Shown here piece by piece: positions 1 to 64,000 of a DNA stretch of 64,000 nucleotides. The notes under the pieces were generated by a model. It worked only from the letters and a program-made list of their open reading frames with translations. It was not told the DNA's origin and made no database searches. Origin of the DNA: an uncultured Candidatus Saccharibacteria bacterium (GTDB taxonomy: Bacteria; Patescibacteriota; Minisyncoccia; Phycocordibacterales; UBA9973); the NCBI GenBank assembly GCA_964625065.1, contig CAZUZL010000004.1, positions 11,040-75,039 on the forward strand, given 5' to 3'. Numbering within the stretch: position 1 is the first letter of the stretch; each line of letters opens with the position of its first letter. The position numbers and the translations under genes are program-made.

Positions 1-1
1 T

Positions 2-514
2 GAAAACGGTCTACCAGTTTCTGTTGCTGTTTTCCCTATTGGTTCGACCGACATAACCAAGGACATTGCACTTGGCCTAAAGGTACCTTTTGAAGACGCG
101 GACGAAATTAAAAAAGGCCGTATACCACAGGACGTGTCTAAACGTAAACTAGACGACATTATCAGTGCACGTCTAACAGATATATTTGAAATACTAGATG
201 CACATCTGAAAAAAATAAAACGTAGTGGTCTACTACCTTCTGGTATTTACCTAACCGGTGGTGGTATCAAGTTTCCGTTTATAGAAAACGTTGGCAAAGA
301 CACACTACGTCTACCTATACGTACACCAGACCCAGACATATGGGGTAACACTGCAAACAGACTTCCAGATGCAAGTTACTTTGTAGTTGCGTCACTATGT
401 AATACAGAATTTAAAAGCATTGCCGAACCAGATACATTCGACGAAGGCTTTGGCGGTATACTTGCACGCATTAAAAAGTTTTTCAAAGGAATTTTAGCTC
501 AACTAATGCCTTAA
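2..514 (+). CDS. ftsA: Cell division protein FtsA, C-terminal part; gene begins upstream of the window
   Basis: The reading frame is open from nt 2. The translation ENGLPVSVAVFPIGSTDITKDIALGLKVPFEDADEIKKGR...LTGGGIKFPF matches the FtsA C-terminal actin-fold region. It lies immediately upstream of ftsZ. Confidence 0.8.
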   Translation, partial: ENGLPVSVAVFPIGSTDITKDIALGLKVPFEDADEIKKGRIPQDVSKRKLDDIISARLTDIFEILDAHLKKIKRSGLLPSGIYLTGGGIKFPFIENVGKDTLRLPIRTPDPDIWGNTANRLPDASYFVVASLCNTEFKSIAEPDTFDEGFGGILARIKKFFKGILAQLMP

Positions 515-610
515 AAAACAGCACAAAGTTTGCTTTTGTCAACTAGATTTTGCCTTTCATTTTATATTGCCTTATGGTAGAGTGTTTGTATTATAAATGT
601 TTTATGTGAA

Positions 611-1825
611 TTGCTATATTCTATGGGAAAAATCAATCCAGATATCGAAAGTTTCGCACGTATTAAGGTTATTGGTGTTGGTGGGTCAGGTAAAAATGCC
701 TTGAACCACATGATAGATTCAGGCGTTAAAGGCGTTGACTTTATCGTTATGAACACTGATACCCAGGACTTGCACAATTCGCTTGCTGACAAGAAAATAC
801 ACATCGGGCGCAACCTTACTAAGGGTCTAGGTGCTGGTATGAACCCAGAAATCGGCAAACGCGCCGCAGAAGAAACAAAAGCTGAAATACAAGAAGTGTT
901 AAAAGGTGCCGACATGGTGTTTATAGCATGTGGTATGGGTGGTGGTACTGGTACAGGTGCTGCACCTATAGTTGCCCGCGCTGCCAAGGAACAAGGTATA
1001 CTAACCATCGGTGTTGTTACAAAACCATTTTCTTTTGAAGGTAACCAACGTTTGTCATTAGCAGAAAACGGACTTGGCGAACTAGAACAAGAAGTAGATG
1101 CATTGATAGTAATACCAAATGACAGACTACTAACCATTGCATCTAAGGACACTGGTTTCAAACAAGCCTTTGCAATGTGTGACGAAGTACTACGCCAAGC
1201 CGTAGAAGGTATTTCAGAACTTATTATCAACCCTGGTATTATGAACGTCGACTTTGCCGACATTCGTGCCGTGCTACATGACGCAGGTTCTGCATTGATG
1301 GGCGTCGGTATTGCCAGTGGTGAAGACCGCGCTAAAAAGGCTGCTATCGACGCTATAAACAGCCCTCTACTTGATATATCTATAAACGGTGCACGTGGAG
1401 TGTTGATAAACGTTTCAGGTGGCGACGACCTAGGTATACTAGAAGTCCACGAAGCAGCTAAAATTATAACCGAATCTATCGACGCTGAAGCTAAAGTTAT
1501 ATTCGGTATGTCTACCGACGAAAGACTTAAAAAAGGCGAAGTTAAGATTACCGTTATTGCAACTGGCTTCCCTACTTCAATGACTAAAAAACCTTTGTTC
1601 GAACGCAATGCAAACATAGGTTCAGCCCAGGTACTACCACTTAAACGTGAAGCTACTCGCGCAGAAATACAACAACCTATAGTTGCCGAGGAACCCAAAC
1701 CAAGTATTACAACTTCACAAAACGAATACTTGCGTAAAGTAGAAACTCCGGTTATAGACGACGAAAACCCTGAGGAAGACGACTGGTCTGCAGTTCCAGC
1801 ATTCCTACGAAGACAGAAAAAGTAA
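611..1825 (+). CDS. ftsZ: Cell division GTPase FtsZ. The ORF opens with TTG at 611; the ATG at 623 (MGKINPD) is an alternative start.
   Basis: Tubulin signature GGGTGTG in GMGGGTGTGAAPIVA, plus VIGVGGSGKNALNHM and a T7-loop region. Gene order is ftsA-ftsZ. Confidence 0.95.
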   Translation: MLYSMGKINPDIESFARIKVIGVGGSGKNALNHMIDSGVKGVDFIVMNTDTQDLHNSLADKKIHIGRNLTKGLGAGMNPEIGKRAAEETKAEIQEVLKGADMVFIACGMGGGTGTGAAPIVARAAKEQGILTIGVVTKPFSFEGNQRLSLAENGLGELEQEVDALIVIPNDRLLTIASKDTGFKQAFAMCDEVLRQAVEGISELIINPGIMNVDFADIRAVLHDAGSALMGVGIASGEDRAKKAAIDAINSPLLDISINGARGVLINVSGGDDLGILEVHEAAKIITESIDAEAKVIFGMSTDERLKKGEVKITVIATGFPTSMTKKPLFERNANIGSAQVLPLKREATRAEIQQPIVAEEPKPSITTSQNEYLRKVETPVIDDENPEEDDWSAVPAFLRRQKK

Positions 1826-1931
1826 TTACAAGTGAATAGTTTACAGGTTACAGTGAACAGAAAATTTAATTTAAACTGTCCACTATAAACTATAAACTGT
1901 AAGCTGTCGCATAAAAAAACATCTTGTAGAG

Positions 1932-2906
1932 ATGGTTTTTTTATGCGACAATGTACACATGAAAGATTTAATTATTATCGGCGGTGGGCCCGCAGGTGCA
2001 GGTGCAGCAGTATATGCAGCACGCAAACAACTTAACAGTATGCTTATAGCTGGCGAGATTGGTGGCCAGTCTACAGTTTCAGAAGACATACAAAACTGGA
2101 TAGGTAGCCCGCACATTTCCGGTGTCAATTTAGCTAAAAGCCTTGAAGCCCATGTTAACGAATACAAAGGTAACTTTGTTGAGATTAAAAAGGGCCTATG
2201 GGTATACAACATAACTAAAGAAAAAGACGCTGATGGCCACGAGTATTTTACAGTACATACTAAAAACCATTCAGGTGCAGAAGAATCTTTTGACACTAAA
2301 ACAGTATTAGTTACAACAGGTTCTATACGCCGTAAACTACCTGCAATCGATGCAGACAAATTCGAACATAAGGGTGTTACATATTGCGCATCTTGCGACG
2401 GCCCAGTTTTTTCAGGCCAGGATGTAGTTGTAGTTGGTGGTGGCAACGCAGCATTAGAATCTGCAGCACAACTACTGGCATACTGTAAAACAGTAACGCT
2501 TATAAACAGAACTAAAAACTTTAAGGCAGACCCTGTTACTGTAGAAAAAGTTCTAGCCCACAAAAACCTTACACTTATAGAAAACGCAACAATAGTAAAA
2601 GTTAACGGCAATGCATTTGTCGAATCTATCGACTATGTTGTAGAAGGCCAGGAACCTGTTACTCTACCTACAGCCGGCGTTTTTGTAGAAATAGGTCAAC
2701 TACCTAATACAGACTTTGTTAAGGAACTAGTTGACCTAACACAGTTTGGTAACATTATAGTCGACCCAATGCGCCAAATGTCCAGTATGGCCGGTATATG
2801 GGCCGCAGGCGACTGTACAAACGGTTTGTACCACCAGAACAACATTGCCGCCGGCGACGCTGTAAAAGCCCTAGAAGACATCTACCAGTGGGTAAAGAAG
2901 AATTAA
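1932..2906 (+). CDS. trxB: Thioredoxin-disulfide reductase. The alternative start at 1959 (MKDLIIIGGGPAG) is plausible.
   Basis: FAD motif IIGGGPAGAGAA, redox-active CxxC in CASCDGPVF, NADPH motif VVVGGGNAALE and a C-terminal GDCT motif. Confidence 0.9.
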   Translation: MVFLCDNVHMKDLIIIGGGPAGAGAAVYAARKQLNSMLIAGEIGGQSTVSEDIQNWIGSPHISGVNLAKSLEAHVNEYKGNFVEIKKGLWVYNITKEKDADGHEYFTVHTKNHSGAEESFDTKTVLVTTGSIRRKLPAIDADKFEHKGVTYCASCDGPVFSGQDVVVVGGGNAALESAAQLLAYCKTVTLINRTKNFKADPVTVEKVLAHKNLTLIENATIVKVNGNAFVESIDYVVEGQEPVTLPTAGVFVEIGQLPNTDFVKELVDLTQFGNIIVDPMRQMSSMAGIWAAGDCTNGLYHQNNIAAGDAVKALEDIYQWVKKN

Positions 2907-2942
2907 AAAAAAGCCCCAGTAACCTAATACTGGGGCTTTATG
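2905..2942. terminator. Bidirectional rho-independent terminator between the convergent trxB and LigT-like gene
   Basis: Hairpin gccccagta-acctaa-tactggggc flanked by an A-run and a T-run. A near-identical copy lies at 3631-3666. Confidence 0.7.
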
Positions 2943-2954
2943 TTTTTCATAATA

Positions 2955-3497
2955 TTACTGTCCGCATAACTGTATCGGTATGGGTGCATTATATTTACCC
3001 GTGCCTTGGTCAAATATAAACAGATTAATTTCTGAAACGTTAAACGCTTGTGGTAAATCCAAACCAGATGTTACTTTTCTTAAACCGGACTTAATCTCAC
3101 GATTTGAAATGTTATCAGACATCTTAGCCACCCAAATACATGGGTCATAAATGAGATTTTTTTTCTCACGAGGGTCGTTAAACATTCCTAACGAATTTTC
3201 CATCTTTTGATTTAGTTCTAGTAATTCTTCTGATTTAACAGATATTCCGAAGAAAGCAATAGTGGCTTTTACTTCCGACAAATTAATAGAAAATGGTGAT
3301 ACCGTGTTTGCAATAGAGCGAACAATGGATTCGACAAGTATATTGTCACTATTGATATCAGTATTATTTTGGCCCCATTTTACTGTAATACTACGTTCAA
3401 AATCAGAAGTTTCAAAATGTTCTGATAGTCCTTTTACAGCTTGGTCTATCTTGTTTTTTAATTCGTCATTAATTTTTATGGCTATTGAATATTTCAT
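2955..3497 (-). CDS. 2H phosphoesterase (LigT/ThpR-like) paralog with both catalytic His motifs degenerate
   Basis: It aligns along its length to the downstream paralog at 3673-4305. The positions of HITLK and HITVS read SITVKW and DPCIWVAKM here. Confidence 0.6.
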   Translation of the reverse strand: MKYSIAIKINDELKNKIDQAVKGLSEHFETSDFERSITVKWGQNNTDINSDNILVESIVRSIANTVSPFSINLSEVKATIAFFGISVKSEELLELNQKMENSLGMFNDPREKKNLIYDPCIWVAKMSDNISNREIKSGLRKVTSGLDLPQAFNVSEINLFIFDQGTGKYNAPIPIQLCGQ

Positions 3498-3630
3498 GTT
3501 ATTTGGACTGGTTTAAAGGTGCTTGGTATTATTTTCTTTCTTGTATTATACACCTATTTTACTGAAAAGTCAATATATACCCAGGCATGCAAAAACCACT
3601 ATAAATCAATGCTTCCCGGGCGGAAGAATT

Positions 3631-3666
3631 AAAAAAAAGCCCCAGTAACCTAATACTGGAGCTTTT
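3631..3666. terminator. Terminator hairpin that duplicates the one at 2905-2942
   Basis: About 37 bp, gaagaattaaaaaaaagccccagtaacctaatactgg, are identical at 2896-2940 and 3622-3660. The stem carries one G-to-A change. Confidence 0.6.
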
Positions 3667-3672
3667 AAATAT

Positions 3673-4305
3673 TTATTCACTATCTTCTACCTTTTCATAG
3701 AAATTAGCGTTCCATGGGGCTGAAGTTGTTTCAACATCTTCCTGCATTTCACAAGATATAGGCATTGCATACGGTTCTAACGGTATGTCTATTGTCTTGT
3801 CATACATATTAGTCACATCGTTAAACAAGAATATACAAATTTCTGTCACTGCGAAACTTTTAGGAAGGCCCAAACTAGTAGCCACCGTTTTCTCTACTTC
3901 CTTAATTTTTGGCAAAGTAATATTATCTGATATTTTTGAAACTGTAATATGTGGATTGTAATTATTAAAATCATAATTCTTAACTTCACGATTGTTAAAC
4001 TTTTCCAATGAACGTGCAAAATTTGCATTAAGTTCATGTAGAACTTTTGATTTAGCTGAAATTACAAGATGAGATTCGCCAAACATTTTTACATCTGTCA
4101 TAGAAACTACAAAGGGGTGGAAAGTATTTGCCACTGACCGCACTATAGATTCTATAAGTAAAATGTCTTCGTTATTTTGAGGACCTTTCAACGTAATGTG
4201 TGGCTCTAGTCTAGATTTTACAAAATTATCTGATAGGCCTGTAACGGTTTCAGAAATCTGATCTACAATACTTTTGGGTAATTTTATTCCTATAAAATAT
4301 TTCAT
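3673..4305 (-). CDS. 2H phosphoesterase, 2'-5' RNA ligase (LigT/ThpR) family, with intact catalytic motifs
   Basis: Two H-x-T/S-x motifs, EPHITLKGPQ and YNPHITVSKIS, are separated by about 90 aa. Its length, about 210 aa, is typical of the family. Confidence 0.65.
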   Translation of the reverse strand: MKYFIGIKLPKSIVDQISETVTGLSDNFVKSRLEPHITLKGPQNNEDILLIESIVRSVANTFHPFVVSMTDVKMFGESHLVISAKSKVLHELNANFARSLEKFNNREVKNYDFNNYNPHITVSKISDNITLPKIKEVEKTVATSLGLPKSFAVTEICIFLFNDVTNMYDKTIDIPLEPYAMPISCEMQEDVETTSAPWNANFYEKVEDSE

Positions 4306-4418
4306 TGTTTGTGGGGTTTTTTAATGTGCTTGGTATTTTGTTTATTATTCATATCATAACAGAAAAGACGTATTGTGTCAAACCATATTCTCAAAGGACT
4401 GAGTTTTGGTTTAATTAC

Positions 4419-4449
4419 AAAAAAATCCTTAGTATTTACTAAGGATTTT
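4419..4449. terminator. Rho-independent terminator of the gene at 4470-5093
   Basis: Hairpin atccttagta-ttt-actaaggat followed by a T-run. Confidence 0.6.
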
Positions 4450-4469
4450 AATATTTCAAAATTTGAACT

Positions 4470-5093
4470 TTATTTTTTCATAACTGTAGGAATTTGTTCA
4501 AGAAATTCTGGCAACCACTCTGCGTCGAACCAATATAAAAATGATTTATACACCCCTGTTACCAATTCTGAAATCTTTACAATGTTTATTTCATCGGTAT
4601 GATCAAACGCCTCAAGCATAGCAGCGATTTTTTCTATAAAATACTTAAATGTATCTAATAGTGTCGGCACAACAGGTGTATTTAATTGCTTTATTGCAAT
4701 ATTCGCTATCATATCTTCATCTGTTGGTTTTTCGATCATAGGAAACATATATTCTTTAAAGCCAACAGAATGTGCAATAGAAAGCATGTTTACAATCATT
4801 TTTAGCAAAGCTTTTTTAGAGTCTAGTGCTAAATTTCCCAGTTCATTATCTGGGGTAGTAACCCACTGAATACGTCCAATATCAATTTTTTCTTGGGGTA
4901 AAGCCATGTCGATTTTGTTTACTGATTTAAGCATATGCAATAAACCATGTTTAAGGGCAAATACTAATTTGTCTTTATCAGTATTTAATCTGGCCATTGC
5001 CGGGTAGTTTTGTACATTGTACACGTAGTGTTCATTTACATAAGTAAATGCATCGATAAAATCATTGATCTTGAGGGGTTGTGTTGTGTTCAT
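4470..5093 (-). CDS. Hypothetical protein
   Basis: A 207-aa ORF bounded by a terminator and a promoter region. No motif recognised. Confidence 0.5.
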   Translation of the reverse strand: MNTTQPLKINDFIDAFTYVNEHYVYNVQNYPAMARLNTDKDKLVFALKHGLLHMLKSVNKIDMALPQEKIDIGRIQWVTTPDNELGNLALDSKKALLKMIVNMLSIAHSVGFKEYMFPMIEKPTDEDMIANIAIKQLNTPVVPTLLDTFKYFIEKIAAMLEAFDHTDEINIVKISELVTGVYKSFLYWFDAEWLPEFLEQIPTVMKK

Positions 5094-5223
5094 TTGTTTG
5101 GTGTTAAGGTGTGAATATTTAATTTTCTACCCCTACCCTAACAAAAAACATTTGACAGGTCAAGCTTTTGTTGTTATTGTTATTTTAAATATTTTGATCC
5201 TAAAACATTTAATTTTATAAATT

Positions 5224-5628
5224 ATGTCTACACAATTTCTTTCAGTATCGAACCCCTGGAAAACAGTTACATCTATTTTCTGCTGTATAACGCTTACAGC
5301 TATTCCAATCTTCTTTAAAGAATGGTTCTGGCATCCGAATCTTTCCTTAATCTTTACGATGCCAGCACTGTCTGTCACCTTTTTTAATTTCAAAGAGTTT
5401 AATTTTAATTCAATTAATTATTCTGTTGTTGTAATAGGAATATTGAATCTTTTTCTGAACTTGTTTGCAATATTATTTTCAGACAGTTACGCGAGCCCTG
5501 CATCTGATAGATATTGGCTCTATTATGCAGACGTTTTGCACCCAATAATAGCATTCATACTACTATTTGGCATTGCGGAAAGACATTGCAGACAAAAGCA
5601 AAATATTCAGGAACTTTTTACAATATAA
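5224..5628 (+). CDS. Hypothetical hydrophobic or membrane protein
   Basis: Hydrophobic ORF ending just before the bidirectional terminator at 5651-5679. It overlaps the antisense ORF 5160-5393. Confidence 0.3.
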   Translation: MSTQFLSVSNPWKTVTSIFCCITLTAIPIFFKEWFWHPNLSLIFTMPALSVTFFNFKEFNFNSINYSVVVIGILNLFLNLFAILFSDSYASPASDRYWLYYADVLHPIIAFILLFGIAERHCRQKQNIQELFTI

Positions 5629-5650
5629 AAAGACATTCCTTAAACTAAAC

Positions 5651-5679
5651 AAAAAGCCTCGAAATATGAGGCTTTTTTT
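5651..5679. terminator. Bidirectional terminator
   Basis: Hairpin gcctc-gaaatat-gaggc with A and T runs on both sides. Confidence 0.65.
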
Positions 5680-6112
5680 ATTGATGTTTATGGTATTTTT
5701 CGTCTTCTTCGATTTTTTTCTCGATGCGGTTTAGTTGTTCTTCTATGTGCTCTAGTGCGTATTCTTCTTTTTGTTCTTCTACTTTAATTTCTTCTTCAGT
5801 TTGTTCAGTAACTTTTTTAGAACGGCGTAGACCGGACATTATTATCATGTCACCCACAAACATAGACACAAACAAACCTATTAACAACAACCCCCATGTA
5901 GCCCAAGTAGCCGACACAAACGGGTGGAAAAGAAAACCTAATACCCCACCCTCACTTTCTAGCAGGTCTGCTGTATGCCATATACCACGCCATAGCAATA
6001 CCAAAAACACACTGCCAATTAAGGAATAAAATATGGGGTATTTAGACAAATGCCCACGAATATTGTCCTCGAGTTTATCAAAAAAATTTGAAGCATTTTT
6101 ATACAATGACAT
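5678..6112 (-). CDS. Hypothetical membrane protein (2-3 TM helices) with a Glu/Lys-rich C-terminal tail
   Basis: Hydrophobic segments followed by the charged tail EEQKEEYALEHIEEQLNRIEKKIEEDEKY. Confidence 0.5.
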   Translation of the reverse strand: MSLYKNASNFFDKLEDNIRGHLSKYPIFYSLIGSVFLVLLWRGIWHTADLLESEGGVLGFLFHPFVSATWATWGLLLIGLFVSMFVGDMIIMSGLRRSKKVTEQTEEEIKVEEQKEEYALEHIEEQLNRIEKKIEEDEKYHKHQ

Positions 6113-6185
6113 AGGTATATTATAGCATTTTATTATTCAAAACAAATTATTGACTAAATATAAAAACGAGTGATAAAATTATATT

Positions 6186-6572
6186 ATGAAAGATTTTGGA
6201 ACTTGGAATAAAGAAAAAATAAACCTTGAAGATACTGGGCACGAAGACCTCTCTTTCCATGAAAGAGAAATATGGTGGTGTTCAATTGGACTTAACATTG
6301 GCGACGAACAAGACGGTAAAAATGAATTATTCGAAAGACCCGTATTAATAATTAAAAAATTTAACAAAAGACTGGCGTGGGCATTACCTATGAGTACAAA
6401 GAAAAAAGATGGTATATACTATCACAATATTGAACATGACGGTAAAATATTTTCAGTTATGTTGTCACAATTAAGGCTATTAAGCACAAAAAGATTTCAC
6501 CGTTATCTTAGAAAAATATCGCCAAATCAGTTTTCCATAATTCAAGATAAATTAATTAAATTGATAAAGTAA
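6186..6572 (+). CDS. PemK/MazF-family endoribonuclease toxin-like protein; no cognate antitoxin gene is adjacent
   Basis: REIWWCSIGLNIGDEQDGKNELFERPVLIIKKFN...LAWALPMST parallels the Kid/PemK core GEIW-x-DP-x-G-HEQ-x-G-x-RP-x-L-I. The -10-like box TAAAAT lies 6 nt before the ATG. Confidence 0.55.
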   Translation: MKDFGTWNKEKINLEDTGHEDLSFHEREIWWCSIGLNIGDEQDGKNELFERPVLIIKKFNKRLAWALPMSTKKKDGIYYHNIEHDGKIFSVMLSQLRLLSTKRFHRYLRKISPNQFSIIQDKLIKLIK

Positions 6573-6582
6573 TAAAACAAAC

Positions 6583-6605
6583 GAAGCCCCCTTGCGGGGG
6601 GCTTC
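6583..6605 (+). terminator. Rho-independent terminator after the PemK-like gene
   Basis: Hairpin gaagccccc-ttgc-gggggcttc. Confidence 0.65.
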
Positions 6606-6693
6606 TCGGTTGGCCTAATGGCCATTTGTACATACATTATATACCTAACATATTTTTTGTCAACAAGCTCTAAAATTCCCAGTGTGCAGGTCT

Positions 6694-6727
6694 GCCGTTT
6701 AATGGAACGTCCGGCTGACACGATTCC
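6694..6727. repeat. Palindromic dispersed repeat, copy A (intergenic)
   Basis: gccgtttaatggaacgtccggctgacacgattcc shares the hairpin plus acacgattc core with copies at 14727-14771, 29182-29300 and 54746-54790. Confidence 0.55.
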
Positions 6728-6892
6728 CGGGTGTCGAACACCTGGGTTATCCACATGTTTGGTGTGTTTTACCCTAAGTCGGACTTAGGGCTATATTTTT
6801 ATGGGGTTTTTGCACAGACTCTTTTCTTTTTTAAAAAAATGTGCTATATATGTATGGTTGCTGTGGTGGTGCGTACCGCAGAACGAGCGTTT

Positions 6893-6964
6893 GGCTCTAT
6901 CGTCTAATGGTTAGGACACGGCCTTTTCAAGGCTGTAATCGGGGTTCGATTCCCCGTAGAGTCA
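6893..6964 (+). tRNA. tRNA-Glu (anticodon UUC)
   Basis: Cloverleaf by hand. Acceptor GGCTCTA/TAGAGTC with one G-U pair, D arm GTCTAATGGTTAGGAC, anticodon stem CGGCC/GGCTG with loop TTTTCAA, T arm GGGGTTCGATTCCCC. It closely resembles E. coli tRNA-Glu. No CCA is encoded. Confidence 0.85.
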
Positions 6965-7277
6965 CACAAGCATGTAAATGCAAACTGCTTTGCATTTACA
7001 GCGAAGTGTGAAGGCACAGCGATGTGTTTTGGAGCACTACGACAAAACACCGCGAGCCGGGGTCGCGAACACTTATATAGAATTTGAACGCAGTGAAAAA
7101 TTATATTTAGTGATTCGTGACACACAAAACAAGAAATTCTATTTCGAACACACCGAAAAGGTATACAGCGTCTGTAAGACGAGATTCCCAGTAGCATGAG
7201 TAAATTTAGGGACTCGTGTTATATAAATTAACAATAGCGCATTTAGTATCCGAATAAGTATTAATATATTACAAAAG

Positions 7278-8111
7278 CTATTTAGTATTTTCTACAGTTT
7301 TTAAATTTTCCTCAAAATTTTCTAATAGATCTAATGAATTTAAATCAATATTTTTGAATGCACTGAAGGCATCTTTTTCAGATATTTTATGTGAAATAAC
7401 ACGTGCATTTAATGTTACTACAGAAAGCAATAAATCAATTGTCTTACTAGTAGTGCTTTTATCTTTTTCTAAGTTTACTGACTTTAAAAAGTTTTGGAAT
7501 TTTGTGTTTGAGTATGATTCACTAATGAATTCATCCACTGAACTTAAGCCATAGTGATTATCTATTTCCTCTTTAGGAATATTATCTAAAACTGTTTGAA
7601 AAAGATGCCTATATTTGTTATGTATTGGTAACTTATGAATAGTATTTTTTATTTCAGTGATTGCATAAATCATATTTACGCCTGAAGAAATATCTGCACC
7701 CCTAAAAACGTGATGAAAAAGTTCATGAAGTATTGTTGCATAGAAGTCCCCAACTTCTGCTACATTGGCATATGTACCATCTATTTGCAATGTCTTTCTT
7801 GATGCACTATATCGTGCCATTGTATGATAAAGTTTATCTTGTTTTAAATCACCCAAGTAATCTATTGATTTAAAAACCACCTTAATATCTTTAAGGTTAC
7901 TTAATCCCTTGATTTTTGAAAAAACTTTTTCAAAACCAGCATTAGTTTCAACAGACGATAGTTTATCTATTAATTCCTCAGCGTTCTTTACATTTGCGAT
8001 ACCTAATATAAATATTAGTGGTTCATACGGATTATTCTTTATTTCATCTAGAATTCTTTGTTTTTCAATTCCTTTATTAAAGTTGTTGCTGTTTTCAAGG
8101 TTCATATTCAT
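7278..8111 (-). CDS. Hypothetical protein with an HExxH zinc-metallopeptidase-like motif, in an AT-rich islet beside tRNA-Glu
   Basis: HELFHH motif. GC content is markedly lower than in the flanking genes. It lies between tRNA-Glu and pyk. Confidence 0.5.
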   Translation of the reverse strand: MNMNLENSNNFNKGIEKQRILDEIKNNPYEPLIFILGIANVKNAEELIDKLSSVETNAGFEKVFSKIKGLSNLKDIKVVFKSIDYLGDLKQDKLYHTMARYSASRKTLQIDGTYANVAEVGDFYATILHELFHHVFRGADISSGVNMIYAITEIKNTIHKLPIHNKYRHLFQTVLDNIPKEEIDNHYGLSSVDEFISESYSNTKFQNFLKSVNLEKDKSTTSKTIDLLLSVVTLNARVISHKISEKDAFSAFKNIDLNSLDLLENFEENLKTVENTK

Positions 8112-8143
8112 ATTGTAACATTTTTGAACTATCTTTATACTCC

Positions 8144-8941
8144 CTACAACTCATTTACCCCGTCGAACAACTTTGGGTGTTTTTCTGATTCGATTATAAT
8201 GCGGTTCATCATGGCCACTGATTCTACTGGGTATTTGCCCTGGGCAGATTCTTCGGACAGCATTACGGCGTCTGCACCACAGAAAACAGCATATGCAACG
8301 TCGGTAACTTCGGCACGTGTTGGGTTTTCGTTTTCTGTCATGGACAACATCATTTGTGTGGCAACTATTACAGGTTTACCAGCAGTTTTACATTTAGCAA
8401 TTATTTCTTTCTCAACAAAAGGTATTTGTTCTAACGGAACTTCGTTACCCATGTCTCCACGGGCTACCATAATGGCGTCTGCAGATTCTATAATTTCGTC
8501 TATTTTTTCTATGGCAACAGCACGTTCTATTTTAGCTATTATGGGCACTACATAACCGTTTTGTTGCATTAGGTTGCGTAAAATTTGTATATCAGATGCA
8601 GAACCAACATACGACATAGCTACGTAGTCTACTTTTTGTTCTTGGCCAAAATGAAGGTCGCGAATGTCTTTTTCAGTTAGTACATCTGTAGAACCATGTT
8701 TAAATTCATGGCCGTCTGTGGCCTGTACACGCGGGCCTGACAAGTCCTGCACTATTGGTATAGAAATGTTCATTTCGTTTGCTACCTGGCGTACAGTGGC
8801 TATATAGCCAGCATGTTCGGCATATGTACCCCAAGAAAAGTTTAGGCGTACAACACCCAGGTTGTTTTGTGCCATTTTTTGTATTGTTTCTAAGTCTTTA
8901 CTTGCCGGACCAATGGTGGCAACAATTTTTACTGATTTCAT
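8144..8941 (-). CDS. pyk: Pyruvate kinase, minimal form: A-domain TIM barrel only, lacking the B-domain insert and the C-terminal regulatory domain
   Basis: Motifs KIVATIGPAS, RLNFSWG, MVARGDMG, TQMMLSM and NPTRAEVTDVA are conserved. The protein is only 265 aa against about 470 aa usually. The segment DLSGPRVQATDG...DLHFG replaces the roughly 100-aa B domain, and the protein stops right after the A domain. Confidence 0.8.
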   Translation of the reverse strand: MKSVKIVATIGPASKDLETIQKMAQNNLGVVRLNFSWGTYAEHAGYIATVRQVANEMNISIPIVQDLSGPRVQATDGHEFKHGSTDVLTEKDIRDLHFGQEQKVDYVAMSYVGSASDIQILRNLMQQNGYVVPIIAKIERAVAIEKIDEIIESADAIMVARGDMGNEVPLEQIPFVEKEIIAKCKTAGKPVIVATQMMLSMTENENPTRAEVTDVAYAVFCGADAVMLSEESAQGKYPVESVAMMNRIIIESEKHPKLFDGVNEL

Positions 8942-8942
8942 T

Positions 8943-10157
8943 TTATAATGTTATGTTTATTAGTCTGTTATATTTGGCCATTCTTTCGGGTTTTATAGGC
9001 GAACCTGACTTTAAACCAAAGCAAGAAAAAGCATAACATAAATCGGCAATAAAATCATCGTTTGTTTCCCCACTTCTGTGGCTAACTATAAGTTTAATGT
9101 CGTTGTTACTTGCCAGTTGCATGGTTGCTAATGTTTCTGTCAGTGTACCTATCTGGTTTGGTTTTATTATCATGGCATTTATGCTGTTGTTGTCTATGGC
9201 ATGTTGCACAAGTTGTTTGTTTGTAACAGTAAGGTCGTCGCCCATTACAATGGTGCCGGGGTGTTGTTGTTTCAGTTGTGCAAAACTGGCAAAATCTTCT
9301 TCGTTAAACGGGTCTTCTATAGACAATAAATTAAATTCGGCAATCAGTTCTGCATAAAGTTGTACCATATCGGCCGTACTGTAATCCTTGCCATCTATAA
9401 CATACACGCCGTTACTATAAAAAGACGAAGCCGCTACATCTAATGCTAAACGTAGTTTGCCCACGTAGCCGTTTTCGTCTATGGCACGTTGTAGGTATAC
9501 CAGTGGTTTGCGTATGTCTGTAACTGGTGGTGCAAAACCACCTTCGTCGCCCAGCACAAGTTCTGTTACACCAGTGTCAGACTTTATAATATTTTCTAAA
9601 CTACGTTGCACTGCTAGGCCCATGTTTACCGCATCAGCAACACTACTGTCTACTGACACTACATGGTATTCCTGAAAAGCTAAACCGTTTTTTGCATGCT
9701 TGCCACCGTTTACCAGGTTCATGTATATGTGCGGTATTTTTTGTGTTGGTTTTATGTCGGCAAGTTTTTGTAAGTATTCGTATGTTTGCATACCGCTGAT
9801 TGCGGCACCAAGTTTGGCACATGCCACACTAACACCAATGGTGTTGTTTGAACCCAGTTTGTCTTTGTTAGTTGTACCGTCTAGTTGCAACAGTGTTGCG
9901 TCTATACCAGCCTGGTCTAATGCGTCGTGGCCTATTAACACTGGGGCTATAATGCTGTTACATACGTTTATGGCGTTTTGTACACCATGTCCGTCGGCGT
10001 CGCGTAGTTCGTGGGCTTCGTGGGCACCTGTACTGGCACCCGAAGGTACTGCAAACGAACCATGCACATCGCCACAACTAACTGTAACTAACAGTGTTGG
10101 GTTACCACGTGAATCTAATATTTGTTCTGCAATTATGTTTGTTATTTGTGTGTTCAT
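8943..10157 (-). CDS. eno: Enolase (phosphopyruvate hydratase). The start is set at the ATG giving MNTQITNIIAEQILDSRGNPT.
   Basis: ILDSRGNPT and SGASTGAHEA motifs near the N terminus and SHRSGETND near the C terminus. It lies adjacent to pyk. Confidence 0.9.
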   Translation of the reverse strand: MNTQITNIIAEQILDSRGNPTLLVTVSCGDVHGSFAVPSGASTGAHEAHELRDADGHGVQNAINVCNSIIAPVLIGHDALDQAGIDATLLQLDGTTNKDKLGSNNTIGVSVACAKLGAAISGMQTYEYLQKLADIKPTQKIPHIYMNLVNGGKHAKNGLAFQEYHVVSVDSSVADAVNMGLAVQRSLENIIKSDTGVTELVLGDEGGFAPPVTDIRKPLVYLQRAIDENGYVGKLRLALDVAASSFYSNGVYVIDGKDYSTADMVQLYAELIAEFNLLSIEDPFNEEDFASFAQLKQQHPGTIVMGDDLTVTNKQLVQHAIDNNSINAMIIKPNQIGTLTETLATMQLASNNDIKLIVSHRSGETNDDFIADLCYAFSCFGLKSGSPIKPERMAKYNRLINITL

Positions 10158-10158
10158 T

Positions 10159-11439
10159 TTATTTTTCTGTATATAAAACCATAAGGTCTGAAACATTTGC
10201 ACCTGTTGCACCTGTTAACAGCATGTCGCCCGAGGCACTAAACGCTGGGTACACGTCGTCTTTGTCTAAACAGTTTTTAATGTCTACAGCGTGTGTTTTA
10301 AGGTTGTCTATTGTTTGCATGTCTACAACGGCACCTGCGGCGTCAGAATTGTCCATACCGTCTGAAGCTAATGGCAAGAAAACCATACCCGGCTGTATTA
10401 GCCCCATGTCTACAGACTGTAGTGCCATGTACAAATTTCTACCACCAGAACCACCTGTATGTTTAACTTCTAGGTTAGGTTCACCGGCTGCCAGTACAAC
10501 CTGGGCACCAGTAGTTTTTTGTTTATCAAATATTTTGCCCAGGGCAATGTTTGTTTCGTCATATAGTTCAGTAGAAACTATTTCTGTTGTTAGGCCCATA
10601 GATTTTGCCTTTTCTGCCATGGCGTTAACGGCTGTTGTGTTTGAAACTAAAACAAAGTTAAAAACTTTTTCAAAATAAATATTGTCCTTGGGTGTTTCTA
10701 CTAGTTCGTATGTACCCAGTTTTTCTGTGTCTATTATTTTCTGCGCATCGGCAATGGTGGTGTTGTCTTTGTATGTTGGGCCCGAAGCTACGTCGTCAAA
10801 ATGGTCGCCCGGAACGTCTGAAAAAACCAAACCTATAACTGTGGCTGGGTATGCAATTTTAGCCAAGCCACCACCCTTGAGCAAAGACAGGTGTTTACGT
10901 ACAGTGTTCATTTCCATGGTAGTTTTACCTTTTTTAATAAAATTGTCGTAAAGGTAACTACTTTGGTCGCATTCAGATTCGGGGTAACACAACAATGCAG
11001 ACCCACCACCCGAAACAATGGCAATAACCAGGTCGTCTGCACCGGACTGGTCTACAATGTCGAATATTTTTTTGCCTGGTTCTATATTTGCATCTGTTGG
11101 GCGTGGGTGTGTGCCGGCATATGTTTGTATATAGTCGCAAGTAACTTTGTGCAGACCTATAACAGCACCTTCGTTTATTTTATTACCCAGAACTTTTTCC
11201 AGCGCCTGTGCTGCAGTACACGAAGCTTTGCCAAAACCAACAACTTTTATTTTACTGAATTTTGTTAAATCGAAACTATTACCTAAAACTGTCAGTATAT
11301 TGTTTTCTAATTTTACAGAATTTAATATTACTTGTTCTGTATTTATAGCGTCGTAACCCGCATTTGCTATAGCTAGGGCTGTTTTACGCGCGTCAGTAGT
11401 GGCTACATCGGCATAGTTGTTAAACCATTGTTTTTCCAT
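10159..11439 (-). CDS. Glycerate 2-kinase (MOFRL family, GckA/TtuD-like)
   Basis: VSGGGSALL motif, a length of about 425 aa, and a position directly upstream of eno and pyk. Confidence 0.65.
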   Translation of the reverse strand: MEKQWFNNYADVATTDARKTALAIANAGYDAINTEQVILNSVKLENNILTVLGNSFDLTKFSKIKVVGFGKASCTAAQALEKVLGNKINEGAVIGLHKVTCDYIQTYAGTHPRPTDANIEPGKKIFDIVDQSGADDLVIAIVSGGGSALLCYPESECDQSSYLYDNFIKKGKTTMEMNTVRKHLSLLKGGGLAKIAYPATVIGLVFSDVPGDHFDDVASGPTYKDNTTIADAQKIIDTEKLGTYELVETPKDNIYFEKVFNFVLVSNTTAVNAMAEKAKSMGLTTEIVSTELYDETNIALGKIFDKQKTTGAQVVLAAGEPNLEVKHTGGSGGRNLYMALQSVDMGLIQPGMVFLPLASDGMDNSDAAGAVVDMQTIDNLKTHAVDIKNCLDKDDVYPAFSASGDMLLTGATGANVSDLMVLYTEK

Positions 11440-11443
11440 ATAT

Positions 11444-12361
11444 TTATAGGTATTTTTTAATTGTTTCGGCAGAATTTATAAATAAGTCTTTTTCTGTTTG
11501 TGTTAGTTCTACAGGCCACGGTTTTACTACACCAACAGCACCAACAACAGCCGGCGCACCCATACATACTGCATTTACACCGTTATAGTTTTCTAACCTG
11601 TACGAAATAGGCAGAACTTTGTTTTGGTCTAGTAATATAGCTTCTACTATGTCTGTAACTACCATGCCTATACCGTAAAATGTGGCACCTTTTTCTTTGA
11701 TAATTTCGTAAACTTCGTTTTTAACTTCGCCTGTTATAGTTGCCATTTCGTCTACAGAAAGCATTTCTGATATAGGCTTACCAGCTACAGAAACAGTGCT
11801 CCATGCAACTTGTTCGCCGTCGCCATGTTCGCCCATTACAAAACCTTCAACTTGTTTTGCATCAATGTCAAAACGGTGACCCAAGTTTGTACGCAGTCGT
11901 GCAGTGTCTAGGCATGTACCAGTACCAAAAACTTGTGTATGTGGCAGACCAGACAGTTCCTGTACTAGGTAGGTTATAATGTCGACTGGGTTGCTAACAA
12001 CCAGCACAATAGCATTTGGTTTAAAGCCACCTATTTCGGTAATTATACTTGTAGTTATGGTTTTGTTTTTAGTAACAAGGTCCAGGCGGGTTTCGCCTGG
12101 TTTTTGGGCAACACCAGCAGTTAGTATAACAATGTCGGCTGTGCGTGCGTCGGCATATGTACCGTTTACAATGTTGCCTGTTTCAGTAAAAGAAATAGCG
12201 TCGCCCAGGTCCAACACTTCACCATGTTCCTTGTCTATATTTACATCTATTAAAAATATTTCTGCGACTAAGTTTTTGATCAGTAATGCATAGGCAATAG
12301 TAGACCCCACCGCCCCTGCACCAACAACGGCAACTTTTTTAATCGATGTTTCGTTTGTCAT
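11444..12361 (-). CDS. ldh: L-lactate dehydrogenase (LDH/MDH family)
   Basis: VVGAGAVGS Rossmann motif, AGVAQKPGETRLDL with Gln at the substrate-specificity position, and GEHGD. The start is set at MTNETSIKKVAVVGAG. Confidence 0.8.
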   Translation of the reverse strand: MTNETSIKKVAVVGAGAVGSTIAYALLIKNLVAEIFLIDVNIDKEHGEVLDLGDAISFTETGNIVNGTYADARTADIVILTAGVAQKPGETRLDLVTKNKTITTSIITEIGGFKPNAIVLVVSNPVDIITYLVQELSGLPHTQVFGTGTCLDTARLRTNLGHRFDIDAKQVEGFVMGEHGDGEQVAWSTVSVAGKPISEMLSVDEMATITGEVKNEVYEIIKEKGATFYGIGMVVTDIVEAILLDQNKVLPISYRLENYNGVNAVCMGAPAVVGAVGVVKPWPVELTQTEKDLFINSAETIKKYL

Positions 12362-12450
12362 AATGTGTATATTATAGCACATTAAAATACACGAAACACT
12401 CCAAACCATATGCGTGATTTTTTATAAACCATATGTTAGTATACACACAT

Positions 12451-12523
12451 GCGCGGTTAGCTCAGTTGGTAGAGCGCGTCATTGACGTTGACGATGTCAC
12501 AGGTTCGACTCCTGTATCGCGCA
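12451..12523 (+). tRNA. tRNA-Val (anticodon GAC)
   Basis: Acceptor GCGCGGT/ATCGCGC, D arm GCTCAGTTGGTAGAGC, anticodon stem CGTCA/TGACG with loop TTGACGT, T arm ACAGGTTCGACTCCTGT. A short hairpin follows. Confidence 0.75.
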
Positions 12524-12566
12524 CAAAAAAAGCATACGATTTTTACACCATATGCTTTGAATGATT

Positions 12567-13265
12567 TTATTTTACTTTGTCTGGCTGTATGCCAAAAAAC
12601 TCGCTTAGAATAATATCCGTGGCCAAAATTGTTTCATTAACATACCCAATGTTGTTTACAAGACTCCAAGAATTAACTTTGCATTTAATGCGATCTTGTT
12701 TTACATCAAACATTTTTGAAATAATACTTTGCTGATCCACTTTTTTGTCGAACAGGCGTTTTCGAAGGGTTTCGTTTAACTGAATACCTTCTTTGCCAAA
12801 ATTATCCATGTCCACTGGGTCAACGGCATCGAAAAATATTGTTCTAGCACGGTTACCAAAAACTGACTGAAAAAGAATTGCTTCTTCCACACTACATACG
12901 GTCATAGTTCTGATACCTTTTTCATGCAAACGCCTTAACTCTGAACTACTGGTGCCATAGAAATTATTACCAATTTTTTTATGTACCACAATACGTTTTT
13001 CAGCCAATTCTTCGAAGAAATCTTTCTCACTTTTAAAGTAGTAATCTACTCCATAAGTTTCTTTATCAGTACTGTCACGGGTTGTCCACGATACTGATTT
13101 TTTCAAACTCTCTGAAAATCGTTTTTGGATTATTTCAACTATTTTTTCCATATCACTGCCGGCAGTGCCAGTAACAATAAGGATTTTAAAATTTTCAGGC
13201 AAGCCAAATTCAATTAAGTTTTTGTTAACTTGCCAGTTGTCGGGTATTTGTAATTCTTTTATCAT
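12567..13265 (-). CDS. Guanylate-kinase-like protein with a degenerate P-loop
   Basis: TTRDSTDKETYGVDYYF...NNFYGTS matches the guanylate kinase core, but the Walker A position reads TGTAGSDMEK with no Lys-Ser/Thr. Confidence 0.45.
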   Translation of the reverse strand: MIKELQIPDNWQVNKNLIEFGLPENFKILIVTGTAGSDMEKIVEIIQKRFSESLKKSVSWTTRDSTDKETYGVDYYFKSEKDFFEELAEKRIVVHKKIGNNFYGTSSSELRRLHEKGIRTMTVCSVEEAILFQSVFGNRARTIFFDAVDPVDMDNFGKEGIQLNETLRKRLFDKKVDQQSIISKMFDVKQDRIKCKVNSWSLVNNIGYVNETILATDIILSEFFGIQPDKVK

Positions 13266-13328
13266 AACTAAAATGTATTTTTTATTACCCTAACACATAT
13301 ATACACAATAGTAAAGTCCCTGCACGTG

Positions 13329-13850
13329 CTATGGTGCAGGGACTTGGCTCTTAAAAAACACTTTAATTAACTGCCTCATGTGCATAAGGCTGTTTTCTAT
13401 CTGGTCTGCATCATTTATTCTATATGCAATACCAGTTTTTCTTTTTCTTTGCTCGGTAACTAGTGCTATTGTTTTTTCAACATCTTCGTCTGAAAAAGAT
13501 TGTGCTAACAACCTTTCCCTGATTGTTTTGTTTATGTCTATAACACTGTTGTATATATCTAAAATTTCTTGCAAAGTTGTGTTTTTGTCATTCAACTTGT
13601 TACTTAGTTGTGATAAAGGCATTGGTAGCGAATGCACCAAACTTGTTGGGTTCATTACATCAACAAACACCATTAAATCTTTGGGTCTACGTATGTGTTG
13701 ATCTATATTTTCTACATCAACAACAATTATATTAATAGTGTTTTTATACACTTCCTTAAGCATTTCAGCTAATACTGCCTGTTTACCTATATGACCTTTA
13801 TATCCAACTAATACAACTTGGGGTTTTTGGGTTTTATTTTCTTGTTCCAT
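13329..13850 (-). CDS. Hypothetical protein
   Basis: A 173-aa ORF. The VLVGYKGHIGKQ segment is only weakly P-loop-like. Confidence 0.45.
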   Translation of the reverse strand: MEQENKTQKPQVVLVGYKGHIGKQAVLAEMLKEVYKNTINIIVVDVENIDQHIRRPKDLMVFVDVMNPTSLVHSLPMPLSQLSNKLNDKNTTLQEILDIYNSVIDINKTIRERLLAQSFSDEDVEKTIALVTEQRKRKTGIAYRINDADQIENSLMHMRQLIKVFFKSQVPAP

Positions 13851-13925
13851 GTGCTTATTTTTTTATTACAATAGCACACCTAAACACGCTAGTCAAATGA
13901 AGGTTTTTTTGCTATAGTACCCTAC

Positions 13926-15248
13926 ATGAACATCTTGTCTATAGAAACAAGTTGCGACGAAACCGCAATAAGTATAGTTAGTGCAAACAACACTGACAAC
14001 CCAGATTTTAAAATACTAGGCAACACCGTTGCTACCCAAATAGAATTACATGCACAATATGGGGGTGTTTTTCCGATGATGGCAAAACGCGAACACAGCA
14101 AAAACATTATTCCTGTTTTAGTTGAAACTTTAAAGAAGGCTAATTTATATGTGGAAGAACCTCACCCCCGTCCCCTCTCCATAAACAATGGAGAGGGGCA
14201 AAGTTCAATACAAGAAATTCTAACTCGCGAACCTGAACTATTAGTTTTATGTAAAGAATATTTGCCACATATAGGCAAACCAGATGTAGATGTAATAGTT
14301 GTTACCAGTGGCCCAGGCTTAGAACCTGCATTATGGGTTGGTGTAAACTTTGCCAAAGCACTAAGTACACTGTGGAACATACCTGTGGTACCTGTAAACC
14401 ACATGGAAGGCCACATAATGAGCCCTATACTAACCGCGGACGGCACAATAAACGTTGAATTCCCTGCATTAGCGTTACTGATCAGTGGTGGCCATACAGA
14501 ACTAGTTTTAGTAAACAACTGGATGGACTATAAAAAAATAGGCCAAACACGCGACGACGCTGTCGGTGAAGCTTTCGACAAAGTTGCCCGCATGATGGAC
14601 CTACCCTACCCAGGTGGCCCGCAGATTTCAAAGTTAGCGGAAGAATGGCGGAATCTCCTCCTTAATCAAGGAGGAGTACCCGTAGGGGGAGGTGGTAACG
14701 AAATAAGTCACCACCCCGTCAGTAGTCGGCCTTTGAATGGAACGTTAGGCCGACACGATTCCGCAGAATCGACCCCTCCTCCACAAGGAGGGGAAATTAA
14801 ACTTCCCCGCCCAATGCTACACAGCAACGATTACGATTTTTCTTTCTCTGGTTTAAAAACAGCCGTGTTGTATGCAATTCAAGACATTAAAAAAGACGGC
14901 GGCGTACTAAATGACGACACTAAAAAACAAATAGCCTGTGAATTTGAAAACGCAGCAACAGATGTGCTATTAGCAAAAACATTCCGGGCCATAGTCGAAT
15001 ACGGCGTACAAACACTACTTATCGGTGGTGGTGTTGCTGCAAACAAATTTATTAAAAAATCTTTTACTGAAAAACAAACTGCCGAATACCCAGACCTAAA
15101 AATACTGTTACCTGAAAAAGACTTGTCTACAGACAACGCCCTAATGATAGCCATTGCTGGTTACTATAGGTACCAACACATCATGGCAGGCAACAAAAAA
15201 TTCCCACTAACCTTTGTGGCTAATGGGAATTGGGGGGTTGATTCTTAA
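13926..15248 (+). CDS. tsaD: tRNA N6-threonylcarbamoyladenosine synthase TsaD (Kae1/YgjD), carrying two in-frame insertions of palindromic repeat DNA
   Basis: IETSCDET, HMEGH, SGGHT, AVGEAFDKVAR, YPGGP, DFSFSGLKT and GGGVAANK are conserved. The protein is 440 aa against about 340 aa usually. The extra segments map to hairpin-rich DNA at 14155-14290 and 14650-14800. Confidence 0.9.
   Translation: MNILSIETSCDETAISIVSANNTDNPDFKILGNTVATQIELHAQYGGVFPMMAKREHSKNIIPVLVETLKKANLYVEEPHPRPLSINNGEGQSSIQEILTREPELLVLCKEYLPHIGKPDVDVIVVTSGPGLEPALWVGVNFAKALSTLWNIPVVPVNHMEGHIMSPILTADGTINVEFPALALLISGGHTELVLVNNWMDYKKIGQTRDDAVGEAFDKVARMMDLPYPGGPQISKLAEEWRNLLLNQGGVPVGGGGNEISHHPVSSRPLNGTLGRHDSAESTPPPQGGEIKLPRPMLHSNDYDFSFSGLKTAVLYAIQDIKKDGGVLNDDTKKQIACEFENAATDVLLAKTFRAIVEYGVQTLLIGGGVAANKFIKKSFTEKQTAEYPDLKILLPEKDLSTDNALMIAIAGYYRYQHIMAGNKKFPLTFVANGNWGVDS
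14172..14198. repeat. Perfect 10-bp-stem hairpin inside tsaD (first in-frame insertion)
   Basis: cccctctcc-ataaacaa-tggagagggg. The same stem type occurs at 51927-51949 (ccctctcc...ggagaggg). Confidence 0.6.
14650..14800. repeat. Palindromic dispersed repeat, copy B, inserted in-frame in tsaD
   Basis: Five consecutive hairpins: ctcctcc/ggaggag, ggtgg...ccacc, cggcct-ttgaatggaacgtt-aggccg, cgattccgcagaatcg, cccctcc/ggagggg. The core ggccgacacgattccgcagaatcg matches copy C at 54746-54790. Confidence 0.65.
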
Positions 15249-15249
15249 T

Positions 15250-15963
15250 TTAGAACATCTTGATTTTATCCTCATTGTTTACTTTTGCTATAAACGCCGG
15301 ATCAAATTCAGACTTATCTGCATCAAAATACGGGAACTTTCTAGAAAGATCGTTCAGCATGTCACTGCATGGTCCTAAATAAAACTTACTGGGTGATTTT
15401 TTAAAATCGACCTCTTCATTGGTGATTATAAAATTTGACAAGGCTAAGCATTTGTCTAAGTCAGGAAACTCAGAAGCCTCTAATTCCTTAAAATAGTCAA
15501 AACTATAACCTTTCAGCGGTTCTTCCATTTGAGATCGTTTATAACGAACTTCCTTGCTTGCATCAATGCCAACAACTATACCACCTATTGACCGAAAAAA
15601 TTCAATCTCAGTAGCATTTTTTAAAGACCGTACAAACACCACACTTCGATTAACGATCTTATCTAATTTAAGACCCTTAACAAAGTAGGCATTACCATAA
15701 AGGTGTCGCATAGTATTCATGTATTCACGAATTTCTGCTTTGTTTTCCGAGTTTATAACATGCCCAGAAGACATCTTAGAATCAAAGGCAGCAAAAGCCG
15801 ACAATGAATAAACTTCGGTACAACTTAACCTACTAGAAATATATTCTACATAGGCTCTTTTACCAGCATAAATTGGTCCAGTAACAGCTAGAAGGATCGG
15901 TTTTTCAATGAGTATTGTCATAAAAATAGCGTTTAGGTTTTTTATATAATAACACCTAGGCAT
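15250..15963 (-). CDS. P-loop NTPase-like hypothetical protein, possibly a nucleoside/nucleotide kinase-like fold
   Basis: LAVTGPIYAGKRA resembles a Walker A motif. No further assignment is possible. Confidence 0.45.
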   Translation of the reverse strand: MPRCYYIKNLNAIFMTILIEKPILLAVTGPIYAGKRAYVEYISSRLSCTEVYSLSAFAAFDSKMSSGHVINSENKAEIREYMNTMRHLYGNAYFVKGLKLDKIVNRSVVFVRSLKNATEIEFFRSIGGIVVGIDASKEVRYKRSQMEEPLKGYSFDYFKELEASEFPDLDKCLALSNFIITNEEVDFKKSPSKFYLGPCSDMLNDLSRKFPYFDADKSEFDPAFIAKVNNEDKIKMF

Positions 15964-16014
15964 AAAAATGTCAAAACATTCGCCCTAACTGTGGAAAAGT
16001 GCTATAATCGCCTT

Positions 16015-18210
16015 ATGGAAAAAGACATTCCGGCTAAATTACTAGCCCCGTATAACCCTACCGAAACAGAGTCTCGCATTTACAAAATGTGGGAAGAATC
16101 TGGCTTTTTTAACCCCGATGTCTGCGTCGAAAAAGGTGTAACTGCACCTGATGCACCAACTTATTCTATAGTTATGCCCCCGCCAAACGTTACCGGTGTT
16201 CTACACATGGGCCATGCGCTGATGTTAACAGTGCAAGACATATTTATACGCTACAAACGTATGAACGGTTTCCGTACATTATGGATACCAGGTACAGACC
16301 ATGCTGCCATAGCCACACAGTCCAAAGTTGAAAAAGATATTCAGAAAAAAGAAGGTAAAACTAGACACGACCTAGGCCGTGAAGAAATGCTTCGTCGCAT
16401 AGAAATATTTGCCCAAGAAAGCCACGACACAATTGCGTCACAAATACGTGTTATGGGTAGTTCTTGCGACTGGTCTCGAGAAACTTTTACATTAGACGAA
16501 CCACGTACACTAGCAGTACGCACAATGTTTAAAAAAATGTACGACGACGGGCTAATATACCGTGGCCACCGCATAGTAAACTGGGACCCAAAAGGTCAAA
16601 CAACAATTTCAGACGACGAAATAGTTTACGAAGCACGCAAATCTGTTTTATACACATTTAAATATTCTAAAGACTTCCCTATTGCTATATCTACAACACG
16701 TCCTGAAACAAAGGTTGGCGATGTGGCCGTAGCCGTACACCCCGAAGACGAACGATATACACAATACGTTGGCAAGGAATACGATGTGGTTTTTTGTGGT
16801 GTTCCACTACATATTAAAATCATCGCAGACAACGCCGTAGAAAAAGACTTTGGTACAGGTGCATTAGGTGTTACACCAGCACATTCTATTATCGACTGGG
16901 AAATGTCTGAAAGACATAACCTACCTCAGCCGCAAGTTATAAACGAATACGCCAAAATGACAGTTGGCGGCGAAGACTTGCTTGGTAAAAAAGTTACCGA
17001 AGCCCGCGAAGTAATAGTACAATGGCTACGCGACGAAGGTTTGCTAGAAAATGAAAAAGAAACTGACCAAAATGTTGCTACAGCAGAACGCACAGGCGGT
17101 ATTATAGAACCGTTACCTAAACTTCAATGGTTTATAAATGTTAACAAACCTATTCCTGAACGCGACAACAAAACACTTAAGGAACTAATGCGCGCACCAG
17201 TAGCAGATGGACAAATAAAAATAATACCTGACTATTTTGGTAAAACATATTTCCACTGGATAGACAACTTAAAAGACTGGTGTATATCACGCCAAATATG
17301 GTACGGGCACCGTATACCAGTGTGGTACCGTGGTGACGAAATATACACAGGTGTAAATGCACCCGAGGGCGCAGACTGGACACAAGATGGAGACACTTTG
17401 GACACATGGTTTTCTTCAGCATTGTGGACATTTTCTACATTAGGTTGGCCTAACAATACAAAAGACCTAGAACTATACCACCCAACAGACATGTTAGAAA
17501 CTGGTTACGAAATACTTTTCTTTTGGGTTGCCCGCATGATACTAATGACAGAATATGCATTAGGTACAATACCTTTTAAAAATATTTATCTAAACGGAAC
17601 TGTGCGCGACGCAAAAGGCCAAAAAATGTCTAAATCGTTGGGCAACGGAATCGACCCACTTGAAATAGCAGAAAAATATGGTTCAGATGCAGGGCGCATG
17701 TCACTGATAGTTGGCACAGCACCTGGTACAGATTCAAAAGTTTCAGAAGACAAAATAAAAGGTTACAAAAACTTTGCTAACAAAATCTGGAACATTACCC
17801 GATTTATACTAACCAGTGCACCAACATATTCAGACAGTGCGCAACTGACAGATGTAGATCAGGCACATTACGTTGCATGGCAGGACACAGCACGTGACAT
17901 AACTAAAAACATAGAAAACTACCAACTACACTTAGCGTCAGACAGTATATACCACTACCTGTGGGACACATTTGCATCAACATTAATCGAAGATAGTAAA
18001 CCTATATTGTCAGGTACTGACACAGTTGCACAACAGTCACGCACAAGGCTACTAAACCAAATACTACGCGAATCTATAACTGTACTACATCCGTTTATGC
18101 CGTTCGTTACCGAGGAACTTTGGGCACTATTACCAGCCCGACTAGAAAGTCTTTCTGGCGGGAATAATAAACAACTACTATGCGTTACCCGCTGGCCTTA
18201 CCAGGCGTAA
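16015..18210 (+). CDS. valS: Valine--tRNA ligase, C-terminally shortened; the coiled-coil tRNA-binding extension is absent
   Basis: HIGH-type motif PPPNVTGVLHMGHA and KMSKSLGN. The editing and anticodon-binding regions are present. The protein ends at ...VTRWPYQA after about 730 aa, against about 880 aa usually. The ORF-track start at 15991 is a GTG; a TATAAT box lies 6 nt before the ATG at 16015. Confidence 0.85.
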   Translation: MEKDIPAKLLAPYNPTETESRIYKMWEESGFFNPDVCVEKGVTAPDAPTYSIVMPPPNVTGVLHMGHALMLTVQDIFIRYKRMNGFRTLWIPGTDHAAIATQSKVEKDIQKKEGKTRHDLGREEMLRRIEIFAQESHDTIASQIRVMGSSCDWSRETFTLDEPRTLAVRTMFKKMYDDGLIYRGHRIVNWDPKGQTTISDDEIVYEARKSVLYTFKYSKDFPIAISTTRPETKVGDVAVAVHPEDERYTQYVGKEYDVVFCGVPLHIKIIADNAVEKDFGTGALGVTPAHSIIDWEMSERHNLPQPQVINEYAKMTVGGEDLLGKKVTEAREVIVQWLRDEGLLENEKETDQNVATAERTGGIIEPLPKLQWFINVNKPIPERDNKTLKELMRAPVADGQIKIIPDYFGKTYFHWIDNLKDWCISRQIWYGHRIPVWYRGDEIYTGVNAPEGADWTQDGDTLDTWFSSALWTFSTLGWPNNTKDLELYHPTDMLETGYEILFFWVARMILMTEYALGTIPFKNIYLNGTVRDAKGQKMSKSLGNGIDPLEIAEKYGSDAGRMSLIVGTAPGTDSKVSEDKIKGYKNFANKIWNITRFILTSAPTYSDSAQLTDVDQAHYVAWQDTARDITKNIENYQLHLASDSIYHYLWDTFASTLIEDSKPILSGTDTVAQQSRTRLLNQILRESITVLHPFMPFVTEELWALLPARLESLSGGNNKQLLCVTRWPYQA

Positions 18211-18923
18211 AAGAATTTGCATATGCAACAGTCGGTGGTGTTGGACCCACATTGCTTTGGTTATGGTTTTGGTTACGCCAAGAAGACGAAGGCCACACAG
18301 AACCCCGTGGGCTAATACTACTGTGTTACATCATGGGTGGTTTAATGGTTATGCTTGCTATACCACTACAGAAACTTGCTAGCCATTTTACGGGTATGGT
18401 GGGTTTGTTGCCCATAGTGTTGTGGGCCAGTATAGAGGAACTTTTAAAATACAAAGCTGTTTCAGTACTAGCACTTAAAAGTAAATTCGCCGACCGTGCT
18501 ATCGACTTCCCCATGTATATGATAGCCGGTGCACTGGGTTTTGCAGCATGCGAAAACATTTTGTATCTACTACACCCACTAACCCAGGGCGACATGACGG
18601 TTAGTTTACTAACAACTAACTTACGTTTTCTTGGTTCGTCACTACTACATGCCATGTCTTCGTCGTTGATTGGTATTAGTTTAGGTTTGTCGTACTACCG
18701 TGGTTGGGTAAGTAGAAAAATATATTTATTTTTCGGAATAATTTCTGCAATTGCCTTGCATAGTGCGTTTAATTTTTTTATAATGAATAAGACCGGTGTA
18801 CACACATGGCAAACATTAGCTATGTTGTGGGTTTTCACGGTAATAACCATTCTCATGTTCGAGAAATTAAAACGTATTAAAACGCCCGCATACACGGGCA
18901 TAATTATAAACAACAATGCTTAA
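18180..18923 (+). CDS. PrsW-family intramembrane metalloprotease-like membrane protein
   Basis: Polytopic membrane protein carrying the EELLK (EExxK), HAMSSS and HSAFNF motifs typical of PrsW/CPBP proteases. It overlaps the end of valS by 31 nt. Confidence 0.5.
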   Translation: MRYPLALPGVKEFAYATVGGVGPTLLWLWFWLRQEDEGHTEPRGLILLCYIMGGLMVMLAIPLQKLASHFTGMVGLLPIVLWASIEELLKYKAVSVLALKSKFADRAIDFPMYMIAGALGFAACENILYLLHPLTQGDMTVSLLTTNLRFLGSSLLHAMSSSLIGISLGLSYYRGWVSRKIYLFFGIISAIALHSAFNFFIMNKTGVHTWQTLAMLWVFTVITILMFEKLKRIKTPAYTGIIINNNA

Positions 18924-19416
18924 AAAAAGATCTTTCTTTGAACGACTAACAGGCGGTATCAGACTAGAAGACGAAACTGAAGCCGAAACAACAACACAAC
19001 CTGAAAAATCAGTTGCTCCACAAAAAACCATGGCCATTCACCCGTCGGGCGAATCTACAAACATAGTTGCAGAAGACGAACCCGAAGAAGGCCAGTTAAC
19101 AGTGGACGTATACGAAACCCCTAACGAAATAATCGTTCAGGCATTTGTTGCTGGTGTTAAACCCGAAGATTTGACCATAACCATAACCCGTAACACAGTT
19201 CTAATACGTGGGCGCCGTGAAGAAAACAAAACCATAATGCACGACGACTATATTTCGCGCGAACTGTACTGGGGTGCGTTTTCTAGAACAATTGAACTAC
19301 CTGTAGAAGTAGAACCCGAAGCCGCAGATGCAATAGAAAAACACGGGCTACTATCTATAAAGGTACCTAAAATAGATAAAAGTAAAAAGGCTAGTTTGAA
19401 AGTTAAATCACTATAA
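18916..19416 (+). CDS. Hsp20/alpha-crystallin family small heat-shock protein
   Basis: Alpha-crystallin domain LTVDVYETPNEIIVQAFVAGVKPEDLTITITRNTVLIRG...GAFSRTIELP...LLSIKVPK. A terminator follows at 19425-19448. Confidence 0.85.
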   Translation: MLKKRSFFERLTGGIRLEDETEAETTTQPEKSVAPQKTMAIHPSGESTNIVAEDEPEEGQLTVDVYETPNEIIVQAFVAGVKPEDLTITITRNTVLIRGRREENKTIMHDDYISRELYWGAFSRTIELPVEVEPEAADAIEKHGLLSIKVPKIDKSKKASLKVKSL

Positions 19417-19424
19417 AACAAAAC

Positions 19425-19448
19425 AAAAAACCGCAAATGCGGTTTTTT
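19425..19448 (+). terminator. Rho-independent terminator
   Basis: Hairpin aaccgca-aat-gcggtt followed by a T-run. Confidence 0.7.
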
Positions 19449-19488
19449 GTTTTGTGCTTGAGGGCAAGCTTGTAAGCCGACATATTTG

Positions 19489-19561
19489 TGCCTAGGACCA
19501 GGGTTGAACTGGTGACCCTTCGCTCTTCAGGCGAATGCTCTACCAACTGAGCTACCTAGGC
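19489..19561 (-). tRNA. tRNA-Phe (anticodon GAA)
   Basis: Reverse complement is GCCTAGGTAGCTCAGTTGGTAGAGCATTCGCCTGAAGAGCGAAGGGTCACCAGTTCAACCCTGGTCCTAGGCA. The anticodon loop is CTGAAGA and the acceptor is GCCTAGG/CCTAGGC. Confidence 0.9.
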
Positions 19562-19652
19562 ATTTAACTTTTTAATTATAGCAAAATACGTCCTTTTTGC
19601 AAGTCGAACAAGATAGTTTATAGCTTAGAGCATCTTGTGCTATATTTTAATT

Positions 19653-20027
19653 ATGAGAATATGTAAACTTTGTAATAATACATTTAAAAGTTACCAAAGT
19701 AGATGTGTGTCTAGATGCGGTTCTTGTAATACAAAGATTAGACGTTTCAGGGTAAAAGACGCTGCAATAAAATACTTAGGAGGTAAATGTACAAAATGCA
19801 ATTGGAGCGGAAATCAAGCAGCATTACAGTTCCACCACAAAGATCCAAAACAAAAAGATTTTACTATTGGAAATGTTGCAAATAAAAGTTTGGATTCGGT
19901 AAAAAAGGAAATAAAAAAAAGCATCTTACTATGCGCAAATTGCCATATGATCGAACACAGCACAAAAGATAGTGATGTATTTATTAAAGAAGCCCTTAAT
20001 TACAAGGGCAAAAGACTTATTTTATAA
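19653..20027 (+). CDS. HNH endonuclease with an N-terminal Cys-rich zinc-finger
   Basis: CKLCNN...CVSRCGSCN cysteine cluster, then the HNH core QFHHKDP...GNVAN...LLCANCHMIEH. A TATATT box lies 6 nt before the ATG at 19653. The ORF-track start at 19635 is a TTG. Confidence 0.6.
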   Translation: MRICKLCNNTFKSYQSRCVSRCGSCNTKIRRFRVKDAAIKYLGGKCTKCNWSGNQAALQFHHKDPKQKDFTIGNVANKSLDSVKKEIKKSILLCANCHMIEHSTKDSDVFIKEALNYKGKRLIL

Positions 20028-20034
20028 AATATTT

Positions 20035-20343
20035 TTATTGTCCGTTTACTCCGGTTTGACTTAGAAAGTCTTCAATGTGTTTTGCACCAGAAAGTGTTTT
20101 CATAAAATCTGGAGAAACACTAGTTTCAGAACCATCGCCACCTGTATAGGTGTTTAACAACGTGCCCATAAACGGCTTAATAAAGTAAAATGAACCTAAC
20201 GCCAGCAATATCAAGAAAATCCAATATGCAAACTTAGAATATAAGTTAACTTGGTTTAGTCGATATATCTTTTTTAATAATTGATGGTTTTCAGTTTGCT
20301 GTTTTGAAAGCGCTTCAATCATTGCCTTAGTTTCAACGTCCAT
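20035..20343 (-). CDS. Hypothetical small membrane protein
   Basis: Start set at the ATG giving MDVETKAMIEAL. The ORF-track start at 20364 is a GTG that falls inside the GTGTCGGGGTATACT promoter motif. One transmembrane segment is predicted. Confidence 0.5.
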   Translation of the reverse strand: MDVETKAMIEALSKQQTENHQLLKKIYRLNQVNLYSKFAYWIFLILLALGSFYFIKPFMGTLLNTYTGGDGSETSVSPDFMKTLSGAKHIEDFLSQTGVNGQ

Positions 20344-20349
20344 TGCAGT

Positions 20350-20385
20350 AGTATACCCCGACACTTATTTTTTTGCAAATTGACA
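20350..20385 (-). promoter_or_regulatory. Sigma70-like promoter, TTGCAA-N17-TATACT, with GGGG directly upstream of the -10; leaderless, with the ATG 6 nt after the -10
   Basis: Minus strand reads ttgcaaaaaaataagtgtcggggtatactactgcaATG. The same architecture occurs at leuS (31540-31589). Confidence 0.5.
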
Positions 20386-20513
20386 AAATAGGTGTGGGGG
20401 TATAGCAAATATACGTAAAATTTCAACTTTTATGGCACCGGGCAGATATTGCATATTTAGGCATAAAAAAACCCGATATATTTACATATATCGGGCCAAA
20501 AGAATTTTTGATA

Positions 20514-20639
20514 TTAGAACGAGTGACTCGCTCTATAAGAAAAATTCTTCTTACCATGGCATTTGCCATGGAGTTGGTTTTTGTTTGAACAAGAACTCAA
20601 AAGGATCAAAGCGGCAATGATTATAAGAATTGTTTTCAT
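20514..20639 (-). CDS. Small lipoprotein-like peptide (42 aa) with a lipobox
   Basis: MKTILIIIAALILLSSC signal peptide with an LSSC lipobox. An upstream TTGACA-N17-TATACT promoter at 20741-20775 and a leader hairpin at 20673-20719 are present. A downstream hairpin lies at 20466-20492. Confidence 0.35.
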   Translation of the reverse strand: MKTILIIIAALILLSSCSNKNQLHGKCHGKKNFSYRASHSF

Positions 20640-20740
20640 AGGAAGTGTTGGGGGTTTAAAATAGTTGTTTTGTGACTTAAATTTCCGTTTGCAGAAACTA
20701 AAGTCACAAAACAACACCCAAAATCAAATAACCTTATCTG

Positions 20741-20775
20741 TATAAAGTATAGCATATTGTGTTTGATTTGTCAAT
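20741..20775 (-). promoter_or_regulatory. Consensus sigma70 promoter (TTGACA-17-TATACT) on the minus strand, upstream of the small lipopeptide ORF
   Basis: Minus strand reads ttgacaaatcaaacacaatatgctatact. A 12-bp-stem hairpin lies in the leader at 20673-20719. Confidence 0.45.
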
Positions 20776-20808
20776 ACCCATATTCTGTGCTGTAATTAAA
20801 CGATATTG

Positions 20809-20880
20809 TGCCCCTACCCCGAATCGAACGAGGATCTACTCCTTAGGACGGAACTGTTCTATCCATTGAACTATAGGGGC
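20809..20880 (-). tRNA. tRNA-Arg (anticodon CCU)
   Basis: Reverse complement is GCCCCTATAGTTCAATGGATAGAACAGTTCCGTCCTAAGGAGTAGATCCTCGTTCGATTCGGGGTAGGGGCA. Acceptor GCCCCTA/TAGGGGC, T arm CCTCG-TTCGATT-CGGGG. Anticodon loop GTCCTAA. The anticodon stem has two G-U pairs. Confidence 0.65.
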
Positions 20881-20893
20881 AATTAGACTAAGT

Positions 20894-20917
20894 AAAAAGG
20901 CTCATAAGAGCCTTTTT
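20894..20917. terminator. Terminator hairpin
   Basis: aaaaaggctc-ataa-gagccttttt. Confidence 0.6.
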
Positions 20918-20943
20918 ACTATACGATATTTATGCCTTAAATA

Positions 20944-21183
20944 CTAGCCAGTAATACCCAACAGTTCACGTATACGAGGTTCGTTAAATCCAACTATAAG
21001 GTCGTTACCTATAGTTATAACTGGTACGCCCATTTGGCCACTTTTAGTAACCATTTCTGTGCGCTTTGCCATATCTACTGAAACATCGTATGTAGAATAC
21101 TGCACATTATGTTCAGCGAAAAACTCCTTGGCTAGGTTACAAAAATGACATGTTGGTGTTGTATATATTGCTACTGGTTTCAT
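20944..21183 (-). CDS. Glutaredoxin/NrdH-like small redox protein
   Basis: CxxC active site in TPTCHFCNLAKEF, with a thioredoxin-fold length of 79 aa. Confidence 0.75.
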   Translation of the reverse strand: MKPVAIYTTPTCHFCNLAKEFFAEHNVQYSTYDVSVDMAKRTEMVTKSGQMGVPVITIGNDLIVGFNEPRIRELLGITG

Positions 21184-21280
21184 ATATGATTTGCGGGTTA
21201 TTTATAATACGCCTATTATAACACCGTTTTAGAAAAATGAAAAAGGCCAATAATATGGGTATAATATTGGCCGGTTTTTA

Positions 21281-21592
21281 CTAAAAAATAATGTAATTAG
21301 ATCTATTTTGTTCTGTGTACACTGATAGAACAAGTATGCAGTAGCCAGTAAACGTAGTGATGCAAAAAAAGCACGCCATGATGTTTACAATAGAATCAAT
21401 TTCTACTTTAGTTACTGTAAGAACAGTACCTAACAGCGCAACAAACACATTGTGGGTTAGCACACCACCAAGTACAACAGCAAACAACAAAGAAGATGTT
21501 GCACAAATGCAAATAAATACTTTAGATATTTTCATTTTGATATATAATTTATGTTTGCATACATTATTACACAACCCGCAAACACAAGTCAA
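21281..21592 (-). CDS. Hypothetical small membrane protein; alternatively the overlapping plus-strand ORF 21357-21620
   Basis: Hydrophobic ORF. The coding strand is ambiguous. Confidence 0.25.
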   Translation of the reverse strand: MTCVCGLCNNVCKHKLYIKMKISKVFICICATSSLLFAVVLGGVLTHNVFVALLGTVLTVTKVEIDSIVNIMACFFCITTFTGYCILVLSVYTEQNRSNYIIF

Positions 21593-21603
21593 ATCTCAAA
21601 ATA

Positions 21604-21987
21604 CTATTTTTTACTTCTGAAAATGTTTTTAAGTTTATCTATAAAAGACAGGTCTGGGGCTGTTTCTACAGGCAAACTGTTTTCTGTATCGGTTATTAGT
21701 ATTACTTGTTCGCCAGGCTTGGCTACTGGGTACTGGCTACGTAGGTAGTTTTCTATACCCTGCTCGGTTTTCAAAGACTCTACTTTTGCCATCATAGCCG
21801 CTTCGTCGGCCTTAGATTTTAACACCGCCTGTTCAGCTGTGTCGCGTTTTGTTTTTACTTGGTGGTATTTACCATATACGTTGTACAAAGAAAGCGAAAG
21901 TAGCACCAAAAGTACCAACAATATAAAAAGTACTGGTTTAGTGTAGAAATAGTCTGAAGCCTTTTTGTGCATTTGAAAACCGCTCAT
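21604..21987 (-). CDS. FtsB/DivIC-like septum formation initiator
   Basis: N-terminal TM helix, a coiled-coil segment and IENYLRSQYPVAKPGEQVILI matching the family pattern E.Y.R...G..KPGE.V. Confidence 0.55.
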   Translation of the reverse strand: MSGFQMHKKASDYFYTKPVLFILLVLLVLLSLSLYNVYGKYHQVKTKRDTAEQAVLKSKADEAAMMAKVESLKTEQGIENYLRSQYPVAKPGEQVILITDTENSLPVETAPDLSFIDKLKNIFRSKK

Positions 21988-22133
21988 AATAGTGCTAGTA
22001 TAACAGTATGCTTTTCAACACACAACATAAGAAGAAGTTCCAACGAATATTTGCCGTTTTTTGTGCATTGATCATTATCTCAATGTTAACACTTCTAATC
22101 GGCCCCCTATTCCGCGGATATTAATATTAAGCA

Positions 22134-22176
22134 AAAAAGTCGGAAAAATGTTTTAAACATTTTTCCGACTTTTTTA
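22134..22176. terminator. Terminator downstream of lepA
   Basis: Long hairpin gtcggaaaaatgtttt-aaac-atttttccgac followed by a T-run. A second hairpin lies at 22205-22232. Confidence 0.6.
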
Positions 22177-22275
22177 TTTGTTTTAGATTTTATGTGTAAA
22201 TCTAAATGCACTAGGCAAGACCTAGTGCATTTTGAATTTTTCTGTCACCTGTAACCTGCCCACTATAACCTGCTT

Positions 22276-24087
22276 TTAGTCCTTCATCATTTTTACAAAG
22301 ACGTCTTGGTCTATGTGTACCCGGCCTTCGGCCTTCATACGTTTCTTACCTTTTTTCTGCTTTTCCCATAGCTTCATACGGCGTGTAATGTCGCCCCCGT
22401 ACATGTGCTGTGTTACATCCTTTTTAAAGGCAGACATGCCCTTAGAAGCCAATATACGGCCCAAGGCAACGCCCTGGATCTTAAATGCGAACTGTTCGCG
22501 GGACAGCAGTTGTTCCAGCTTTTCTACGGCTTTTTCAGCTTCGCCCTGAACACGGCGTTTAGCAATAACACGGGAAAAAGCAGGTACAACTTCGTCGGCA
22601 ATTACAATGTCTAAACGGGTTACGTCAGCTTCGCGCATGTCGGCCATTTCGTATGATATAGATGCATAGCCAGAAGAAACACTTTTTAGTTCATCAAAAA
22701 AGTTACGCATCATTTCGCGTAGTGGCATAGTAAGTCCGATACGAGAACGACTGTCGCCAAAGTTTATAACTTCGTGCACTTCGGCTTCATGGTCGTACAG
22801 CATTGGCATTAGTGGACTAACATATGTAGTCGGTGTAATTATAGTTGCATTTACCCATGGTTCCATAACCTTGGCAACCTGGCCGTCGTTTGGAAACATT
22901 ATAGGAGTGTAAACAGTTTCCTCCTTAGCAGGTACACCGGGACTAGCTTTATATGTAATAACATATGTAATAGAAGGTGTAGTTACAATTAGTTCCAAAC
23001 TAAATTCACGTCGTAAACGTTCAGTAATAATTTCAAGGTGTAACATACCTAAGAAACCACAACGAAAACCACGGCCTAATATACCTGAGGTTTCTTCTTC
23101 ATGACTAAATGACGAATCAGACAAACGTAAACGGTCTAATGCTTTTTTAAGTTCTGGAAAGTCATCTTGCGACTCTGGGTAAACAGATGCCCATACAACA
23201 GGACTGGGTTTAAAATACCCCGGAATAAGTTCCATTGGTTTTCTGGTAAATGTAATAGTGTCACCTACTGACGCTATACCTGGTTTTTTAATACCAGTTA
23301 CCATGTAACCGATTTCACCCATTGCTAGTTCAGGTAGTGCTTTTTCTGTTGGCACAAATGTACCAACTTCTAGTGGACTAAACTGTTCGCCTGACACACC
23401 GAAAACAAGGTTGTCGCCTTTTTTAAAACTACCATCGATAACACGCACATAAACTATAACCCCACGGTGGTTTGAATATTGGAAATCAAACACAAGTGCA
23501 CGACCAGTGTCGGAAGCAACAACACCAGCTGGTGGTGGTACTATGTCTATTATTTTCTGTAGTAGTTCAGGTACGCCCTGTCCAGTACGGCCAGATACTA
23601 ACAGTATTGTAGCTGGATCAATGTCTAACAATGTGGCAACTTCTGCACGTACATCGTCTACGCGGGCTAATGGTGAATCTACTTTAGACAAAACTGGTAT
23701 TATAGTTAGCCCAGATTCGCGTGCCATACCTAGTGTGGTTAGTGTTTGTGCTTGCACACCTTGGGTTGCGTCTACCAGCAATATAGAGCCTTCTACAGCC
23801 TTTAGTGCGCGAGATACTTCATATGAAAAGTCGATATGCCCCGGAGTGTCGATAAGGTTCATTTCATAAGTAGGGCCACCTGCAACTGGTGTGTGTTCCA
23901 TACGCACAGGCTGCATTTTAATAGTTATGCCACGTTCGCGCTCTAGTTCCATTTGGTCCAGAACCTGGTCGCGCATGTCGCGGGCCTGTATAGTGCCGGT
24001 AACTTCTAGCATGCGGTCGGCAAGTGTCGACTTGCCGTGGTCTATATGGGCAATTATTGAAAAGTTTCGAATTCGACTTACATCCAT
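22276..24087 (-). CDS. lepA: Elongation factor 4 (LepA)
   Basis: G domain IIAHIDHGKSTLADR, DTPGHIDF and SKVD, the LepA-specific C-terminal domain and a length of about 600 aa. Confidence 0.95.
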   Translation of the reverse strand: MDVSRIRNFSIIAHIDHGKSTLADRMLEVTGTIQARDMRDQVLDQMELERERGITIKMQPVRMEHTPVAGGPTYEMNLIDTPGHIDFSYEVSRALKAVEGSILLVDATQGVQAQTLTTLGMARESGLTIIPVLSKVDSPLARVDDVRAEVATLLDIDPATILLVSGRTGQGVPELLQKIIDIVPPPAGVVASDTGRALVFDFQYSNHRGVIVYVRVIDGSFKKGDNLVFGVSGEQFSPLEVGTFVPTEKALPELAMGEIGYMVTGIKKPGIASVGDTITFTRKPMELIPGYFKPSPVVWASVYPESQDDFPELKKALDRLRLSDSSFSHEEETSGILGRGFRCGFLGMLHLEIITERLRREFSLELIVTTPSITYVITYKASPGVPAKEETVYTPIMFPNDGQVAKVMEPWVNATIITPTTYVSPLMPMLYDHEAEVHEVINFGDSRSRIGLTMPLREMMRNFFDELKSVSSGYASISYEMADMREADVTRLDIVIADEVVPAFSRVIAKRRVQGEAEKAVEKLEQLLSREQFAFKIQGVALGRILASKGMSAFKKDVTQHMYGGDITRRMKLWEKQKKGKKRMKAEGRVHIDQDVFVKMMKD

Positions 24088-24196
24088 AGGGGCTATAGTA
24101 GCAAAATAAACAACATTTTGCTACTATTCCGATTGTTTTTTAAATTAAAAAAGCGTCATCGAAATATCGATAACGCTTTAAATTTTAGCAGAAATT

Positions 24197-24583
24197 TTAG
24201 GAATGAATGTTAATATCTTTGATTTCACCACCTTCTTGAGTAGTTATTTTAATATTACTATTTTCATCAATAATAATCGAAAACCAACTAGTGCCTTGAG
24301 ACCTTACTGCATCAAAATACAGGCAAGAATTTGATATTGTAATTGAAACCTTAAAATAATCGACAGTCACTTCTTTCGATGAAAAAATGCCAGTTTTTAC
24401 CCGAAGAAAATCCATATCGTATTCAGCTACAGTGGACACAATAATTGCTGAAACGTCTTTCACAGATTCATCCATGCCTTTAGGATGAAGCTTAAAACTA
24501 ATTATCTTACCGACAAGCTTTGAAAAAGAGTCGGATTCGTTTAAATTAAGTAAGCTTTTTGCTTTTATTTCTAATGCGCTCAT
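24197..24583 (-). CDS. Hypothetical protein
   Basis: A 128-aa ORF with no recognised motif. Confidence 0.4.
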   Translation of the reverse strand: MSALEIKAKSLLNLNESDSFSKLVGKIISFKLHPKGMDESVKDVSAIIVSTVAEYDMDFLRVKTGIFSSKEVTVDYFKVSITISNSCLYFDAVRSQGTSWFSIIIDENSNIKITTQEGGEIKDINIHS

Positions 24584-24692
24584 GATTGTTTATAATTAAG
24601 GAATGTTTAACTTTTTTTATTATACACTTTTATATATAAATAGTCAATATTAAAAATATCCTGAATTATTTTAATCAAATTATTATTATATT

Positions 24693-26348
24693 TTAATTAA
24701 CACTACGTGAAGTGAATTTAATTTTATGGAATATAGGCATTATGTGTTTATTTTTAGCAAACACCAACACTGTTGCCCATAGTGCCCCGCCGACTAGACC
24801 CACAGTTAGTACGCGTGCAAGTTCTGTTTTAGCAGATATTACAGACGGCACTAAACTATAAGACACATGCAAACCGCCATATAACACTATACCTAACAAT
24901 ACACCAGCACCAATAACGTCGGCACCGTGGCTAATAATAGACCGCGCTGTGTAACGTGGAAAATGTTTTTTAATAGATATATACATTAGACCTATGTTTA
25001 TGTATTCGCCCAGTGTATACGCTAACGGTAGTACTATCATGTTTGCATGTGGCAAACCACTAATGCCAAACAAATTTGTCAGAGCGTTTACAGCACCAGG
25101 CATGTATAGTGTGGCTTCGTAGCCAACATAAATTAATGCAACCAATGCAACAGCTGAAATACTATTTACTATTAGTGGTTGTTTAGTATTGCCCACCGCA
25201 TAGTACATACGCACCAACACGTACAGTATGCCCTGTGTAGCTAACGACAAAACAAATATACCCAACGCTGCGCCGGTAACCTGCGCATGCGCATATGTAA
25301 ATTTATACGAACCTAACAATATGTAAACTATCTGTGTTCGAAAAATAAAGAAAACAACAGACGCAGGTAAAGACCAGAAGAATATTTTTTCAGTTACACT
25401 GTGCGCTGTATTATAAAAATTGTCATGTGCATTTTCAGCATGCGACTTTGCTAAGTGTGGGAAAGAAGCAACAGCAAAAGACAAACCTATCATAGAAACT
25501 GGTACCATTTGTACTGTTAATGCAAATGTAAACAAAGACACGGCACCGACGCCAAATTTTGATGCAAATGCAACTATCCATATCAACACCAAACTATTAA
25601 GCGACAACGCAATGGTGCGTGGTATAGCCTGCATAAATACAGTTTTAATTGTGGCCCACGAATACCGTTGGAAACTTGGAAATAGCCGGTGTTTTTTAAC
25701 TGCTGGTATTTGTAGCAACATATGCCCCGCCGCACCTAAAACTACACCCCATGCCAACCCCCACAAACCAAACTGTGGAAACAGTACTGTTATGCCTATA
25801 ACAATGCCCAGGTTATACACCAGTGGTGCACATGACCACAATGCATACTGTTTATAATACTGCGTAACAATACCAAATATATTTGAAAAACCTAAAAATA
25901 CCGGTGACAGCAACATTATACGGCTTATAGAAATAAGTGTTTTTGTATCTGCCACAGAATACGCAGGGGCAATTATTTTTGCTATGTATGGCATTGCAAA
26001 AAATACTATTACAGAAATAATTGCAATTAGTAATGCAAAGAAAGACGCCATGTCTGACAAAAACTTTTTTGCATTTACCCTTTCAGAATCGTCTTTCAAG
26101 TGGTTAGCTAAAAACGGCAACAATATAGTTACAGACACTAACGTAGCAATACTGTTAAATAAAAAGTCAGGTATACGAAACGCTGTGTAGTATATATCCA
26201 GTAGTTGTGTCGGACCCAGGACATGTGCCAGTGCCCTGTCGCGCACAAAACCCAACAACTGTGTTAATAGTCCCAATGCACTAATAATAAGCGCGGCCTG
26301 ACCAACGTCTGTAAAACCTTTATTTATAAAGTAAGTTATTCGCTTCAC
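24693..26348 (-). CDS. murJ: Lipid II flippase MurJ (MviN)
   Basis: N-terminal ALIISALGLLTQLLGFVRDRALAHVLG...IYYTAFRIPDFLFN is typical of MurJ. About 14 TM helices and a length of 551 aa. Confidence 0.85.
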   Translation of the reverse strand: MKRITYFINKGFTDVGQAALIISALGLLTQLLGFVRDRALAHVLGPTQLLDIYYTAFRIPDFLFNSIATLVSVTILLPFLANHLKDDSERVNAKKFLSDMASFFALLIAIISVIVFFAMPYIAKIIAPAYSVADTKTLISISRIMLLSPVFLGFSNIFGIVTQYYKQYALWSCAPLVYNLGIVIGITVLFPQFGLWGLAWGVVLGAAGHMLLQIPAVKKHRLFPSFQRYSWATIKTVFMQAIPRTIALSLNSLVLIWIVAFASKFGVGAVSLFTFALTVQMVPVSMIGLSFAVASFPHLAKSHAENAHDNFYNTAHSVTEKIFFWSLPASVVFFIFRTQIVYILLGSYKFTYAHAQVTGAALGIFVLSLATQGILYVLVRMYYAVGNTKQPLIVNSISAVALVALIYVGYEATLYMPGAVNALTNLFGISGLPHANMIVLPLAYTLGEYINIGLMYISIKKHFPRYTARSIISHGADVIGAGVLLGIVLYGGLHVSYSLVPSVISAKTELARVLTVGLVGGALWATVLVFAKNKHIMPIFHKIKFTSRSVN

Positions 26349-26354
26349 GGAAAT

Positions 26355-28679
26355 TTATTGTTTAGTATTTGTTTTTTTATTTTTATCTGTTTGTTGTATG
26401 TTTGGCACTGGTAAATTTAGTTGGTCTATTTTTTCTTTTAGGTTTTTGTAGTCTACATTTTCTGGACTAAGTCGTAGTAGTGCGTCTACCAGTGTTGTGG
26501 CTTCTTCTATAGAACCGTTTTTAACATCTGCCTGCGCCAACATATAACCTATACTTTGGTTTGGTGTTAACGAAAATGCCATTCTAAAGTCGTTTACTGA
26601 ATCAACATTGTTACCCATTTGGCTTAGTAGTATACCCCTAGAAACGTATAGGTCGGCCATGTTCGGGTTGTATTTTATGGCAACACTTAGGTTGTTTACG
26701 GCACCGGCAAAGTCTTTTGCATTGTATGCAATCTGCGCCTTAAGTTGGTACGCGGCTACATAGTCAGGTTTTAGTTCCAAAGATTTGTTTATAAAACTAG
26801 TAGCATTTTCTATGTTTTTATTAGCTAGTTCTAAACGTGCCTTTGCCAACGGTACAGCTGGCGACTGTGGTACATAGTACCCGACTTTGTCGTATGCAGC
26901 AACACCGTTTGTATATGGGTCGCCGGCTATCTGTAGTGTGGTTGCTATTTCAAAAAACTGCCCAAGGTTTAACCAGTTACTGTAGTTAGCTGGGTCTATA
27001 GTAGTAGCCACAACACTAGAATTTTGTATTGCAGTAACCAGGTTCTGAGCTTCAGTTTCTGCGTTTTTTGTATTGCCACTTAACAATGTGTTCAGTTGGT
27101 TTGTATAAATTGTAGACAAAGTTCTATAGTACATGTCGTTTTTATTTTCAAGCTTTATAGCTTTTTGTATATATACTAACGCAGATTCAGCTGTGTTTGT
27201 TTGTGAAGCTTTTGTAAAATATATTACAGAACTAATTTTTGTAATAGAAAAATACAAACCAACAATAGAACCCACCATAACACATACCAGTACTAGTATG
27301 GTAAAAAAACTATTTCTAGGGTCTTTCAGGTATGTGTTTTTATAAACAGATATTATGTTTTTAGATGCTAACAGACCTACAAACATAGCTGTTGTTATAA
27401 ACGTCAGAACAAATACAGTTACATTTGTGCCTATACAGAAATGTACAATCCATAGAAAAGCTGAAACAAAAAATGTAGTTACCAGTGGTGCGTCAAATTT
27501 TTCAGTTTTAAACTGTGCCAACAATACACGCACACCTGTAACAAAATATATAAACAAGAAAAACAACCATGCCACAAAACCTACAGCACCTGTTGTTACC
27601 AAAGATGTAAACACAGACCCGTAACCGTTTGTAAAACCTGTGTCCCAGTACTGGGTGTTGTTTATTTCTAGTGGTTTAAACTGCATCCATGTTTCTGCAA
27701 AACGCCCTGGCCCGTAGCCTACTAGTGTACGTAATGTGTTTGAACTAGTTTGTTTTTTATATATACCTAATGTTGCTTTTACAGAAGGCTGTGCATAGTT
27801 ACTTACAAAGCCAACTTTAGAACTTATAAATGTGCCAACAAAACTGTTGCCTAATGTAAACAAAATACAAACAACAATAATTATAAATGTTGTAATGGGT
27901 ATTGTTTTGCTTATTGGAGTGTTAGTTTGGTTTGGTTTGTGTAGCAGTGCAACACTATAAACGAAAAACAACAGTGCCACCACACCAGTTATAACCCATA
28001 TCGAAACTATGTTTACTAGGGCCATTACCAACAAACCCATGGCAATAACAACCCAGTAAAAAACTTTATTTAAAACACCTTTTGTAGAAAACACACTGTA
28101 GCACATAGCCAACAGTACAACTGTAGCTGAAACTACACCGTAGTCTGTCCACGAACCAACCATGGTGTTGTTTATTATGCCTTTTATAAAAGACATATTG
28201 TATACCGAGTTTTTTGTAAGGTATGTAAATAAAACCAAAACAAAAGAAGCAATAAAAGATATAAATATAGTTCTGATTATACGTTTATGGTTACGTTCTG
28301 TGCCGGTATATTGTATACCTAAGAAATAAACTAAAACTAAAGACAAAACCGAGGCTACACTGCCTACTTCAAAAGACAAACCAAACATTGATTTATAAAA
28401 AGCGGGCGAAAAAAACGCCGACAAAGTTGTGGTTAACAAAACCAACATTAGACCCAGGTTTATGCGGGTTTTTGGGTATGAAACTTCGCCGTCTACAAAA
28501 CGTGCAACGGCATATGCCAATATAGATATAGTTAACCCTATAACCAACAGTGCACCTTTTATAGAACCCAAGTTAATTGAAAAATACGGTATAAATAAAA
28601 ACGGTAGCAGTATTATGGTTGCAAAAAAAGCAAACCTTGAAATTGCGTTCATGCGCAATAGCAGTTTAGGTGGATTCAT
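26355..28679 (-). CDS. O-antigen-ligase-like polytopic membrane protein with a C-terminal TPR-repeat domain
   Basis: About 12 TM helices at the N terminus, then TPR-like repeats (AYQLKAQIAYNAKDFAGAVNNLSVAIKYNPNMADLYVSRGILLSQMGN). Confidence 0.5.
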   Translation of the reverse strand: MNPPKLLLRMNAISRFAFFATIILLPFLFIPYFSINLGSIKGALLVIGLTISILAYAVARFVDGEVSYPKTRINLGLMLVLLTTTLSAFFSPAFYKSMFGLSFEVGSVASVLSLVLVYFLGIQYTGTERNHKRIIRTIFISFIASFVLVLFTYLTKNSVYNMSFIKGIINNTMVGSWTDYGVVSATVVLLAMCYSVFSTKGVLNKVFYWVVIAMGLLVMALVNIVSIWVITGVVALLFFVYSVALLHKPNQTNTPISKTIPITTFIIIVVCILFTLGNSFVGTFISSKVGFVSNYAQPSVKATLGIYKKQTSSNTLRTLVGYGPGRFAETWMQFKPLEINNTQYWDTGFTNGYGSVFTSLVTTGAVGFVAWLFFLFIYFVTGVRVLLAQFKTEKFDAPLVTTFFVSAFLWIVHFCIGTNVTVFVLTFITTAMFVGLLASKNIISVYKNTYLKDPRNSFFTILVLVCVMVGSIVGLYFSITKISSVIYFTKASQTNTAESALVYIQKAIKLENKNDMYYRTLSTIYTNQLNTLLSGNTKNAETEAQNLVTAIQNSSVVATTIDPANYSNWLNLGQFFEIATTLQIAGDPYTNGVAAYDKVGYYVPQSPAVPLAKARLELANKNIENATSFINKSLELKPDYVAAYQLKAQIAYNAKDFAGAVNNLSVAIKYNPNMADLYVSRGILLSQMGNNVDSVNDFRMAFSLTPNQSIGYMLAQADVKNGSIEEATTLVDALLRLSPENVDYKNLKEKIDQLNLPVPNIQQTDKNKKTNTKQ

Positions 28680-28700
28680 ATATGCAATTATACCACAGCA

Positions 28701-31529
28701 CTATACTGCTGCAATGTTTATAAGTCTGCCAGGGACGTATATTATTTTCTTTATTTCTTTACCTTCTAGCCACTGTAAAACTTTTTCGTTTTTCATTGCA
28801 ATAGACTCTACATCTGACTGTATTGCGTCAGTTGGTATTGTTATTTCAGCGCGAACTTTGCCGTTAACTTGCACACCGATGGTTACAGTGCTTGAAGTTA
28901 TTTTCTTAGGGTTGTATTTAGGCCATGGGCTTTGATGAATACTGTTTTTTGAAGACTCAAAAACCGCCCATAATTCGTCTGTAACATGCGGTGCAAATGG
29001 GGCCAGTAACTGTAAGAATGTTTTAAACATATCTACAGGCACAGTGGGTGCATTTTCAAATTCATTTAGACATATCATTAAACTAGATATTGCAGTATTG
29101 AATGCAAAGTTTTCTATATCTTCGGTAACTTTCTTAATGGTTTTATGTAAAGTTATGACAGTAGTTTCAGAAATAGCGGAAGCGGAGAACGATTTTGAAT
29201 GGTCTGGCTGAGCGATTTTTGCCGAAGGTGAAAAATGTCGCGAAGAGATCCCCGCCCGACCGAGTCCTTCGGGCAGGCGAGGACCTGAAAAATCGTTCTC
29301 CGGTGAAGCTATTATTTTTTGACCTAATCTCCAAACACGTTCAATAAACCGGCGTGAACCTATTATACTTTCAGTGTTCCATGGCTGGCTTGCAGTAAAC
29401 GGCCCCATAAACATTTCATATACACGTAATGTGTCTGCACCAAATGTTTTTATTATATCGTCTGGGTTTACTACATTACCCCAACGTTTAGACATTTTAC
29501 GGCCATCGGCAGCTAATATTAGACCCTGGTTGTACATTTTTTTAAACGGTTCTTCGGTATTTACTGAACCGATATCTTTCAAAAACTTATGCCAGAAACG
29601 TGAATACAACAAATGCCCGGTAACGTGTTCTGCACCGCCTACATACACGTCTACATTTTTCCAATATGCTATTTCTTTGTCACCTACTAACGACTTTGCA
29701 TTTTTCGGGTCCATATAACGTAGGAAATACCAAGAAGATCCCGCCCAACCCGGCATAGTGTTTGTTTCATAACCTTTATCTGTCCAAGACTTAACACCTG
29801 CCAACGGCCCCTCAGCCTTACCTGTAGGTTCGTACGACTTTACGTTTGGTAGTTCTAGTGGAAGTTTTTTAACTTCGTGTATTATTCCACCTTTGTCGCG
29901 GTATAGTGGAATAGGTTCGCCCCAGTAACGCTGACGTGCAAATATTGCATCACGCATTTTGTAGTTTGTTATAGTTCTGCCACCTACTGATTTTGTAATT
30001 TCTATTTTAGCTTTTTCTGAAGGCATTCCTGTAAATGAACCAGAATTTATTGCGTAACCCAAACCTGTATAACATTCGTACTGTAAATTTACTTCTACAT
30101 CTGACCAACTTCTTGAACCCATTGGTACAGGCTTAAGAGTTTTTTCGTCATTAAGGTTTACTGCAATAACTTTTTTAATATCTAATTTATATTTCTTTGC
30201 AAATTCAAAGTCGCGTTCGTCGTGCGCCGGTACAGACATAACAGCACCAGTACCATAACCAGCTAAAACATAGTCGGCCACCCATACAGGAACAGCTTCG
30301 CCGTTGGCTGGGTTTATAGCTTTTATACCTTTTAGTTCTACACCAGATTTTTCGTTGTTTTCTGTGCGTTCTTCATTTGTTTTGTTTTTAACTTGGCGTA
30401 TGTATGTTTCTACAACACTATAGTTTTGTATTTGTGTTTTGTTTTTTTCTATAAAGTCATGTTCTGGCGCTAATACAACAGCTGATACACCAAACAAAGT
30501 GTCTGCCCGTGTTGTAAACACAGTTATTTTGTCTGTACTGCCTTCAACTAAAAAGTCTATTTCTGCGCCTTCGCTTTTACCTATCCAGTTGTTTTGTATT
30601 GTTTTAATATGTTCGGGGAAATCGATGGTTTCTAGTCCACTGATCAAACGTTCAGCATATGCAGTTATGCGCATAGACCATTGGCGTATTGTCATTTTTT
30701 CTACTGGGTATTCACCACGTTCAGAAACTTGTTTACCATCTTTGTCCACGATCTCATCATTTGCCAGCACGGTACCTAATTCCTGACACCAGTTTACTTC
30801 ACTGTCAGCTTCATAAGCCAGACGGTAGTGCATTAGTATTTCTTGTTTTTTTAATTCAGTAAAACCTTTCCACTGAATAGCAGAAAATGCAAAACGGTAT
30901 GTAGTATATGCATTACCATTTTTTACATAATCTTTATTACCCTTTGTTTCAAATATTTTTACTAATTGGTCTATAGACTGGGCTTTGTTTTTCTTTACAT
31001 CGTAGTACGAATTATAAAGTTGTAAGAATATCCATTGTGTCCATTTGTAGTATTCTGGGTCTGTAGTATTTATTCTACGTGTCCAGTCATAAGACAAACC
31101 TATTGCTGAAAGTTGTTTTTCAAAAGTTTTTACATTTATTTCCACTGCGCGTTTAGGGTGCACCTTATGTGCTATAGCGTACTGTTCCGCAGGTAAACCG
31201 AATGCATCGTAACCCATCGGGTGCAAAACATTGTAACCCTGCATGCGTTTATATTGTGCTAATACGTCAGACCCAATGTAGCCACGTGGGTGACCAACGT
31301 GCAAACCAGCCCCAGACGGGTATGGAAACATATCCAAAATATAGAAAGGCTTTTTTCCGCCAGCTGGCGGATTTTTCTTGGCGTCACTTGCCGACAGGGT
31401 TTTGTAAGTTTGATTTTTGTCCCACAGTTTTTGCCACTTTTTTTCAATAGCAAGGTGGTTGTAGTCCTTAATTTTTGCTGGTTTTTTAGCACCAGTGGAC
31501 GTGGTTTTTTTAGCCATATTTGTTTTCAT
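28701..31529 (-). CDS. leuS: Leucine--tRNA ligase carrying an in-frame insertion of a palindromic repeat. Start set at the ATG giving MKTNMAKK; the ATG at 31517 is also possible.
   Basis: HIGH-type motif PYPSGAGLHVGHPRGY, KMSKRWGN and CP1/editing-domain similarity. A 119-bp element flanked by terminal inverted repeats at 29182-29300 encodes an extra segment, ENDFSGPRLPEGLGRAGISSRHFSPSAKIAQPDHSKS, between the conserved VWRL and LHKTIKKVT. Confidence 0.9.
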   Translation of the reverse strand: MKTNMAKKTTSTGAKKPAKIKDYNHLAIEKKWQKLWDKNQTYKTLSASDAKKNPPAGGKKPFYILDMFPYPSGAGLHVGHPRGYIGSDVLAQYKRMQGYNVLHPMGYDAFGLPAEQYAIAHKVHPKRAVEINVKTFEKQLSAIGLSYDWTRRINTTDPEYYKWTQWIFLQLYNSYYDVKKNKAQSIDQLVKIFETKGNKDYVKNGNAYTTYRFAFSAIQWKGFTELKKQEILMHYRLAYEADSEVNWCQELGTVLANDEIVDKDGKQVSERGEYPVEKMTIRQWSMRITAYAERLISGLETIDFPEHIKTIQNNWIGKSEGAEIDFLVEGSTDKITVFTTRADTLFGVSAVVLAPEHDFIEKNKTQIQNYSVVETYIRQVKNKTNEERTENNEKSGVELKGIKAINPANGEAVPVWVADYVLAGYGTGAVMSVPAHDERDFEFAKKYKLDIKKVIAVNLNDEKTLKPVPMGSRSWSDVEVNLQYECYTGLGYAINSGSFTGMPSEKAKIEITKSVGGRTITNYKMRDAIFARQRYWGEPIPLYRDKGGIIHEVKKLPLELPNVKSYEPTGKAEGPLAGVKSWTDKGYETNTMPGWAGSSWYFLRYMDPKNAKSLVGDKEIAYWKNVDVYVGGAEHVTGHLLYSRFWHKFLKDIGSVNTEEPFKKMYNQGLILAADGRKMSKRWGNVVNPDDIIKTFGADTLRVYEMFMGPFTASQPWNTESIIGSRRFIERVWRLGQKIIASPENDFSGPRLPEGLGRAGISSRHFSPSAKIAQPDHSKSFSASAISETTVITLHKTIKKVTEDIENFAFNTAISSLMICLNEFENAPTVPVDMFKTFLQLLAPFAPHVTDELWAVFESSKNSIHQSPWPKYNPKKITSSTVTIGVQVNGKVRAEITIPTDAIQSDVESIAMKNEKVLQWLEGKEIKKIIYVPGRLINIAAV
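29182..29300. repeat. Palindromic dispersed repeat, copy D: a MITE-like element with 14-bp terminal inverted repeats, inserted in-frame in leuS
   Basis: Terminal inverted repeats cggagaacgatttt and aaaatcgttctccg. The internal ttgaatggtctggctgagcgattt matches the cores of copies A and B. A GC-rich internal hairpin is present. Confidence 0.6.
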
Positions 31530-31539
31530 GAATATATGC

Positions 31540-31589
31540 AGTATACCCCCACACCTAGTTTTTTGCAAAAAACTAGGTGTGGGGGTATA
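31540..31589 (-). promoter_or_regulatory. leuS promoter TTGCAA-N17-TATACT embedded in a perfect 48-bp palindrome; the ATG lies 10 nt after the -10
   Basis: tatacccccacacctagttttttgcaaaaaactaggtgtgggggtata is perfectly self-complementary. A related, partly palindromic copy lies at 20350-20405. Confidence 0.55.
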
Positions 31590-31652
31590 GCAAAAAGCGA
31601 ATAAAAATACGAGTTGCAAAAAACAACTGTAAAAACACTATTTATTAACTAA

Positions 31653-32222
31653 TTATTTCGAAAACTTTTTAACAACTAGCCATATTAATAGGCCTAATGC
31701 TAATGCTAGTATTACTACCTTAGCCAAGTTGTCTGCCACAGACCAGTAACGTACAGACGCAATTATTAACGACAGCACCCCGCCCCATGTAAACGCCACA
31801 GCTAGTAGACTGATGCCAATAAACACCCCTAATACAAGCGAAATTATACCTAATGTTAATAACGTTACAAAAACCTTTTTCTCGTAACTTTTTAGGGCTT
31901 TTTGGTAGTTTATGTCGTTTGTATAATTTTCATTACAAAAACCTTCTACTTTAGGTTGTGTTTCCTTAACTGGTTGTACTGTGCCTGGATATGAAGATTC
32001 GTTCCATTGGCCACCAACTGCTATACAACCGTCTTTGGTTGTAGGCGGTGCTATTACTTGTGTGTTTTTGTAGTAGTCGTTGTATACAGGTTCTTTAAAA
32101 ACTAATGATACTGAATAATTAAAAAACATGTTCATTACAATAACTATTGCAACAACAATAGATGCGCGAACAAGTTTAGTAGAAAGTGTACTTGTTATTT
32201 GATTTATTTGATGTGGTTCCAT
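31653..32222 (-). CDS. Hypothetical membrane protein
   Basis: Start set at the ATG giving MEPHQ; the ORF-track start at 32240 is a TTG. A TATAAT box lies 6 nt before the ATG. N-terminal and C-terminal TM helices. Confidence 0.55.
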   Translation of the reverse strand: MEPHQINQITSTLSTKLVRASIVVAIVIVMNMFFNYSVSLVFKEPVYNDYYKNTQVIAPPTTKDGCIAVGGQWNESSYPGTVQPVKETQPKVEGFCNENYTNDINYQKALKSYEKKVFVTLLTLGIISLVLGVFIGISLLAVAFTWGGVLSLIIASVRYWSVADNLAKVVILALALGLLIWLVVKKFSK

Positions 32223-32261
32223 CTTTCTATTATACCACAAATTCTGACCTGCCCCGTAGTA

Positions 32262-32325
32262 AATTTCTGAAAAGGGATACTACCCACTAAACGCACCTAG
32301 TAAAAATTTCACTACGGGGTATAAT
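32262..32325. promoter_or_regulatory. Divergent promoter region with the inverted repeat ccccgtagtaaattt / aaatttcactacgggg, and ACTACGGGGTATAAT 6 nt before the ATG at 32332
   Basis: Both divergent genes have TATAAT 6 nt upstream of their ATG. The inverted-repeat arms are separated by about 35 nt. Confidence 0.5.
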
Positions 32326-32331
32326 AAACAA

Positions 32332-32970
32332 ATGATACAAGACCAACAAAACCGCGTGCGTAGCGTAGAACGTATTGCTATACGCGCAACTACATGGATA
32401 GGTTCGCCCGCGTCGTTAGTTGTACATACTATTTTGTTTGTACTTGCTTTTTTACTTATACTTGTCGGCTTTCCTGTAGACAAAGTTTTACTTGTTTTAA
32501 CTACCATTGTTTCACTCGAAGCTATTTACCTTTCTATATTTATACAAATGTCTGTTAACAGATCTAACCGCAGACTGGTAGCTGTGCGTAAAGACTTGGA
32601 AGAAATCCAGGAAGACGTCGAAGACATTCAGGAAGATGTGGAGGAAATTCAGGAAGGCGTCGAATCTATCGAAAAAGACGTGGATGAAATTCAAAAAGAT
32701 GTGGAAGAAATTCAGGAAGATGTGGAGGGTATTGAGAAGGATGTTGATGAAATTCAGGGCGACATTGAAGGGTTAGAAGAAGATGTAGAGGATATTTCTG
32801 AAGATACAATAGCCACAGCCGTAGCTGAACGTGCCCGCGACCAAGACATGTTAGTACGTGTAGAATCTGCGTTAACAATTCTGATGCAGGAACTACAAGA
32901 CCTAAAAGCAAAACAAATACCGCAGAAACCAGCTACAAAAAAACCAGTTGCAAAAGTGACAAAGAAATAG
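32332..32970 (+). CDS. DUF1003-family membrane protein with a C-terminal acidic heptad-repeat domain
   Basis: Two TM helices plus SLEAIYLSIFIQMSVNRSNRR, matching the DUF1003 core. Ten tandem heptads of the type E-[ED]-I-Q-E-D-V follow. Confidence 0.6.
   Translation: MIQDQQNRVRSVERIAIRATTWIGSPASLVVHTILFVLAFLLILVGFPVDKVLLVLTTIVSLEAIYLSIFIQMSVNRSNRRLVAVRKDLEEIQEDVEDIQEDVEEIQEGVESIEKDVDEIQKDVEEIQEDVEGIEKDVDEIQGDIEGLEEDVEDISEDTIATAVAERARDQDMLVRVESALTILMQELQDLKAKQIPQKPATKKPVAKVTKK
32599..32808. repeat. Tandem 21-bp coding repeats, 10 copies
   Basis: Units gaagaaatccaggaagacgtc, gaagacattcaggaagatgtg, gaggaaattcaggaaggcgtc and so on encode EEIQEDV heptads. Confidence 0.7.
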
Positions 32971-33160
32971 AAAGTAGTATAGTGTATATAACCTAACAAT
33001 CTTTCAACGCCATGGGAACATTAATAGCCACAGGCATTATCATTGTATTGTCTTTATGCCTCTACCCGATTGCCTTTCGTTTTCTATCTAAGAAAAATGA
33101 AAAGGAAGAAATATAAATCTTCGCAATAAAAAAACACACATAAAAAGCCGTAACAATGTT

Positions 33161-33181
33161 CCGGCTTTTTTTTATTTGACA
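33161..33181. repeat. Direct repeat, left copy: terminator 3' half plus atttgaca
   Basis: ccggcttttttttatttgacaa. The right copy, ccggctttttttatttgaca, lies at 33715-33734 and flanks the gene at 33235-33678. Confidence 0.5.
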
Positions 33182-33234
33182 ATTTATATTTTATGATTAG
33201 TATTATAAAAAAGCACACTTAAACCCGAAACGCA

Positions 33235-33678
33235 ATGGAACAGAGCACAAAAATCTTCTCTATGGTGCACAGAATTGTACCATTTAAAACAAAAACATAT
33301 GAAATAACTTCTGCAGATCAAGTTGATCTAGGTGCAGAATTCGTCTGGCAAAAAGAATGTATTAAAGGTAAAACCAAACGTAATTACACATATCGTGCAT
33401 TTACTTGGAACAACCCACATCTGACTGAAATAGTAAGTAAAGGCAAAAACTTGCTTGAAAAAATTTCTAATGCCCACACCGTGGATAACATGCCTACTCA
33501 GGTTGTTGTTGTAGAATGTATAAAAACTACTACATACAAAAGTGCAGAGGAAGTTTCTACCAGTAAAAATGCATTACAGAAAGAGTGCCAAAAAATAACA
33601 CTGTATGCACTTACAATGAATCAAATAGAAGTAATTGTAACTAAAATCAGCACTAAAACAAAAACTAAGGGTAAATAA
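33235..33678 (+). CDS. Hypothetical protein
   Basis: A 147-aa ORF preceded by TTGACA at 33175-33180 and followed by a terminator at 33703-33727. Confidence 0.45.
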   Translation: MEQSTKIFSMVHRIVPFKTKTYEITSADQVDLGAEFVWQKECIKGKTKRNYTYRAFTWNNPHLTEIVSKGKNLLEKISNAHTVDNMPTQVVVVECIKTTTYKSAEEVSTSKNALQKECQKITLYALTMNQIEVIVTKISTKTKTKGK

Positions 33679-33702
33679 AAGACCCTTAGATCAGTTACGG
33701 GA

Positions 33703-33727
33703 GCCGGAACATTTCCGGCTTTTTTTA
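33703..33727 (+). terminator. Rho-independent terminator, homologous to the hairpin at 33147-33170
   Basis: gccggaa-cat-ttccggc followed by T7. Confidence 0.65.
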
Positions 33728-33781
33728 TTTGACACAACAATATTATTATGTTATTTTTAATTCAATTAATATTCTTTAGTC

Positions 33782-34285
33782 ATGAAAATTAGAAAAGGTA
33801 AAAAAGGAACTAGAATTGTTTTTCTTTTAAGTATTTTTGCTTTTAAGGTAGTCAGGCCCAGAATCATTGGTTTCATCATAAGGATGTTGCTATTGCCTTT
33901 TGTTTCAGAAAAAAACAGGAATATGTTTTATAATACATATGGAAGAAACTTTTTCCGAGCGTTTGTAAAATATTCACTATTTGGTTTGTACGCAAACCTG
34001 CACGAGTATCATTATTCAAAAAAATACAATGACCCATATATAATGCCCGTCATAAAAAAGTATTTATTCGGATGGATATTAGTTCAAAAAAGAGGTATTG
34101 AAGATGTCAAAAAGGATTTTATATGCCCTTTTTCAAAATTCAAAATTACTTTATCTCCAGAAACAATAGGTTGTTGTCAATATTCAAAACTAAACGGGAA
34201 AATTTTTTTAATTGATTACGGCGACATTTCTACTATTAAGGACCTCCTGAAAACAAAACATCTACGTTCTGTTTCAAAAATCTAA
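33782..34285 (+). CDS. Hypothetical protein, AT-rich and basic N terminus
   Basis: A 167-aa ORF in a low-GC stretch (33.7-34.3 kb). Confidence 0.35.
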   Translation: MKIRKGKKGTRIVFLLSIFAFKVVRPRIIGFIIRMLLLPFVSEKNRNMFYNTYGRNFFRAFVKYSLFGLYANLHEYHYSKKYNDPYIMPVIKKYLFGWILVQKRGIEDVKKDFICPFSKFKITLSPETIGCCQYSKLNGKIFLIDYGDISTIKDLLKTKHLRSVSKI

Positions 34286-34410
34286 AAAACAAGGTCTTGC
34301 CTTGTTTTTTTAATTTGTGTAAATTAGATTTTAAACTCCACTGCGTCGAAAATCAGTTTATGGCTGATTTTCGACATCTCCGAATTCAAAATATAAAATC
34401 AAAATTGATT

Positions 34411-35520
34411 CTATATTTTGAATTCTACGACATCTCCATCTTTCATAATGTATTCCTTTCCTTCTGTACGTACTTTACCTTTTGCGCGGGCTTCGGTGTA
34501 CGAACCAGCTTCTAATAGGTCAGACCAAAAAACAACTTCAGCACGGATAAATTTATCTTTAAAATCTGTATGTATAGCCATACCTGCCACCGGTGCAGTA
34601 GAACCGTGTTGTATAGTCCAGGCGCGAGTTTCTTCTACACCTGTTGTAAAATATGTGTCCAGACCAAGTAGTTTATAGCAACCAGAAATAAGGTCGTTAA
34701 CACCATCGTGTTCACCACCTAGTTCTTTGCGGAACATGTTTTTTTCTTCACCTTCAAAGTCCTTCAGTTCGTCTTCTATTTTTGCATCGATTATTATATA
34801 GTGCGAACCATTTTTAATTATTTCATTTGTTAGTTCAGCAAAAAGTTCTGGACTTGATTCGTCAAAGTTTTTAGCACCAGCACGTTTGTTTAGGCCGTAT
34901 ATCATTGGCTTACTAGTTAACAGGTTTAGTTGTTTTACTTTTTTCAATTCTTCTTCAGAATATTGTAAACTGTTTGCCAACTTGCCTTCTTCTAAAACTT
35001 TTTCTACACGTTTCAATAGTTCTTCTTCAAACAGGGCGTCTTTGTCGCCTTTTTTAGTGTCTTTTTGTAAATTCGAAATACGCTTTGTAACGGTTTCAAA
35101 GTCAGCTAATACAAGTTCCAGATTTATAACACCAATGTCGCGTAGCGGGTCTACAGTGCCGTATACGTGGGTTACATCTTTGTCGCCACCTGTTAGTGGA
35201 AACATGCGTACCATATGCAGGATTGCGTCGGTTTCGCGTATGTTGGCTAGGAATTTGTTACCCAAACCTTCACCCTTACTGGCACCAGCAACTAGGCCGG
35301 CAATGTCCACAAACTCTACCACAGCAGGTATAGTACGGTTGGTTTTAGAAAATTCCGCTAGTTTATACAAACGGTCGTCTGGCACAGGCACAATACCCAC
35401 TGACGGGTCGATGGTGCAGAACGGGTAGTTTTCAGCTGGCACACCCTTTTTAGTTAAGGCGTTAAACAACGTGGACTTGCCCACATTTGGTAACCCTACA
35501 ATTCCGATAGATAAACTCAT
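34411..35520 (-). CDS. ychF: Ribosome-binding ATPase YchF (Obg-family GTPase)
   Basis: GIVGLPNVGKSTLFNALT, a G4-equivalent motif and a C-terminal TGS domain (VFWSDLLEAGSYTEARAKGKVRTEGKEYIMKDGDVVEF). Confidence 0.9.
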   Translation of the reverse strand: MSLSIGIVGLPNVGKSTLFNALTKKGVPAENYPFCTIDPSVGIVPVPDDRLYKLAEFSKTNRTIPAVVEFVDIAGLVAGASKGEGLGNKFLANIRETDAILHMVRMFPLTGGDKDVTHVYGTVDPLRDIGVINLELVLADFETVTKRISNLQKDTKKGDKDALFEEELLKRVEKVLEEGKLANSLQYSEEELKKVKQLNLLTSKPMIYGLNKRAGAKNFDESSPELFAELTNEIIKNGSHYIIIDAKIEDELKDFEGEEKNMFRKELGGEHDGVNDLISGCYKLLGLDTYFTTGVEETRAWTIQHGSTAPVAGMAIHTDFKDKFIRAEVVFWSDLLEAGSYTEARAKGKVRTEGKEYIMKDGDVVEFKI

Positions 35521-35576
35521 GGCAAGAGTATAGCAGAAAAATACCTATTTTTCAAAATAGGTATTTTTCTGCGTAT

Positions 35577-38500
35577 TTAGGCTTCTACTCCACAAGAATT
35601 ATTTATCAACCCTCTAGTAAGTGGGCCAACCAAACCGTCTTGTTTCGTACCCAGGAATTTCTGCATTCTTTTGATGGCACCATTGGTTATTGGTCCAAGT
35701 ATTCCGTCTTCTTTACCTGATGCAAAGCCTAGTCTGTTCATGTGTGCTTGAAGTATTTTAACTTCACTTACAATAGTTTTTGCAAATGAATTGTATTTAC
35801 CATTTCTAGCACCAGCCTTAAGGTTTTGAGTTAGTAGCTGTGTAGCTGAACACTGACCCTTAACGCCTAGTGTATTGTTTGTATTTGTGTTTGTATTATT
35901 TACCACCGCGTATCTACACATTGAAGGCGAACTGATACCGAAAGGTTGGTAGTTTGTGGCTTTTATGTCTTTACAACCAAAAGGCACAGAACTAGAAGTT
36001 GTGGTAGTTGTGGTAGTTGTGGTAGTTGTGGTAGTTGTGGTAGGGGCTTCTGAAACTGATAGAACTATATAGTCGGTATTTAACGAATGGTGTAATTGCC
36101 CTGGAACTATATCAGTACGTAAACCTGTAAAATTAATTGCACGGGTGTTGTATGTAGATTGGTACAGATTATGTTCTGCGTCTGTTGGGTAACTTTCAAC
36201 ATCAGTATGGTATGGGTACTGTGTCATAGCACTAAATGGTAGCGGACCTATTTCGTCACCGAGTGCGTATATGTATGCCTTGTGGTAGTCATTTGTGTAG
36301 TAGATGAAGTCGCGTTCAGTTCCTGGTGCTTGTGCCGGTACTGCGTATTTAAATGCAAGTTCGTCACCTTGAGTCATTATTACAAACTTATCATCATTTG
36401 ATTGAAGTAGTTCTGTAACATCTCCATATTTTGTAGCATTACCTGTTGTTTTATTTGAAATAAATGCATCTGTAACATCACCATATACTGGTTCGGTTAG
36501 AATCATATTTGGATCGTTTGGGTTTGTACGAACCTTACTAGATATTCCACGGAAATGTAAATCTGCATAGTATGGGTTCTCAGATGTAACAGTAATAGCA
36601 GAATCTGGGTTTGTATCTACAGCAAGGTAATCTATATCCCACATACGTTTTGTATTTGTCATTATTAGACGAATAGTATTGTCCTTAATTGTTAAGCCTG
36701 AAAGATCGATAACTTTTGTTTCAACGCCATAAGAATTAAATCTTAAGCGTGACGGGTATGGGGCACCTTCTCTTTGAGTTACAAACACATTGTATTCACT
36801 TGGTACGTCCACAAATTCGCCTGCTTCATTTTTGTATTGAAGTGTATCTGATCCAGATCCACCGGAGAAAGGACCTTCCTTACCTCTTTCGATTAATAGT
36901 TTGAGGTTGGCTGGTGTAGTTATGCCATTACTTAGTTTTATATCAATATACGCTGGAGTTACATTTAGTTTCGAATGGTAATACACCCCATCGTTTTGTG
37001 ATAGTAAACTTGTAACATCCTGCCCATCTTGGTCTATTACTGATACAGGTGCTGGGGCATTTTTCGCTACTGTATGTATCTGTCCGTTTTCACGGTAGTC
37101 TGGGAATACATTTACTGATGCATCGTGGTCGATGATTTTCAGTGAAGTTGAATCAAAGTAGTTTATTTCATTTAATTCAGTTGTGTTTTTAATATCGTAA
37201 AAAGTTTCATTACCTACTGTTCTAGGTACAAGGTTGCCTGACTGAATTTTGGCGTAGCCTTCTGGGTTCGGGTAGTTGTTGTTTGTATTTGGGTCTTTGT
37301 AGAATGGATTCGCTGCCCATGTAGCCCTATCTAGACCGATAGAAAGTGTAGATGAACTTGATGCATCTGTTACGAACACATATTTCTCTCCGTCCCAGAC
37401 GAATATATATGGGCAAGACGATGCATATGGGCCACCGACTTCACTTGTGGCTACATTTGAAGATGCGTCAGTAGAACGAACAATGTAATAAAGTGTGGGT
37501 GTGCCATAAGTAACTGATATAGAATGCGAAGTAACCATTGCATCATCATGAACATAAAAAACTAAATTATTATTGTATTCATGCAATGTCGTATATGTGT
37601 TTGTGTCGAAGTTATATTCAAAGACGGAACCAGCACCACTTACACCACCCTGATTCGCTGTTCCATAAAAATTACCGTTTCTTTCAATCAAAGACCCTCT
37701 TGGATTCGATCCGATAGAATAATCAAAATCATATTGATCTGTAATAGCGTTTGTAACTGGGTCCCAAGCAAATAAAATTCCAGCACCGTTTACCCCACCA
37801 AATATTGAAGTACCATAAAGAATACCACTTATATTAATAAGTGAACCTGAGGGGGCTTCGCCGTCTGTACTATTAAAGTCATAATGCTTTGTTATAGTGT
37901 TGGTAACTGGGTCCCAAGCAAATAATACCCCAAAACCATTGGCCCCACCGTTTAATGTGGTACCGTATAGAACTCCGCTTATATTAATTAAAGAACCTTG
38001 TGGGTATGCACCGTTTGAACCATCAAAATCAAACTGTTTTGTAATTGTATTTGTAACTGGGTCCCAAGCAAATAATGTACCCATGCCACTAACCCCTCCA
38101 TATGTTGTAGTGCCATAAAGAATTCCACCAATATTCAGTAAAGAACCCTGTGGACCTGAACCGTCTGTGGTATTAAAATCATATTGTTTTGTTATAGTGT
38201 TTGTAACTGGGTCCCAAGCAAATAATGTTCCAGCATTATTTGCACCACCACTACCTGTGGTACCGTAAAAAATTCCACTAACATTAATTAATGAACCGTA
38301 CGGGTGTACACCGTCTGTTGTGTTAAAGTTATACTGTTTTGTAATTGTATTTGTAACTGGGTCCCAAGCAAACAAAGTACCTACACTATTTGTCCCACCG
38401 CTATACGTTGTTCCGTAGAATATCCCACTTACATTTACTAATGACCCTTTTGGGTTTGCCCCATTAGTACTATTAAAACTAAATCTATTTGTATATATAG

Positions 38501-40841
38501 ACGTATCAGGGTTATACTCAAAAATAGTTCCCACATCAGAAGGATTACTTTCATTTTCTGTAGTCATACCATAAAACGATCCATTGTATTCTATAAGTGA
38601 CCCGTATGGAGAAGTCCCAAATGCTTTTTCATTATATTGGTCCCAATTAGAATACGCATTTGAAGAATACATTATTTCTGAATTTGCTGGTACGTTTGTG
38701 TCCCAGGTAAGTGTGTGACTAATATTACTGAAAACTAAATTCGAAATCTCAATAAGTGGAACATAATTGTCTGCCTTAATCCATACCCAGGTATTACCAT
38801 CAACATCCATATATTTAGTACCGGTTTTGTCACCAGTTAATGTACAGTCCGTAGAACAGTGTTGTGTAGTAACTTGTTCCCATGCCGATGTAGTGAAATT
38901 GTAAAAAGATATTGTAACCATTTTGTCTGCAGGCACATCACCGTGGCCGGTCCAGACAACACTAAACTTTGGGTTTGTAATGCCACCTGAATCTAGCTTG
39001 ATTTTAAACACTTGCGAATCATAGCCACCGTCAGTTACAGATAGTGCTGTAGTCCAGTAGTCAGAATCAGTACTATATATACTTGCAAGGTTATCAGCAG
39101 TACCTAGTGTACCCGGAGACCCAGGGGTTACAGCTGTATCTGCACTTTCGTATAGTATGTATGGGGTAATACTTGAAGCAACTGCAGTACCTGGACTTAA
39201 ACCAATACTAGCAACAGGGGTAACTTCAAACTTGATTGTTTTATTTACATCATCTGCTGTTAAAATATATGTTATATTTGTAGCACCAGCTATAGCAACA
39301 TTGTTTCTGTACCATTGAAAAGTTGAAACTCCTTCTGGATCATTTTCTGTATCGCTGTATGTGTACTGCCCTGTAAGAGTGGCCCCTAATTCTAAATTGC
39401 CGGAAATAGATACACTTGTGGCAACAGGTATACTATCTGTAGTAGTAACTCCACTACTTTGTAAAAGTACTCCCGGTGTAACCCCCGTATTTGCAACTGG
39501 TTGAACACCGAACTTGATTGTTGTATGAGCATCGTCTGTCGTTAATACATATGTATTTGAATTTGCACCAGATATAGCCACATCATCACGGTACCAAGAA
39601 TACACAGAGGCACCTTCTAGGTCATTATCCACATCTACATATGTATAGTTTCCAGTTAAGGTATCTCCGATGTTTGCAGTGCCGGTTATTGACACACTTG
39701 TGGCAGTCGGCGCAAAGTTTGTTGGATCCCATTCATATATTACACCATGTGATGATGTTCCACCTGCGCCTGTAGTTCCATAAAATTTACTATTGCTTTC
39801 AATTAGTGAAACAGCGGGACTATATACGCCACTATCAGCATAAAAATTAAATTTATTTACAAATATACTGGTAACAGGATCAAATTCAAAAATTATGCCA
39901 TTATTATCTAAACCACCTTGGATTGTTACACCGTACAATTTACTATTACTTATTATCATTGACCCGGATGGGAATTTTCCGTCAGTGCTATCAAAATCAT
40001 GTACATCAGTATATGTATTTGTATTTGGATCATATTCATAAATCACACCAAAACCATTTGCACCATCATATGCTAACCCATAAAATTTACCATTCAACAA
40101 TGTTAATGAACCTATTGGGGTAGACCCACTGATTGGTGTAAAGTCATACTTTTTTGTAGTAATATGAGTAATTGGATTAAATTCAAAAAGGGTTCCACTT
40201 CCTCCACTTAGAGGTGCAACACCATAAAGTTTACCATTACTTACAGCCAATAAACTTGATGGCAATCTTCCACCAGCAACATTATTATAACTTGTGTATG
40301 TATTCGTGTTGGGATCGAATGCATAAATTACTCCTATGTTTGATGTACCACCTTGGGTAGTTAATCCGTAAAATATACCATTATACTCAATCAGTGGACC
40401 ACGTGGGGTATTTCCATTTACACCAATATCAAAATCATACAAATCAGTATATGTACTTGTGTTTGGATCAAATTTAAATATAACACCATACCCATTTGCA
40501 CCACCTTGCTGAGTTGTACCATAAAAAAATCCGTTACTTTCAAGTAGTGGTCCGTTAGGCCTGTCTCCATTTACACCATCGAGGTCATAAATATCAGTAT
40601 ATGTATTTGTATTATTGTCATATTCAAATATTGCACCATAACCATTCGCACCACCTGAAATTGTTGCTCCATAAAACTTTCCATTACTTATTATTAATGG
40701 GCCGTTCATAGAATATCCATTACTGACATTAAAATCATACTTCTTAACAACACCCGCCTCAGCACTCTGTGCCCCTACCGCAAACGAGACCACTATGAAC
40801 GCAACCAATATTAATTTTCGGAAATTTAGTAATTTATACAT
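35577..40841 (-). CDS. Giant secreted surface protein (1754 aa). It contains a signal peptide, two blocks of roughly 45-50-aa beta-propeller-type tandem repeats, two Ig-like repeats, a 550-aa domain of unknown function, a poly-Thr linker and a C-terminal peptidoglycan-binding domain.
   Basis: Signal peptide MYKLLNFRKLILVAFIVVSFAVGAQSA. Repeats of the form ...LYGTTxxGGxxGxGT[LV]F[AE][WY]DPxTNT... occur about 8 times at the N terminus and 7 times centrally. The central block corresponds to exact 150-bp DNA periodicity. A T16 linker is present. The C terminus, ...ILQAHMNRLGFASGKEDGILGPITNGAIKRMQKFLGTKQDGLVGPLT, matches the PG_binding_1 pattern. Confidence 0.7.
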   Translation of the reverse strand: MYKLLNFRKLILVAFIVVSFAVGAQSAEAGVVKKYDFNVSNGYSMNGPLIISNGKFYGATISGGANGYGAIFEYDNNTNTYTDIYDLDGVNGDRPNGPLLESNGFFYGTTQQGGANGYGVIFKFDPNTSTYTDLYDFDIGVNGNTPRGPLIEYNGIFYGLTTQGGTSNIGVIYAFDPNTNTYTSYNNVAGGRLPSSLLAVSNGKLYGVAPLSGGSGTLFEFNPITHITTKKYDFTPISGSTPIGSLTLLNGKFYGLAYDGANGFGVIYEYDPNTNTYTDVHDFDSTDGKFPSGSMIISNSKLYGVTIQGGLDNNGIIFEFDPVTSIFVNKFNFYADSGVYSPAVSLIESNSKFYGTTGAGGTSSHGVIYEWDPTNFAPTATSVSITGTANIGDTLTGNYTYVDVDNDLEGASVYSWYRDDVAISGANSNTYVLTTDDAHTTIKFGVQPVANTGVTPGVLLQSSGVTTTDSIPVATSVSISGNLELGATLTGQYTYSDTENDPEGVSTFQWYRNNVAIAGATNITYILTADDVNKTIKFEVTPVASIGLSPGTAVASSITPYILYESADTAVTPGSPGTLGTADNLASIYSTDSDYWTTALSVTDGGYDSQVFKIKLDSGGITNPKFSVVWTGHGDVPADKMVTISFYNFTTSAWEQVTTQHCSTDCTLTGDKTGTKYMDVDGNTWVWIKADNYVPLIEISNLVFSNISHTLTWDTNVPANSEIMYSSNAYSNWDQYNEKAFGTSPYGSLIEYNGSFYGMTTENESNPSDVGTIFEYNPDTSIYTNRFSFNSTNGANPKGSLVNVSGIFYGTTYSGGTNSVGTLFAWDPVTNTITKQYNFNTTDGVHPYGSLINVSGIFYGTTGSGGANNAGTLFAWDPVTNTITKQYDFNTTDGSGPQGSLLNIGGILYGTTTYGGVSGMGTLFAWDPVTNTITKQFDFDGSNGAYPQGSLINISGVLYGTTLNGGANGFGVLFAWDPVTNTITKHYDFNSTDGEAPSGSLINISGILYGTSIFGGVNGAGILFAWDPVTNAITDQYDFDYSIGSNPRGSLIERNGNFYGTANQGGVSGAGSVFEYNFDTNTYTTLHEYNNNLVFYVHDDAMVTSHSISVTYGTPTLYYIVRSTDASSNVATSEVGGPYASSCPYIFVWDGEKYVFVTDASSSSTLSIGLDRATWAANPFYKDPNTNNNYPNPEGYAKIQSGNLVPRTVGNETFYDIKNTTELNEINYFDSTSLKIIDHDASVNVFPDYRENGQIHTVAKNAPAPVSVIDQDGQDVTSLLSQNDGVYYHSKLNVTPAYIDIKLSNGITTPANLKLLIERGKEGPFSGGSGSDTLQYKNEAGEFVDVPSEYNVFVTQREGAPYPSRLRFNSYGVETKVIDLSGLTIKDNTIRLIMTNTKRMWDIDYLAVDTNPDSAITVTSENPYYADLHFRGISSKVRTNPNDPNMILTEPVYGDVTDAFISNKTTGNATKYGDVTELLQSNDDKFVIMTQGDELAFKYAVPAQAPGTERDFIYYTNDYHKAYIYALGDEIGPLPFSAMTQYPYHTDVESYPTDAEHNLYQSTYNTRAINFTGLRTDIVPGQLHHSLNTDYIVLSVSEAPTTTTTTTTTTTTTTTSSSVPFGCKDIKATNYQPFGISSPSMCRYAVVNNTNTNTNNTLGVKGQCSATQLLTQNLKAGARNGKYNSFAKTIVSEVKILQAHMNRLGFASGKEDGILGPITNGAIKRMQKFLGTKQDGLVGPLTRGLINNSCGVEA
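35995..36043. repeat. 9-bp tandem repeat (gtggtagtt)n encoding a poly-Thr linker
   Basis: Five and a half copies, encoding 16 consecutive Thr on the minus strand. Confidence 0.7.
37600..38500. repeat. 150-bp tandem coding repeats (6-7 copies) inside the giant gene
   Basis: gtaactgggtcccaagcaaataa recurs at 37754, 37904, 38054, 38204 and 38354, spaced exactly 150 bp apart. Confidence 0.7.
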
Positions 40842-40940
40842 ACGGCAATTATATCATAAAATGGCAAATGTCTAATAGAGCTAATGCTGACCTAAATAAA
40901 CACCGTGTATACACGTACACGGCTTTTTTATTTCAGAAAA

Positions 40941-42503
40941 CTAATTATTTTTATTAGTCTTCTTAACTATTTTAACACTATTTTTTGTATTGGTTTTTTG
41001 GGTTTTCGTATTTTTATTTTGGTATACAACTTGGTGGCTAATTAACGGTGAATGTACACCAGTAGTAGATACATATGACAAATACACTTTATAAGTGCCG
41101 TACTTTTCAGGAAGTATAAAACTTTCTTTATTGGTAAATTTATTATATGGGTGTATTACTTCGTTTTTAAAGTTAGGGTCTAACGACACTATGTACCCTG
41201 CTGTTGTACTAGAATCTGCATTAAAACTTAAAGTTAGTTTGTTTGTATTAGTTTTTTGGTTACCACTGTCTATTATAAAATCTAGAGGTTTATTGTTGTT
41301 TGACTTCGGAACAACTAGAACACCTGACCAACCACTACCTGGGCGTGATACTGAAAAAGTATTAGAAACACCAGACCCAAAACCAATTTTTGACACACCA
41401 GAGTTGTTATAGTTTGCAACCCACACACTACTGTTGTTTGTATTTATAGCTACACCAGTTGCCGCCAATATGTTTGGACTTGTATAATTAGTAATCTGAC
41501 CAGAAAGTGTAACTTTTGAAACAGCAACAACGTTTGCCACCCACATATCAGTTTCATCAAATGTTATACCGTACCCGGCTGACTCTAACCCTGGGTATGT
41601 AGTCATAACACCAGTTGGAGTAATTTTAGTTACACTATAGCCACCATAGTCAGCTGTCCACATGTTTGTGCCATCAAATGCAATGTCTAGCGGGTACCCA
41701 CCTGTACCTGTATATGTAGTCATAGACCCTGCAGGTGTTATTTTTGTAACACTGTCGTCATTAAAACTTGCTGTCCACATGTTTGTACCGTCAAACGCAA
41801 TAGAAGAAGGGTTAGTACCAGTACCAGTGTAGGTGGTAATAACACCTAGTGGAGTTATTTTTGAAACACTTGCATCAGCGTTTGCAGTCCACATGTTTGT
41901 ACCGTCAAAGGCAATGTCCAGAGGGCCTACAAGCGGACCATAATTTGTCATTGAACCATTAGGTGCAATTTTAGTAACATTGTTTCCGCTTACGTTTGCT
42001 GTCCACATGTTTATACCGTCAAAAGCAATACCACGTGGTCCGTCACCTGTACCTGTATATGTAGTAACTGTGCCATCGTATGCAACCTTGTCTACTTCAT
42101 TTGAAAAGTAGTTTGTTACCCACATGTTTGTGCCGTCAAATGCCAGGTTCCACGCACCGCCACCAACACCACCATAAAACGTAGCTGTTGGTTTTAAACT
42201 AATAGAAACAGTATTGTTGTTCGAAGCAACACCAGTGGTTGGTGTAAACGTAGCTGTATAAACCAGTGGGTCTGCAGTAGATGTTAAGTTTGACAAAGTA
42301 CCACCAGTTACCAAAATATCGTTTAATGTAAAATTTATAGGTCGTTCAGTAAAAGCAAAAGTTACAGTAGTTGTGTTAGTGTTTAACATCGTACCACTTA
42401 TACTTATTGAAACATTTGAAGTCGCTGTTGAAGCAAGCAAAATTGTAGATGTGTTTAAAAACAACATCAAAGCAATAAGTGAACACAAAAAGTATTTATT
42501 CAT
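40941..42503 (-). CDS. Secreted beta-propeller repeat protein (NHL/Vgb-like blades)
   Basis: Signal peptide MNKYFLCSLIALMLFLNTSTILLAS. About seven 39-aa repeats of the form GPxxIAFDGTNMWTAxxxxxSVTKITPxGxxTTYTGTG, with 116-bp DNA periodicity. Confidence 0.6.
   Translation of the reverse strand: MNKYFLCSLIALMLFLNTSTILLASTATSNVSISISGTMLNTNTTTVTFAFTERPINFTLNDILVTGGTLSNLTSTADPLVYTATFTPTTGVASNNNTVSISLKPTATFYGGVGGGAWNLAFDGTNMWVTNYFSNEVDKVAYDGTVTTYTGTGDGPRGIAFDGINMWTANVSGNNVTKIAPNGSMTNYGPLVGPLDIAFDGTNMWTANADASVSKITPLGVITTYTGTGTNPSSIAFDGTNMWTASFNDDSVTKITPAGSMTTYTGTGGYPLDIAFDGTNMWTADYGGYSVTKITPTGVMTTYPGLESAGYGITFDETDMWVANVVAVSKVTLSGQITNYTSPNILAATGVAINTNNSSVWVANYNNSGVSKIGFGSGVSNTFSVSRPGSGWSGVLVVPKSNNNKPLDFIIDSGNQKTNTNKLTLSFNADSSTTAGYIVSLDPNFKNEVIHPYNKFTNKESFILPEKYGTYKVYLSYVSTTGVHSPLISHQVVYQNKNTKTQKTNTKNSVKIVKKTNKNN
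41400..42190. repeat. 116-bp tandem coding repeats
   Basis: tgtccacatgtttgtrccrtcaaa recurs at about 41655, 41771, 41887, 42003 and 42119. Confidence 0.65.
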
Positions 42504-42620
42504 TCAAATATTATATCATTCATGCAACAATAAACATAAATATTTATACAATTTACTTTATACACACAATTACTTTTGCACATTAATTGTTATACAAACA
42601 ACATGTAAAGGTACTTGCTC

Positions 42621-42660
42621 CGTAGTGAAACTTGAGACTGTTTCTACTACGGGGTATAAT
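42621..42660 (+). promoter_or_regulatory. Sigma70 promoter TTGAGA-N17-TATAAT with an ACTACGGGGTATAAT core and an upstream inverted repeat
   Basis: ccgtagtgaaacttgagactgtttctactacggggtataat. The inverted-repeat arms are ccgtagtgaaa and tttctactacgg. Confidence 0.5.
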
Positions 42661-42707
42661 ATATATGTAGTTACAAAAAAGTAATTATTTAATAACATAA
42701 AAATTTT

Positions 42708-43244
42708 ATGGCTTATATATATTATAAAGGCTCAGGAATATCAGATTTTATTTTTAAGAATACAAATAGTTCTATTCTCTGGCTCGTCATACGCATCTAT
42801 GTTGGGTGGGCATGGTTAGTTGCAGGTTGGGACAAAATTATAAACCCTGCATGGTTCGGTGCAAATGCCGGTGCAGGTATTACAGGTTTCTTAAACGGTT
42901 CTTTAACTAAAACAGGTGGTGCACACCCAGACGTATCTATGTGGTACGCTTGGTTTATACAACACGCAGTGTTACCATATGCCCACATTTGGTCTTATGT
43001 TATAACCATCGGCGAAGTACTAATTGGTGTGGCATTGATACTTGGTATATTTACTGGTATTGCTGCATTCTTTGGTTCATTTATGAACTTAAACTTTTTG
43101 CTTGCAGGTTCTGTAAGTGTAAACCCAATACTGTTTGTACTTGGTATGGGCGTATGTATGGCATGGCGTGTAGCTGGCTACTATGGTGTAGACCATTATT
43201 TACTACCATATGTGCAGAACAAAAATAACAAAACAACTGGTTAG
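42708..43244 (+). CDS. DoxX-family membrane protein
   Basis: Four-TM topology and W/G-rich helices (RIYVGWAWLVAGWDK, GEVLIGVALILGIFTGIAAFFG) typical of DoxX/DoxD. Confidence 0.55.
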   Translation: MAYIYYKGSGISDFIFKNTNSSILWLVIRIYVGWAWLVAGWDKIINPAWFGANAGAGITGFLNGSLTKTGGAHPDVSMWYAWFIQHAVLPYAHIWSYVITIGEVLIGVALILGIFTGIAAFFGSFMNLNFLLAGSVSVNPILFVLGMGVCMAWRVAGYYGVDHYLLPYVQNKNNKTTG

Positions 43245-43257
43245 TTTTAGAAAAATG

Positions 43258-43284
43258 AAAGCCCTGCATAAATGCAGGGCTTTT
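43258..43284. terminator. Bidirectional terminator; its stem is identical to that at 51878-51902
   Basis: aaagccctgcat-aa-atgcagggctttt. Confidence 0.7.
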
Positions 43285-43294
43285 ATCTTCAGAT

Positions 43295-44632
43295 TCAACT
43301 TTTTCCTTTTAAAGTTTGAACAAGTAAGTCGATAGGAACTTCGATTTGGGTTTTTTCAGTCATATTCTTAACAATTGCTATATTTTTAGCAAATTCATTT
43401 TCACCAATGATAACAACTGTCGGAATGTTTAAGTTACTCGCGTAACCAATCTGTCCACCCATACGATTTTCTTTACCTAAATAAAGTTCAGCAGAGATGC
43501 CAATTTTTCGAAGTTCAGTAACAAATTCTATTGATTTAAGTTTTGCTTCATTGAAAATATTTAAAAACAAAACCTCTGTTACTGTAGATTTTTTTGTAAT
43601 CAAATTTAACATTTCTAATGCCGCAAACAATCTATCAATACCAACAGAAGCACCGACTGCAGGAACCTTAGAACCAAATCTGTCTACCAAGTCGTCGTAT
43701 CTACCACCTGAAAATACACTACCTATGGAAGGTAATTTATTCAAAGTTGTTTCAAAAACAACTCCAGTATAGTAACCTAAACCACGAGCAACTGACAAAT
43801 CTACTACAAAAGATTCTTCTGTAACACCAAAACTAGGAAGGTACGAAAGTATTTCCTTAAGTTCAGAAACACCCTGTTTGCCTACTTCACTTGATTTTAC
43901 AAGATCTTCAACTTTTTCAAGAATTTCAGCTGCAGGCAAATCCTTAATTGTGAGGAAATTTTCAATAGTATTACACTGGTCATCAGTTAGTAAAGTTTTT
44001 CCATTAGTTTTTAATTCCTTTCTTACACCATCCATTCCAATTTTATCCATTTTATCAAGGATTCTTAAAACATCAGATGTAATGGAAGGATTAAATCCAA
44101 CAAAATCAGGTAATGCATTCAGAATTTTGCGATTATTTATTCTAATTACAAAATCATCAACATTCAGTGCTTTCAAAGTTGAAACCATTACAGCAATTAT
44201 TTCTGCATCGGCAATACCAGATTCTACACCAGCAACATCAATATCACATTGATAAAACTGATTATAACGTCCTTTTTGAGCTGTTTCTGGGCGAAACACA
44301 GCGCCAATTTCACTACGTTTAAATGGAAACTTAATAGTACCCATATTACTAGCAATGAAAACGGAAAAAGGGACAGTTAAGTCAAATCTTAATGCTCTGG
44401 CAGAATCAGTCCGAGCCTCTTCGTGGATTTTAAAAATCCTCATATCAGAATCACCACCAGTTAAAACTATTTCTTTTTGTAAAATAGGTGTTTCAAGTGG
44501 AGAAAATCCAAAGTTTTGAAAAACATTACGAATGTTATTCAACATCTGTAATCTTGGAATCATAACTCCAGGATCATACACAACGGTACCTCCTGGAAAT
44601 TCAGGGGTAATTTTCAATTCTAATTTACTCAT
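43295..44632 (-). CDS. hisS: Histidine--tRNA ligase
   Basis: Class II motifs: motif 2 FRPETAQKGRYNQFYQCDIDVAG and motif 3 GGRYDDL, with an anticodon-binding domain at the C terminus. Length is 445 aa. Confidence 0.9.
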   Translation of the reverse strand: MSKLELKITPEFPGGTVVYDPGVMIPRLQMLNNIRNVFQNFGFSPLETPILQKEIVLTGGDSDMRIFKIHEEARTDSARALRFDLTVPFSVFIASNMGTIKFPFKRSEIGAVFRPETAQKGRYNQFYQCDIDVAGVESGIADAEIIAVMVSTLKALNVDDFVIRINNRKILNALPDFVGFNPSITSDVLRILDKMDKIGMDGVRKELKTNGKTLLTDDQCNTIENFLTIKDLPAAEILEKVEDLVKSSEVGKQGVSELKEILSYLPSFGVTEESFVVDLSVARGLGYYTGVVFETTLNKLPSIGSVFSGGRYDDLVDRFGSKVPAVGASVGIDRLFAALEMLNLITKKSTVTEVLFLNIFNEAKLKSIEFVTELRKIGISAELYLGKENRMGGQIGYASNLNIPTVVIIGENEFAKNIAIVKNMTEKTQIEVPIDLLVQTLKGKS

Positions 44633-44687
44633 ATATTATATTTATATTTTTACACATAATAACATAATCTTTATTATATGTAAATAT

Positions 44688-46295
44688 TTATTTTACTAGC
44701 AAATTATCTGATTTTATTAAGTCTCTAACTTTCTCTATTTCAGATCTAACATATACATCCCCTTTATAATCACCTAGTGCCTTTAAAATGGTATTGTACG
44801 CAACTGATGTTCCAGCACCAAGTTTACGTAACTTAGCAGGAAGTTTTTCTTGAGTAATTTGTATACCTCTAGTAGCACACAATAGTTCTATTGCTAGTAA
44901 TGTTTCTAGGTTTTTAATTACTTTACGTAGATGTACTGCACCCACACTCCCCATTGACACAACGTCTTCTTGGTTTGCAGCAGTTGAAACAGACATTACA
45001 GATGCCGGTGTTGAAAGTACTCTGTTTTCAGCAACTCTAGACGCACCTGCATATTGAGCTATCATGTATCCAGCGTCAGCTTTGGAAGTGTCGAAAGCAA
45101 GATCCCCTGGTAAACCATAACTTAGATGTGAATCAAGTAACGAGAAAGATCTTTTATCACTAGCTATACTTAGTGATGTTAATGTCATTTTTACATAATC
45201 TATAGGTGAAGCCAGTAATTGACCGTGGAAATTACCGCCACTGGCAAAAGAAACGGTTTCAGTATTTTTACCATTAATTTTTACAGTTACGGTTTTTTCA
45301 AAATCAAAAACAGGATTATCTGTTACAGAATTAATTTCAGTGGTCAACGTCTGTTTTAACTTTTCGATTGCTTCAAAAGCTGCACCATGAATCTGAGGCG
45401 CGCATCTAAAACTATATCTATCTTGAACACGTTCTTTGTTACGTTCATTTGAAAATTGAATTTCTTGAGATTCTTTTGTTGTTCTCATTGAACCTTTTAT
45501 CAAAGATCGTATTTGTTTTGCAATTGCAATTTGGCCAATATGTCTATCAGATTGCTCGTTTATAAGTTCTTGGAATGCTCGTTTTTCTCCACGTACAGCT
45601 TCTAAAGAAAGCGCTGTACTTAATGAAGCAATATTAAGCAATTTTTCTGCTTCTAGAACAGAAATTGAAGCAATTGATGCAATAAAATTTGAACCATTTG
45701 TTAGACCCATGGCTTCTTTAGCACCTAGTCTAATTGGTTTTATGCCACTTTGCTTTAACGCTTCTGGGGAACTTAATAATTTACCTTTATAATAAGCTTT
45801 ACCGTCTGGTAAACCAATAATAACAGCACCTATCATTGCTAGTGGCACCAAATCTCCACTTGCACCCACAGAACCTTCTTCTAATATCCAAGGTGTAACA
45901 TTTTTATTTAAAAGTTCTATTAGAATATTACACATATCCCAACTTACTCCGGAATGTCCTTTTAGAAATGAGTTAAGTCTAATAACCATAATTGCACGAG
46001 CTTCTGGAATAGATAATGGTTCACCTGTGCCACAATTATGAGTTTTTATATATTTTACTTGATATTCTTCGATGAATTCATAAGGTACAGCAACATCTTT
46101 TAGATCACCATGCAGACGATTTGTTCCGTAAATAGGTATTTCTGGAAAATTTTTAATCTGAGATTCTAGTTTTTTTCGATGATTTTTAATTTTATTCTGA
46201 AGCACTGGACTTACAGACACACCTGATTCTCCGATTGCAATAGAATGAAGCTCTTTTAATGTTAGACTTTTACCTGTTAAATTTATATTACTCAT
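44688..46295 (-). CDS. MIO-dependent aromatic amino-acid ammonia-lyase family protein (histidine ammonia-lyase-like; divergent N-terminal substrate loop)
   Basis: The Ala-Ser-Gly triad that forms the MIO cofactor sits in GSVGASGDLVPLAM. Length is 535 aa, and HAL/PAL-like length and motif order hold throughout. The substrate-loop region reads IYGTNRLHGDL rather than the HAL-typical YGINTGFG. Confidence 0.7.
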   Translation of the reverse strand: MSNINLTGKSLTLKELHSIAIGESGVSVSPVLQNKIKNHRKKLESQIKNFPEIPIYGTNRLHGDLKDVAVPYEFIEEYQVKYIKTHNCGTGEPLSIPEARAIMVIRLNSFLKGHSGVSWDMCNILIELLNKNVTPWILEEGSVGASGDLVPLAMIGAVIIGLPDGKAYYKGKLLSSPEALKQSGIKPIRLGAKEAMGLTNGSNFIASIASISVLEAEKLLNIASLSTALSLEAVRGEKRAFQELINEQSDRHIGQIAIAKQIRSLIKGSMRTTKESQEIQFSNERNKERVQDRYSFRCAPQIHGAAFEAIEKLKQTLTTEINSVTDNPVFDFEKTVTVKINGKNTETVSFASGGNFHGQLLASPIDYVKMTLTSLSIASDKRSFSLLDSHLSYGLPGDLAFDTSKADAGYMIAQYAGASRVAENRVLSTPASVMSVSTAANQEDVVSMGSVGAVHLRKVIKNLETLLAIELLCATRGIQITQEKLPAKLRKLGAGTSVAYNTILKALGDYKGDVYVRSEIEKVRDLIKSDNLLVK

Positions 46296-46394
46296 AAAAT
46301 GATATTAAACCTAATAAATCACTGTATTTTTAGTATATATAATTATAATTAATTAAGCAATATATTTTTAATTCGGTAAACACTAAAAAATACA

Positions 46395-46424
46395 AAAACA
46401 GCTTACATTGTAAGCTGTTTTTTA
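46395..46424. terminator. Terminator between the GNAT gene and the ammonia-lyase gene
   Basis: aaaaacagcttaca-tt-gtaagctgtttttt. Confidence 0.65.
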
Positions 46425-46441
46425 ATAATTTACTCAAAATT

Positions 46442-47113
46442 TTAAACTTGAGAAACCTGGATTGCGGCAATAACCTTTGTTCGACCACTATCTTCTATAG
46501 TATGAACAATATCATAACCTAATTTTTCAACCATCCACTTATAAGTAATACTGGGAGGTTGACTTAAAGTTCTAAAAAATACAACTCCGTCGGGATCTAC
46601 ACTTTTAAAGTGTTGATGTCGAGCAGTATATAGTTTTTTAGCAATACCAGAACCCTGGTATTCTGGAAGTACTGCAATTTCGTCCTGGTATGCAAACCGA
46701 GAATTGTTGATGTCTCTTTTTCTGAAGGAATCTGCAAGTCCGTTGGCACCAAGATGTTTTTCAAGGCTTTCGTTTATCTCAACAAAATAACCCCAACAAA
46801 AACCAACAATGTCATTTTCAGGATTTTCAGCAATAAAACATACTGCACCTTCTTTTCCCATTTCTTTGTAGAAATCCTGCAAGACTTCAGTTTTTGTCCA
46901 GTATTCAACTAACGGAACACTGTATCCGTCAATTTTACAAGTAGAACAATCTTTTTCTGGAAACGATTCAGGGAAATGATGCCCACATTTAGGACATTTC
47001 CAGAACTCACTCCAGTTTTTGTCGGTAGAGAAGACTTTTATATAAGCCTCTGCGATACTAAGTACGTCGGACCAAGAAATTGATTTCAGGTCAACTTTTT
47101 TGATAGTTATCAT
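46442..47113 (-). CDS. GNAT-family N-acetyltransferase with an inserted CxxC...CxxC zinc-ribbon
   Basis: GNAT motif A, QDEIAVLPEYQGSGIAKKLYTA, plus CPKCGHH...CSTC near the N terminus. Confidence 0.55.
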   Translation of the reverse strand: MITIKKVDLKSISWSDVLSIAEAYIKVFSTDKNWSEFWKCPKCGHHFPESFPEKDCSTCKIDGYSVPLVEYWTKTEVLQDFYKEMGKEGAVCFIAENPENDIVGFCWGYFVEINESLEKHLGANGLADSFRKRDINNSRFAYQDEIAVLPEYQGSGIAKKLYTARHQHFKSVDPDGVVFFRTLSQPPSITYKWMVEKLGYDIVHTIEDSGRTKVIAAIQVSQV

Positions 47114-47170
47114 GGTTATTAATATTTAATTTTTATTAATTATATAAAAATTACCATTTTTGTCAATGCA

Positions 47171-47986
47171 CTAAACTGCCAACAAAAAACACTCTTGACC
47201 AACAGCACCTTCTATGTTATGTGCAAAAAGTATTTTAGAATCATATGGTGCTGTTACAACCGTGTTACCATCCATACCAATTATGGTGTCTTTTGAAATA
47301 TTTTCAAAATCTTTAAATACTTTACTTAAAGTAAATTTAGAATTTGTATTTTTATACAAAAAGTTTATAGATATTTTTTCTTGTTTTACTTTATTATTAT
47401 TTCCAGTTGTATGGCCCATAGCCATCAAAAAAGAATTGATTGTTTCTATTGCTTTATCTACAGCAGCAGGGTCTTCATGTTGACCACATTCAACACAGAT
47501 GCCGATTTTATTATTTAAATTCATGTACGAATCTGTTCCGCCGGGTTCAAATTCATCAAAACCAGATACAACTAAATTAAATGGTAACTGTTCAGATATA
47601 AAATTATTTTTAGGTTCTGCAATTATAAACTGCTTACTATCAATGTTTCTACTAGAATGTATGTCCAACAAGGCGTCAGATTTATCAAGTAAAGACCTTA
47701 GTTCAACTGAAATACCATATTCATATGTTTTAAGTTCGTTTTCAGTTAGTTGATCAATATTTTTAAAAGCTCGGTTTAGGTTCATATCGACAAATCTAAC
47801 GTTTTTTTCAACAGCTTTTGGGTTGCCAATTTGAAAAATCACAGTTCCGTTTTCGATATTTAGACCATCTAAAATAGATTCAAAAGCAACAATACCGCAA
47901 GGTTCATTTCCATGGATACCCGCTAAAATAACACTTGTTTTACCAGGGTTTTTACCTGTTTTAGTTATTGGGTATTTTTCTAACAT
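47171..47986 (-). CDS. Succinylglutamate desuccinylase/aspartoacylase (AstE/AspA) family zinc hydrolase
   Basis: ILAGIHGNEPCG (HxxE zinc motif) and LLDIHSS (second His), with a family-typical length of 271 aa. Confidence 0.65.
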   Translation of the reverse strand: MLEKYPITKTGKNPGKTSVILAGIHGNEPCGIVAFESILDGLNIENGTVIFQIGNPKAVEKNVRFVDMNLNRAFKNIDQLTENELKTYEYGISVELRSLLDKSDALLDIHSSRNIDSKQFIIAEPKNNFISEQLPFNLVVSGFDEFEPGGTDSYMNLNNKIGICVECGQHEDPAAVDKAIETINSFLMAMGHTTGNNNKVKQEKISINFLYKNTNSKFTLSKVFKDFENISKDTIIGMDGNTVVTAPYDSKILFAHNIEGAVGQECFLLAV

Positions 47987-48025
47987 ATTTACATGTTATC
48001 AGAAAAAACGAATTATAACAAAATT

Positions 48026-49741
48026 TTATCTATCCGGTGGGATTTCGTAATAGTGTATAAGGTATTTAGAGAATTCCAAAAATGGGGGTATCAATGTTTG
48101 TGATGCATACTGTGCACCCTTCGGGTCGCGTATGAAGAAATACGTTACAAAACGTGGGTTTGATACTGGAAAGTAAGAGAAAAACGAATGCATGTGTTTG
48201 TCTGGGTAGTAGCCCTGACCGTTTGGCATAGCCACCTGTGCTGTACCAGTTTTAGCGGCAACAGTATAATGTTCGTATTTTATTTTACCGCCACCATATG
48301 CCACATCGAAAACATGGGTTAACATTGTGCCGATAGTTTTTGTAGTTTCAGTTTTTAAAACTTGTGCACCCAGTGGATAGTCTATAGGTGTGTAGCCGGT
48401 TAGTTCCTTGTCTATACCTGCCACTACGTGTGGTTGCACCATATAGCCACCGTTGGCCAGTGTACCCCATGCACGCACCGCCTCTATAGGTGTAACGGCT
48501 ATACCCTGCCCGAACGCCGCTGTTGCATAGGCAACTTCATCTTTAGCCTTAAGGTTTGAAACAAGTCCAGACAGTTCACCTGGTAAACCTAAATTAGTCT
48601 TTTCACCCAAACCGTACGACAACATATATTTTCGGAAATTGTCATGTCCAAGTTTGTTTTCTACGAAAACCATACCAGTGTTTAACGACTGGTCTAGTAC
48701 TGTTTGCATTGTAGCAATACCACGACCCTTCTTATCGAAGTTGTTTATAGTTTTACCACTGATAGTTAACGAACCTGTGTAGTCTGTATATGTAGAATCT
48801 GGTGTTAGTAGACCCATGTCTATAGCAGCTGCCATAACCAAAGGTTTAACAACAGAACCTATTTCATAAACACGTTCAGTGTTTGGGTTTAGGAATACAC
48901 TTGGGTCCTTAACTTTGCCGTATTCGTTCGGGTCAAACATAGGGTCGCCAGCCATAGCTATAATACTACCGTCGCGTGGGTCCATAACTATACCACCGGC
49001 TATTTCACCGCTCCATTTTTCGCGGACTGCTGTCATGGTTTTTTCTAGCTCTGCCTGAACTGAAGGTTCTATAGTTAGAACTACGTCGCCTTCGTCTACA
49101 GTGTTTTTAAAAACTGTGTCGTTTATGTCGCCAAAAACTTCTGCAAAAAAGTTTACATTTACTTCGTCAGCTTTACGTGACAGTGTTGCATTAAAAGAAT
49201 TTTCAAGTCCAGCACGCCCAACAAGTTTGTCTTTGTCGTCAAAACCAACAAAACCTAAAGTCTGTGACGCAATAGCCCCACCTGGGTAAAAACGCCATTT
49301 TTCTTTGTACAATGCTACACCAGGCAGGTCTGCATCGCGTAGTGCTTTTGCTTGTTCGTCTGTAAGTCTGTTTACTATTTCTTCGTATGGGTCTGTAGTT
49401 TTAGCTACTTTTTTATCAAAATCTGCGCGGTCTATTGGTACTACTTCATTTATTTTTGTATATACCAATTCTGGGTCTGTAACTTGGCGTGGTGTTATAG
49501 CCAGCTTGTAGCCCAACTGCATTGTAGCAGCGGTAACTCGTTCACCTTCCTTTGTTGTAAAAAACACACTGCCTCTGTCAAAAACATTACCAGACGGAGA
49601 CATAAACTGCCTGTCAGCACGGTCGGCATACGAATCGTGGTGCAGAACTTGAACATAAAAAAGGCGTACGATAATACATACACCAACAAACAGGAAAAAA
49701 CCCGCTATTACATATATTCTTTTAGATTTATTCGTTTGCAT
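48026..49741 (-). CDS. ftsI: Penicillin-binding protein, class B transpeptidase (FtsI/PBP3-like), in the division cluster
   Basis: N-terminal TM helix. SxxK in GSVVKPL and KTGTAQ. It lies downstream of mraZ-rsmH-ftsL. Confidence 0.8.
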   Translation of the reverse strand: MQTNKSKRIYVIAGFFLFVGVCIIVRLFYVQVLHHDSYADRADRQFMSPSGNVFDRGSVFFTTKEGERVTAATMQLGYKLAITPRQVTDPELVYTKINEVVPIDRADFDKKVAKTTDPYEEIVNRLTDEQAKALRDADLPGVALYKEKWRFYPGGAIASQTLGFVGFDDKDKLVGRAGLENSFNATLSRKADEVNVNFFAEVFGDINDTVFKNTVDEGDVVLTIEPSVQAELEKTMTAVREKWSGEIAGGIVMDPRDGSIIAMAGDPMFDPNEYGKVKDPSVFLNPNTERVYEIGSVVKPLVMAAAIDMGLLTPDSTYTDYTGSLTISGKTINNFDKKGRGIATMQTVLDQSLNTGMVFVENKLGHDNFRKYMLSYGLGEKTNLGLPGELSGLVSNLKAKDEVAYATAAFGQGIAVTPIEAVRAWGTLANGGYMVQPHVVAGIDKELTGYTPIDYPLGAQVLKTETTKTIGTMLTHVFDVAYGGGKIKYEHYTVAAKTGTAQVAMPNGQGYYPDKHMHSFFSYFPVSNPRFVTYFFIRDPKGAQYASQTLIPPFLEFSKYLIHYYEIPPDR

Positions 49742-50060
49742 GGCCGGCAAATGCAACTGGCAATGGGGTGCGGTCTACATATGCAACATGTCCGACCGGT
49801 ACAAAACCATTAGCTGTTGCATAGACGTAGTCGTATTGTTTGGTCAAACTTAAGTATGTTAGTTGTAGTTGTCCAACATGACTTAGGTTTGTTTTTAAAG
49901 CTGTTTCTAGACCGCGGCGTTCTACAACGTTGAATGTTATAGCACTAATAAAATATACATATAAACCTATCATCAACAAACACAATGTACCGACGACTTT
50001 ATACACCTGTTTACCAGATGCATGCATGTTTATTTGTTGTTGAACTTGTTTATATGACAT
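49728..50060 (-). CDS. FtsL-like small bitopic division protein
   Basis: A 110-aa protein with a single TM helix, located between rsmH and ftsI. Confidence 0.45.
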   Translation of the reverse strand: MSYKQVQQQINMHASGKQVYKVVGTLCLLMIGLYVYFISAITFNVVERRGLETALKTNLSHVGQLQLTYLSLTKQYDYVYATANGFVPVGHVAYVDRTPLPVAFAGHANE

Positions 50061-50061
50061 T

Positions 50062-50940
50062 TTATTTTTCTATTATGCGAAGCTTGGCACTTCGACTCCG
50101 TGGGTTACTGCTAATTTCAGTATCGGTTGGAGTTATTGGTTTTTTAGTAATAATTTTCGCACCCTCTTCTTTTTTTGTATTAAAAAATTGTTTTACTATT
50201 CTGTCTTCTAATGAATGAAACGATATGCATGCTATGCGTCCGCCTGGGGCTAATACATTCCACGCTGCAGTTAAACCTTCGTTTATGTTGTCTAGTTCCT
50301 GGTTTACGGCTATGCGTATTGCTTGGAAGGTTCTAGTTGCGGGGTTTATCTTGCCGTTTCTGTATGAAGCCGGTACCGAGCCACGTATTATGTCTACTAG
50401 TTGCGTAGTGCGTGTTATTGGTTCTATAGCGCGTGCGGCAACGATGGCCTTAGCTATACGACGAGAATAACGTTCTTCGCCGAAACCATAGATGATAGTT
50501 GCTAGTGTTTCTTCGGCCCAGGTGTTTACTACGACCATTGCTGTAACACCGTCTTTGTTATGTTCCATTGTCATTAGTAGTGGTTCGTCTTTTGCAAAAG
50601 AAAACCCACGACCACTGGTGTCTATCTGTGGAGACGACAAACCAAAATCGAATAGTACACGGTTTACTTGATCTATTCCCTTAGTCTTTAATAAAGTTTC
50701 TAAGTTGCGGAATTCACCAAGTAAAAATGTTGCTTTGTAACCTTTGTTTTTAAAAAGAACTTCGGTACGGTCTAGGGCCGCTTGATCGCGGTCGATACCA
50801 ATAACCGATACTGTTGGGTAGCGCCCACACACACTGGCGCTGTGCCCGCCGGAACCCAGTGTTCCGTCGAGGAATGTGTCGCCGGGTTTAATGTCTAACC
50901 CATTGATACTTTCCTCTAATAAAACTGAAATGTGGTCCAT
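50062..50940 (-). CDS. rsmH: 16S rRNA (cytosine1402-N4)-methyltransferase RsmH (MraW)
   Basis: HISVLLEESINGL...DGTLGSGGHS SAM-binding motif. Length is 292 aa. It lies downstream of mraZ. Confidence 0.9.
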   Translation of the reverse strand: MDHISVLLEESINGLDIKPGDTFLDGTLGSGGHSASVCGRYPTVSVIGIDRDQAALDRTEVLFKNKGYKATFLLGEFRNLETLLKTKGIDQVNRVLFDFGLSSPQIDTSGRGFSFAKDEPLLMTMEHNKDGVTAMVVVNTWAEETLATIIYGFGEERYSRRIAKAIVAARAIEPITRTTQLVDIIRGSVPASYRNGKINPATRTFQAIRIAVNQELDNINEGLTAAWNVLAPGGRIACISFHSLEDRIVKQFFNTKKEEGAKIITKKPITPTDTEISSNPRSRSAKLRIIEK

Positions 50941-51374
50941 TACAGAACTCCGACTGAACCAAGCTTTTCAGCTAAGGTGTCGGCTGATTGTTCGACTTTG
51001 CCTTTATAAGAATTCCACGTAGCCTCATTCCAAACTTCGAGACGGTTACCAAGGCCGATAAAAGCAACTTTGTTGCCCAAACCTGCACGTACTTTCAAAT
51101 GCTCTGGAATAAGGATACGACCACTAGCATCTACAGGTAGCATTTCTGCTGCGCCGAACATGTAGCGGTTAAAACTTCGATTGTCTGCTTGCAAAAACGA
51201 ACGTTCTAATAATGTTGCTGAAATAGTTTTCCATTCAGACACAGTAAAGATAAAGAGACATTGGTCGAGGCCTCCGGTAATAACCACTTCTTTACCTAAA
51301 AACTTTTTAAATTTTGCAGGTAATGAAATACGATTTTTATCGTCTAGTGTATGAATGTGTTCGCCGATCAGCAT
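50940..51374 (-). CDS. mraZ: Transcriptional regulator MraZ
   Basis: Duplicated DxxxR motifs (LDDKNRISLPAKF and VDASGRILIP). Length is 144 aa. It is the first gene of the dcw-type cluster. Confidence 0.9.
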   Translation of the reverse strand: MLIGEHIHTLDDKNRISLPAKFKKFLGKEVVITGGLDQCLFIFTVSEWKTISATLLERSFLQADNRSFNRYMFGAAEMLPVDASGRILIPEHLKVRAGLGNKVAFIGLGNRLEVWNEATWNSYKGKVEQSADTLAEKLGSVGVL

Positions 51375-51488
51375 AATATATCGGTGTTATAAGGGTTTAA
51401 AAAGTTTTTATGCCACAAACTTTGTATACCACTTCGTCCCACCTTACCCCATTTTACACCACTTTGTACCACACCGCAAATGGTGTAA

Positions 51489-51869
51489 ATGCCCTATCTG
51501 TGGATAAGTACTGGCATTTTAAACCACATTTGTTATAGTTGTGTAAACCCCTTAATTAGTTTTATTATGGAACACGAATTACATGAAAAATCAAAAGGAA
51601 TCAAGTACCTACTAACAGAAATTGCTGCGGAACTTCTTAAAAAAGATCCTAATCTAAAAATAAAAATAAATTTTGCACCCGTAGAGCCTGTCGTGTCTAT
51701 GTTCGAAAAAGAAACACGTGAAGAGAGCGAGGTTCGACTCAATGAATTTCACAAATCATCTATTGCAAAAAATGTTGACAAGACGGAGTATTATGAATTT
51801 TCAGGAATGCCTTTTGGTATACCCTTAAATTCTTTGGAATTTCCAAAACACAATTTCGTTAAACTTTAG
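51489..51869 (+). CDS. Hypothetical protein; the real start may be MEHELHEK at about 51567
   Basis: ORF followed by the terminator at 51875-51907. Confidence 0.4.
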   Translation: MPYLWISTGILNHICYSCVNPLISFIMEHELHEKSKGIKYLLTEIAAELLKKDPNLKIKINFAPVEPVVSMFEKETREESEVRLNEFHKSSIAKNVDKTEYYEFSGMPFGIPLNSLEFPKHNFVKL

Positions 51870-51874
51870 AATCA

Positions 51875-51907
51875 AAAGCCCTGCATGTTAGAATGCAGGG
51901 CCTTTTT
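51875..51907. terminator. Bidirectional terminator (gccctgcat...atgcagggc stem)
   Basis: aaagccctgcat-gttaga-atgcagggccttttt. Confidence 0.7.
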
Positions 51908-51924
51908 AATTTTGTTTTTTCAAG

Positions 51925-52025
51925 TTCCCTCTCCTTACCAAGGAGAGGGCTAGGGAGAGGTTCAGATCTAGCTAGGTCAACCTCTTCCGCCTTCGGCACC
52001 TTCTCCTTGGTAATGAGAAGGGCAA
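51925..52025. repeat. Cluster of three GC-rich hairpins of the same family as the tsaD insertions
   Basis: ccctctcc-ttacca-aggagaggg; ggagaggtt...aacctcttcc; ccttctc-cttggtaat-gagaagg. Confidence 0.55.
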
Positions 52026-52035
52026 CAACCACCTT

Positions 52036-53514
52036 TTAATTCTTCGGTCGCATTATCGGGAAGAAAACAGTATCACGTATATTTTTCTGGTCTGTCATTA
52101 TGGCAACTAGTCTGTCTATACCCATACCGAACCCTGTCATAGGTGGCATGCCGTACTCCATAGCAGTTAGGAAACGTTCGTCGACTTGCATCGCCTCTTC
52201 GTCGCCAGCGTCCTTAGCCTTGGCTTGGGCTTCTAGTAAACTACGTTGTACTATAGGGTTTACAAGTTCGGCGTATTGGTTAGTTATTTCCGCACCACCT
52301 ATTATCAGTTGTGCTACACGGGCAGTACCGTCGGCATTTTGCTGTGCTAGTGGCTTTAAGTCTGCTGGGTAGTCTAGTACAAATGTAGGGTGCACAAGTT
52401 TACCACGAGCAGTTTTTTTATAAATATGGTCTAGCAAATTACCACGTCCAGTTTTTTCAGCTTCAGTTTTATCTAACCCAAGTTCTATTGCCTTGGCACG
52501 CACGTCGTCTAGCGTAGCGTTCATATCAAAATCTGCATATTGTTTTAACAAATCTGCAAAACGTACACGTGGCCATTCTTTACTAAAGTCTACATCTATA
52601 TCGGCACCTTCTTTGTCGTAAACAGTAAATACGTTTTTACCAACAACATCAGTTGCTATACCGCGTAGCATTTGTTCGGTCCATAACATATTTGTTTCCA
52701 AAGATTCGTATGCAGCGTACCATTCTATCATGCTAAATTCCTGCATATGTGTTGGGTCGGTACCTTCGTTACGAAAGTTTTTACCTATTTCATATACACG
52801 TGGGTAACCACCGACCATAAGCATTTTATGTTCTAGTTCCAATGCAATACGTAGCACCATAGGCATGTCGTAGTCGTTGTGGTGTGTGTTAAAAGTACGT
52901 GCCATTGCCCCACCGGCCTGGTTTTGCAATACAGGTGTTTCTATTTCTAAAAAGTCTTTTGTATTAAAAAAGTTTCTAATATAGGTAACCATTTTTGAAC
53001 GGACTATAAAACGGTTTCTGGTTTCTTCGTTCATTAGTATGTCTAGGTAACGTTTACGCTGAGTTTCTTCTACATCCTGTATACCGTTCCATTTGTCTGG
53101 CAATGCTAATAAACTTTTTGTAAGTATTTTCCAACTTGTAACTAACAACGAGTTCTGCCCTGCCTTGGTAACAAACAAGTTGCCTGTAACTTGGATAAAG
53201 TCACCTATATCTGCCGCATCTGTAAATAAAGCAAAAAGTTTTTCATCTATGTCGTCTTTTTTGAAAACAACTTGGAATTTTTCTGTACCGTCAAACAGTG
53301 TTACAAACAGTATTGCACCCTGTCCACGAATAGACATTATACGGCCAGCCAGAGATATTTCCCCGCCTTTTGTTTTCAGTGTTTCAAACTGTTTTGTAAG
53401 TTCTGCCAATGTGTAGTCGTGCTCGACATCACCCGCATATGGGGCCATGCCAGCGTCGACTAGTAATTGCATTTTCTGCATGCGCACAGCGCGAAGTTCT
53501 TCATAAGTAGCCAT
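52036..53514 (-). CDS. lysS: Lysine--tRNA ligase (class II)
   Basis: N-terminal OB-fold anticodon-binding domain, motif 2 FRNEG, and motif 3 GMPPMTGFGMGIDRLVA. Length is 492 aa. Confidence 0.9.
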   Translation of the reverse strand: MATYEELRAVRMQKMQLLVDAGMAPYAGDVEHDYTLAELTKQFETLKTKGGEISLAGRIMSIRGQGAILFVTLFDGTEKFQVVFKKDDIDEKLFALFTDAADIGDFIQVTGNLFVTKAGQNSLLVTSWKILTKSLLALPDKWNGIQDVEETQRKRYLDILMNEETRNRFIVRSKMVTYIRNFFNTKDFLEIETPVLQNQAGGAMARTFNTHHNDYDMPMVLRIALELEHKMLMVGGYPRVYEIGKNFRNEGTDPTHMQEFSMIEWYAAYESLETNMLWTEQMLRGIATDVVGKNVFTVYDKEGADIDVDFSKEWPRVRFADLLKQYADFDMNATLDDVRAKAIELGLDKTEAEKTGRGNLLDHIYKKTARGKLVHPTFVLDYPADLKPLAQQNADGTARVAQLIIGGAEITNQYAELVNPIVQRSLLEAQAKAKDAGDEEAMQVDERFLTAMEYGMPPMTGFGMGIDRLVAIMTDQKNIRDTVFFPIMRPKN

Positions 53515-53635
53515 CCCGTTAGAAGCAGGTCGCGGTCAACAGATCGCTATTTGCTTGATTATTTTTGTAAGTTATATTTGTGTATATTTTTTATAATAAA
53601 TCTCCGTTACTGCGACCGCGGCTTCTAACGGGACC
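53515..53635 (-). promoter_or_regulatory. Long-range inverted repeat in the lysS 5' region, enclosing about 70 bp of AT-rich DNA
   Basis: cccgttagaagcaggtcgcggtc (53515-53537) against gaccgcggcttctaacggg (53612-53630). The proximal arm abuts the lysS ATG. Confidence 0.4.
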
Positions 53636-53704
53636 ATAACATGCATTATAGGCTAAAAACGTTATTATGCCAATATAAAACCCCTGTAACAGGGGTTTTA
53701 GTAT

Positions 53705-54664
53705 TTAGTTAGGACAGTCTGCGTTATATTCTGGTGCGTATACTATAGTTGCATATGCAGTCAAGTTTTGACTGTCTGTAATTCTGGCTGTAACTGTATA
53801 TTTAGGTACAGAATTTATGTTGTTTTTATAACCTTGTACATTTAGTGGGTCTGAAATATAGTATGTCCCTAACGACGATGTTGTACTGGTATTAAAACTA
53901 CTTACAACTGTCCATTCTATTTTTATTGTACCTATACCACCTGTCCATGCCACAGAAGGTTCGTGTTTTTTAGTACAGTACAATGAACTACCAGGTCCGT
54001 TAACGGGTGTTGTGTGGTCTGTTATGGTTACGTTGTTTGGTCCGTCTGTTTTGTAACAGTAACCCAAGTTTTGTGCAGTACTGTTTGTTGTTGGGTTTAG
54101 TTTACCACAGCGTATCTGAACATCGGTACCAGTTGCGTCCTGTCTGTAGTATGTCATAAGTGACGGACCAAATTCGCCACTATTTGGGCAAACGCGACTG
54201 GCAGGGTTTAATGTTTGTGCTGCACGTATAGTACAGTAGTCGCCCATACCTATGTTTGTATTACCAGTTAGCTGTAGGTTGTATCTTATGTCTGGGTAGT
54301 TTGTTGCAGTTAATGTTGGTTCACCTATATCTAGGAAGCCTTTGAACCACGAATACCCAGATACTACACGAAAGTCGCCAGTGTTTGCAGATGTGCCTAC
54401 GTTTACAGAACCACCAGATTCTACATTGGTTCTAGATATTAGGTAGCCTTTATAGTTTGTACTATTTAAAGTATAACCTATACTACCGAACTGACTTGTT
54501 TTAACTTGGTTGTCGTCGCCACGGTTTACTATAACAGATGGGTTACAACTGGTATCACCAGCTGTACATGTCGGGTCGCTCCATGCGGCACTAACCAACA
54601 TAGCAGTACCGGCTACACATATAGCCAGCACCAACGGCGCAATAACTTGTTTAAAGTTTTTCAT
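53705..54664 (-). CDS. Secreted Cys-containing protein, member 1 of the MKNFKQ paralogous family
   Basis: Signal peptide MKNFKQVIAPLVLAICVAGTAMLVSAAW. Conserved blocks shared with the genes at 56302-57231 and 57250-57828 are WxxP[ST]C...CN, SWFKGFLDIGEP, YNLQLTGNTNIGMGDYCTIR and CPNSGEF. An ACTACGGGGTATAAT promoter lies 6 nt before the ATG. Confidence 0.6.
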   Translation of the reverse strand: MKNFKQVIAPLVLAICVAGTAMLVSAAWSDPTCTAGDTSCNPSVIVNRGDDNQVKTSQFGSIGYTLNSTNYKGYLISRTNVESGGSVNVGTSANTGDFRVVSGYSWFKGFLDIGEPTLTATNYPDIRYNLQLTGNTNIGMGDYCTIRAAQTLNPASRVCPNSGEFGPSLMTYYRQDATGTDVQIRCGKLNPTTNSTAQNLGYCYKTDGPNNVTITDHTTPVNGPGSSLYCTKKHEPSVAWTGGIGTIKIEWTVVSSFNTSTTSSLGTYYISDPLNVQGYKNNINSVPKYTVTARITDSQNLTAYATIVYAPEYNADCPN

Positions 54665-54745
54665 ATGTACATTATACCCCGTAGTTAAGCTTTTACCAAT
54701 AGTAATATGTGAAAAATTATATTTTTGGAATCTTAATACGGATCA

Positions 54746-54790
54746 GGCCGGGTAAATAAGGACATTACCCGGCACGATTCTGCAGAATCG
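54746..54790. repeat. Palindromic dispersed repeat, copy C (intergenic)
   Basis: ggccgggtaa-ataaggaca-ttacccggc hairpin plus acgattctgcagaatcg. It matches 22 of 23 positions of the core of copy B in tsaD. Confidence 0.6.
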
Positions 54791-54835
54791 CAAATAAAAA
54801 ACGCCCTTCAGTTAAACTGAAGGGTCGTTAATTGT

Positions 54836-56158
54836 TTACCGAACGATGATTTTCTTAATTGTATAAGTTTTTTCGTTACGGATTTGTAGAACATAAGCAC
54901 CAGCCGGGAAATTAAATTCCACAACGTCACCATCTAATTTTCTTTCCATCAGCACAGACCCTTTAAGGTCAGTTACTGTAAGCACCGATCCGACGTAGTC
55001 GTTAGGCACTTGGAGAGAATATGTAGAAGGCATAGGGTTAGGAATATTCAAAGCCGAAGCATTTTTATATCCGTTAATCCCGTTGGCTTTCGCTTGCAAT
55101 CTTCTTCCTTGAGTTCCGTAGAAAACAAGGTAATCTTTGGTAGCTGCCATTTTACCGACATCAAACAATGATGCATCGGCAATGGCGTTCAGACCAATTA
55201 ATTCGTCGTTTACAGTGTTGTATTCGACAAAGTAGTTAGCTTGGATCTCCTCGTTTGTTCCGCATTTTTTGATAATGTCAGAACTTGCTAGATAGCATTT
55301 TCCTTTGAAAAAACATGCATTGGAAACACCAATGAATTTTTCCTCAAAGTTACCGGTTACTTCATTGTATTTATACAATGTATAATCATAGTAACCAGAA
55401 AAGCAATTTAACAATAACGTATTACCGTCAGTAGCCAAGTCATTGAAAAACAAAGACTTATTAACGACTGGGTATGACAAAACTTTTGTAATTAAGTCAT
55501 AGCACAACACAGATTTGTCGATTCTACCTTCTTTGGTAGAATTTACACCGAAAAACAATTTGTTTTTAAATGGTACAATTTTTTCAATTGACCATTCTTG
55601 TTCTGGTGGAAACAAAGGTGTGATGCTGCCCGTAACCATGTCGTAGATTAGTGCAAACTTTGGAGTATTGGTTTTGCCTTCGATAGAATCGAAGTTGCCA
55701 TACACACAGACTTTAGATTGATCTGCCCATAGGTTGGCCATACGTAGGTCTGCACCTTCTCTAGGAAATGAAGTGTGAGCTTTAAAAATAAAGTATGCAC
55801 TTCCAAATTCGTCGATAAGGTAAAGACTCGAACCATCTCTAGTCAGGTGTTTACGCTGATATGAACCAGCGATAGCACTTGGGTCGTTGAGGTTAAGAAC
55901 TGTTTTAGTTACCACACCTGTTTGGGCGTTTCTACTAATTAATGTTTTTTGACCAACAGCCCAAATAACATTGGTTGTTGTGTCAAAATACTCAGTTCCG
56001 CTAATTTCATTAGTTAACCCACCAAATGTTACAATTTCGTAACCTTTATTTTGGGATAGATTTGTGGCTTGCGCTTTGGTTGTCATGTTTCCTACAAACA
56101 TGACCAACATTGTTGTTAGAATGAACTGTAGGAGTCCATTTTTGTTTGTAAGATTCAT
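54836..56158 (-). CDS. Secreted protein with a T9SS-type (Por) C-terminal sorting domain
   Basis: Signal peptide MNLTNKNGLLQFILTTMLVMFVGNMTTKAQA. The C terminus, NIPNPMPSTYSLQVPNDYVGSVLTVTDLKGSVLMERKLDGDVVEFNFPAGAYVLQIRNEKTYTIKKIIVR, follows the Por_Secre_tail pattern: YPNP...D..G.....G.Y......K.I. Confidence 0.6.
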   Translation of the reverse strand: MNLTNKNGLLQFILTTMLVMFVGNMTTKAQATNLSQNKGYEIVTFGGLTNEISGTEYFDTTTNVIWAVGQKTLISRNAQTGVVTKTVLNLNDPSAIAGSYQRKHLTRDGSSLYLIDEFGSAYFIFKAHTSFPREGADLRMANLWADQSKVCVYGNFDSIEGKTNTPKFALIYDMVTGSITPLFPPEQEWSIEKIVPFKNKLFFGVNSTKEGRIDKSVLCYDLITKVLSYPVVNKSLFFNDLATDGNTLLLNCFSGYYDYTLYKYNEVTGNFEEKFIGVSNACFFKGKCYLASSDIIKKCGTNEEIQANYFVEYNTVNDELIGLNAIADASLFDVGKMAATKDYLVFYGTQGRRLQAKANGINGYKNASALNIPNPMPSTYSLQVPNDYVGSVLTVTDLKGSVLMERKLDGDVVEFNFPAGAYVLQIRNEKTYTIKKIIVR

Positions 56159-56301
56159 GAATAAATTGTGAAGAACGTTAGTGTCCTATCTGTAGGTATT
56201 ATACCATTTCTATAAAAAACAAGCAATACACCTGTGGATAACAGGTGTATTGGTATAATGTATTATTTTATAAGGCTTTAAAAGCTAAATATTAATTTAT
56301 T

Positions 56302-57231
56302 TTACTTTGTCCAGCCACTACTGATCTGTTCCCCACTGCCTGAAATTGTAAGGTTTGCTCTATACATAATGTCGCCCCCGTTTAGGTTTGTACAGTCGTA
56401 TTGTCCAGAACCTGCAGTTGTAGTACCAAAAGTTGTACTAGTTGTACCCGAACCAGTTGTTTTAGTTTCGTAATTTGTAATGGTACCAGCTGTTGTGTTA
56501 GGTGGGTATGTAGTGTTTGCCCATTTACTGATGCTGATAGAAACATTACTTGGTGCATTGTATACAGTTACCGTGTACTGACAGTAACCAACACCACTAC
56601 CAGCAGCGTCGTATGTACGTGCCATACCTACGTTTAGTGACAAGATGTTTGTAAGGCAAGACCCCAAGTTTGCTGGGTTGTCAGACGGGTTTATAAATGT
56701 GCACGCTACCTGTGGCACATTACCATTAGCCCAGTTTGGGTTTATCTGTGATACAAAAGACCCCGGTGGGCAACCCTGTCCACCGTTTAGGTCCTGGTTT
56801 GTTAATGTACAAAAGTCGCCTTTACCCAGATTTGTAGTTGAACCTGGTTTTAATGTCAAAGTATATACAGGTGTTGGTGGTGTTGTTGATACTATTGCAG
56901 AAACTGGGATATTTTGGCCAATATAAACCTTGCCTTTAGTCCAAGCTTGACCAAGTAAAACTCGCAAGCCAGTTTTTTTAGGCTCAATACTTGTATCTGT
57001 ACCAACATAGAAACCATCTCTGGCTTCTATGTCACCCGTTGCACCAAAAAATTTTGCTTCCAATGCACCGTTTTTTAGCTGGCCAGTACTACCGGTGTTA
57101 ACTGTATTTTCTACATTACAACCAGGTGGCGTACAACTGTTCGGTGCCTGTGTTGTGTTTGCTAAAACTACACCACCTATTACAAACATACATACTACTA
57201 GTGCTGGTATTAATTGTTTAAAGTTTTTCAT
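56302..57231 (-). CDS. Secreted Cys-containing protein, member 2 of the MKNFKQ family
   Basis: N terminus MKNFKQLIPALVVCMFVIGGVVLA. Shared blocks AWTKGKVYIGQN, YTLTLKPGSTTNLGKGDFCTLT and CPPGSF. Thr/Gly-rich C-terminal region. Confidence 0.6.
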   Translation of the reverse strand: MKNFKQLIPALVVCMFVIGGVVLANTTQAPNSCTPPGCNVENTVNTGSTGQLKNGALEAKFFGATGDIEARDGFYVGTDTSIEPKKTGLRVLLGQAWTKGKVYIGQNIPVSAIVSTTPPTPVYTLTLKPGSTTNLGKGDFCTLTNQDLNGGQGCPPGSFVSQINPNWANGNVPQVACTFINPSDNPANLGSCLTNILSLNVGMARTYDAAGSGVGYCQYTVTVYNAPSNVSISISKWANTTYPPNTTAGTITNYETKTTGSGTTSTTFGTTTAGSGQYDCTNLNGGDIMYRANLTISGSGEQISSGWTK

Positions 57232-57249
57232 ATATAAAATTTAGTATTA

Positions 57250-57828
57250 TTAACAACTACCTATGTTGTGTGGGTTAACAGACGGGCTTGTGGCTGAACA
57301 AGTTACGTATGGGTATATACCTGTAGCTGTTGGGTTTATCTGTATTATAAAATATCCAGCAGGACAAGATTCGGCAGACGTGCCTGTAACACGGGCCTTT
57401 GTCATGGTGCACCAGTTGCCTCGGCCTATATTTGTTGTTGCCCCACTTTTTAAAGTTAGTGTGTCTGTTGGTGTTACTGGGTAATTAATTGGGCTGTCAG
57501 TTATAGAAGCATCGTTACCTATGTAAACTTTATCGTTAAACCAAGCATTACCACTAAGTATACGCAAACTACCTGTTGGGTTTGTAGACACACTGGAACC
57601 AACCATCAACGGACCTCTTGAAAATATGTACCCCATAGACCCCAAGTAAGTTGAAGTTAGTCCGCCTAATTTTAGCTGGTCTTCGTTATCTATGTTTACA
57701 GGTTCGTCGGCATTACAGCCTGTTGCACCAGGTACACAACTTGGTGCAGTCCACGCAGCAAATGCAACACCAGCAAAAACAATTGAAGCTAGTATTATAG
57801 AAGGTATAAGTTGTTTAAAGTTTTTCAT
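57250..57828 (-). CDS. Secreted Cys-containing protein, member 3 of the MKNFKQ family; shorter, ending where the paralogs continue
   Basis: N terminus MKNFKQLIPSIILASIVFAGVAFAAW. Shared blocks NAWFNDKVYIGND, DTLTLKSGATTNIGRGNWCTMT and CPAGYF. It ends at ...NIGSC, whereas member 2 continues LGSCLTN... Confidence 0.5.
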   Translation of the reverse strand: MKNFKQLIPSIILASIVFAGVAFAAWTAPSCVPGATGCNADEPVNIDNEDQLKLGGLTSTYLGSMGYIFSRGPLMVGSSVSTNPTGSLRILSGNAWFNDKVYIGNDASITDSPINYPVTPTDTLTLKSGATTNIGRGNWCTMTKARVTGTSAESCPAGYFIIQINPTATGIYPYVTCSATSPSVNPHNIGSC

Positions 57829-57861
57829 GGTTATAGTATATCAAAAATTATATAATCTGGT

Positions 57862-58263
57862 TTATTTTTTCTTAGTTTGGTTTGCAGTTTCAGTTGCGCG
57901 TATGTCTACCATAAATTTTTCTGCTTCTGCTACATCAGCTGGGGTTAGTGGTGGTACAGATTTGGTAACTTCGTCCATGCGTTTCAAGGCTTGTTCTGTA
58001 TTAGCGTCCATTACACGCTGTTCTTTGTTTAACCAAAAACCGTTTTTCTGTGCATAAATAAAACCCAAAACTAACAGCACAGTAACAGCAACTACGGTTG
58101 CTATTTTTTTCTTGTCAGATGCACGTTGTTCTATGTTTTTGTTTTTATTTATAGTTTCGTCCAAACGTTGACGCGACAACATGGTGTCGTGCATTTTTTC
58201 TGCTTCTGCACGTTCTTGTTCTTTGATACGTGCAATATGTTGTTGAAGTTCTTCAGGTGGCAT
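57862..58263 (-). CDS. Hypothetical bitopic membrane protein
   Basis: A 133-aa protein with a charged N-terminal domain and one TM helix. Confidence 0.4.
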   Translation of the reverse strand: MPPEELQQHIARIKEQERAEAEKMHDTMLSRQRLDETINKNKNIEQRASDKKKIATVVAVTVLLVLGFIYAQKNGFWLNKEQRVMDANTEQALKRMDEVTKSVPPLTPADVAEAEKFMVDIRATETANQTKKK

Positions 58264-58361
58264 GTGTGTATTATACCTTGAAGTAAAATTTTAAACAACA
58301 CGGCCCAGGTAAATATAGCAAATAAAAATGCACAACGTGTGTGCTTTTTACTATTGTTATA

Positions 58362-58823
58362 TTACGAGAATGAAAGTATGGTGTAGTGCATCATACCTTT
58401 GGGTGTGTTAAAGGTAACTTCCTGGTTTGCTTCTTTGTCTAATATTGCACTACCTAGTGGTGATGTGATAGATATTTTACCTAGACTTATATCTGCATCC
58501 TGTGGACCAACTAGTGTAAAAGTTTTTTCTTCTTTTGTGTCTAGCTTCATTAGCTTTACGGTGTTACCTACTGAAACATGTTTAGTTGCTGTGGTTCCAG
58601 CAAAAACGGTACTGGTTTTTAGTATGTGTTCTATTTCACGTATGCGGTCTTCTAGTTTACCTTGGGCTTCACGGGCTTCGTGGTATTCTGCGTTTTCAGA
58701 AAGGTCGCCTAGGGATTTTGCGTATTCCAATGCGGTTATTATTTCTTTTCTTTTAACGTTTTGTAATTCGTGTAGTTCTTTTTCAAGTTCTGTTTTACGT
58801 TCTTGTGATATAACATTTTTATC
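58362..58823 (-). CDS. greA: Transcription elongation factor GreA
   Basis: N-terminal coiled-coil with conserved acidic residues (LGDLSENAEYHEAREAQ) and a C-terminal FKBP-like domain. Start set at MDKNVISQERK. Confidence 0.85.
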   Translation of the reverse strand, partial: DKNVISQERKTELEKELHELQNVKRKEIITALEYAKSLGDLSENAEYHEAREAQGKLEDRIREIEHILKTSTVFAGTTATKHVSVGNTVKLMKLDTKEEKTFTLVGPQDADISLGKISITSPLGSAILDKEANQEVTFNTPKGMMHYTILSFS

Positions 58824-58871
58824 CATAATAATTAATAATACCACTTTGTATATTTTATGGCAACATATTTG

Positions 58872-60602
58872 TTAATTTGTTGTTGTAGGAACAGTATAAT
58901 TAATTCCCTTTTGCATAACGAAGTCAGGATATGTTGTATAAAGTTCCTCTATGGCAGTACGCATAGCGTGTGACGCAGGTATGTATGCAGTACCAGAACC
59001 GTCGTCCATTAACACCACAAAAGCGTATTCGGGTTTTTCATATGGGAAAAACCCTGTAATCCACGAGTTAACGCGACGTTTAGATATATCTGTCTGTGCA
59101 GTACCAGACTTACCAGCCATATGCAGGTATGGAAAGTTCAACGACTCACCAGTACCTGTGGTTATAACCATGCGTAGTGCTTCGTGTACTACTTGGTACT
59201 GTGCATCTGTAAATGGTAGTTGTTCTGTTTTTGTTAGTTCTGGGTTTGTTTCATTTAAACGTATATGCGGTGTTACTAATGTACCCCGACTAGCTATACC
59301 TGCCATTGCACGCACCATTTGCAACGGCGTTACCTGGAAACCGTATTGTCCGATCGATGTGTGGTATGTGTCGCCTACACGCCATGGGTCTTTGGGGAAA
59401 GTTTTTGCTTTCCATTCTACAGACGGCACTACACCAGCTAGTTCGCCGTCCATGTCTATTCCTGTTTTTAAACCTATACCAAAGTCCTTGGCATATTGGT
59501 TTATGCGGTCTATACCTAGACCCTTTTGGTCTTTGTAGCCACCACCTATTTCGTAAAAATATACGTTCGACGAAACTGCTATGGCTTTACGCATGTCTAC
59601 TAAACCGTGCGCGGCGTTGTCCTTGAAGACTGTGTTTTTAGTAGAGTCAAATGGGTTTGGTATTGTAATCTGTCCAGTACTTAAAATTTGTTTTAATGGG
59701 CTTATAATGTTTTCATTTAGTGCAGCTAACGCTAAATATGGTTTAACTATAGACCCAGGTGTGTACCGCCCTGCTATAGCGCGGTTAATAAAAACTTTTC
59801 TTTTGTCAGTAAAATAGTGCGATATTTTTTCGTTGTCAGTAGCTAGTGACATAACGTTCGAACTGTATTCAGGGTAGCTTGTTATAGCCACAACTTCACC
59901 TGTATGTATGTTCATTATTACACCTGCTCCGCCAGTATAACCTGCATCTGTAGCTAGTTTTTCTATGCCGTGGTACAGCGCAGTTTGCACACGGGCATCT
60001 ATAGACAACACCACATCTGTACCATGCACTGGTTCTTCGGTAATGTTTTCAGATAGAACTTTACCAGTTGCATCTGTTTCAAAATATTTTGCACCGTGTG
60101 TGCCCTCTAACTGTGTTGCATAATACGACTCGACACCGCTTTTACCAGTAAACTGTGTTTGCCAGTAGTTGCCCGATGCGTCTTTCTTAGGGTAGCCAAC
60201 ATAGCCCAACAGGTGCGCATAGCCGCCATCGTTTGTGTATATACGTTTCGAAAAAGCCTCACCTTCCTTCAACTTTTCATTCCATGCCAGGTTTACACCG
60301 TTTCTATCTGTTATCAAACCACGGTCGGCAAATATAGGTACTGATTCGAACGAATTTTTCTCACTTCTTGTTGCAAAATAGTCGCCTTTAGAAATCTGCA
60401 AATACCCTAACCTAAAAATACCACCAACACCAAAAACAAATGCAACTATAAAAATAATATTTAGTGCACGGTGTGGTATAGGTTGTTCTATACGGCCTTC
60501 CATTTGCTGTGTGTTGAACTGTGGCAAATTACGCGCGTCCAGCAGTATTTCGTCGGGGGCTATTTCATGGTAGTATTGTTTTTTTGGTTTCCAGAATTTC
60601 AT
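58872..60602 (-). CDS. mrdA: Penicillin-binding protein 2 (class B transpeptidase, MrdA-like)
   Basis: SxxK in GSIVKPY, SSN in AVSSNVYFYE and KSGTAQ. N-terminal TM helix. An mreD-like gene lies upstream. Confidence 0.8.
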   Translation of the reverse strand: MKFWKPKKQYYHEIAPDEILLDARNLPQFNTQQMEGRIEQPIPHRALNIIFIVAFVFGVGGIFRLGYLQISKGDYFATRSEKNSFESVPIFADRGLITDRNGVNLAWNEKLKEGEAFSKRIYTNDGGYAHLLGYVGYPKKDASGNYWQTQFTGKSGVESYYATQLEGTHGAKYFETDATGKVLSENITEEPVHGTDVVLSIDARVQTALYHGIEKLATDAGYTGGAGVIMNIHTGEVVAITSYPEYSSNVMSLATDNEKISHYFTDKRKVFINRAIAGRYTPGSIVKPYLALAALNENIISPLKQILSTGQITIPNPFDSTKNTVFKDNAAHGLVDMRKAIAVSSNVYFYEIGGGYKDQKGLGIDRINQYAKDFGIGLKTGIDMDGELAGVVPSVEWKAKTFPKDPWRVGDTYHTSIGQYGFQVTPLQMVRAMAGIASRGTLVTPHIRLNETNPELTKTEQLPFTDAQYQVVHEALRMVITTGTGESLNFPYLHMAGKSGTAQTDISKRRVNSWITGFFPYEKPEYAFVVLMDDGSGTAYIPASHAMRTAIEELYTTYPDFVMQKGINYTVPTTTN

Positions 60603-60610
60603 ATATATTT

Positions 60611-60886
60611 TTATGTTCTGGTAAATACTTTTCTAAGCAGAAAAACACCGACCACCAGCACAGCCCCTAGTGCATACACATGTTGCACACCGTAGAAATA
60701 TTGCACGGGTATAGCATATATATAGTCTGCAAATATACCAACGGCTATATATTCGTATGGTATGTAACGCGCAAAAAAACCAAATCCAACAAACAGAACA
60801 AACAAAACCCACCATGGCAAAACTACTGCCACCAGCAGTAAAAACGCACCCAGTATTAGCCTTTTATAAAGTTTGTTTTCTAGCAT
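60611..60886 (-). CDS. MreD-like small membrane protein
   Basis: A 91-aa polytopic hydrophobic protein immediately upstream of PBP2, in the order typical of an elongasome cluster. Confidence 0.4.
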   Translation of the reverse strand: MLENKLYKRLILGAFLLLVAVVLPWWVLFVLFVGFGFFARYIPYEYIAVGIFADYIYAIPVQYFYGVQHVYALGAVLVVGVFLLRKVFTRT

Positions 60887-60976
60887 TTATTTTTATGCGT
60901 CTTTCTTATTACCTGATTCTGCGGAATCATGTCGGACCAACGTTCCTTTAAAGGGCCGACCCTAATTTGCAACAGA

Positions 60977-61348
60977 CTACTTCTTTTTTCCAAAAAGGCC
61001 TTTTAGTAACAAAAGTGATGCAACCACGATAATACCATAAAACAGCATGATATGTGTAAACACATACAGCCCTGCATTATATGCATAGTATTGTACGTAT
61101 GCCACGGGTCCAGCAAACGGCGACTGTGTTGTAGTTGGCACCTGAACACGCAGGTAGTCTGGCAAACTTTGTTGAATAGCATTTTGCAATGCTTGTTTTT
61201 GGTAGTCTTGGAAAAGTTTAACTGGGTCTACACCCTTAGCCTGGCCTTCTAGTTGTTTTTGTTTAACTGTCCATGTAACTATGTGTTGTTGACGAAAATC
61301 TTCGACTTTTTTTACTGGACCTATAGAAAGTAAATTATTAGTTGCCAT
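60977..61348 (-). CDS. Hypothetical protein with a C-terminal TM helix
   Basis: A 123-aa ORF. Confidence 0.35.
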   Translation of the reverse strand: MATNNLLSIGPVKKVEDFRQQHIVTWTVKQKQLEGQAKGVDPVKLFQDYQKQALQNAIQQSLPDYLRVQVPTTTQSPFAGPVAYVQYYAYNAGLYVFTHIMLFYGIIVVASLLLLKGLFGKKK

Positions 61349-61440
61349 ATATATTATGTTTTATATTAATGTACTTATTATACCCTGCAACTTAAGTTTT
61401 CCAAAACAAAAACCACCTTTTGGTGGTTTTTGTTTTTTTA

Positions 61441-62217
61441 TTATTTTACTGTAAACACTGTTCGCACAGTAACCATAATGTTTTTGTCTATAGACGAAGT
61501 GTCGTATGTACCATAGTCAGAAATTTGTATCGAGTTTAGTGGCAACACTTGCACAACACCAGCTGAAGCAGAACGCAAGTTACCTATAGTTCCACCAGCA
61601 GACTGCGCTAATGTTGTTGCACGAGATTTCGCATCTTTAACGGCGTCGGCCAACATTGCTACGCGTTCTTCTGGAAGTTTAGAATAAAGGTAGTCTACAT
61701 TTCTTGTTATAAACATTACACCTTTGTTTAGTAGTGTCTGGTTGTTTTTAGCAAGGTCTGTAATTTTATTTATTTGTTCGTCACCCACACCATTAACAGT
61801 TACAGTTTGTGACACTGTGTATTCTTTCTCAGTATATTGTGGCGTGTCGTAGTTTTGCATTAGCTGTGGTATGCCTATAACAATAGATTCGTCTGGTATA
61901 CCTGAAGTTTTCAAATATGCTTTAACTTGCACCAGGTCAGATGCAACTTGGGCATAGCCGTCTTTAACTGCTGAAATTTTAACTACACGACTTATATCTG
62001 CATTCCATTTTATGGTATCAGACTTAACTTGTTTAGTAGTAGAACCAACAACTGTAATGTTATTAGAACTAAGGTTAGATGTGGCAATACGTGCACCGAG
62101 TACAAATGCGACAATAATACATATACCGGCAACTAGGGCTACGGGCAACAAGGGGCTTTTTAACATAGGATGTTCCATATATTTTTCAATTAGATTAGTA
62201 CATATATAGTATACCAC
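61441..62217 (-). CDS. SIMPL-domain (DUF541) family protein
   Basis: N-terminal TM helix or signal anchor, a length of about 250 aa, and a pattern consistent with the SIMPL / 26-kDa periplasmic immunogenic protein family. Confidence 0.45.
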   Translation of the reverse strand: MVYYICTNLIEKYMEHPMLKSPLLPVALVAGICIIVAFVLGARIATSNLSSNNITVVGSTTKQVKSDTIKWNADISRVVKISAVKDGYAQVASDLVQVKAYLKTSGIPDESIVIGIPQLMQNYDTPQYTEKEYTVSQTVTVNGVGDEQINKITDLAKNNQTLLNKGVMFITRNVDYLYSKLPEERVAMLADAVKDAKSRATTLAQSAGGTIGNLRSASAGVVQVLPLNSIQISDYGTYDTSSIDKNIMVTVRTVFTVK

Positions 62218-62309
62218 TAATCAGCAACCCCTGTGGAAAACCCAGGGGTTCAACAACTTTTTAAAATATAATATATTAATTAAATAAAGTGATATAATTA
62301 AATATACTT

Positions 62310-63023
62310 ATGACATATACTAAAGAATTTTTTGAATTTCAATTACAGTTTGCAGAACGTGTTGCATTAGTAAGTCAGAAAAATATAGAGGGCACTCTTC
62401 TTGAATATACTAATTTTTACAAAGCTTTTAATATACAGGATTGGGAATTTAACCCTGAAAACCCTATTTGGAAAAGTTTTATACAAAAATTTATATCAAC
62501 AGACAATAAACTTGATGCAATATATAATTATTACTTAGAAAATATAATTAACACCCCTGAAGTAAAATTATTCGGTTTTTTTAGTTATGATTTTGAAAAG
62601 GAAGAAAACTATATACAAATTCACTTTAAAGGAAATGGTCAACCTAATGCTCTATCAGTAGAAAATATTGAAAAAAGGAAAATGGAACTAAATACAATGT
62701 TTACAGAAATAAAAGAAAAACATCCAGACGTTGAAAAAGTATGTGGTTTTTCTTGGTTATATAATTTAGATTCTTATAAAAGGCTTTTCCCTACGGAATA
62801 TACATCTAATTTAAAAACAGTTCCTAATTACTTTAAAACTTTAGCAATATGGGGCCAGTTTGTTGATTACAAAGGTAATCTAAGAACTGAAAATGCAGAA
62901 ATGTTTAAAACATGCATAAAACAAAAAGAAAGTCTTGAAGGAATACTATTTTGTTTTCCATATTATATACTTGAACCAGAATCAGACATAAAATTCTTTT
63001 ACAAATTTTACAACGTAATCTAA
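62310..63023 (+). CDS. Hypothetical protein, AT-rich
   Basis: A 237-aa ORF followed by the hairpin at 63026-63048. Confidence 0.45.
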   Translation: MTYTKEFFEFQLQFAERVALVSQKNIEGTLLEYTNFYKAFNIQDWEFNPENPIWKSFIQKFISTDNKLDAIYNYYLENIINTPEVKLFGFFSYDFEKEENYIQIHFKGNGQPNALSVENIEKRKMELNTMFTEIKEKHPDVEKVCGFSWLYNLDSYKRLFPTEYTSNLKTVPNYFKTLAIWGQFVDYKGNLRTENAEMFKTCIKQKESLEGILFCFPYYILEPESDIKFFYKFYNVI

Positions 63024-63059
63024 TACATCAGGGAGTGAGTCCCTGATGTATCCACAGGT

Positions 63060-63308
63060 TTAAAGTGCTTGTTTTATCAGATTTAATTTTTCTGTTCTTG
63101 ATAACCTTTTTAACTCGCCTTCGCGTTTACGTACTTCTACATAGGTTTGTAATTCTTCTGAATACACCAACACCACCGGTCGGCGTATTTTGGTATAGTG
63201 TGCCCCACTTTTTAGATTGTTGTGTTCGTGCAGGCGTTTTTCAAGTTTGTTAGTACTGCCCACATACAACGTTTCGTCAGCGCATTTTAGTATATAGACA
63301 AAATACAT
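63060..63308 (-). CDS. GIY-YIG nuclease superfamily protein (UPF0213/YhbQ-like)
   Basis: YFVYILKCADETLYVGSTNKLEKRLHEHN is a canonical GIY-YIG motif. Length is 82 aa. Confidence 0.75.
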   Translation of the reverse strand: MYFVYILKCADETLYVGSTNKLEKRLHEHNNLKSGAHYTKIRRPVVLVYSEELQTYVEVRKREGELKRLSRTEKLNLIKQAL

Positions 63309-63324
63309 AATTGAAATATATATC

Positions 63325-64000
63325 TTAATTATAGTATTTTACTTTTTCTATTGATCTATCTTCGTGGATAATTCTATTATTACTAAAAAAACCAATTGCT
63401 TTTGACAGTTGTTTATATTTTTCTTCTAGTACTATTTGTTTTTCATTAGAGATATTTGTTTCTCTATTTAAAACTTCTAATTTCTTAAAAATATCTCCTA
63501 GGGCTGCTTTTGCTGGTTTACGAACAGGGTGGTTCATTGCGTCTTCCAGAGTTGTTTCAATAATTGAATTCAAAACATCCAAAGAATAATTTTGTTCAAA
63601 AGAATCCATAATTGATTCTAATTCTGCAACTTCAATTCCTGATTCTCTTAAATTTTCAGTGTTCTCAATATTTTTCTGCAAACCTCGCATCATTTCTTCC
63701 TCAGCCAAAATTGCCGGCTTAACTTGGTTGAAATTTTCACCTGTAAGTTCATTTTGAAGATTATTTCTTTGATCTTGATCTTCTTTATATTGTTCTAGTA
63801 ATTCGTCTTTTTTATCAGTATTTTCTATATTTTTTTGCTCATCGACATTTTTCTTAGACTCATTGTTTTCAATTGAAACTTCTATGCGTTCCCCTTTTGT
63901 ATTGTTTTCTGGGTTTATTTTAAACCAAGATTTTAATTCTTCATCATATACTGCAGCATTAAACCCATAGTATGGAATACCGTCTTCATCATATTCAGAT
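63325..64000 (-). CDS. Hypothetical acidic protein, 5' part lies beyond the window end
   Basis: On the minus strand the reading frame stays open past the listed TTG at 63708, up to nt 64000 (...SEYDEDGIPYYGFNAAVYDEELKSWFKINPENNTKGE...). The ORF-track entry 63325-63708 is therefore an internal fragment. Confidence 0.5.
   Translation of the reverse strand, partial: SEYDEDGIPYYGFNAAVYDEELKSWFKINPENNTKGERIEVSIENNESKKNVDEQKNIENTDKKDELLEQYKEDQDQRNNLQNELTGENFNQVKPAILAEEEMMRGLQKNIENTENLRESGIEVAELESIMDSFEQNYSLDVLNSIIETTLEDAMNHPVRKPAKAALGDIFKKLEVLNRETNISNEKQIVLEEKYKQLSKAIGFFSNNRIIHEDRSIEKVKYYN

What the first reader, a model, noticed from the sequence alone, without database searches (positions are those of the whole stretch)
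32262..32332. Recurrent promoter module ACTACGGGGTATAAT placed 6 nt before the ATG, implying leaderless transcripts
The motif occurs before the DUF1003 gene (ATG 32332), the MKNFKQ member 1 (ATG 54664, minus strand) and the DoxX gene (42647-42660). The variant GTGTSGGGGTATACT occurs before leuS and the gene at 20343. In most cases the -10 hexamer ends 6-10 nt before the ATG. The same spacing holds for valS (TATAAT, 6 nt), the Hsp20 gene (TTATAA, 6 nt), tsaD (TATAGT, 7 nt), the PemK-like gene, ldh, and the HNH and membrane genes. A leader that short leaves no room for a Shine-Dalgarno sequence. Leaderless initiation therefore looks like the default in this organism. The GGGG immediately 5' of the -10, and the inverted-repeat partner upstream (ccccgtagtaaattt / aaatttcactacgggg at 32262-32320, and ccgtagtgaaa / tttctactacgg at 42620-42652), may additionally mark a regulon or operator.
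Basis: seen in the sequence. Interest (0 to 1): 0.6.

Follow-up and report, generated by a model that had tools for sequence, protein, structure and literature searches.

The report
Palindromic insert rebuilding leaderless-gene promoters
The repeated 15-base motif is the joint between a tiny palindromic insertion element and the promoter box it landed in; this ultra-small (CPR) bacterium places promoters about 6 bases before start codons and shows no ribosome-binding sites, so many mRNAs probably have no leader.

Summary
ACTACGGGGTATAAT occurs three times exactly, and a sister form GTGTSGGGGTATACT occurs twice.

The spacing is also real. A TATAAT-like box ends exactly 6 nt before an ATG in 15 of 60 ORFs, and Shine-Dalgarno motifs are not enriched. 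Related Nomurabacteria-like Patescibacteria show the same pattern. Leaderless is the commonest layout (about 40% of unit-first genes), not universal: DoxX has a conserved 47-nt leader.

The operator/regulon reading is not supported. ACTACGGGG is the right terminal repeat of a roughly 38-90 bp palindromic mini-element.
- A metagenome scan found at least 65 homologous copies. Their left arm was not imposed by the search, and their inner stems covary.
- Empty versus filled orthologous sites show clean insertions inside the -10 hexamer with TATA(N) duplicated. This holds at window gene 20343 against five loci from four relatives, at leuS, and at pilM.
- The downstream copy restores TATAAT/TATACT at the original distance from the ATG.
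- The element's loop adds a -35-like TTGnnA 16-17 nt upstream.

The closest analogue is the Neisseria Correia element. No transcription start sites were mapped, and no transposase was identified.

The parts
32311..32325 (+). Family A copy 1: right terminal repeat ACTACGGGG (32311-32319) plus the -10 TATAAT (32320-32325). The ATG of the DUF1003/YoxC-like gene is at 32332, a gap of 6 nt.
   Evidence: Covariance-model hit at 32237-32334, 45.2 bits, E=1.5e-7. The 15-mer and gap are conserved in L085, and the -10 and gap in L083 and L086.
32252..32275 (+). Degenerate left arm of copy 1 (CCCCGTAGTAAATTT...). It pairs with 32296-32319. There is no TATAA on its outer side. The arm is present only in the window, not in L083, L085 or L086.
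   Evidence: RNA fold -24.4 kcal/mol, z = -4.0.
32332..32970 (+). DUF1003/DUF948-like coiled-coil membrane protein, 212 aa, predicted leaderless.
32223..32234 (-). Divergent ordinary promoter TGGTATAAT (-10 at 32229-32234) plus a 6-nt gap to ATG 32222 of the 189-aa gene 31653-32222.
   Evidence: an independent gene call uses the same start. Conserved in L083, L085 and L086.
42620..42660 (+). Family A copy 2: left arm CCGTAGTGAAAC (42620-42631), -35-like TTGAGA (42632-42637), right arm GTTTCTACTACGGGG (42640-42654), -10 TATAAT (42655-42660).
   Evidence: fold -22.2 kcal/mol, z = -4.9. Covariance-model hit E=0.0065-0.04.
42661..43244 (+). DoxX transcript: a 47-nt SD-less leader with a conserved hairpin (42667-42674 pairs with 42681-42688), then the DoxX ORF at 42708-43244. 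This copy is not leaderless.
54671..54699 (-). Family A copy 3, right half only: -35-like TTGGTA (54694-54699), a 17-nt spacer ending in ACTACGGGG (54677-54685), -10 TATAAT (54671-54676). The ATG is at 54664, a gap of 6 nt. The left arm has decayed.
   Evidence: 18.5 bits, weak. It resembles the loop and right arm of L114.
53705..54664 (-). MKNFKQ secreted or membrane protein 1 (319 aa, no Pfam match), predicted leaderless.
31540..31589 (-). Family B copy at leuS: left TATA (31586-31589), 40-nt perfect palindrome CCCCC...GGGGG (31546-31585) with TTGCAA at its centre (31563-31568), a 17-nt spacer, and the regenerated -10 TATACT (31540-31545). ATG at 31529, with the conserved ATG at 31517.
   Evidence: fold -39.4 kcal/mol, z = -8.8. 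Covariance-model E=5e-4. Empty site in L086, filled in L083, half-decayed in L085.
20350..20404 (-). Family B copy at gene 20343: left TATA (20401-20404), element 20356-20400 with TTGCAA at 20373-20378, -10 TATACT (20350-20355), a 6-nt gap, ATG at 20343.
   Evidence: Five orthologous loci (L198, L199, L200, L201, L202; L198 and L199 are identical over this region) have the empty site TTGCTATA(A/C)T plus 6 nt plus ATGGACGTTGAA. The window carries a clean 49-nt insertion.
20035..20343 (-). 102-aa protein of unknown function, predicted leaderless in the window and in all the relatives examined.
58270..58284 (-). ACTTCAAGGTATAAT, a diverged right-arm-like promoter 6 nt before ATG 58263 of gene 57862-58263.
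   Evidence: 3 mismatches. (15.5 bits, not significant). It resembles the L086 DUF1003 promoter.

Best explanation
**What it is.** ACTACGGGGTATAAT is a junction. ACTACGGGG is the outer end of the right arm of a small non-coding palindromic repeat element. Short forms are about 38 bp; long forms are about 70-90 bp and carry an extra nested hairpin. TATAAT is the sigma-70-type -10 box of the gene downstream.

**How it arose.** The element family occurs in Nomurabacteria-like Patescibacteria. A sister family with arms CCCCCACACCTAG/CTAGGTGTGGGGG precedes leuS and gene 20343. These elements insert inside -10 hexamers and duplicate TATA(N).
- The upstream copy keeps the old extended -10 'TGn' but now reads TATAAC. 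By general knowledge of -10 boxes it should be inactive; this was not tested.
- The downstream copy again reads TATAAT or TATACT, at the original 6-7 nt from the ATG.
- The element's loop places a -35-like TTGnnA 16-17 nt upstream of the restored -10. An extended -10 promoter is thereby converted into a -35/-10 promoter.

**State of the window copies.** The two family B copies are intact. The three family A copies are old relics that mainly retain the right half, which now serves as the promoter.

**Consequence for translation.** Transcription should start about 7 nt after the -10, at or within a few nt of the AUG. The mRNAs would therefore be leaderless. That is the commonest gene-start architecture in this lineage, which also shows no Shine-Dalgarno signal.

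**Shown versus inferred.**
- Shown: the repeats, the hairpin covariation, the insertion polymorphism with duplication, the -10-to-ATG spacing and its conservation, and the lack of SD enrichment.
- Inferred: promoter activity, the transcription start sites, leaderless translation, and any terminator or stabiliser role of the hairpin in upstream transcripts.
- Unknown: the mobilising enzyme.
For: **1. Leaderless layout**
- The gap-6 peak is seen in the window.
- Pooled over nine Paceibacteria loci, 51 of 210 ORFs are at gap 6 against about 3.8 per other gap. Bacillus controls have 0.
- SD motifs are not enriched.
- TATAAT plus 6-8 nt plus ATG is conserved at the DUF1003, pilM and gene 20343 orthologues while flanking bases vary.
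- Where the element's end is displaced from the -10, the ATG tracks the -10 and not the hairpin. Examples are window 32260(-) and L111.

**2. Element family**
- The scan for the 15-mer followed by N6-7 and ATG gave 107 stretches and 80 loci.
- 59 of 71 unique hits carry an extended right arm that the search did not impose.
- 49 carry the left arm GGTATAACCCYGTAGTAGA.
- The structure is 95% paired with covarying inner pairs, and long forms show many compensatory inner stems.
- A covariance model built from these copies hits window copy 1 (E=1.5e-7), the leuS palindrome (5e-4), copy 2 (0.0065-0.04) and the gene 20343 copy (0.04-0.27).

**3. Insertion**
- Gene 20343: the window has a clean 49-nt insert, and five loci from four relatives are empty.
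- leuS: L086 is empty; the window and L083 are filled.
- pilM: L194-L197 are empty; L114, L152 and L159 are filled, with near-identical flanks.
- Filled and empty pilM sites interleave in PilM similarity.
- The left flank reads TGnTATA in 16 of 44 copies.
- The model found no element in 78 kb of L194-L197.

**4. Promoter conversion**
- 16 of 25 ordinary leaderless promoters are TGnTATAAT with a poor -35.
- Element-linked promoters lack TGn but have TTGnnA at 16-17 nt; 26 of 34 match TTGACA at 4 of 6 positions or better.
Against: - No transcription start sites or expression data are available, so both promoter use and leaderless status are inferred.
- The metagenome sample was selected for the exact 15-mer plus ATG. 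Right-arm conservation, the orientation relative to the gene, and the 6-7 nt gap in that sample are therefore partly imposed.
- TATA is self-complementary, so within a single copy the 'duplication' could be read as part of the inverted repeat. Only the empty sites resolve this.
- The three family A copies in the window show no duplication and have weak or absent left arms. Their element origin rests on homology to the family; for copy 3 that homology is weak (18.5 bits).
- No transposase or autonomous partner was identified.
- Long-form elements often have a poor -35.
- A few variants lack a -10 at their end, for example L107 and L138.
- The right arm is perfectly kept in the window and in L085 (80% identical protein), but not in L083 (93% identical protein). 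This pattern is not simply explained.
Confidence: 0.75

Rival explanations
1. Operator or regulon. A transcription factor or alternative sigma factor recognises ACTACGGGG and its inverted partner and co-regulates the DUF1003, DoxX and MKNFK genes, and pilM, pilB, hpf and mgtC in relatives.
For: - The 9-mer occupies the spacer and extended -10 position, where repressors commonly bind.
- The same gene families recur downstream of the module in different organisms: pilM five times, and pilB, MgtC and small secreted proteins three to four times each.
- The right arm survives where the left arm has decayed.
Against: - Arm separation varies from about 4 to more than 60 nt, and the inner stems covary rather than being conserved in sequence.
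- Orthologous promoters in close relatives lack the element altogether and still have TATAAT plus 6 nt plus ATG.
- There are clean indels with a duplicated TATA(N).
- The downstream genes are functionally heterogeneous: helicase-, ParB-, Ddl- and RuvA-like N-termini (named from the sequences by my own reading, not by a domain search) plus transketolase-like and histidyl-tRNA-synthetase-like families, among others.
- The 9-mer sits at 0 nt from one -10 and at 17 nt from the divergent one.
- Recurrence before the same genes can also arise from repeated targeting of the same TATAAT box.
Confidence: 0.12
2. The hairpin works as RNA. It is transcribed as the 3' end of the upstream gene's message and acts as a terminator, insulator or stabiliser (REP-like). 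It might instead be an RNase III processing site that frees the downstream cistron. This could coexist with the promoter role as terminator-promoter punctuation.
For: - The upstream ORF is co-directional in 57 of 67 cases, and its stop usually lies in or next to the left TATAA.
- The folds are very stable, with z between -4 and -8.8.
- The majority U.G and G.U pairs make the gene-sense strand more stable than the antisense strand in 44 of 48 copies.
- Correia elements are RNase III substrates when transcribed (PMC2649163).
Against: - No U-tract follows the stem.
- The strand asymmetry is a property of the element, and the search selected one orientation, so no bias relative to genes is shown. 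One inverted copy exists, L119(-).
- Two of the window copies lie in divergent intergenic regions, where there is no upstream co-directional transcript to terminate.
- The empty alleles function without any hairpin.
Confidence: 0.3
3. The hairpin is a 5'-UTR cis-regulatory RNA and TATAAT is only the base of its stem. On this reading these genes are transcribed from further upstream and are not leaderless.
For: - TATA pairs with the left TATA in the fold.
- A few variants end without a good -10 (L107, L138).
- DoxX shows that leadered, structured 5' UTRs do exist in this organism.
Against: - Empty orthologous sites keep TATAAT, often as TGnTATAAT, at 6-8 nt from the ATG with no hairpin at all.
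- The same spacing is seen genome-wide at promoters without hairpins.
- The ATG follows the -10 when the hairpin end is displaced from it.
- No Rfam family matches the module.
Confidence: 0.07
4. Chance: AT-rich background produces TATAAT-like boxes near ATGs, and the 15-mer recurrence is coincidence.
For: - The window is 33-41% G+C.
- TAnnnT alone shows no peak at any gap.
Against: - Exact TATAAT followed by ATG at gap 6 occurs 9 times against 1.6 expected, with 0 of 200 simulations reaching 9.
- There is a sharp single-position peak in nine loci and none in Bacillus.
- Three exact 15-mers occur in the window, and at least 65 homologous modules occur elsewhere.
Confidence: 0.01

Closest known systems
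Correia repeat-enclosed elements (CREE/NEMIS) of Neisseria
   Same: - Both are small non-coding palindromic elements with terminal inverted repeats and a target duplication, and both vary in presence between strains.
- The 'Black promoter' consists of a -35 and a partial -10 inside the element, completed by the flanking sequence at some insertion sites (PMC2649163). That is the same logic as here.
- When transcribed, the inverted repeats form hairpins bound by RNase III.
   Different: - The elements here are much shorter (about 38 bp against 70-157 bp), have unrelated sequence, and occur in a different phylum.
- They sit inside an existing -10 hexamer and restore it, rather than landing at generic sites.
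- The restored promoter is 6-7 nt from the ATG, so the products would be leaderless.
- No IHF site was looked for.
- Copy number looks low: about 5 in the 64-kb window, and 0 in 78 kb of other Nomurabacteria sequence.
GeneMarkS-2 'group C' genomes: Actinobacteria and Deinococcus-Thermus with frequent leaderless transcription
   Same: A Pribnow box is localised 6-8 nt from the starts of first genes in operons, and about 25-50% of operons are predicted leaderless (PMC6028130). The window has 18 of 46 unit-first genes in this arrangement, with a peak at 6 nt.
   Different: - In group C the remaining genes use SD sites. Here no SD enrichment is seen for leadered or operon-internal genes.
- The lineage is Patescibacteria/CPR. 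The held literature returned no report of leaderless predominance in this group.
REP/BIME elements and their RAYT transposases; IS200/IS605-type palindrome-associated elements
   Same: - These are short intergenic imperfect palindromes with conserved mismatches and a strand-specific hairpin.
- They lie between co-directional genes.
- They can stabilise or attenuate upstream transcripts (from my own knowledge).
- A GTAG tetranucleotide is conspicuous in both (from recollection, not tested).
   Different: - REPs are high-copy and are not known to split and rebuild -10 boxes or to duplicate a target.
- No RAYT or TnpA gene was sought or found here.
Hybrid promoters created by insertion sequences with outward-facing -35 boxes (IS1, IS2, IS10 and others; my own knowledge)
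   Same: The mobile DNA supplies a -35 at the right distance from a resident -10.
   Different: Here the element is about 40 bp with no transposase gene, and the resident -10 is itself the target and is duplicated.

Membership tests
Leaderless-rich bacterial genome (GeneMarkS-2 group C type) | A -10 (Pribnow) box localised about 6-8 nt upstream of the start codons of first genes in operons. | tested here: met
   15 of 60 ORFs are at a gap of exactly 6, and 18 of 46 unit-first genes are at 6-11 nt. Pooled, 51 of 210 ORFs are at gap 6.
Leaderless-rich bacterial genome (GeneMarkS-2 group C type) | The other genes (operon-internal or leadered) use Shine-Dalgarno sites. | tested here: not met
   GGAG/GAGG at -16..-5 occurs in 1 of 60 window ORFs (control region 3 of 60) and in 9 of 210 pooled ORFs (control 14 of 210). 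Bacillus loci give 15 of 32 against 2 of 32.
Leaderless-rich bacterial genome (GeneMarkS-2 group C type) | Mapped transcription start sites coincide with start codons. | not testable with these tools
   No transcriptome data are available for this organism.
MITE-like / Correia-like palindromic insertion element | Terminal inverted repeats and no coding capacity. | tested here: met
   The arms are CCCYGTAGTAGAA / TTTCACTACGGGG (family A) and CCCCCACACCTAG / CTAGGTGTGGGGG (family B), in elements of about 38-90 bp.
MITE-like / Correia-like palindromic insertion element | Target-site duplication flanking the element, with a single copy at empty sites. | tested here: met
   TATA(N) flanks filled sites and is single at empty orthologous sites, at gene 20343, leuS and pilM. 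Whether the duplication is 4 or 5 bp cannot be decided.
MITE-like / Correia-like palindromic insertion element | Multiple copies at unrelated loci, and presence/absence variation between related genomes. | tested here: met
   There are five copies in the window before unrelated genes and at least 65 in metagenomes before about 45 gene families. The genome of L083/L201 is filled at leuS but empty at the gene 20343 orthologue. The genome of L086/L200 is empty at both.
MITE-like / Correia-like palindromic insertion element | An autonomous partner element or transposase with matching ends. | not tested
   No search for a transposase was made. The transposition mechanism is unknown.
MITE-like / Correia-like palindromic insertion element | An element-borne -35 plus a junction -10 forms a working promoter (Black-promoter type). 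| tested here: inconclusive
   At the sequence level, TTGnnA lies 16-17 nt from the restored -10 in 26 of 34 short forms, but the -35 is poor in most long forms. Promoter activity was not testable.
Dimeric transcription-factor operator | Two half-sites at a fixed short spacing, conserved in sequence at orthologous promoters. | tested here: not met
   The spacing varies from about 4 to more than 60 nt. The element is absent at orthologous promoters in relatives.
Intrinsic (Rho-independent) terminator | A G+C-rich stem followed by a U-tract. | tested here: not met
   The stems are stable, but they are followed by AU plus 6 nt plus AUG, with no U run.
Any curated RNA family (Rfam 15) | A covariance-model match. 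| tested here: not met
   Only tRNAs matched in the window at gathering threshold. Nothing overlapped the module in 14 module-bearing loci at E<=1.

The most novel reading that the evidence does not exclude
The elements may be more than relics. They could form a lineage-specific punctuation system suited to a bacterium without Shine-Dalgarno initiation. On this reading the hairpin ends or stabilises the upstream message, while its loop and right arm rebuild a -35/-10 promoter exactly 6 nt before the next ATG, so that each gene is expressed as its own leaderless mRNA. Insertion would be aimed at -10 hexamers because the (unknown, possibly HUH/Y1-type) machinery recognises the melted, single-stranded -10 of open promoter complexes. 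Repeated hits at the same promoter (pilM) and the strand-specific wobble pairs fit this idea but do not prove it.
Probability: 0.2. Interest if true: 0.9.

Novelty: new variant of a known kind. Interest (0 to 1): 0.7.

Why it matters
**Gene expression in CPR bacteria.** The result gives a sequence-level picture for a Nomurabacteria-like CPR lineage that is barely studied experimentally. Extended -10 promoters abut start codons, there is no Shine-Dalgarno signal, and so there is probably heavy reliance on leaderless initiation. This matters for gene-start annotation of CPR genomes and for building expression tools for them.

**A new element family.** The element family does not appear in the literature I could search. 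It lands inside -10 boxes yet preserves, and probably strengthens, the promoter. This is a compact natural case of mobile DNA rewiring promoters without breaking them. It also offers a ready set of natural filled and empty allele pairs for testing promoter architecture in these organisms.

**A caution for motif discovery.** An exactly repeated 'regulatory motif' next to a -10 box can be a transposon scar rather than an operator.

Tried and rejected
- **Chance.** Rejected by the shuffles and simulations.
- **Segmental duplication of promoters.** Rejected because the flanks of the three copies are unrelated.
- **Known RNA family.** None was found.
- **Operator with a fixed palindrome.** Rejected on the variable arm spacing, the covariation and the empty sites.
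- **MraZ as binder of GTGTGGGGG.** mraZ and GTGG repeats are in the window. However, MraZ boxes are direct repeats with about 10-bp spacing (my own knowledge), not inverted arms. I did not pursue this.
- **Integron attC site.** Considered because of the variable-length palindrome. The R''/R' core sequences (recalled from memory) do not match by eye, and the neighbouring genes are housekeeping genes.
- **Tn3-type ends.** Tn3 ends, as I recall them, run 5'-GGGG...CCCC-3'; here the polarity is 5'-CCCC...GGGG-3'.
- **LeuS scan of species genomes.** It gave relatives of only 58-60% identity, and the covariance model found no element in them.
- **Exact look-up of the window's DUF1003 protein.** It found only two short Logan contigs, from SRR13208889 and SRR13208906, so no extra genome sequence was gained.
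- **Literature.** There were no relevant co-occurrences of 'leaderless' with Patescibacteria, CPR or Saccharibacteria, none of MITE with CPR, and none for the motif strings. The TM7x start-site paper (PMID 35975994) and the GeneMarkS-2 supplements are not held.
- **16S anti-SD test.** It could not be done, because no rRNA gene is in the window or in the fetched loci.
Full report
**1. The observation**

The 15-mer ACTACGGGGTATAAT is present exactly three times, at 32311-32325(+), 42646-42660(+) and 54671-54685(-). The sequences flanking the three copies are unrelated.

The variant GTGTSGGGGTATACT precedes leuS and the gene with ATG 20343.

The inverted partners are real:
- 32252-32275 with 32296-32319: 24-nt arms, 75% complementary.
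- leuS 31542-31589: a perfect 48-nt palindrome.
- Gene 20343: 20-nt arms, 90% complementary.

The short 42620-42631 / 42640-42654 pair before DoxX was not listed by the repeat finder. It can be read directly.

**2. The spacing**

The counts below do not depend on any gene calls:
- ATG follows TATAAT at a gap of exactly 6 nt in 9 of 102 cases. The expectation is 1.6, and the maximum in 200 third-order Markov simulations was 5.
- Among 60 non-overlapping ORFs of at least 80 aa, 15 have a TAnnnT box matching TATAAT at 5 of 6 positions or better exactly 6 nt before an ATG. Other gaps have 0-3 ORFs each.

By a strict criterion, 22 of 63 ORFs and 18 of 46 genes with at least 40 nt of upstream spacer (or a divergent neighbour) have the box at 6-11 nt.

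GGAG/GAGG at -16..-5 occurs in 1 of 60 ORFs, against 3 of 60 in a control region.

Most of these promoters are of the extended -10 type, TGnTATAAT (16 of 25), and have a poor -35.

Leaderless is therefore the commonest single architecture, not the only one. Several genes have a good -10 some 20-50 nt upstream, and their leaders are A/C-rich and lack SD.
- The ATG 4 nt after its -10 is followed directly by TAG.
- The real ORF starts 47 nt downstream of the -10.
- Its leader, with a GTAGTTAC/GTAATTAY hairpin, is conserved in two relatives.

The Hsp20 example also fails.

**3. The organism and its lineage**

The gene content is typical of a CPR bacterium.
- The nearest LeuS sequences in species genomes are a Candidatus Nomurabacteria MAG (58% identity) and a Patescibacteria MAG (60%).
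- Homologues of the DUF1003-like protein and of PilM carry the names Nomurabacteria, Paceibacterota or Minisyncoccia.

The spacing signature is shared across the lineage. Pooled over the window and eight related loci (L003, L083, L085, L086, L194-L197), 51 of 210 ORFs have the box at gap 6, against about 3.8 per gap at gaps 15-40. SD-like motifs occur in 9 of 210 ORFs against 14 of 210 in the control region. Two Bacillus loci give 0 ORFs at gap 6, and SD in 15 of 32 against 2 of 32.

The arrangement is also conserved at individual orthologues:
- The DUF1003 gene keeps TATAAT plus 6-7 nt plus ATG in four genomes.
- pilM keeps TATAAT plus 6-8 nt plus ATG in four further genomes, even where the box overlaps the stop codon of the upstream gene.
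- Gene 20343 keeps TGCTATA(A/C)T plus 6 nt plus ATG in five loci from four relatives.

This matches the 'group C' pattern described for Actinobacteria and Deinococcus-Thermus (PMC6028130), with one difference: no SD signal is seen on the remaining genes. I found no report of this pattern for Patescibacteria in the held literature.

**4. What the 15-mer is**

I scanned metagenome contigs for ACTACGGGGTATAAT followed by N6-7 and ATG. The scan gave 107 stretches and 80 loci with G+C from 29% to 57%. Many come from groundwater contigs whose names indicate 0.1-µm filter fractions.

The hits are homologous well beyond the searched bases:
- 59 of 71 unique hits carry the extended right arm AARYYY(Y)ACTACGGGG. 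About five hits look like chance.
- 49 have an upstream partner GGTATAACCCYGTAGTAGAAYTTT.

Two forms exist:
- In the short form (34 copies) the arms enclose a small loop.
- In the long form (15 copies) the arms are 30-50 nt further apart. The inner stem is extended by pairs that differ between copies yet stay complementary, for example TTTTGGCGA/TCGCCAAAA, TTTCGGTCA/TGACCGAAA and CTTTCCAG/CTGGAAAG. A small G+C-rich hairpin is nested inside.

On an alignment of 39 copies, the 20-pair structure is 95% paired, against 37-55% when the 3' partner is slid. The inner pairs covary: UA/CG at 25:11, and AU/UA/GC. No Rfam family matches.

A covariance model built from these copies gave these hits:

| Target | E-value |
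|---|---|
| Window copy 1 | 1.5e-7 |
| leuS palindrome | 5e-4 |
| Window copy 2 | 0.0065-0.04 |
| Gene 20343 copy | 0.04-0.27 |
| Window copy 3 | 0.15-1 (weak) |

The motif before leuS and gene 20343 (family B) is therefore the same architecture with different stem letters.

**5. It is an insertion**

Three independent sets of orthologous sites show the element present or absent with exact boundaries.

(a) Gene 20343.
- Five orthologous loci read ...GTTGAAATTTTACGTATATTTGCTATA(A/C)T, then 6 nt, then ATGGACGTTGAA. L200 is more diverged upstream, and L198 and L199 are identical over this region.
- The window reads ...TTTGCTATAC[CCCCACACC...GTGTCGGGGTATAC]T, then 6 nt, then ATGGACGTTGAA.
- That is a clean 49-nt insertion.

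(b) leuS.
- L086 reads TTTTTGTTATACTGCGTATATTCATG.
- The window and L083 carry the palindrome between two TATA(C) copies.
- L085 keeps only the right half.

(c) pilM.
- Four homologues chosen without regard to the motif (L194-L197) are empty.
- L114, L152 and L159 carry GTATAA[38 nt]TATAAT. L114's flanks are nearly identical to those of empty L195.

Further points:
- Filled and empty pilM sites interleave in PilM similarity. L114 is closest to empty L197, and L152 to empty L194. Several gains or losses are therefore needed.
- One genome (L083/L201) is filled at leuS and empty at the gene 20343 orthologue. Another (L086/L200) is empty at both. The window is filled at both.
- The left flank keeps the old extended -10 signature: TGnTATA in 16 of 44 copies.
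- In 57 of 67 cases the upstream ORF is co-directional and ends in or next to the left TATAA. This is expected if the original -10 overlapped or abutted the preceding stop codon, as it does in empty L197.
- No element is found in 78 kb of L194-L197, so the element is sporadic rather than essential.

**6. Consequence for the promoter**

Insertion splits TGnTATAAT. The upstream copy becomes TGnTATAAC, with the last T lost. The downstream copy is again TATAAT, at the original distance from the ATG, but it is now preceded by GGGG instead of TGn.

The element's loop supplies TTGnnA 16-17 nt upstream. It matches TTGACA at 4 of 6 positions or better in 26 of 34 short forms. The hexamers are TTGCAA in both family B copies of the window, TTGAGA in copy 2 and TTGGTA in copy 3. 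An extended -10 promoter is thus replaced by a -35/-10 promoter.

The three family A copies in the window are old. Copy 1 has a degenerate left arm with no flanking TATAA. Copy 3 keeps only the loop and right arm. At the DUF1003 site, the relatives show different stages of decay. Preferential survival of the right half fits its use as the working promoter. That last step is inference.

**7. What remains open**

- No start sites were mapped, so promoter use and leaderless translation are inferred from spacing and conservation.
- The metagenome sample was selected by the 15-mer plus ATG. Within that sample, conservation of the right arm, the gap and the orientation relative to the gene is therefore imposed. 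An inverted copy, L119(-), and variants without a terminal -10 (L107, L138) do exist.
- The hairpin carries majority U.G and G.U pairs, which make one strand fold better than the other in 44 of 48 copies. This suggests function as a single strand, either as RNA at the 3' end of the upstream message or as DNA during transposition. I cannot tell which.
- The hairpin lacks a U-tract, so it is not a canonical terminator.
- The mobilising enzyme is unknown.

**8. Comparison with known systems**

The closest known system is the Correia element of Neisseria. It is a small palindromic element with a target duplication. Its 'Black promoter' has a -35 and a partial -10 inside the element, and the -10 is completed by the insertion site. 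Its transcribed hairpin is an RNase III substrate (PMC2649163).

The elements here differ in several ways:
- They are far shorter and unrelated in sequence.
- They occur in CPR bacteria.
- They target and restore an existing -10 hexamer.
- They serve genes whose start codon lies 6-7 nt from that hexamer.

**Verdict**

- The leaderless interpretation is supported as the predominant but not universal architecture.
- The operator/regulon interpretation is replaced by a palindromic insertion element fused to the -10 box.

Noticed in passing
window 42661-42707 (hairpin 42667-42674 with 42681-42688); L083 about 13194-13246; L085 about 15526-15576: The DoxX mRNA has a conserved 47-nt leader without SD. 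It contains a hairpin GUAGUUAC-loop-GUAAUUAY that is kept in three genomes, with a G.U to G.C change in one of them. A second predicted stem covers the AUG. This may be a small cis-regulatory RNA; no Rfam match was found.
   Followed up: partly
window 42665-42670: A minimal start-stop ORF (ATG TAG) begins 4 nt after the -10 of the DoxX promoter. It is not conserved in L083 or L085.
   Followed up: partly
window 51416-51480 (minus strand), upstream of mraZ 50940-51374: A run of GTGG / GGTGGG / GGTGTGG repeats at roughly 10-15 nt intervals lies upstream of mraZ. It resembles the direct-repeat MraZ boxes described in other bacteria (my own knowledge).
   Followed up: no
window 53705-54664, 56302-57231, 57250-57828 (all minus strand): Three tandem paralogues begin with MKNFK plus a signal-peptide-like segment and have no Pfam match. 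Only the first carries the family A motif. The third has an ordinary TGATATACT box plus 6 nt plus ATG.
   Followed up: partly
window 31517-31529 (minus strand): The window, like L086, has four extra codons (ATGAAAACAAAT) ahead of the LeuS start ATGGCTAAAAAA used in L083 and L085. The true LeuS start is therefore ambiguous: the gap from the -10 is 10 nt or 22 nt.
   Followed up: partly
window 58270-58284 (minus strand); L086 about 1322-1336: ACTTCAAGGTATAAT before gene 57862-58263 closely resembles ACTTCAATGTATAAT before the DUF1003 gene of L086. This could be a shared diverged subfamily of the right arm or parallel decay; it is unexplained.
   Followed up: no
window 26629-26638 (minus strand), inside the TPR-protein ORF 26355-28679: GGGGTATACT followed by an ATG 10 nt later lies inside a long ORF. 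It is probably chance, or possibly an internal promoter.
   Followed up: no
Leadered and operon-internal genes of the window, for example 2955-3497, 3673-4305, 4470-5093, 18916-19416, 24197-24583: The sequences just upstream of the start codons that lack a nearby -10 are A/C-rich and G-poor (...aaacaATG, ...caaacaaATG). There is no SD, which suggests SD-independent initiation on leadered mRNAs as well.
   Followed up: partly
L107 7240-7356(-), L138 9224-9285(+), L152 5613-5672(+), L119 about 261(-): These are further element variants found by the covariance model or by the left arm. One has compensating CCCAG/CTGGG ends and no terminal -10. One is very short. One is a family B copy before an orthologue of genes that carry family A copies elsewhere. 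One is in inverted orientation.
   Followed up: partly
L003 about 9920-9960, upstream of leuS: In the Nomurabacteria MAG, the same intergenic position holds a different 13-bp-stem hairpin (CCAACATCCCACG...CGTGGGATGTTGG) with no U-tract. Hairpins without U-tracts may be the usual gene-end signal in this group.
   Followed up: no
window 8144-8941 (minus strand): The pyruvate kinase ORF is only 265 aa, and the best-scoring of its two Pfam stretches covers only the C-terminal half of the barrel domain. It may be a truncated or split gene.
   Followed up: no

What the first reader, a model, noticed from the sequence alone, without database searches (positions are those of the whole stretch)
35577..42503. 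Two adjacent secreted beta-propeller repeat proteins, one 1754 aa long with a poly-Thr linker and a peptidoglycan-binding anchor
The giant ORF reads, from N to C terminus: signal peptide, about eight 45-aa repeats, two Ig-like repeats (...G[DA]TLTGxYTY.D.[ED]NDxEG.S...WYR...I.GA...TY.LT.DD...I.F.V.PVA), a 550-aa domain I cannot assign, seven near-identical 50-aa repeats (150-bp DNA period, consistent with recent expansion or ongoing recombination), a T16 linker, and a PG_binding_1-like C terminus. This design would tether a large propeller array to the cell wall. The neighbouring 520-aa protein has seven 39-aa NHL/Vgb-like blades. Such proteins are candidates for host or prey attachment in small-genome symbionts. 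The exact-period DNA repeats make them likely phase-variable or assembly-collapsed loci.
Basis: partly seen in the sequence, partly recalled or inferred. Interest (0 to 1): 0.55.

Follow-up and report, generated by a model that had tools for sequence, protein, structure and literature searches.

The report
Wall-anchored double-propeller surface protein
A tiny-genome (Patescibacteria-like) bacterium encodes a real 1754-residue secreted protein that most likely hangs two Kelch-like seven-bladed propellers from its own cell wall, with a swappable outer head on a conserved stalk. It is probably a binding or attachment protein of an uncharacterised but already catalogued repeat family, and it is neither a phase-variable nor a mis-assembled locus.

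Summary
Both ORFs exist exactly as reported (35577-40841 and 40941-42503, minus strand).

**The large protein**
- It is a GloVer-repeat protein (TIGR03803, 14 repeats).
- Its layout is: signal peptide, propeller 1 (7 blades), 2 AIR9-type Ig domains, an unnamed beta-sandwich, an FN3-like domain, an unnamed 460-aa domain, a Thr15 linker, a Cys motif and PG_binding_1.
- Propeller 2 (7 blades) is inserted inside a loop of the FN3-like domain.
- The 460-aa domain is shared with the C-termini of bacterial "CRTAC1 family" proteins.

**Repeats**
- Blades are only 62-74% identical in protein and 65-75% in DNA. The longest exact DNA match between units is 36 bp.
- Four of five full-length proteins (this one and three orthologues) keep 7+7 blades.
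- dN/dS is 0.04-0.33 in every domain. Assembly collapse and on/off phase variation are therefore not supported.

**Variation among orthologues**
- The stalk is 90-96% identical, while propeller 1 is 43-52% identical in three of four orthologues, with a several-fold higher dS.
- In one orthologue propeller 1 is replaced by a propeller-2-type cassette.
- Blade variation sits at about ten positions, mostly in two loops.

**Interpretation:** a Sec-exported, wall-tethered binding protein with a diversifying head. Host attachment is plausible but untested.

**The 520-aa neighbour** is a Big_12 plus Vgb-like propeller protein. It is not a Vgb lyase and not a conserved partner.

The parts
35577..40841 (-). 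Large ORF, 1754 aa: GloVer-repeat surface protein with a PG_binding_1 anchor
   Evidence: ORF; translation; TIGR03803 at 407.6 bits and PG_binding_1; full-length orthologues at 69-83% identity
40755..40841 (-). Signal peptide, residues 1-29 (basic n-region, hydrophobic core, AEA|G cleavage-type motif)
   Evidence: Read directly from the translation; no signal-peptide predictor was available
39702..40742 (-). Propeller 1: seven GloVer repeats (residues 34-380), the variable distal head
   Evidence: HMM built from the repeats finds 7 units; TIGR03803; 43-52% identity in three of four orthologues, with dS 1.3-2.3 in the two that have DNA; replaced by a propeller-2-type cassette in P0031
39162..39701 (-). 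Two AIR9-type Ig-like domains (residues 381-560)
   Evidence: PF23197 at E 4.8e-14 with 2 stretches, and a partial ZirU_fam match; motif count varies from 1 to 3 among orthologues
38766..39161 (-). Unnamed ~130-aa beta-sandwich 'D' domain (residues 561-692)
   Evidence: No Pfam hit; AF2 predicts 8 strands at pLDDT 55-71; 90-93% conserved among orthologues; homologous D-plus-FN3 module in P0377
38637..38765 (-). N-terminal half of a split FN3-like (Pur_ac_phosph_N-type) domain (residues 693-735)
   Evidence: The propeller-deleted construct aligns across the junction with intact FN3 domains: BLASTP 41% over 85 aa, E 1e-9; hhalign probability 95.3%; 31% over 218 aa, E 2e-25 against the P0377 D-plus-FN3 module
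37587..38636 (-). Propeller 2: seven GloVer repeats (residues 736-1085), nested inside the FN3-like domain; 150-bp DNA period
   Evidence: AF2 pLDDT about 90; best structural matches are Kelch-type propellers, E 3e-11; variable positions mostly in two loops
37416..37586 (-). C-terminal half of the split FN3-like domain (residues 1086-1142)
36042..37415 (-). Unnamed 460-aa all-beta domain (residues 1143-1600), homologous to the C-terminal region of bacterial 'CRTAC1 family' proteins and of archaeal CARDB proteins
   Evidence: Homologues at 27-32% identity, E down to 5.7e-35; a profile that also includes FG-GAP/UnbV columns finds 1987 cluster representatives at E<=1e-30; 95-96% identical among orthologues, dN/dS 0.04-0.05; AF2 pTM 0.71 with weak CBM32-like sub-domain matches
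35997..36041 (-). Thr15 linker encoded by a perfect 9-bp tandem repeat
   Evidence: Tandem Repeats Finder: period 9, 5.2 copies, 100% matches; count; linker length differs among orthologues
35772..35996 (-). Cys-bounded motif (FGCKDIKATNYQPFG...CRY) and Asn/Thr-rich spacer (residues 1616-1690)
   Evidence: Translation; conserved together with the anchor at the C-termini of diverse large Patescibacteria proteins
35613..35768 (-). PG_binding_1 domain (residues 1692-1743), the presumed non-covalent cell-wall anchor
   Evidence: PF01471 at E 5.8e-12; sequence match to endolysin and SleB peptidoglycan-binding domains in the PDB
40941..42503 (-). Neighbour ORF, 520 aa: signal peptide, Big_12 Ig domain (27-108), seven-bladed Vgb-like propeller (~118-400), unassigned C-terminal region (~401-495, no family hit), Lys/Asn-rich tail
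40902..40923 (-). Terminator-like hairpin between the two genes
   Evidence: Consensus scan; sequence. Consensus match only
40848..40856 (-). Extended -10-like element (TGATATAAT) ending 6 nt before the large gene's ATG
   Evidence: Read; not reported by the scanner because there is no good -35. Inference only

Best explanation
The 1754-aa product is a Sec-exported, modular surface protein of a Patescibacteria (Parcubacteria/Nomurabacteria-like) cell.

**Proposed mechanism**
- The C-terminal PG_binding_1 domain holds the protein non-covalently on the cell's own peptidoglycan.
- The Thr15 linker and Asn/Thr-rich spacer carry the chain through or away from the wall.
- A highly conserved stalk projects two Kelch-like seven-bladed GloVer propellers outward. 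The stalk consists of the 460-aa CRTAC1-C-terminal-like domain, the FN3-like domain and the D domain.
- Propeller 2 is nested in a loop of the FN3-like domain. Propeller 1, on Ig spacers, forms the distal head.
- The propellers are the ligand-binding parts. Their scaffold is kept nearly constant, and variation is mostly confined to the D-A and B-C loops of each blade. The distal propeller is exchanged as a cassette between relatives.
- The most likely ligand is a surface structure of a host or partner cell, or a glycan.

**Shown here:** domain identities, the nested insertion, blade number, purifying selection, and mosaic conservation with cassette replacement.

**Inferred:** export, wall binding, orientation, loop-face binding and the nature of the ligand.

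**The 520-aa neighbour** is an independent secreted Big_12 plus Vgb-like-propeller protein in the same variable surface-protein slot. It is not an obligate partner.
For: **Identity of the parts**
- TIGR03803 scores 407.6 bits with 14 stretches, arranged 7+7.
- IG_AIR9 and PG_binding_1 are above their Pfam cut-offs.
- AF2 predicts propeller 2 at pLDDT about 90. Its best structural matches are Kelch domains, E about 1e-10.

**Nested insertion**
- The propeller-deleted sequence aligns as one HSP through the junction to the intact D-plus-FN3 module of P0377: 31% over 218 aa, E 2e-25.
- It also aligns to the FN3 domain of P0302: 41% over 85 aa, E 1e-9, and hhalign probability 95.3%. Pfam labels that P0302 segment Pur_ac_phosph_N.

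**A real gene under selection**
- dN/dS is 0.04-0.33 in every domain.
- Four full-length orthologues come from independent assemblies.

**Constant stalk, variable head**
- The 460-aa domain is 95-96% identical, the D domain 90-93% and PG_binding_1 89-98%.
- Propeller 1 is 43-52% identical in three of four orthologues.
- In the two of those with DNA, dS is 1.3-2.3 in propeller 1 against 0.37-0.38 in the 460-aa domain.
- Propeller 1 of P0031 is of the propeller-2 type: 60% identical to the query's propeller 2 and 43% to its propeller 1.
- A more distant relative (P0036, 49% identity) keeps D, FN3 with the nested propeller, the 460-aa domain and the anchor, but has a GLUG-type repeat head instead.

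**Binding-type variation**
- Across 36 blades the consensus is QYDFNxxDGxxPxGSLINIxGVLYGTTxxGGANxxGTLFAWDPVTNTITK.
- Variation is limited to about ten positions. By the model's secondary structure most of them lie in or next to the D-A and B-C loops.

**Anchor plausibility**
- MurJ and two PBPs are encoded in the window.
- The same C-terminal anchor cassette ends many different large proteins in Patescibacteria MAGs.

**Locus**
- In relatives the position upstream of ychF holds one gene or a tandem run of 3-4 large genes, most with a recorded PG_binding_1 hit.

**Precedent**
- A beta-propeller-bearing pilin, PilX2, is needed for efficient host binding in Saccharibacteria TM7x (PMC11623550).
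- Epibiotic growth of a Saccharibacterium requires multiple adhesins (PMC10633639).
Against: - No experimental function is known for any GloVer-repeat protein. No paper in the held library mentions the family.
- No ligand, host or localisation data exist for this protein.
- Signal-peptide cleavage and peptidoglycan binding are inferred from sequence only.
- The loop-face argument rests on secondary structure from a predicted model. I could not inspect coordinates.
- AF2 gave low confidence (pLDDT 28-42) for the FN3 halves themselves.
- The 460-aa domain is the most strongly constrained part and has invariant Asp/His/Glu/Arg residues. It could be catalytic rather than a passive stalk.
- The organism's lifestyle is inferred from relatives' record titles, not shown.
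Confidence: 0.6

Rival explanations
1. The protein is primarily an extracellular enzyme. The strongly conserved 460-aa domain would be a glycan-processing or other catalytic module. The propellers and Ig domains would be substrate-targeting or spacer modules, and the wall anchor would keep the enzyme near the cell.
For: - The 460-aa domain has the strongest purifying selection in the gene, dN/dS 0.04-0.05.
- Many charged or aromatic residues are invariant or nearly so across distant homologues: Y80, E90, D95, D103, H104, E116, D149, R256, D267 and others.
- Sub-domains resemble CBM32-type jelly rolls that accompany glycoside hydrolases.
- In a close relative the adjacent slot holds a wall-anchored S8 peptidase, so the island also carries exo-enzymes.
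Against: - There is no match to any catalytic family in Pfam, NCBIfam or by PDB sequence.
- Fold matches are weak: E >= 2.5e-3 and query-normalised TM-score <= 0.21. They are to binding modules rather than catalytic domains.
- The homologous domain usually sits at the C-terminus of FG-GAP/UnbV proteins, which have no known enzymatic role.
Confidence: 0.15
2. The protein is a structural envelope component, such as a wall-associated coat or S-layer-like spacer. Its propellers would mediate self-assembly or interaction with the cell's own envelope proteins rather than with foreign ligands.
For: - The protein is large, wall-anchored and made of beta-rich repeats.
- Relatives carry several tandem paralogues with the same anchor.
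- Propellers are common protein-protein scaffolds, for example BamB among the fold matches.
Against: - A housekeeping structural role predicts uniform conservation. Instead the distal propeller is replaced or highly diverged between close relatives while the stalk is 95% identical.
- The gene family is rare. The 5.8-billion-protein collection returned four full-length orthologues and one more distant relative, and the JGI metagenome contigs returned only distant relatives.
- Paralogue number varies between genomes.
Confidence: 0.12
3. The repeat arrays are an assembly artefact (collapsed or chimeric repeats), or the gene is a contingency locus switched on and off by repeat-number changes.
For: - The 150-bp period is exact.
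- One orthologue has 6 rather than 7 blades in propeller 2.
- One relative's contig ends about 250 bp into the gene that follows its 520-aa orthologue, and the contigs carrying two orthologues are only 8-10 kb. Short-read assemblies may have trouble here.
- The poly-Thr linker is a perfect 9-bp tandem repeat.
Against: - Units share only 60-84% DNA identity, and the longest exact match between propeller-2 units is 36 bp.
- The reading frame is intact over 5.2 kb, with dN/dS below 0.35 throughout.
- The 7+7 arrangement recurs in this protein, in three of its four full-length orthologues and in a paralogue.
- Seven blades fit a closed propeller, predicted with pLDDT about 90.
- The only perfect repeat is a multiple of three, so it cannot shift the frame.
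Confidence: 0.03

Closest known systems
GloVer-repeat proteins (NCBIfam TIGR03803, 'choice-of-anchor tandem repeat GloVer-containing protein'), mostly ~1000-1100-aa T9SS-sorted proteins of Bacteroidota
   Same: - The ~50-aa repeat is the same, scoring far above the family cut-off.
- The repeats are tandem and form propellers.
- The protein is extracytoplasmic, with a modular C-terminal anchoring or sorting domain.
   Different: - The anchor is PG_binding_1 rather than the T9SS C-terminal domain PF18962, which most of the 120 listed hits carry. Only 7 of those 120 carry PF01471.
- There are two separate seven-blade propellers, one of them nested in an FN3-like domain.
- It is fused to Ig_AIR9 domains and to the 460-aa CRTAC1-C-terminal-like domain.
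- The host lineage is Patescibacteria.
Kelch-domain beta-propellers (e.g. the KLHL and Keap1 Kelch domains)
   Same: - They are the best structural matches to the predicted propeller 2: E about 1e-10, target-normalised TM-score about 0.6.
- There is weak sequence similarity, E 4e-5 to KLHL17.
- From established knowledge, Kelch domains bind their ligands through the D-A and B-C loops of the top face. Most of the blade variation here falls in those loops.
   Different: - No Pfam Kelch model is matched.
- The propeller has seven rather than six blades.
- It is a bacterial extracellular protein.
PilX2 of Saccharibacteria TM7x (minor pilin with a C-terminal heptabladed propeller)
   Same: - It is a Patescibacteria surface protein that displays a seven-bladed propeller.
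- Deleting it halves host binding (PMC11623550).
- Relatives of the 520-aa neighbour's propeller are likewise fused to prepilin N-termini, PF07963.
   Different: - PilX2 has RCC1-type blades and is carried on a type IV pilus.
- The protein here has GloVer blades and a peptidoglycan-binding anchor.
- No homology was shown.
Bacterial 'CRTAC1 family' / ASPIC-UnbV proteins (TPR + FG-GAP/VCBS propeller + UnbV_ASPIC + C-terminal extension)
   Same: - The 460-aa domain is homologous to their C-terminal extension: 27-32% identity over more than 90% of its length, E down to 5.7e-35.
- In both cases the domain lies C-terminal to a beta-propeller.
   Different: - The query has no FG-GAP, VCBS or UnbV_ASPIC domains.
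- The upstream propeller is of the GloVer type.
Virginiamycin B (streptogramin B) lyase Vgb, compared with the 520-aa neighbour only
   Same: The neighbour has the seven-bladed propeller of the Pfam Vgb_lyase family (71.1 bits against 50) and matches PDB 2z2p at E 4.6e-13.
   Different: - The NCBIfam Vgb(A) model scores 42 bits against a cut-off of 600.
- Similarity is at the level of blades, and the best stretch covers chain residues 11-222 only.
- The neighbour is secreted and carries a Big_12 Ig domain.

Membership tests
GloVer-repeat proteins (TIGR03803) | Tandem ~50-aa repeats matching the family HMM above its curated cut-off | tested here: met
   407.6 bits against a cut-off of 44, with 14 stretches. 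An HMM built from the repeats finds 7+7 units.
GloVer-repeat proteins (TIGR03803) | A C-terminal anchoring or sorting domain that differs between lineages ('choice of anchor') | tested here: met
   PG_binding_1 lies at the C-terminus. Most other family members among the hits carry the T9SS C-terminal domain PF18962 instead.
PG_binding_1 (PF01471) wall-binding proteins | Match to PF01471 above the gathering score | tested here: met
   46 bits against 23, residues 1692-1743. Sequence matches to endolysin and SleB peptidoglycan-binding domains in the PDB.
PG_binding_1 (PF01471) wall-binding proteins | Actual binding to peptidoglycan | not testable with these tools
   Needs a sacculus pull-down. 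Peptidoglycan synthesis genes are present in the window.
FN3 / Pur_ac_phosph_N-type beta-sandwich (split by an insertion) | Homology of both halves, in order, to an intact FN3 domain | tested here: met
   - BLASTP gives 41% over 85 aa, E 1e-9, to P0302 residues 1602-1697. Pfam labels that segment PF16656.
- hhalign gives probability 95.3%.
- A single HSP of 31% over 218 aa, E 2e-25, aligns to the P0377 D-plus-FN3 module and runs through the junction.
FN3 / Pur_ac_phosph_N-type beta-sandwich (split by an insertion) | Direct match to a Pfam FN3-type model, or a confident structural model of the sandwich | tested here: not met
   No Pfam hit for the halves or for the deletion construct. AF2 pLDDT for the halves is 28-42.
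Kelch-repeat proteins | Match to Pfam Kelch repeat models | tested here: not met
   No Kelch family among the Pfam hits. The resemblance is in fold only, plus a weak phmmer hit.
CRTAC1 family / ASPIC-UnbV proteins | FG-GAP/VCBS repeats plus the UnbV_ASPIC domain | tested here: not met
   Neither is found in the query. Only the C-terminal extension is shared.
Streptogramin B lyase Vgb (520-aa neighbour) | Score above the NCBIfam Vgb(A) cut-off | tested here: not met
   42.1 bits against 600.
Streptogramin B lyase Vgb (520-aa neighbour) | Conservation of the catalytic and metal-binding residues | tested here: inconclusive
   The best aligned stretch covers chain residues 11-222 of 299. The second stretch is not significant, so the residues could not be mapped.
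Phase-variable (contingency) surface-protein loci | Near-perfect simple repeats or long identical repeats whose copy number switches the frame or expression | tested here: not met
   The only perfect repeat is an in-frame 9-bp unit. Blade repeats are 60-84% identical in DNA, with exact matches of at most 36 bp between propeller-2 units.
Covalently anchored or S-layer surface proteins (LPXTG/sortase, SLH) | A C-terminal LPXTG sorting signal or SLH domains | tested here: not met
   No such Pfam or NCBIfam hits. The C-terminus ends in PG_binding_1 followed by ...NNSCGVEA.

The most novel reading that the evidence does not exclude
The doxX-ychF island would be a host-range or partner-specificity locus of Parcubacteria-type episymbionts.
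- A constant, wall-anchored stalk (D domain, FN3 with a nested propeller, the 460-aa domain and PG_binding_1) would carry an exchangeable GloVer propeller head.
- Loop positions on the head would be diversified on a homogenised scaffold.
- This would work like the diversification of phage receptor-binding proteins or of variable repeat receptors.
- It would give the uncharacterised GloVer family its first function, namely programmable ligand recognition.
Probability: 0.25. Interest if true: 0.6.

Novelty: new variant of a known kind. Interest (0 to 1): 0.35.

Why it matters
- Almost nothing is known about how Parcubacteria-type Patescibacteria recognise and hold on to partners. The experimental data found here (two papers) come from Saccharibacteria.
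- This locus offers a concrete, testable candidate with a clear division of labour: a conserved wall-anchored stalk and a cassette-swapped, loop-diversified propeller head.
- It supplies two unnamed domains for structural work: the D domain and the 460-aa domain shared with the large bacterial "CRTAC1 family".
- It documents a clean example of a whole seven-bladed propeller nested in an FN3 loop.
- It suggests that GloVer repeats, a catalogued but functionless family, are binding scaffolds.
- For genome-scan purposes, exact-period repeats here are ordinary propeller blades. They are not a sign of mis-assembly or phase variation.

Tried and rejected
**Libraries and searches that were unavailable or empty**
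- Papers on GloVer, TIGR03803, AF_1625_C or PF27237: none in the held library. A first search was swamped by the surname Glover.

**The 460-aa domain**
- Foldseek gave only weak jelly-roll (CBM32, discoidin, phage tail) matches with low TM-scores. No fold family is assigned.
- Profile and single-sequence searches of the PDB found no solved relative.

**The FN3-like halves**
- Pfam, and a PDB profile search with the propeller-deleted construct, gave nothing significant. The best was neogenin FN3 at E 0.26.
- phmmer against all ORFs and proteins in hand found no contiguous homologue.
- AF2 did not model the halves confidently.
- The insertion was only settled after a motif search turned up intact FN3 domains in P0302, P0323 and P0377.
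- P0323 was dropped as an example of "FN3 directly before the 460-aa domain", because other domains lie between them.

**Searches for more relatives**
- The metagenome scan for further close orthologues returned only 23-33% relatives.
- The L007 protein looked like a 71% orthologue but is not one. It is a GLUG-repeat protein with a diverged copy of the 460-aa domain and the same anchor.

**Unresolved label**
- Some orthologues carry the precomputed label PF27237 (AF_1625_C). This family is missing from the local Pfam copy.
- The CRTAC1-type homologues of the 460-aa domain do not carry it. I therefore could not place it on a region and do not equate it with that domain.

**Ideas rejected**
- The two genes are not an operon or functional pair. 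There is a hairpin between them and the adjacency is not conserved.
- Cluster look-ups gave no organism names.

Full report
**1. What is in the sequence**

The minus strand carries two adjacent ORFs at exactly the reported coordinates.
- The first is 35577..40841 (1754 aa, ATG start).
- The second is 40941..42503 (520 aa, ATG start).
- The surroundings are housekeeping genes: ychF directly downstream (34411-35520), LeuRS, HisRS, an aromatic amino-acid lyase, and a divergent doxX upstream.
- The window also encodes MurJ and two class-B-type PBPs, so the organism makes peptidoglycan.
- GC content is 30-42%.

**2. Anatomy of the 1754-aa protein**

Profile searches identify three elements:
- 14 GloVer repeats (NCBIfam TIGR03803, 407.6 bits against a cut-off of 44);
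- two AIR9-type Ig domains (PF23197);
- a C-terminal PG_binding_1 domain (PF01471, residues 1692-1743).

An HMM built from the repeats places them as 7 units at residues 34-380 and 7 units at 735-1085. The real order from N- to C-terminus is:

| Element | Residues |
|---|---|
| Signal peptide | 1-29 |
| Propeller 1 | 34-380 |
| Two Ig domains | 381-560 |
| Unnamed beta-sandwich "D" | 561-692 |
| FN3-like domain, N-terminal half | 693-735 |
| Propeller 2 | 736-1085 |
| FN3-like domain, C-terminal half | 1086-1142 |
| Unnamed all-beta domain | 1143-1600 |
| Thr15 linker | 1601-1615 |
| Cys-bounded motif and Asn/Thr spacer | 1616-1690 |
| PG_binding_1 | 1692-1743 |

**3. The repeats are diverged propeller blades**

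- Tandem Repeats Finder confirms the 150-bp period.
- Units 2-6 of the second array are only 62-74% identical in protein and 65-75% in DNA. Units 1 and 7 are 20-50% identical to the rest.
- No two units of the second array share more than 36 bp exactly. Repeat families across both genes are 60-84% identical in DNA.
- AF2 predicts residues ~740-1090 as a closed beta-propeller with pLDDT about 90.
- Its best structural matches are Kelch-type propellers, including KLHL and Keap1 Kelch domains and designed Kelch-like proteins, at E about 1e-10.
- Blade number is 7+7 in the query, in three of four full-length orthologues and in a paralogue. One orthologue (P0032) has 7+6.
- The only perfect repeat in the gene is the 9-bp x 5.2 unit that encodes the Thr run. 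It is in frame and can only change linker length. Orthologues do have different linkers.
- Recent expansion, assembly collapse and on/off phase variation are therefore not supported.

**4. Propeller 2 is nested inside an FN3-like domain**

The sequences flanking propeller 2 looked like two halves of an FN3 domain (the Pur_ac_phosph_N type).

Several tests failed to show this:
- Pfam, PDB profile searches and AF2 did not confirm it.
- No contiguous relative was found among the sequences first in hand.

A motif search then found intact FN3 domains in three distant proteins that also carry the 460-aa domain. These settled the question:
- The propeller-deleted construct aligns through the junction with the FN3 domain of P0302: 41% over 85 aa, E 1e-9. 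Pfam labels that segment PF16656.
- A profile-profile comparison gives 95.3% probability.
- The 222-aa D-plus-FN3 construct aligns as a single HSP to the contiguous D-plus-FN3 module of P0377: 31% over 218 aa, 6 gaps, E 2e-25.

So a 350-aa seven-bladed propeller is inserted in a loop of the FN3 sandwich. From general knowledge, the N- and C-termini of a closed propeller lie side by side, which makes such an insertion sterically easy.

**5. The large unassigned domain**

- Residues 1143-1600 have no Pfam or NCBIfam match and no solved relative by sequence.
- They are homologous to the C-terminal extension of Gemmatimonadota proteins that their sources name "CRTAC1 family". These carry FG-GAP/VCBS repeats and UnbV_ASPIC. 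The match is 27-32% identity over more than 90% of the domain, E down to 5.7e-35.
- They are also homologous to a region of Bathyarchaeia CARDB proteins.
- A profile search of 1.84 billion representatives found 1987 proteins at E<=1e-30. That profile also includes FG-GAP/UnbV columns. Most of the best 150 listed are ~1150-1250 aa long with the match reaching their C-terminus. The one I scanned (P0269) has TPR, FG-GAP and UnbV_ASPIC domains.
- The AF2 model (pTM 0.71, mean pLDDT 64) is all-beta.
- Foldseek gives only weak matches of sub-domains to CBM32/discoidin-type jelly rolls.
- Many Asp, Glu, His, Arg and Tyr residues are invariant or nearly so.
- Function is unknown. A glycan- or metal-binding role and a catalytic role are both open.
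- Some orthologues carry the precomputed label PF27237 (AF_1625_C). I could not place it on a region, and it is absent from the CRTAC1-type homologues.

**6. Relatives and locus**

- Four full-length orthologues exist in public assemblies: P0029 at 83%, P0030 at 73%, P0031 at 72% and P0032 at 69% identity. A more distant relative, P0036, is 49% identical.
- The genome-collection scan places the anchor cassette in Candidatus Nomurabacteria, Paceibacterota, Minisyncoccia and other Patescibacteria MAGs.
- In those MAGs the cassette runs from the Cys motif to PG_binding_1 and is 62-83% identical. It terminates many unrelated large proteins.
- Synteny is doxX, then a variable slot, then the large gene or genes, then ychF. 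Relatives hold 3-4 tandem large genes in that place, most with a recorded PG_binding_1 hit.
- The slot that holds the 520-aa gene here is occupied elsewhere by a wall-anchored S8 peptidase or by a 251-aa gene.
- The 520-aa gene is adjacent only in the closest relative. A 44% orthologue sits in an unrelated context.
- A terminator-like hairpin separates the two genes.
- They are therefore co-located members of a variable surface-protein island, not a conserved pair.

**7. Mosaic evolution**

Per-domain comparison with the orthologues shows a conserved stalk and a variable head.

| Domain | Protein identity | dN/dS | dS |
|---|---|---|---|
| 460-aa domain | 95-96% | 0.04-0.05 | 0.37-0.40 |
| D domain | 90-93% | 0.05-0.11 | 0.43-0.55 |
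| PG_binding_1 | 89-98% | not computed for this segment alone | not computed for this segment alone |
| Propeller 2 | 63-77% | 0.10-0.20 | 0.9-2.7 |
| Propeller 1 | 43-52% in three of four orthologues | 0.20-0.33 | 1.3-2.3 in the two of those with DNA |

- All dN/dS values are below 0.35, so this is a working gene.
- The several-fold difference in dS along one gene means the propellers have a different, older history than the stalk. That is recombinational cassette exchange.
- Direct evidence comes from P0031. The propeller in its position 1 is 60% identical to the query's propeller 2, 43% identical to the query's propeller 1, and 72% identical to its own propeller 2.
- P0036 keeps the D domain, FN3 with the nested propeller, the 460-aa domain and the anchor, but carries a GLUG-type repeat head.
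- Across 36 propeller-2-type blades, the scaffold is almost invariant. Variation is confined to about ten positions (6-7, 10-11, 13, 20, 28-29, 34-35), which are rich in Tyr, Asn, Ser, Gln and Arg.
- By the model's strand assignment, most of these positions lie in or next to the D-A and B-C loops. From established knowledge of Kelch domains such as Keap1, those loops form the ligand-binding top face.

**8. Most likely mechanism**

- The protein is exported by Sec and retained on the cell's own wall by PG_binding_1.
- A Thr-rich linker and a conserved stalk project two propellers outward. Their loop faces bind a ligand, and the distal head diversifies by cassette exchange.
- The taxonomic setting makes attachment to a host or partner surface the leading candidate. 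So does the published need for adhesins in epibiotic Saccharibacteria, including a propeller-bearing pilin (PMC10633639 and PMC11623550).
- That step is inference. The rivals are an enzyme role centred on the 460-aa domain, a structural envelope role, and an artefact or contingency locus. They are listed with their tests in the rival explanations.

**9. The 520-aa neighbour**

- Its layout is: signal peptide, Big_12 Ig domain (27-108), seven ~39-aa blades of the Pfam Vgb_lyase family (71.1 bits against 50), about 95 unassigned residues, and a Lys/Asn-rich tail.
- It is not a streptogramin lyase. The NCBIfam Vgb(A) model scores 42 bits against a cut-off of 600, and similarity to PDB 2z2p is at the blade level only.
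- Orthologues at 93% and 80% identity exist.
- Homologous propellers in related bacteria carry either a C-terminal PG_binding_1 domain or an N-terminal prepilin methylation motif. The same head is thus displayed on alternative anchors.

**10. Verdict**

- The tethering idea is supported, and host attachment is plausible.
- The phase-variation and assembly-collapse idea is not supported.
- The protein belongs to a catalogued, functionally uncharacterised family (GloVer repeats) in an unusual architecture. I rate it a new variant of a known kind, of moderate interest.

Noticed in passing
window 40848-40856 (minus strand), ATG at 40841: An extended -10-like element (TGATATAAT) ends only 6 nt before the large gene's start codon, and no Shine-Dalgarno sequence is visible. 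The mRNA may be leaderless or nearly so.
   Followed up: no
window 35997-36043: A perfect 9-bp tandem repeat (5.2 copies) encodes the Thr15 linker and is the only perfect repeat in the gene. Orthologues have shorter or different linkers, so linker length may vary by slippage.
   Followed up: partly
window 35538-35569: A 16-bp direct tandem (AAAATACCTATTTTTC x2, 87% matches) lies in the 56-bp spacer between the large gene's stop codon and ychF. It overlaps a promoter-like site for ychF (35555-35527, minus strand).
   Followed up: no
window 35580-35996 (residues 1616-1754); L001-L010, L018, L019: The C-terminal cassette is conserved at 62-83% identity at the ends of many unrelated large Patescibacteria proteins. 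It consists of the motif 'GC.D..A.NY...C.Y', a spacer, and PG_binding_1 bracketed by two conserved Cys. The passenger proteins show varied repeat motifs by eye, for example GLUG-like GGLIG repeats and FG-GAP-like repeats. It looks like a lineage-wide anchoring module without a name of its own.
   Followed up: partly
Relatives of the 520-aa protein (e.g. P0165, P0167, P0183, P0185, P0197, P0206): The same Vgb-like propeller is fused to an N-terminal prepilin cleavage/methylation motif (PF07963) in other metagenomic proteins. This suggests propeller-tipped pilins.
   Followed up: no
L019 1-15538 and L018 10001-23900: Relatives carry 3-4 tandem large genes at the ychF-proximal locus, most with a recorded PG_binding_1 hit. 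In P0031 and P0033 the blades within and between propellers are about 70-77% identical, which suggests concerted evolution or gene conversion among paralogues.
   Followed up: partly
P0032 (orthologue, contig of 10,045 bp; no DNA available): The second propeller has six rather than seven GloVer units, and two neighbouring units share a nearly identical stretch. This is either a real six-bladed variant or a collapsed repeat in that assembly.
   Followed up: no
window 44688-46295 (minus strand): A 535-aa aromatic amino-acid lyase (PF00221, E 1e-143; histidine or phenylalanine ammonia-lyase type) lies next to HisRS. This is a notable catabolic enzyme for a presumed reduced-genome bacterium.
   Followed up: no
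window 28701-31619 (minus strand): The LeuRS ORF is called from a TTG start, and its first catalytic-domain match begins near residue 97. This could be an N-terminal extension or a mis-set start.
   Followed up: no
window 26355-28679 (minus strand): A 774-aa protein with C-terminal TPR repeats and an unassigned N-terminal ~600 aa lies immediately upstream of MurJ (24693-26348).
   Followed up: no
Orthologues P0030, P0031, P0036: The precomputed Pfam label PF27237 'AF_1625_C' appears on some orthologues, sometimes weakly. It is absent from the local Pfam copy and from the CRTAC1-type homologues of the 460-aa domain. Which region it covers is unresolved; it may be the D domain.
   Followed up: partly
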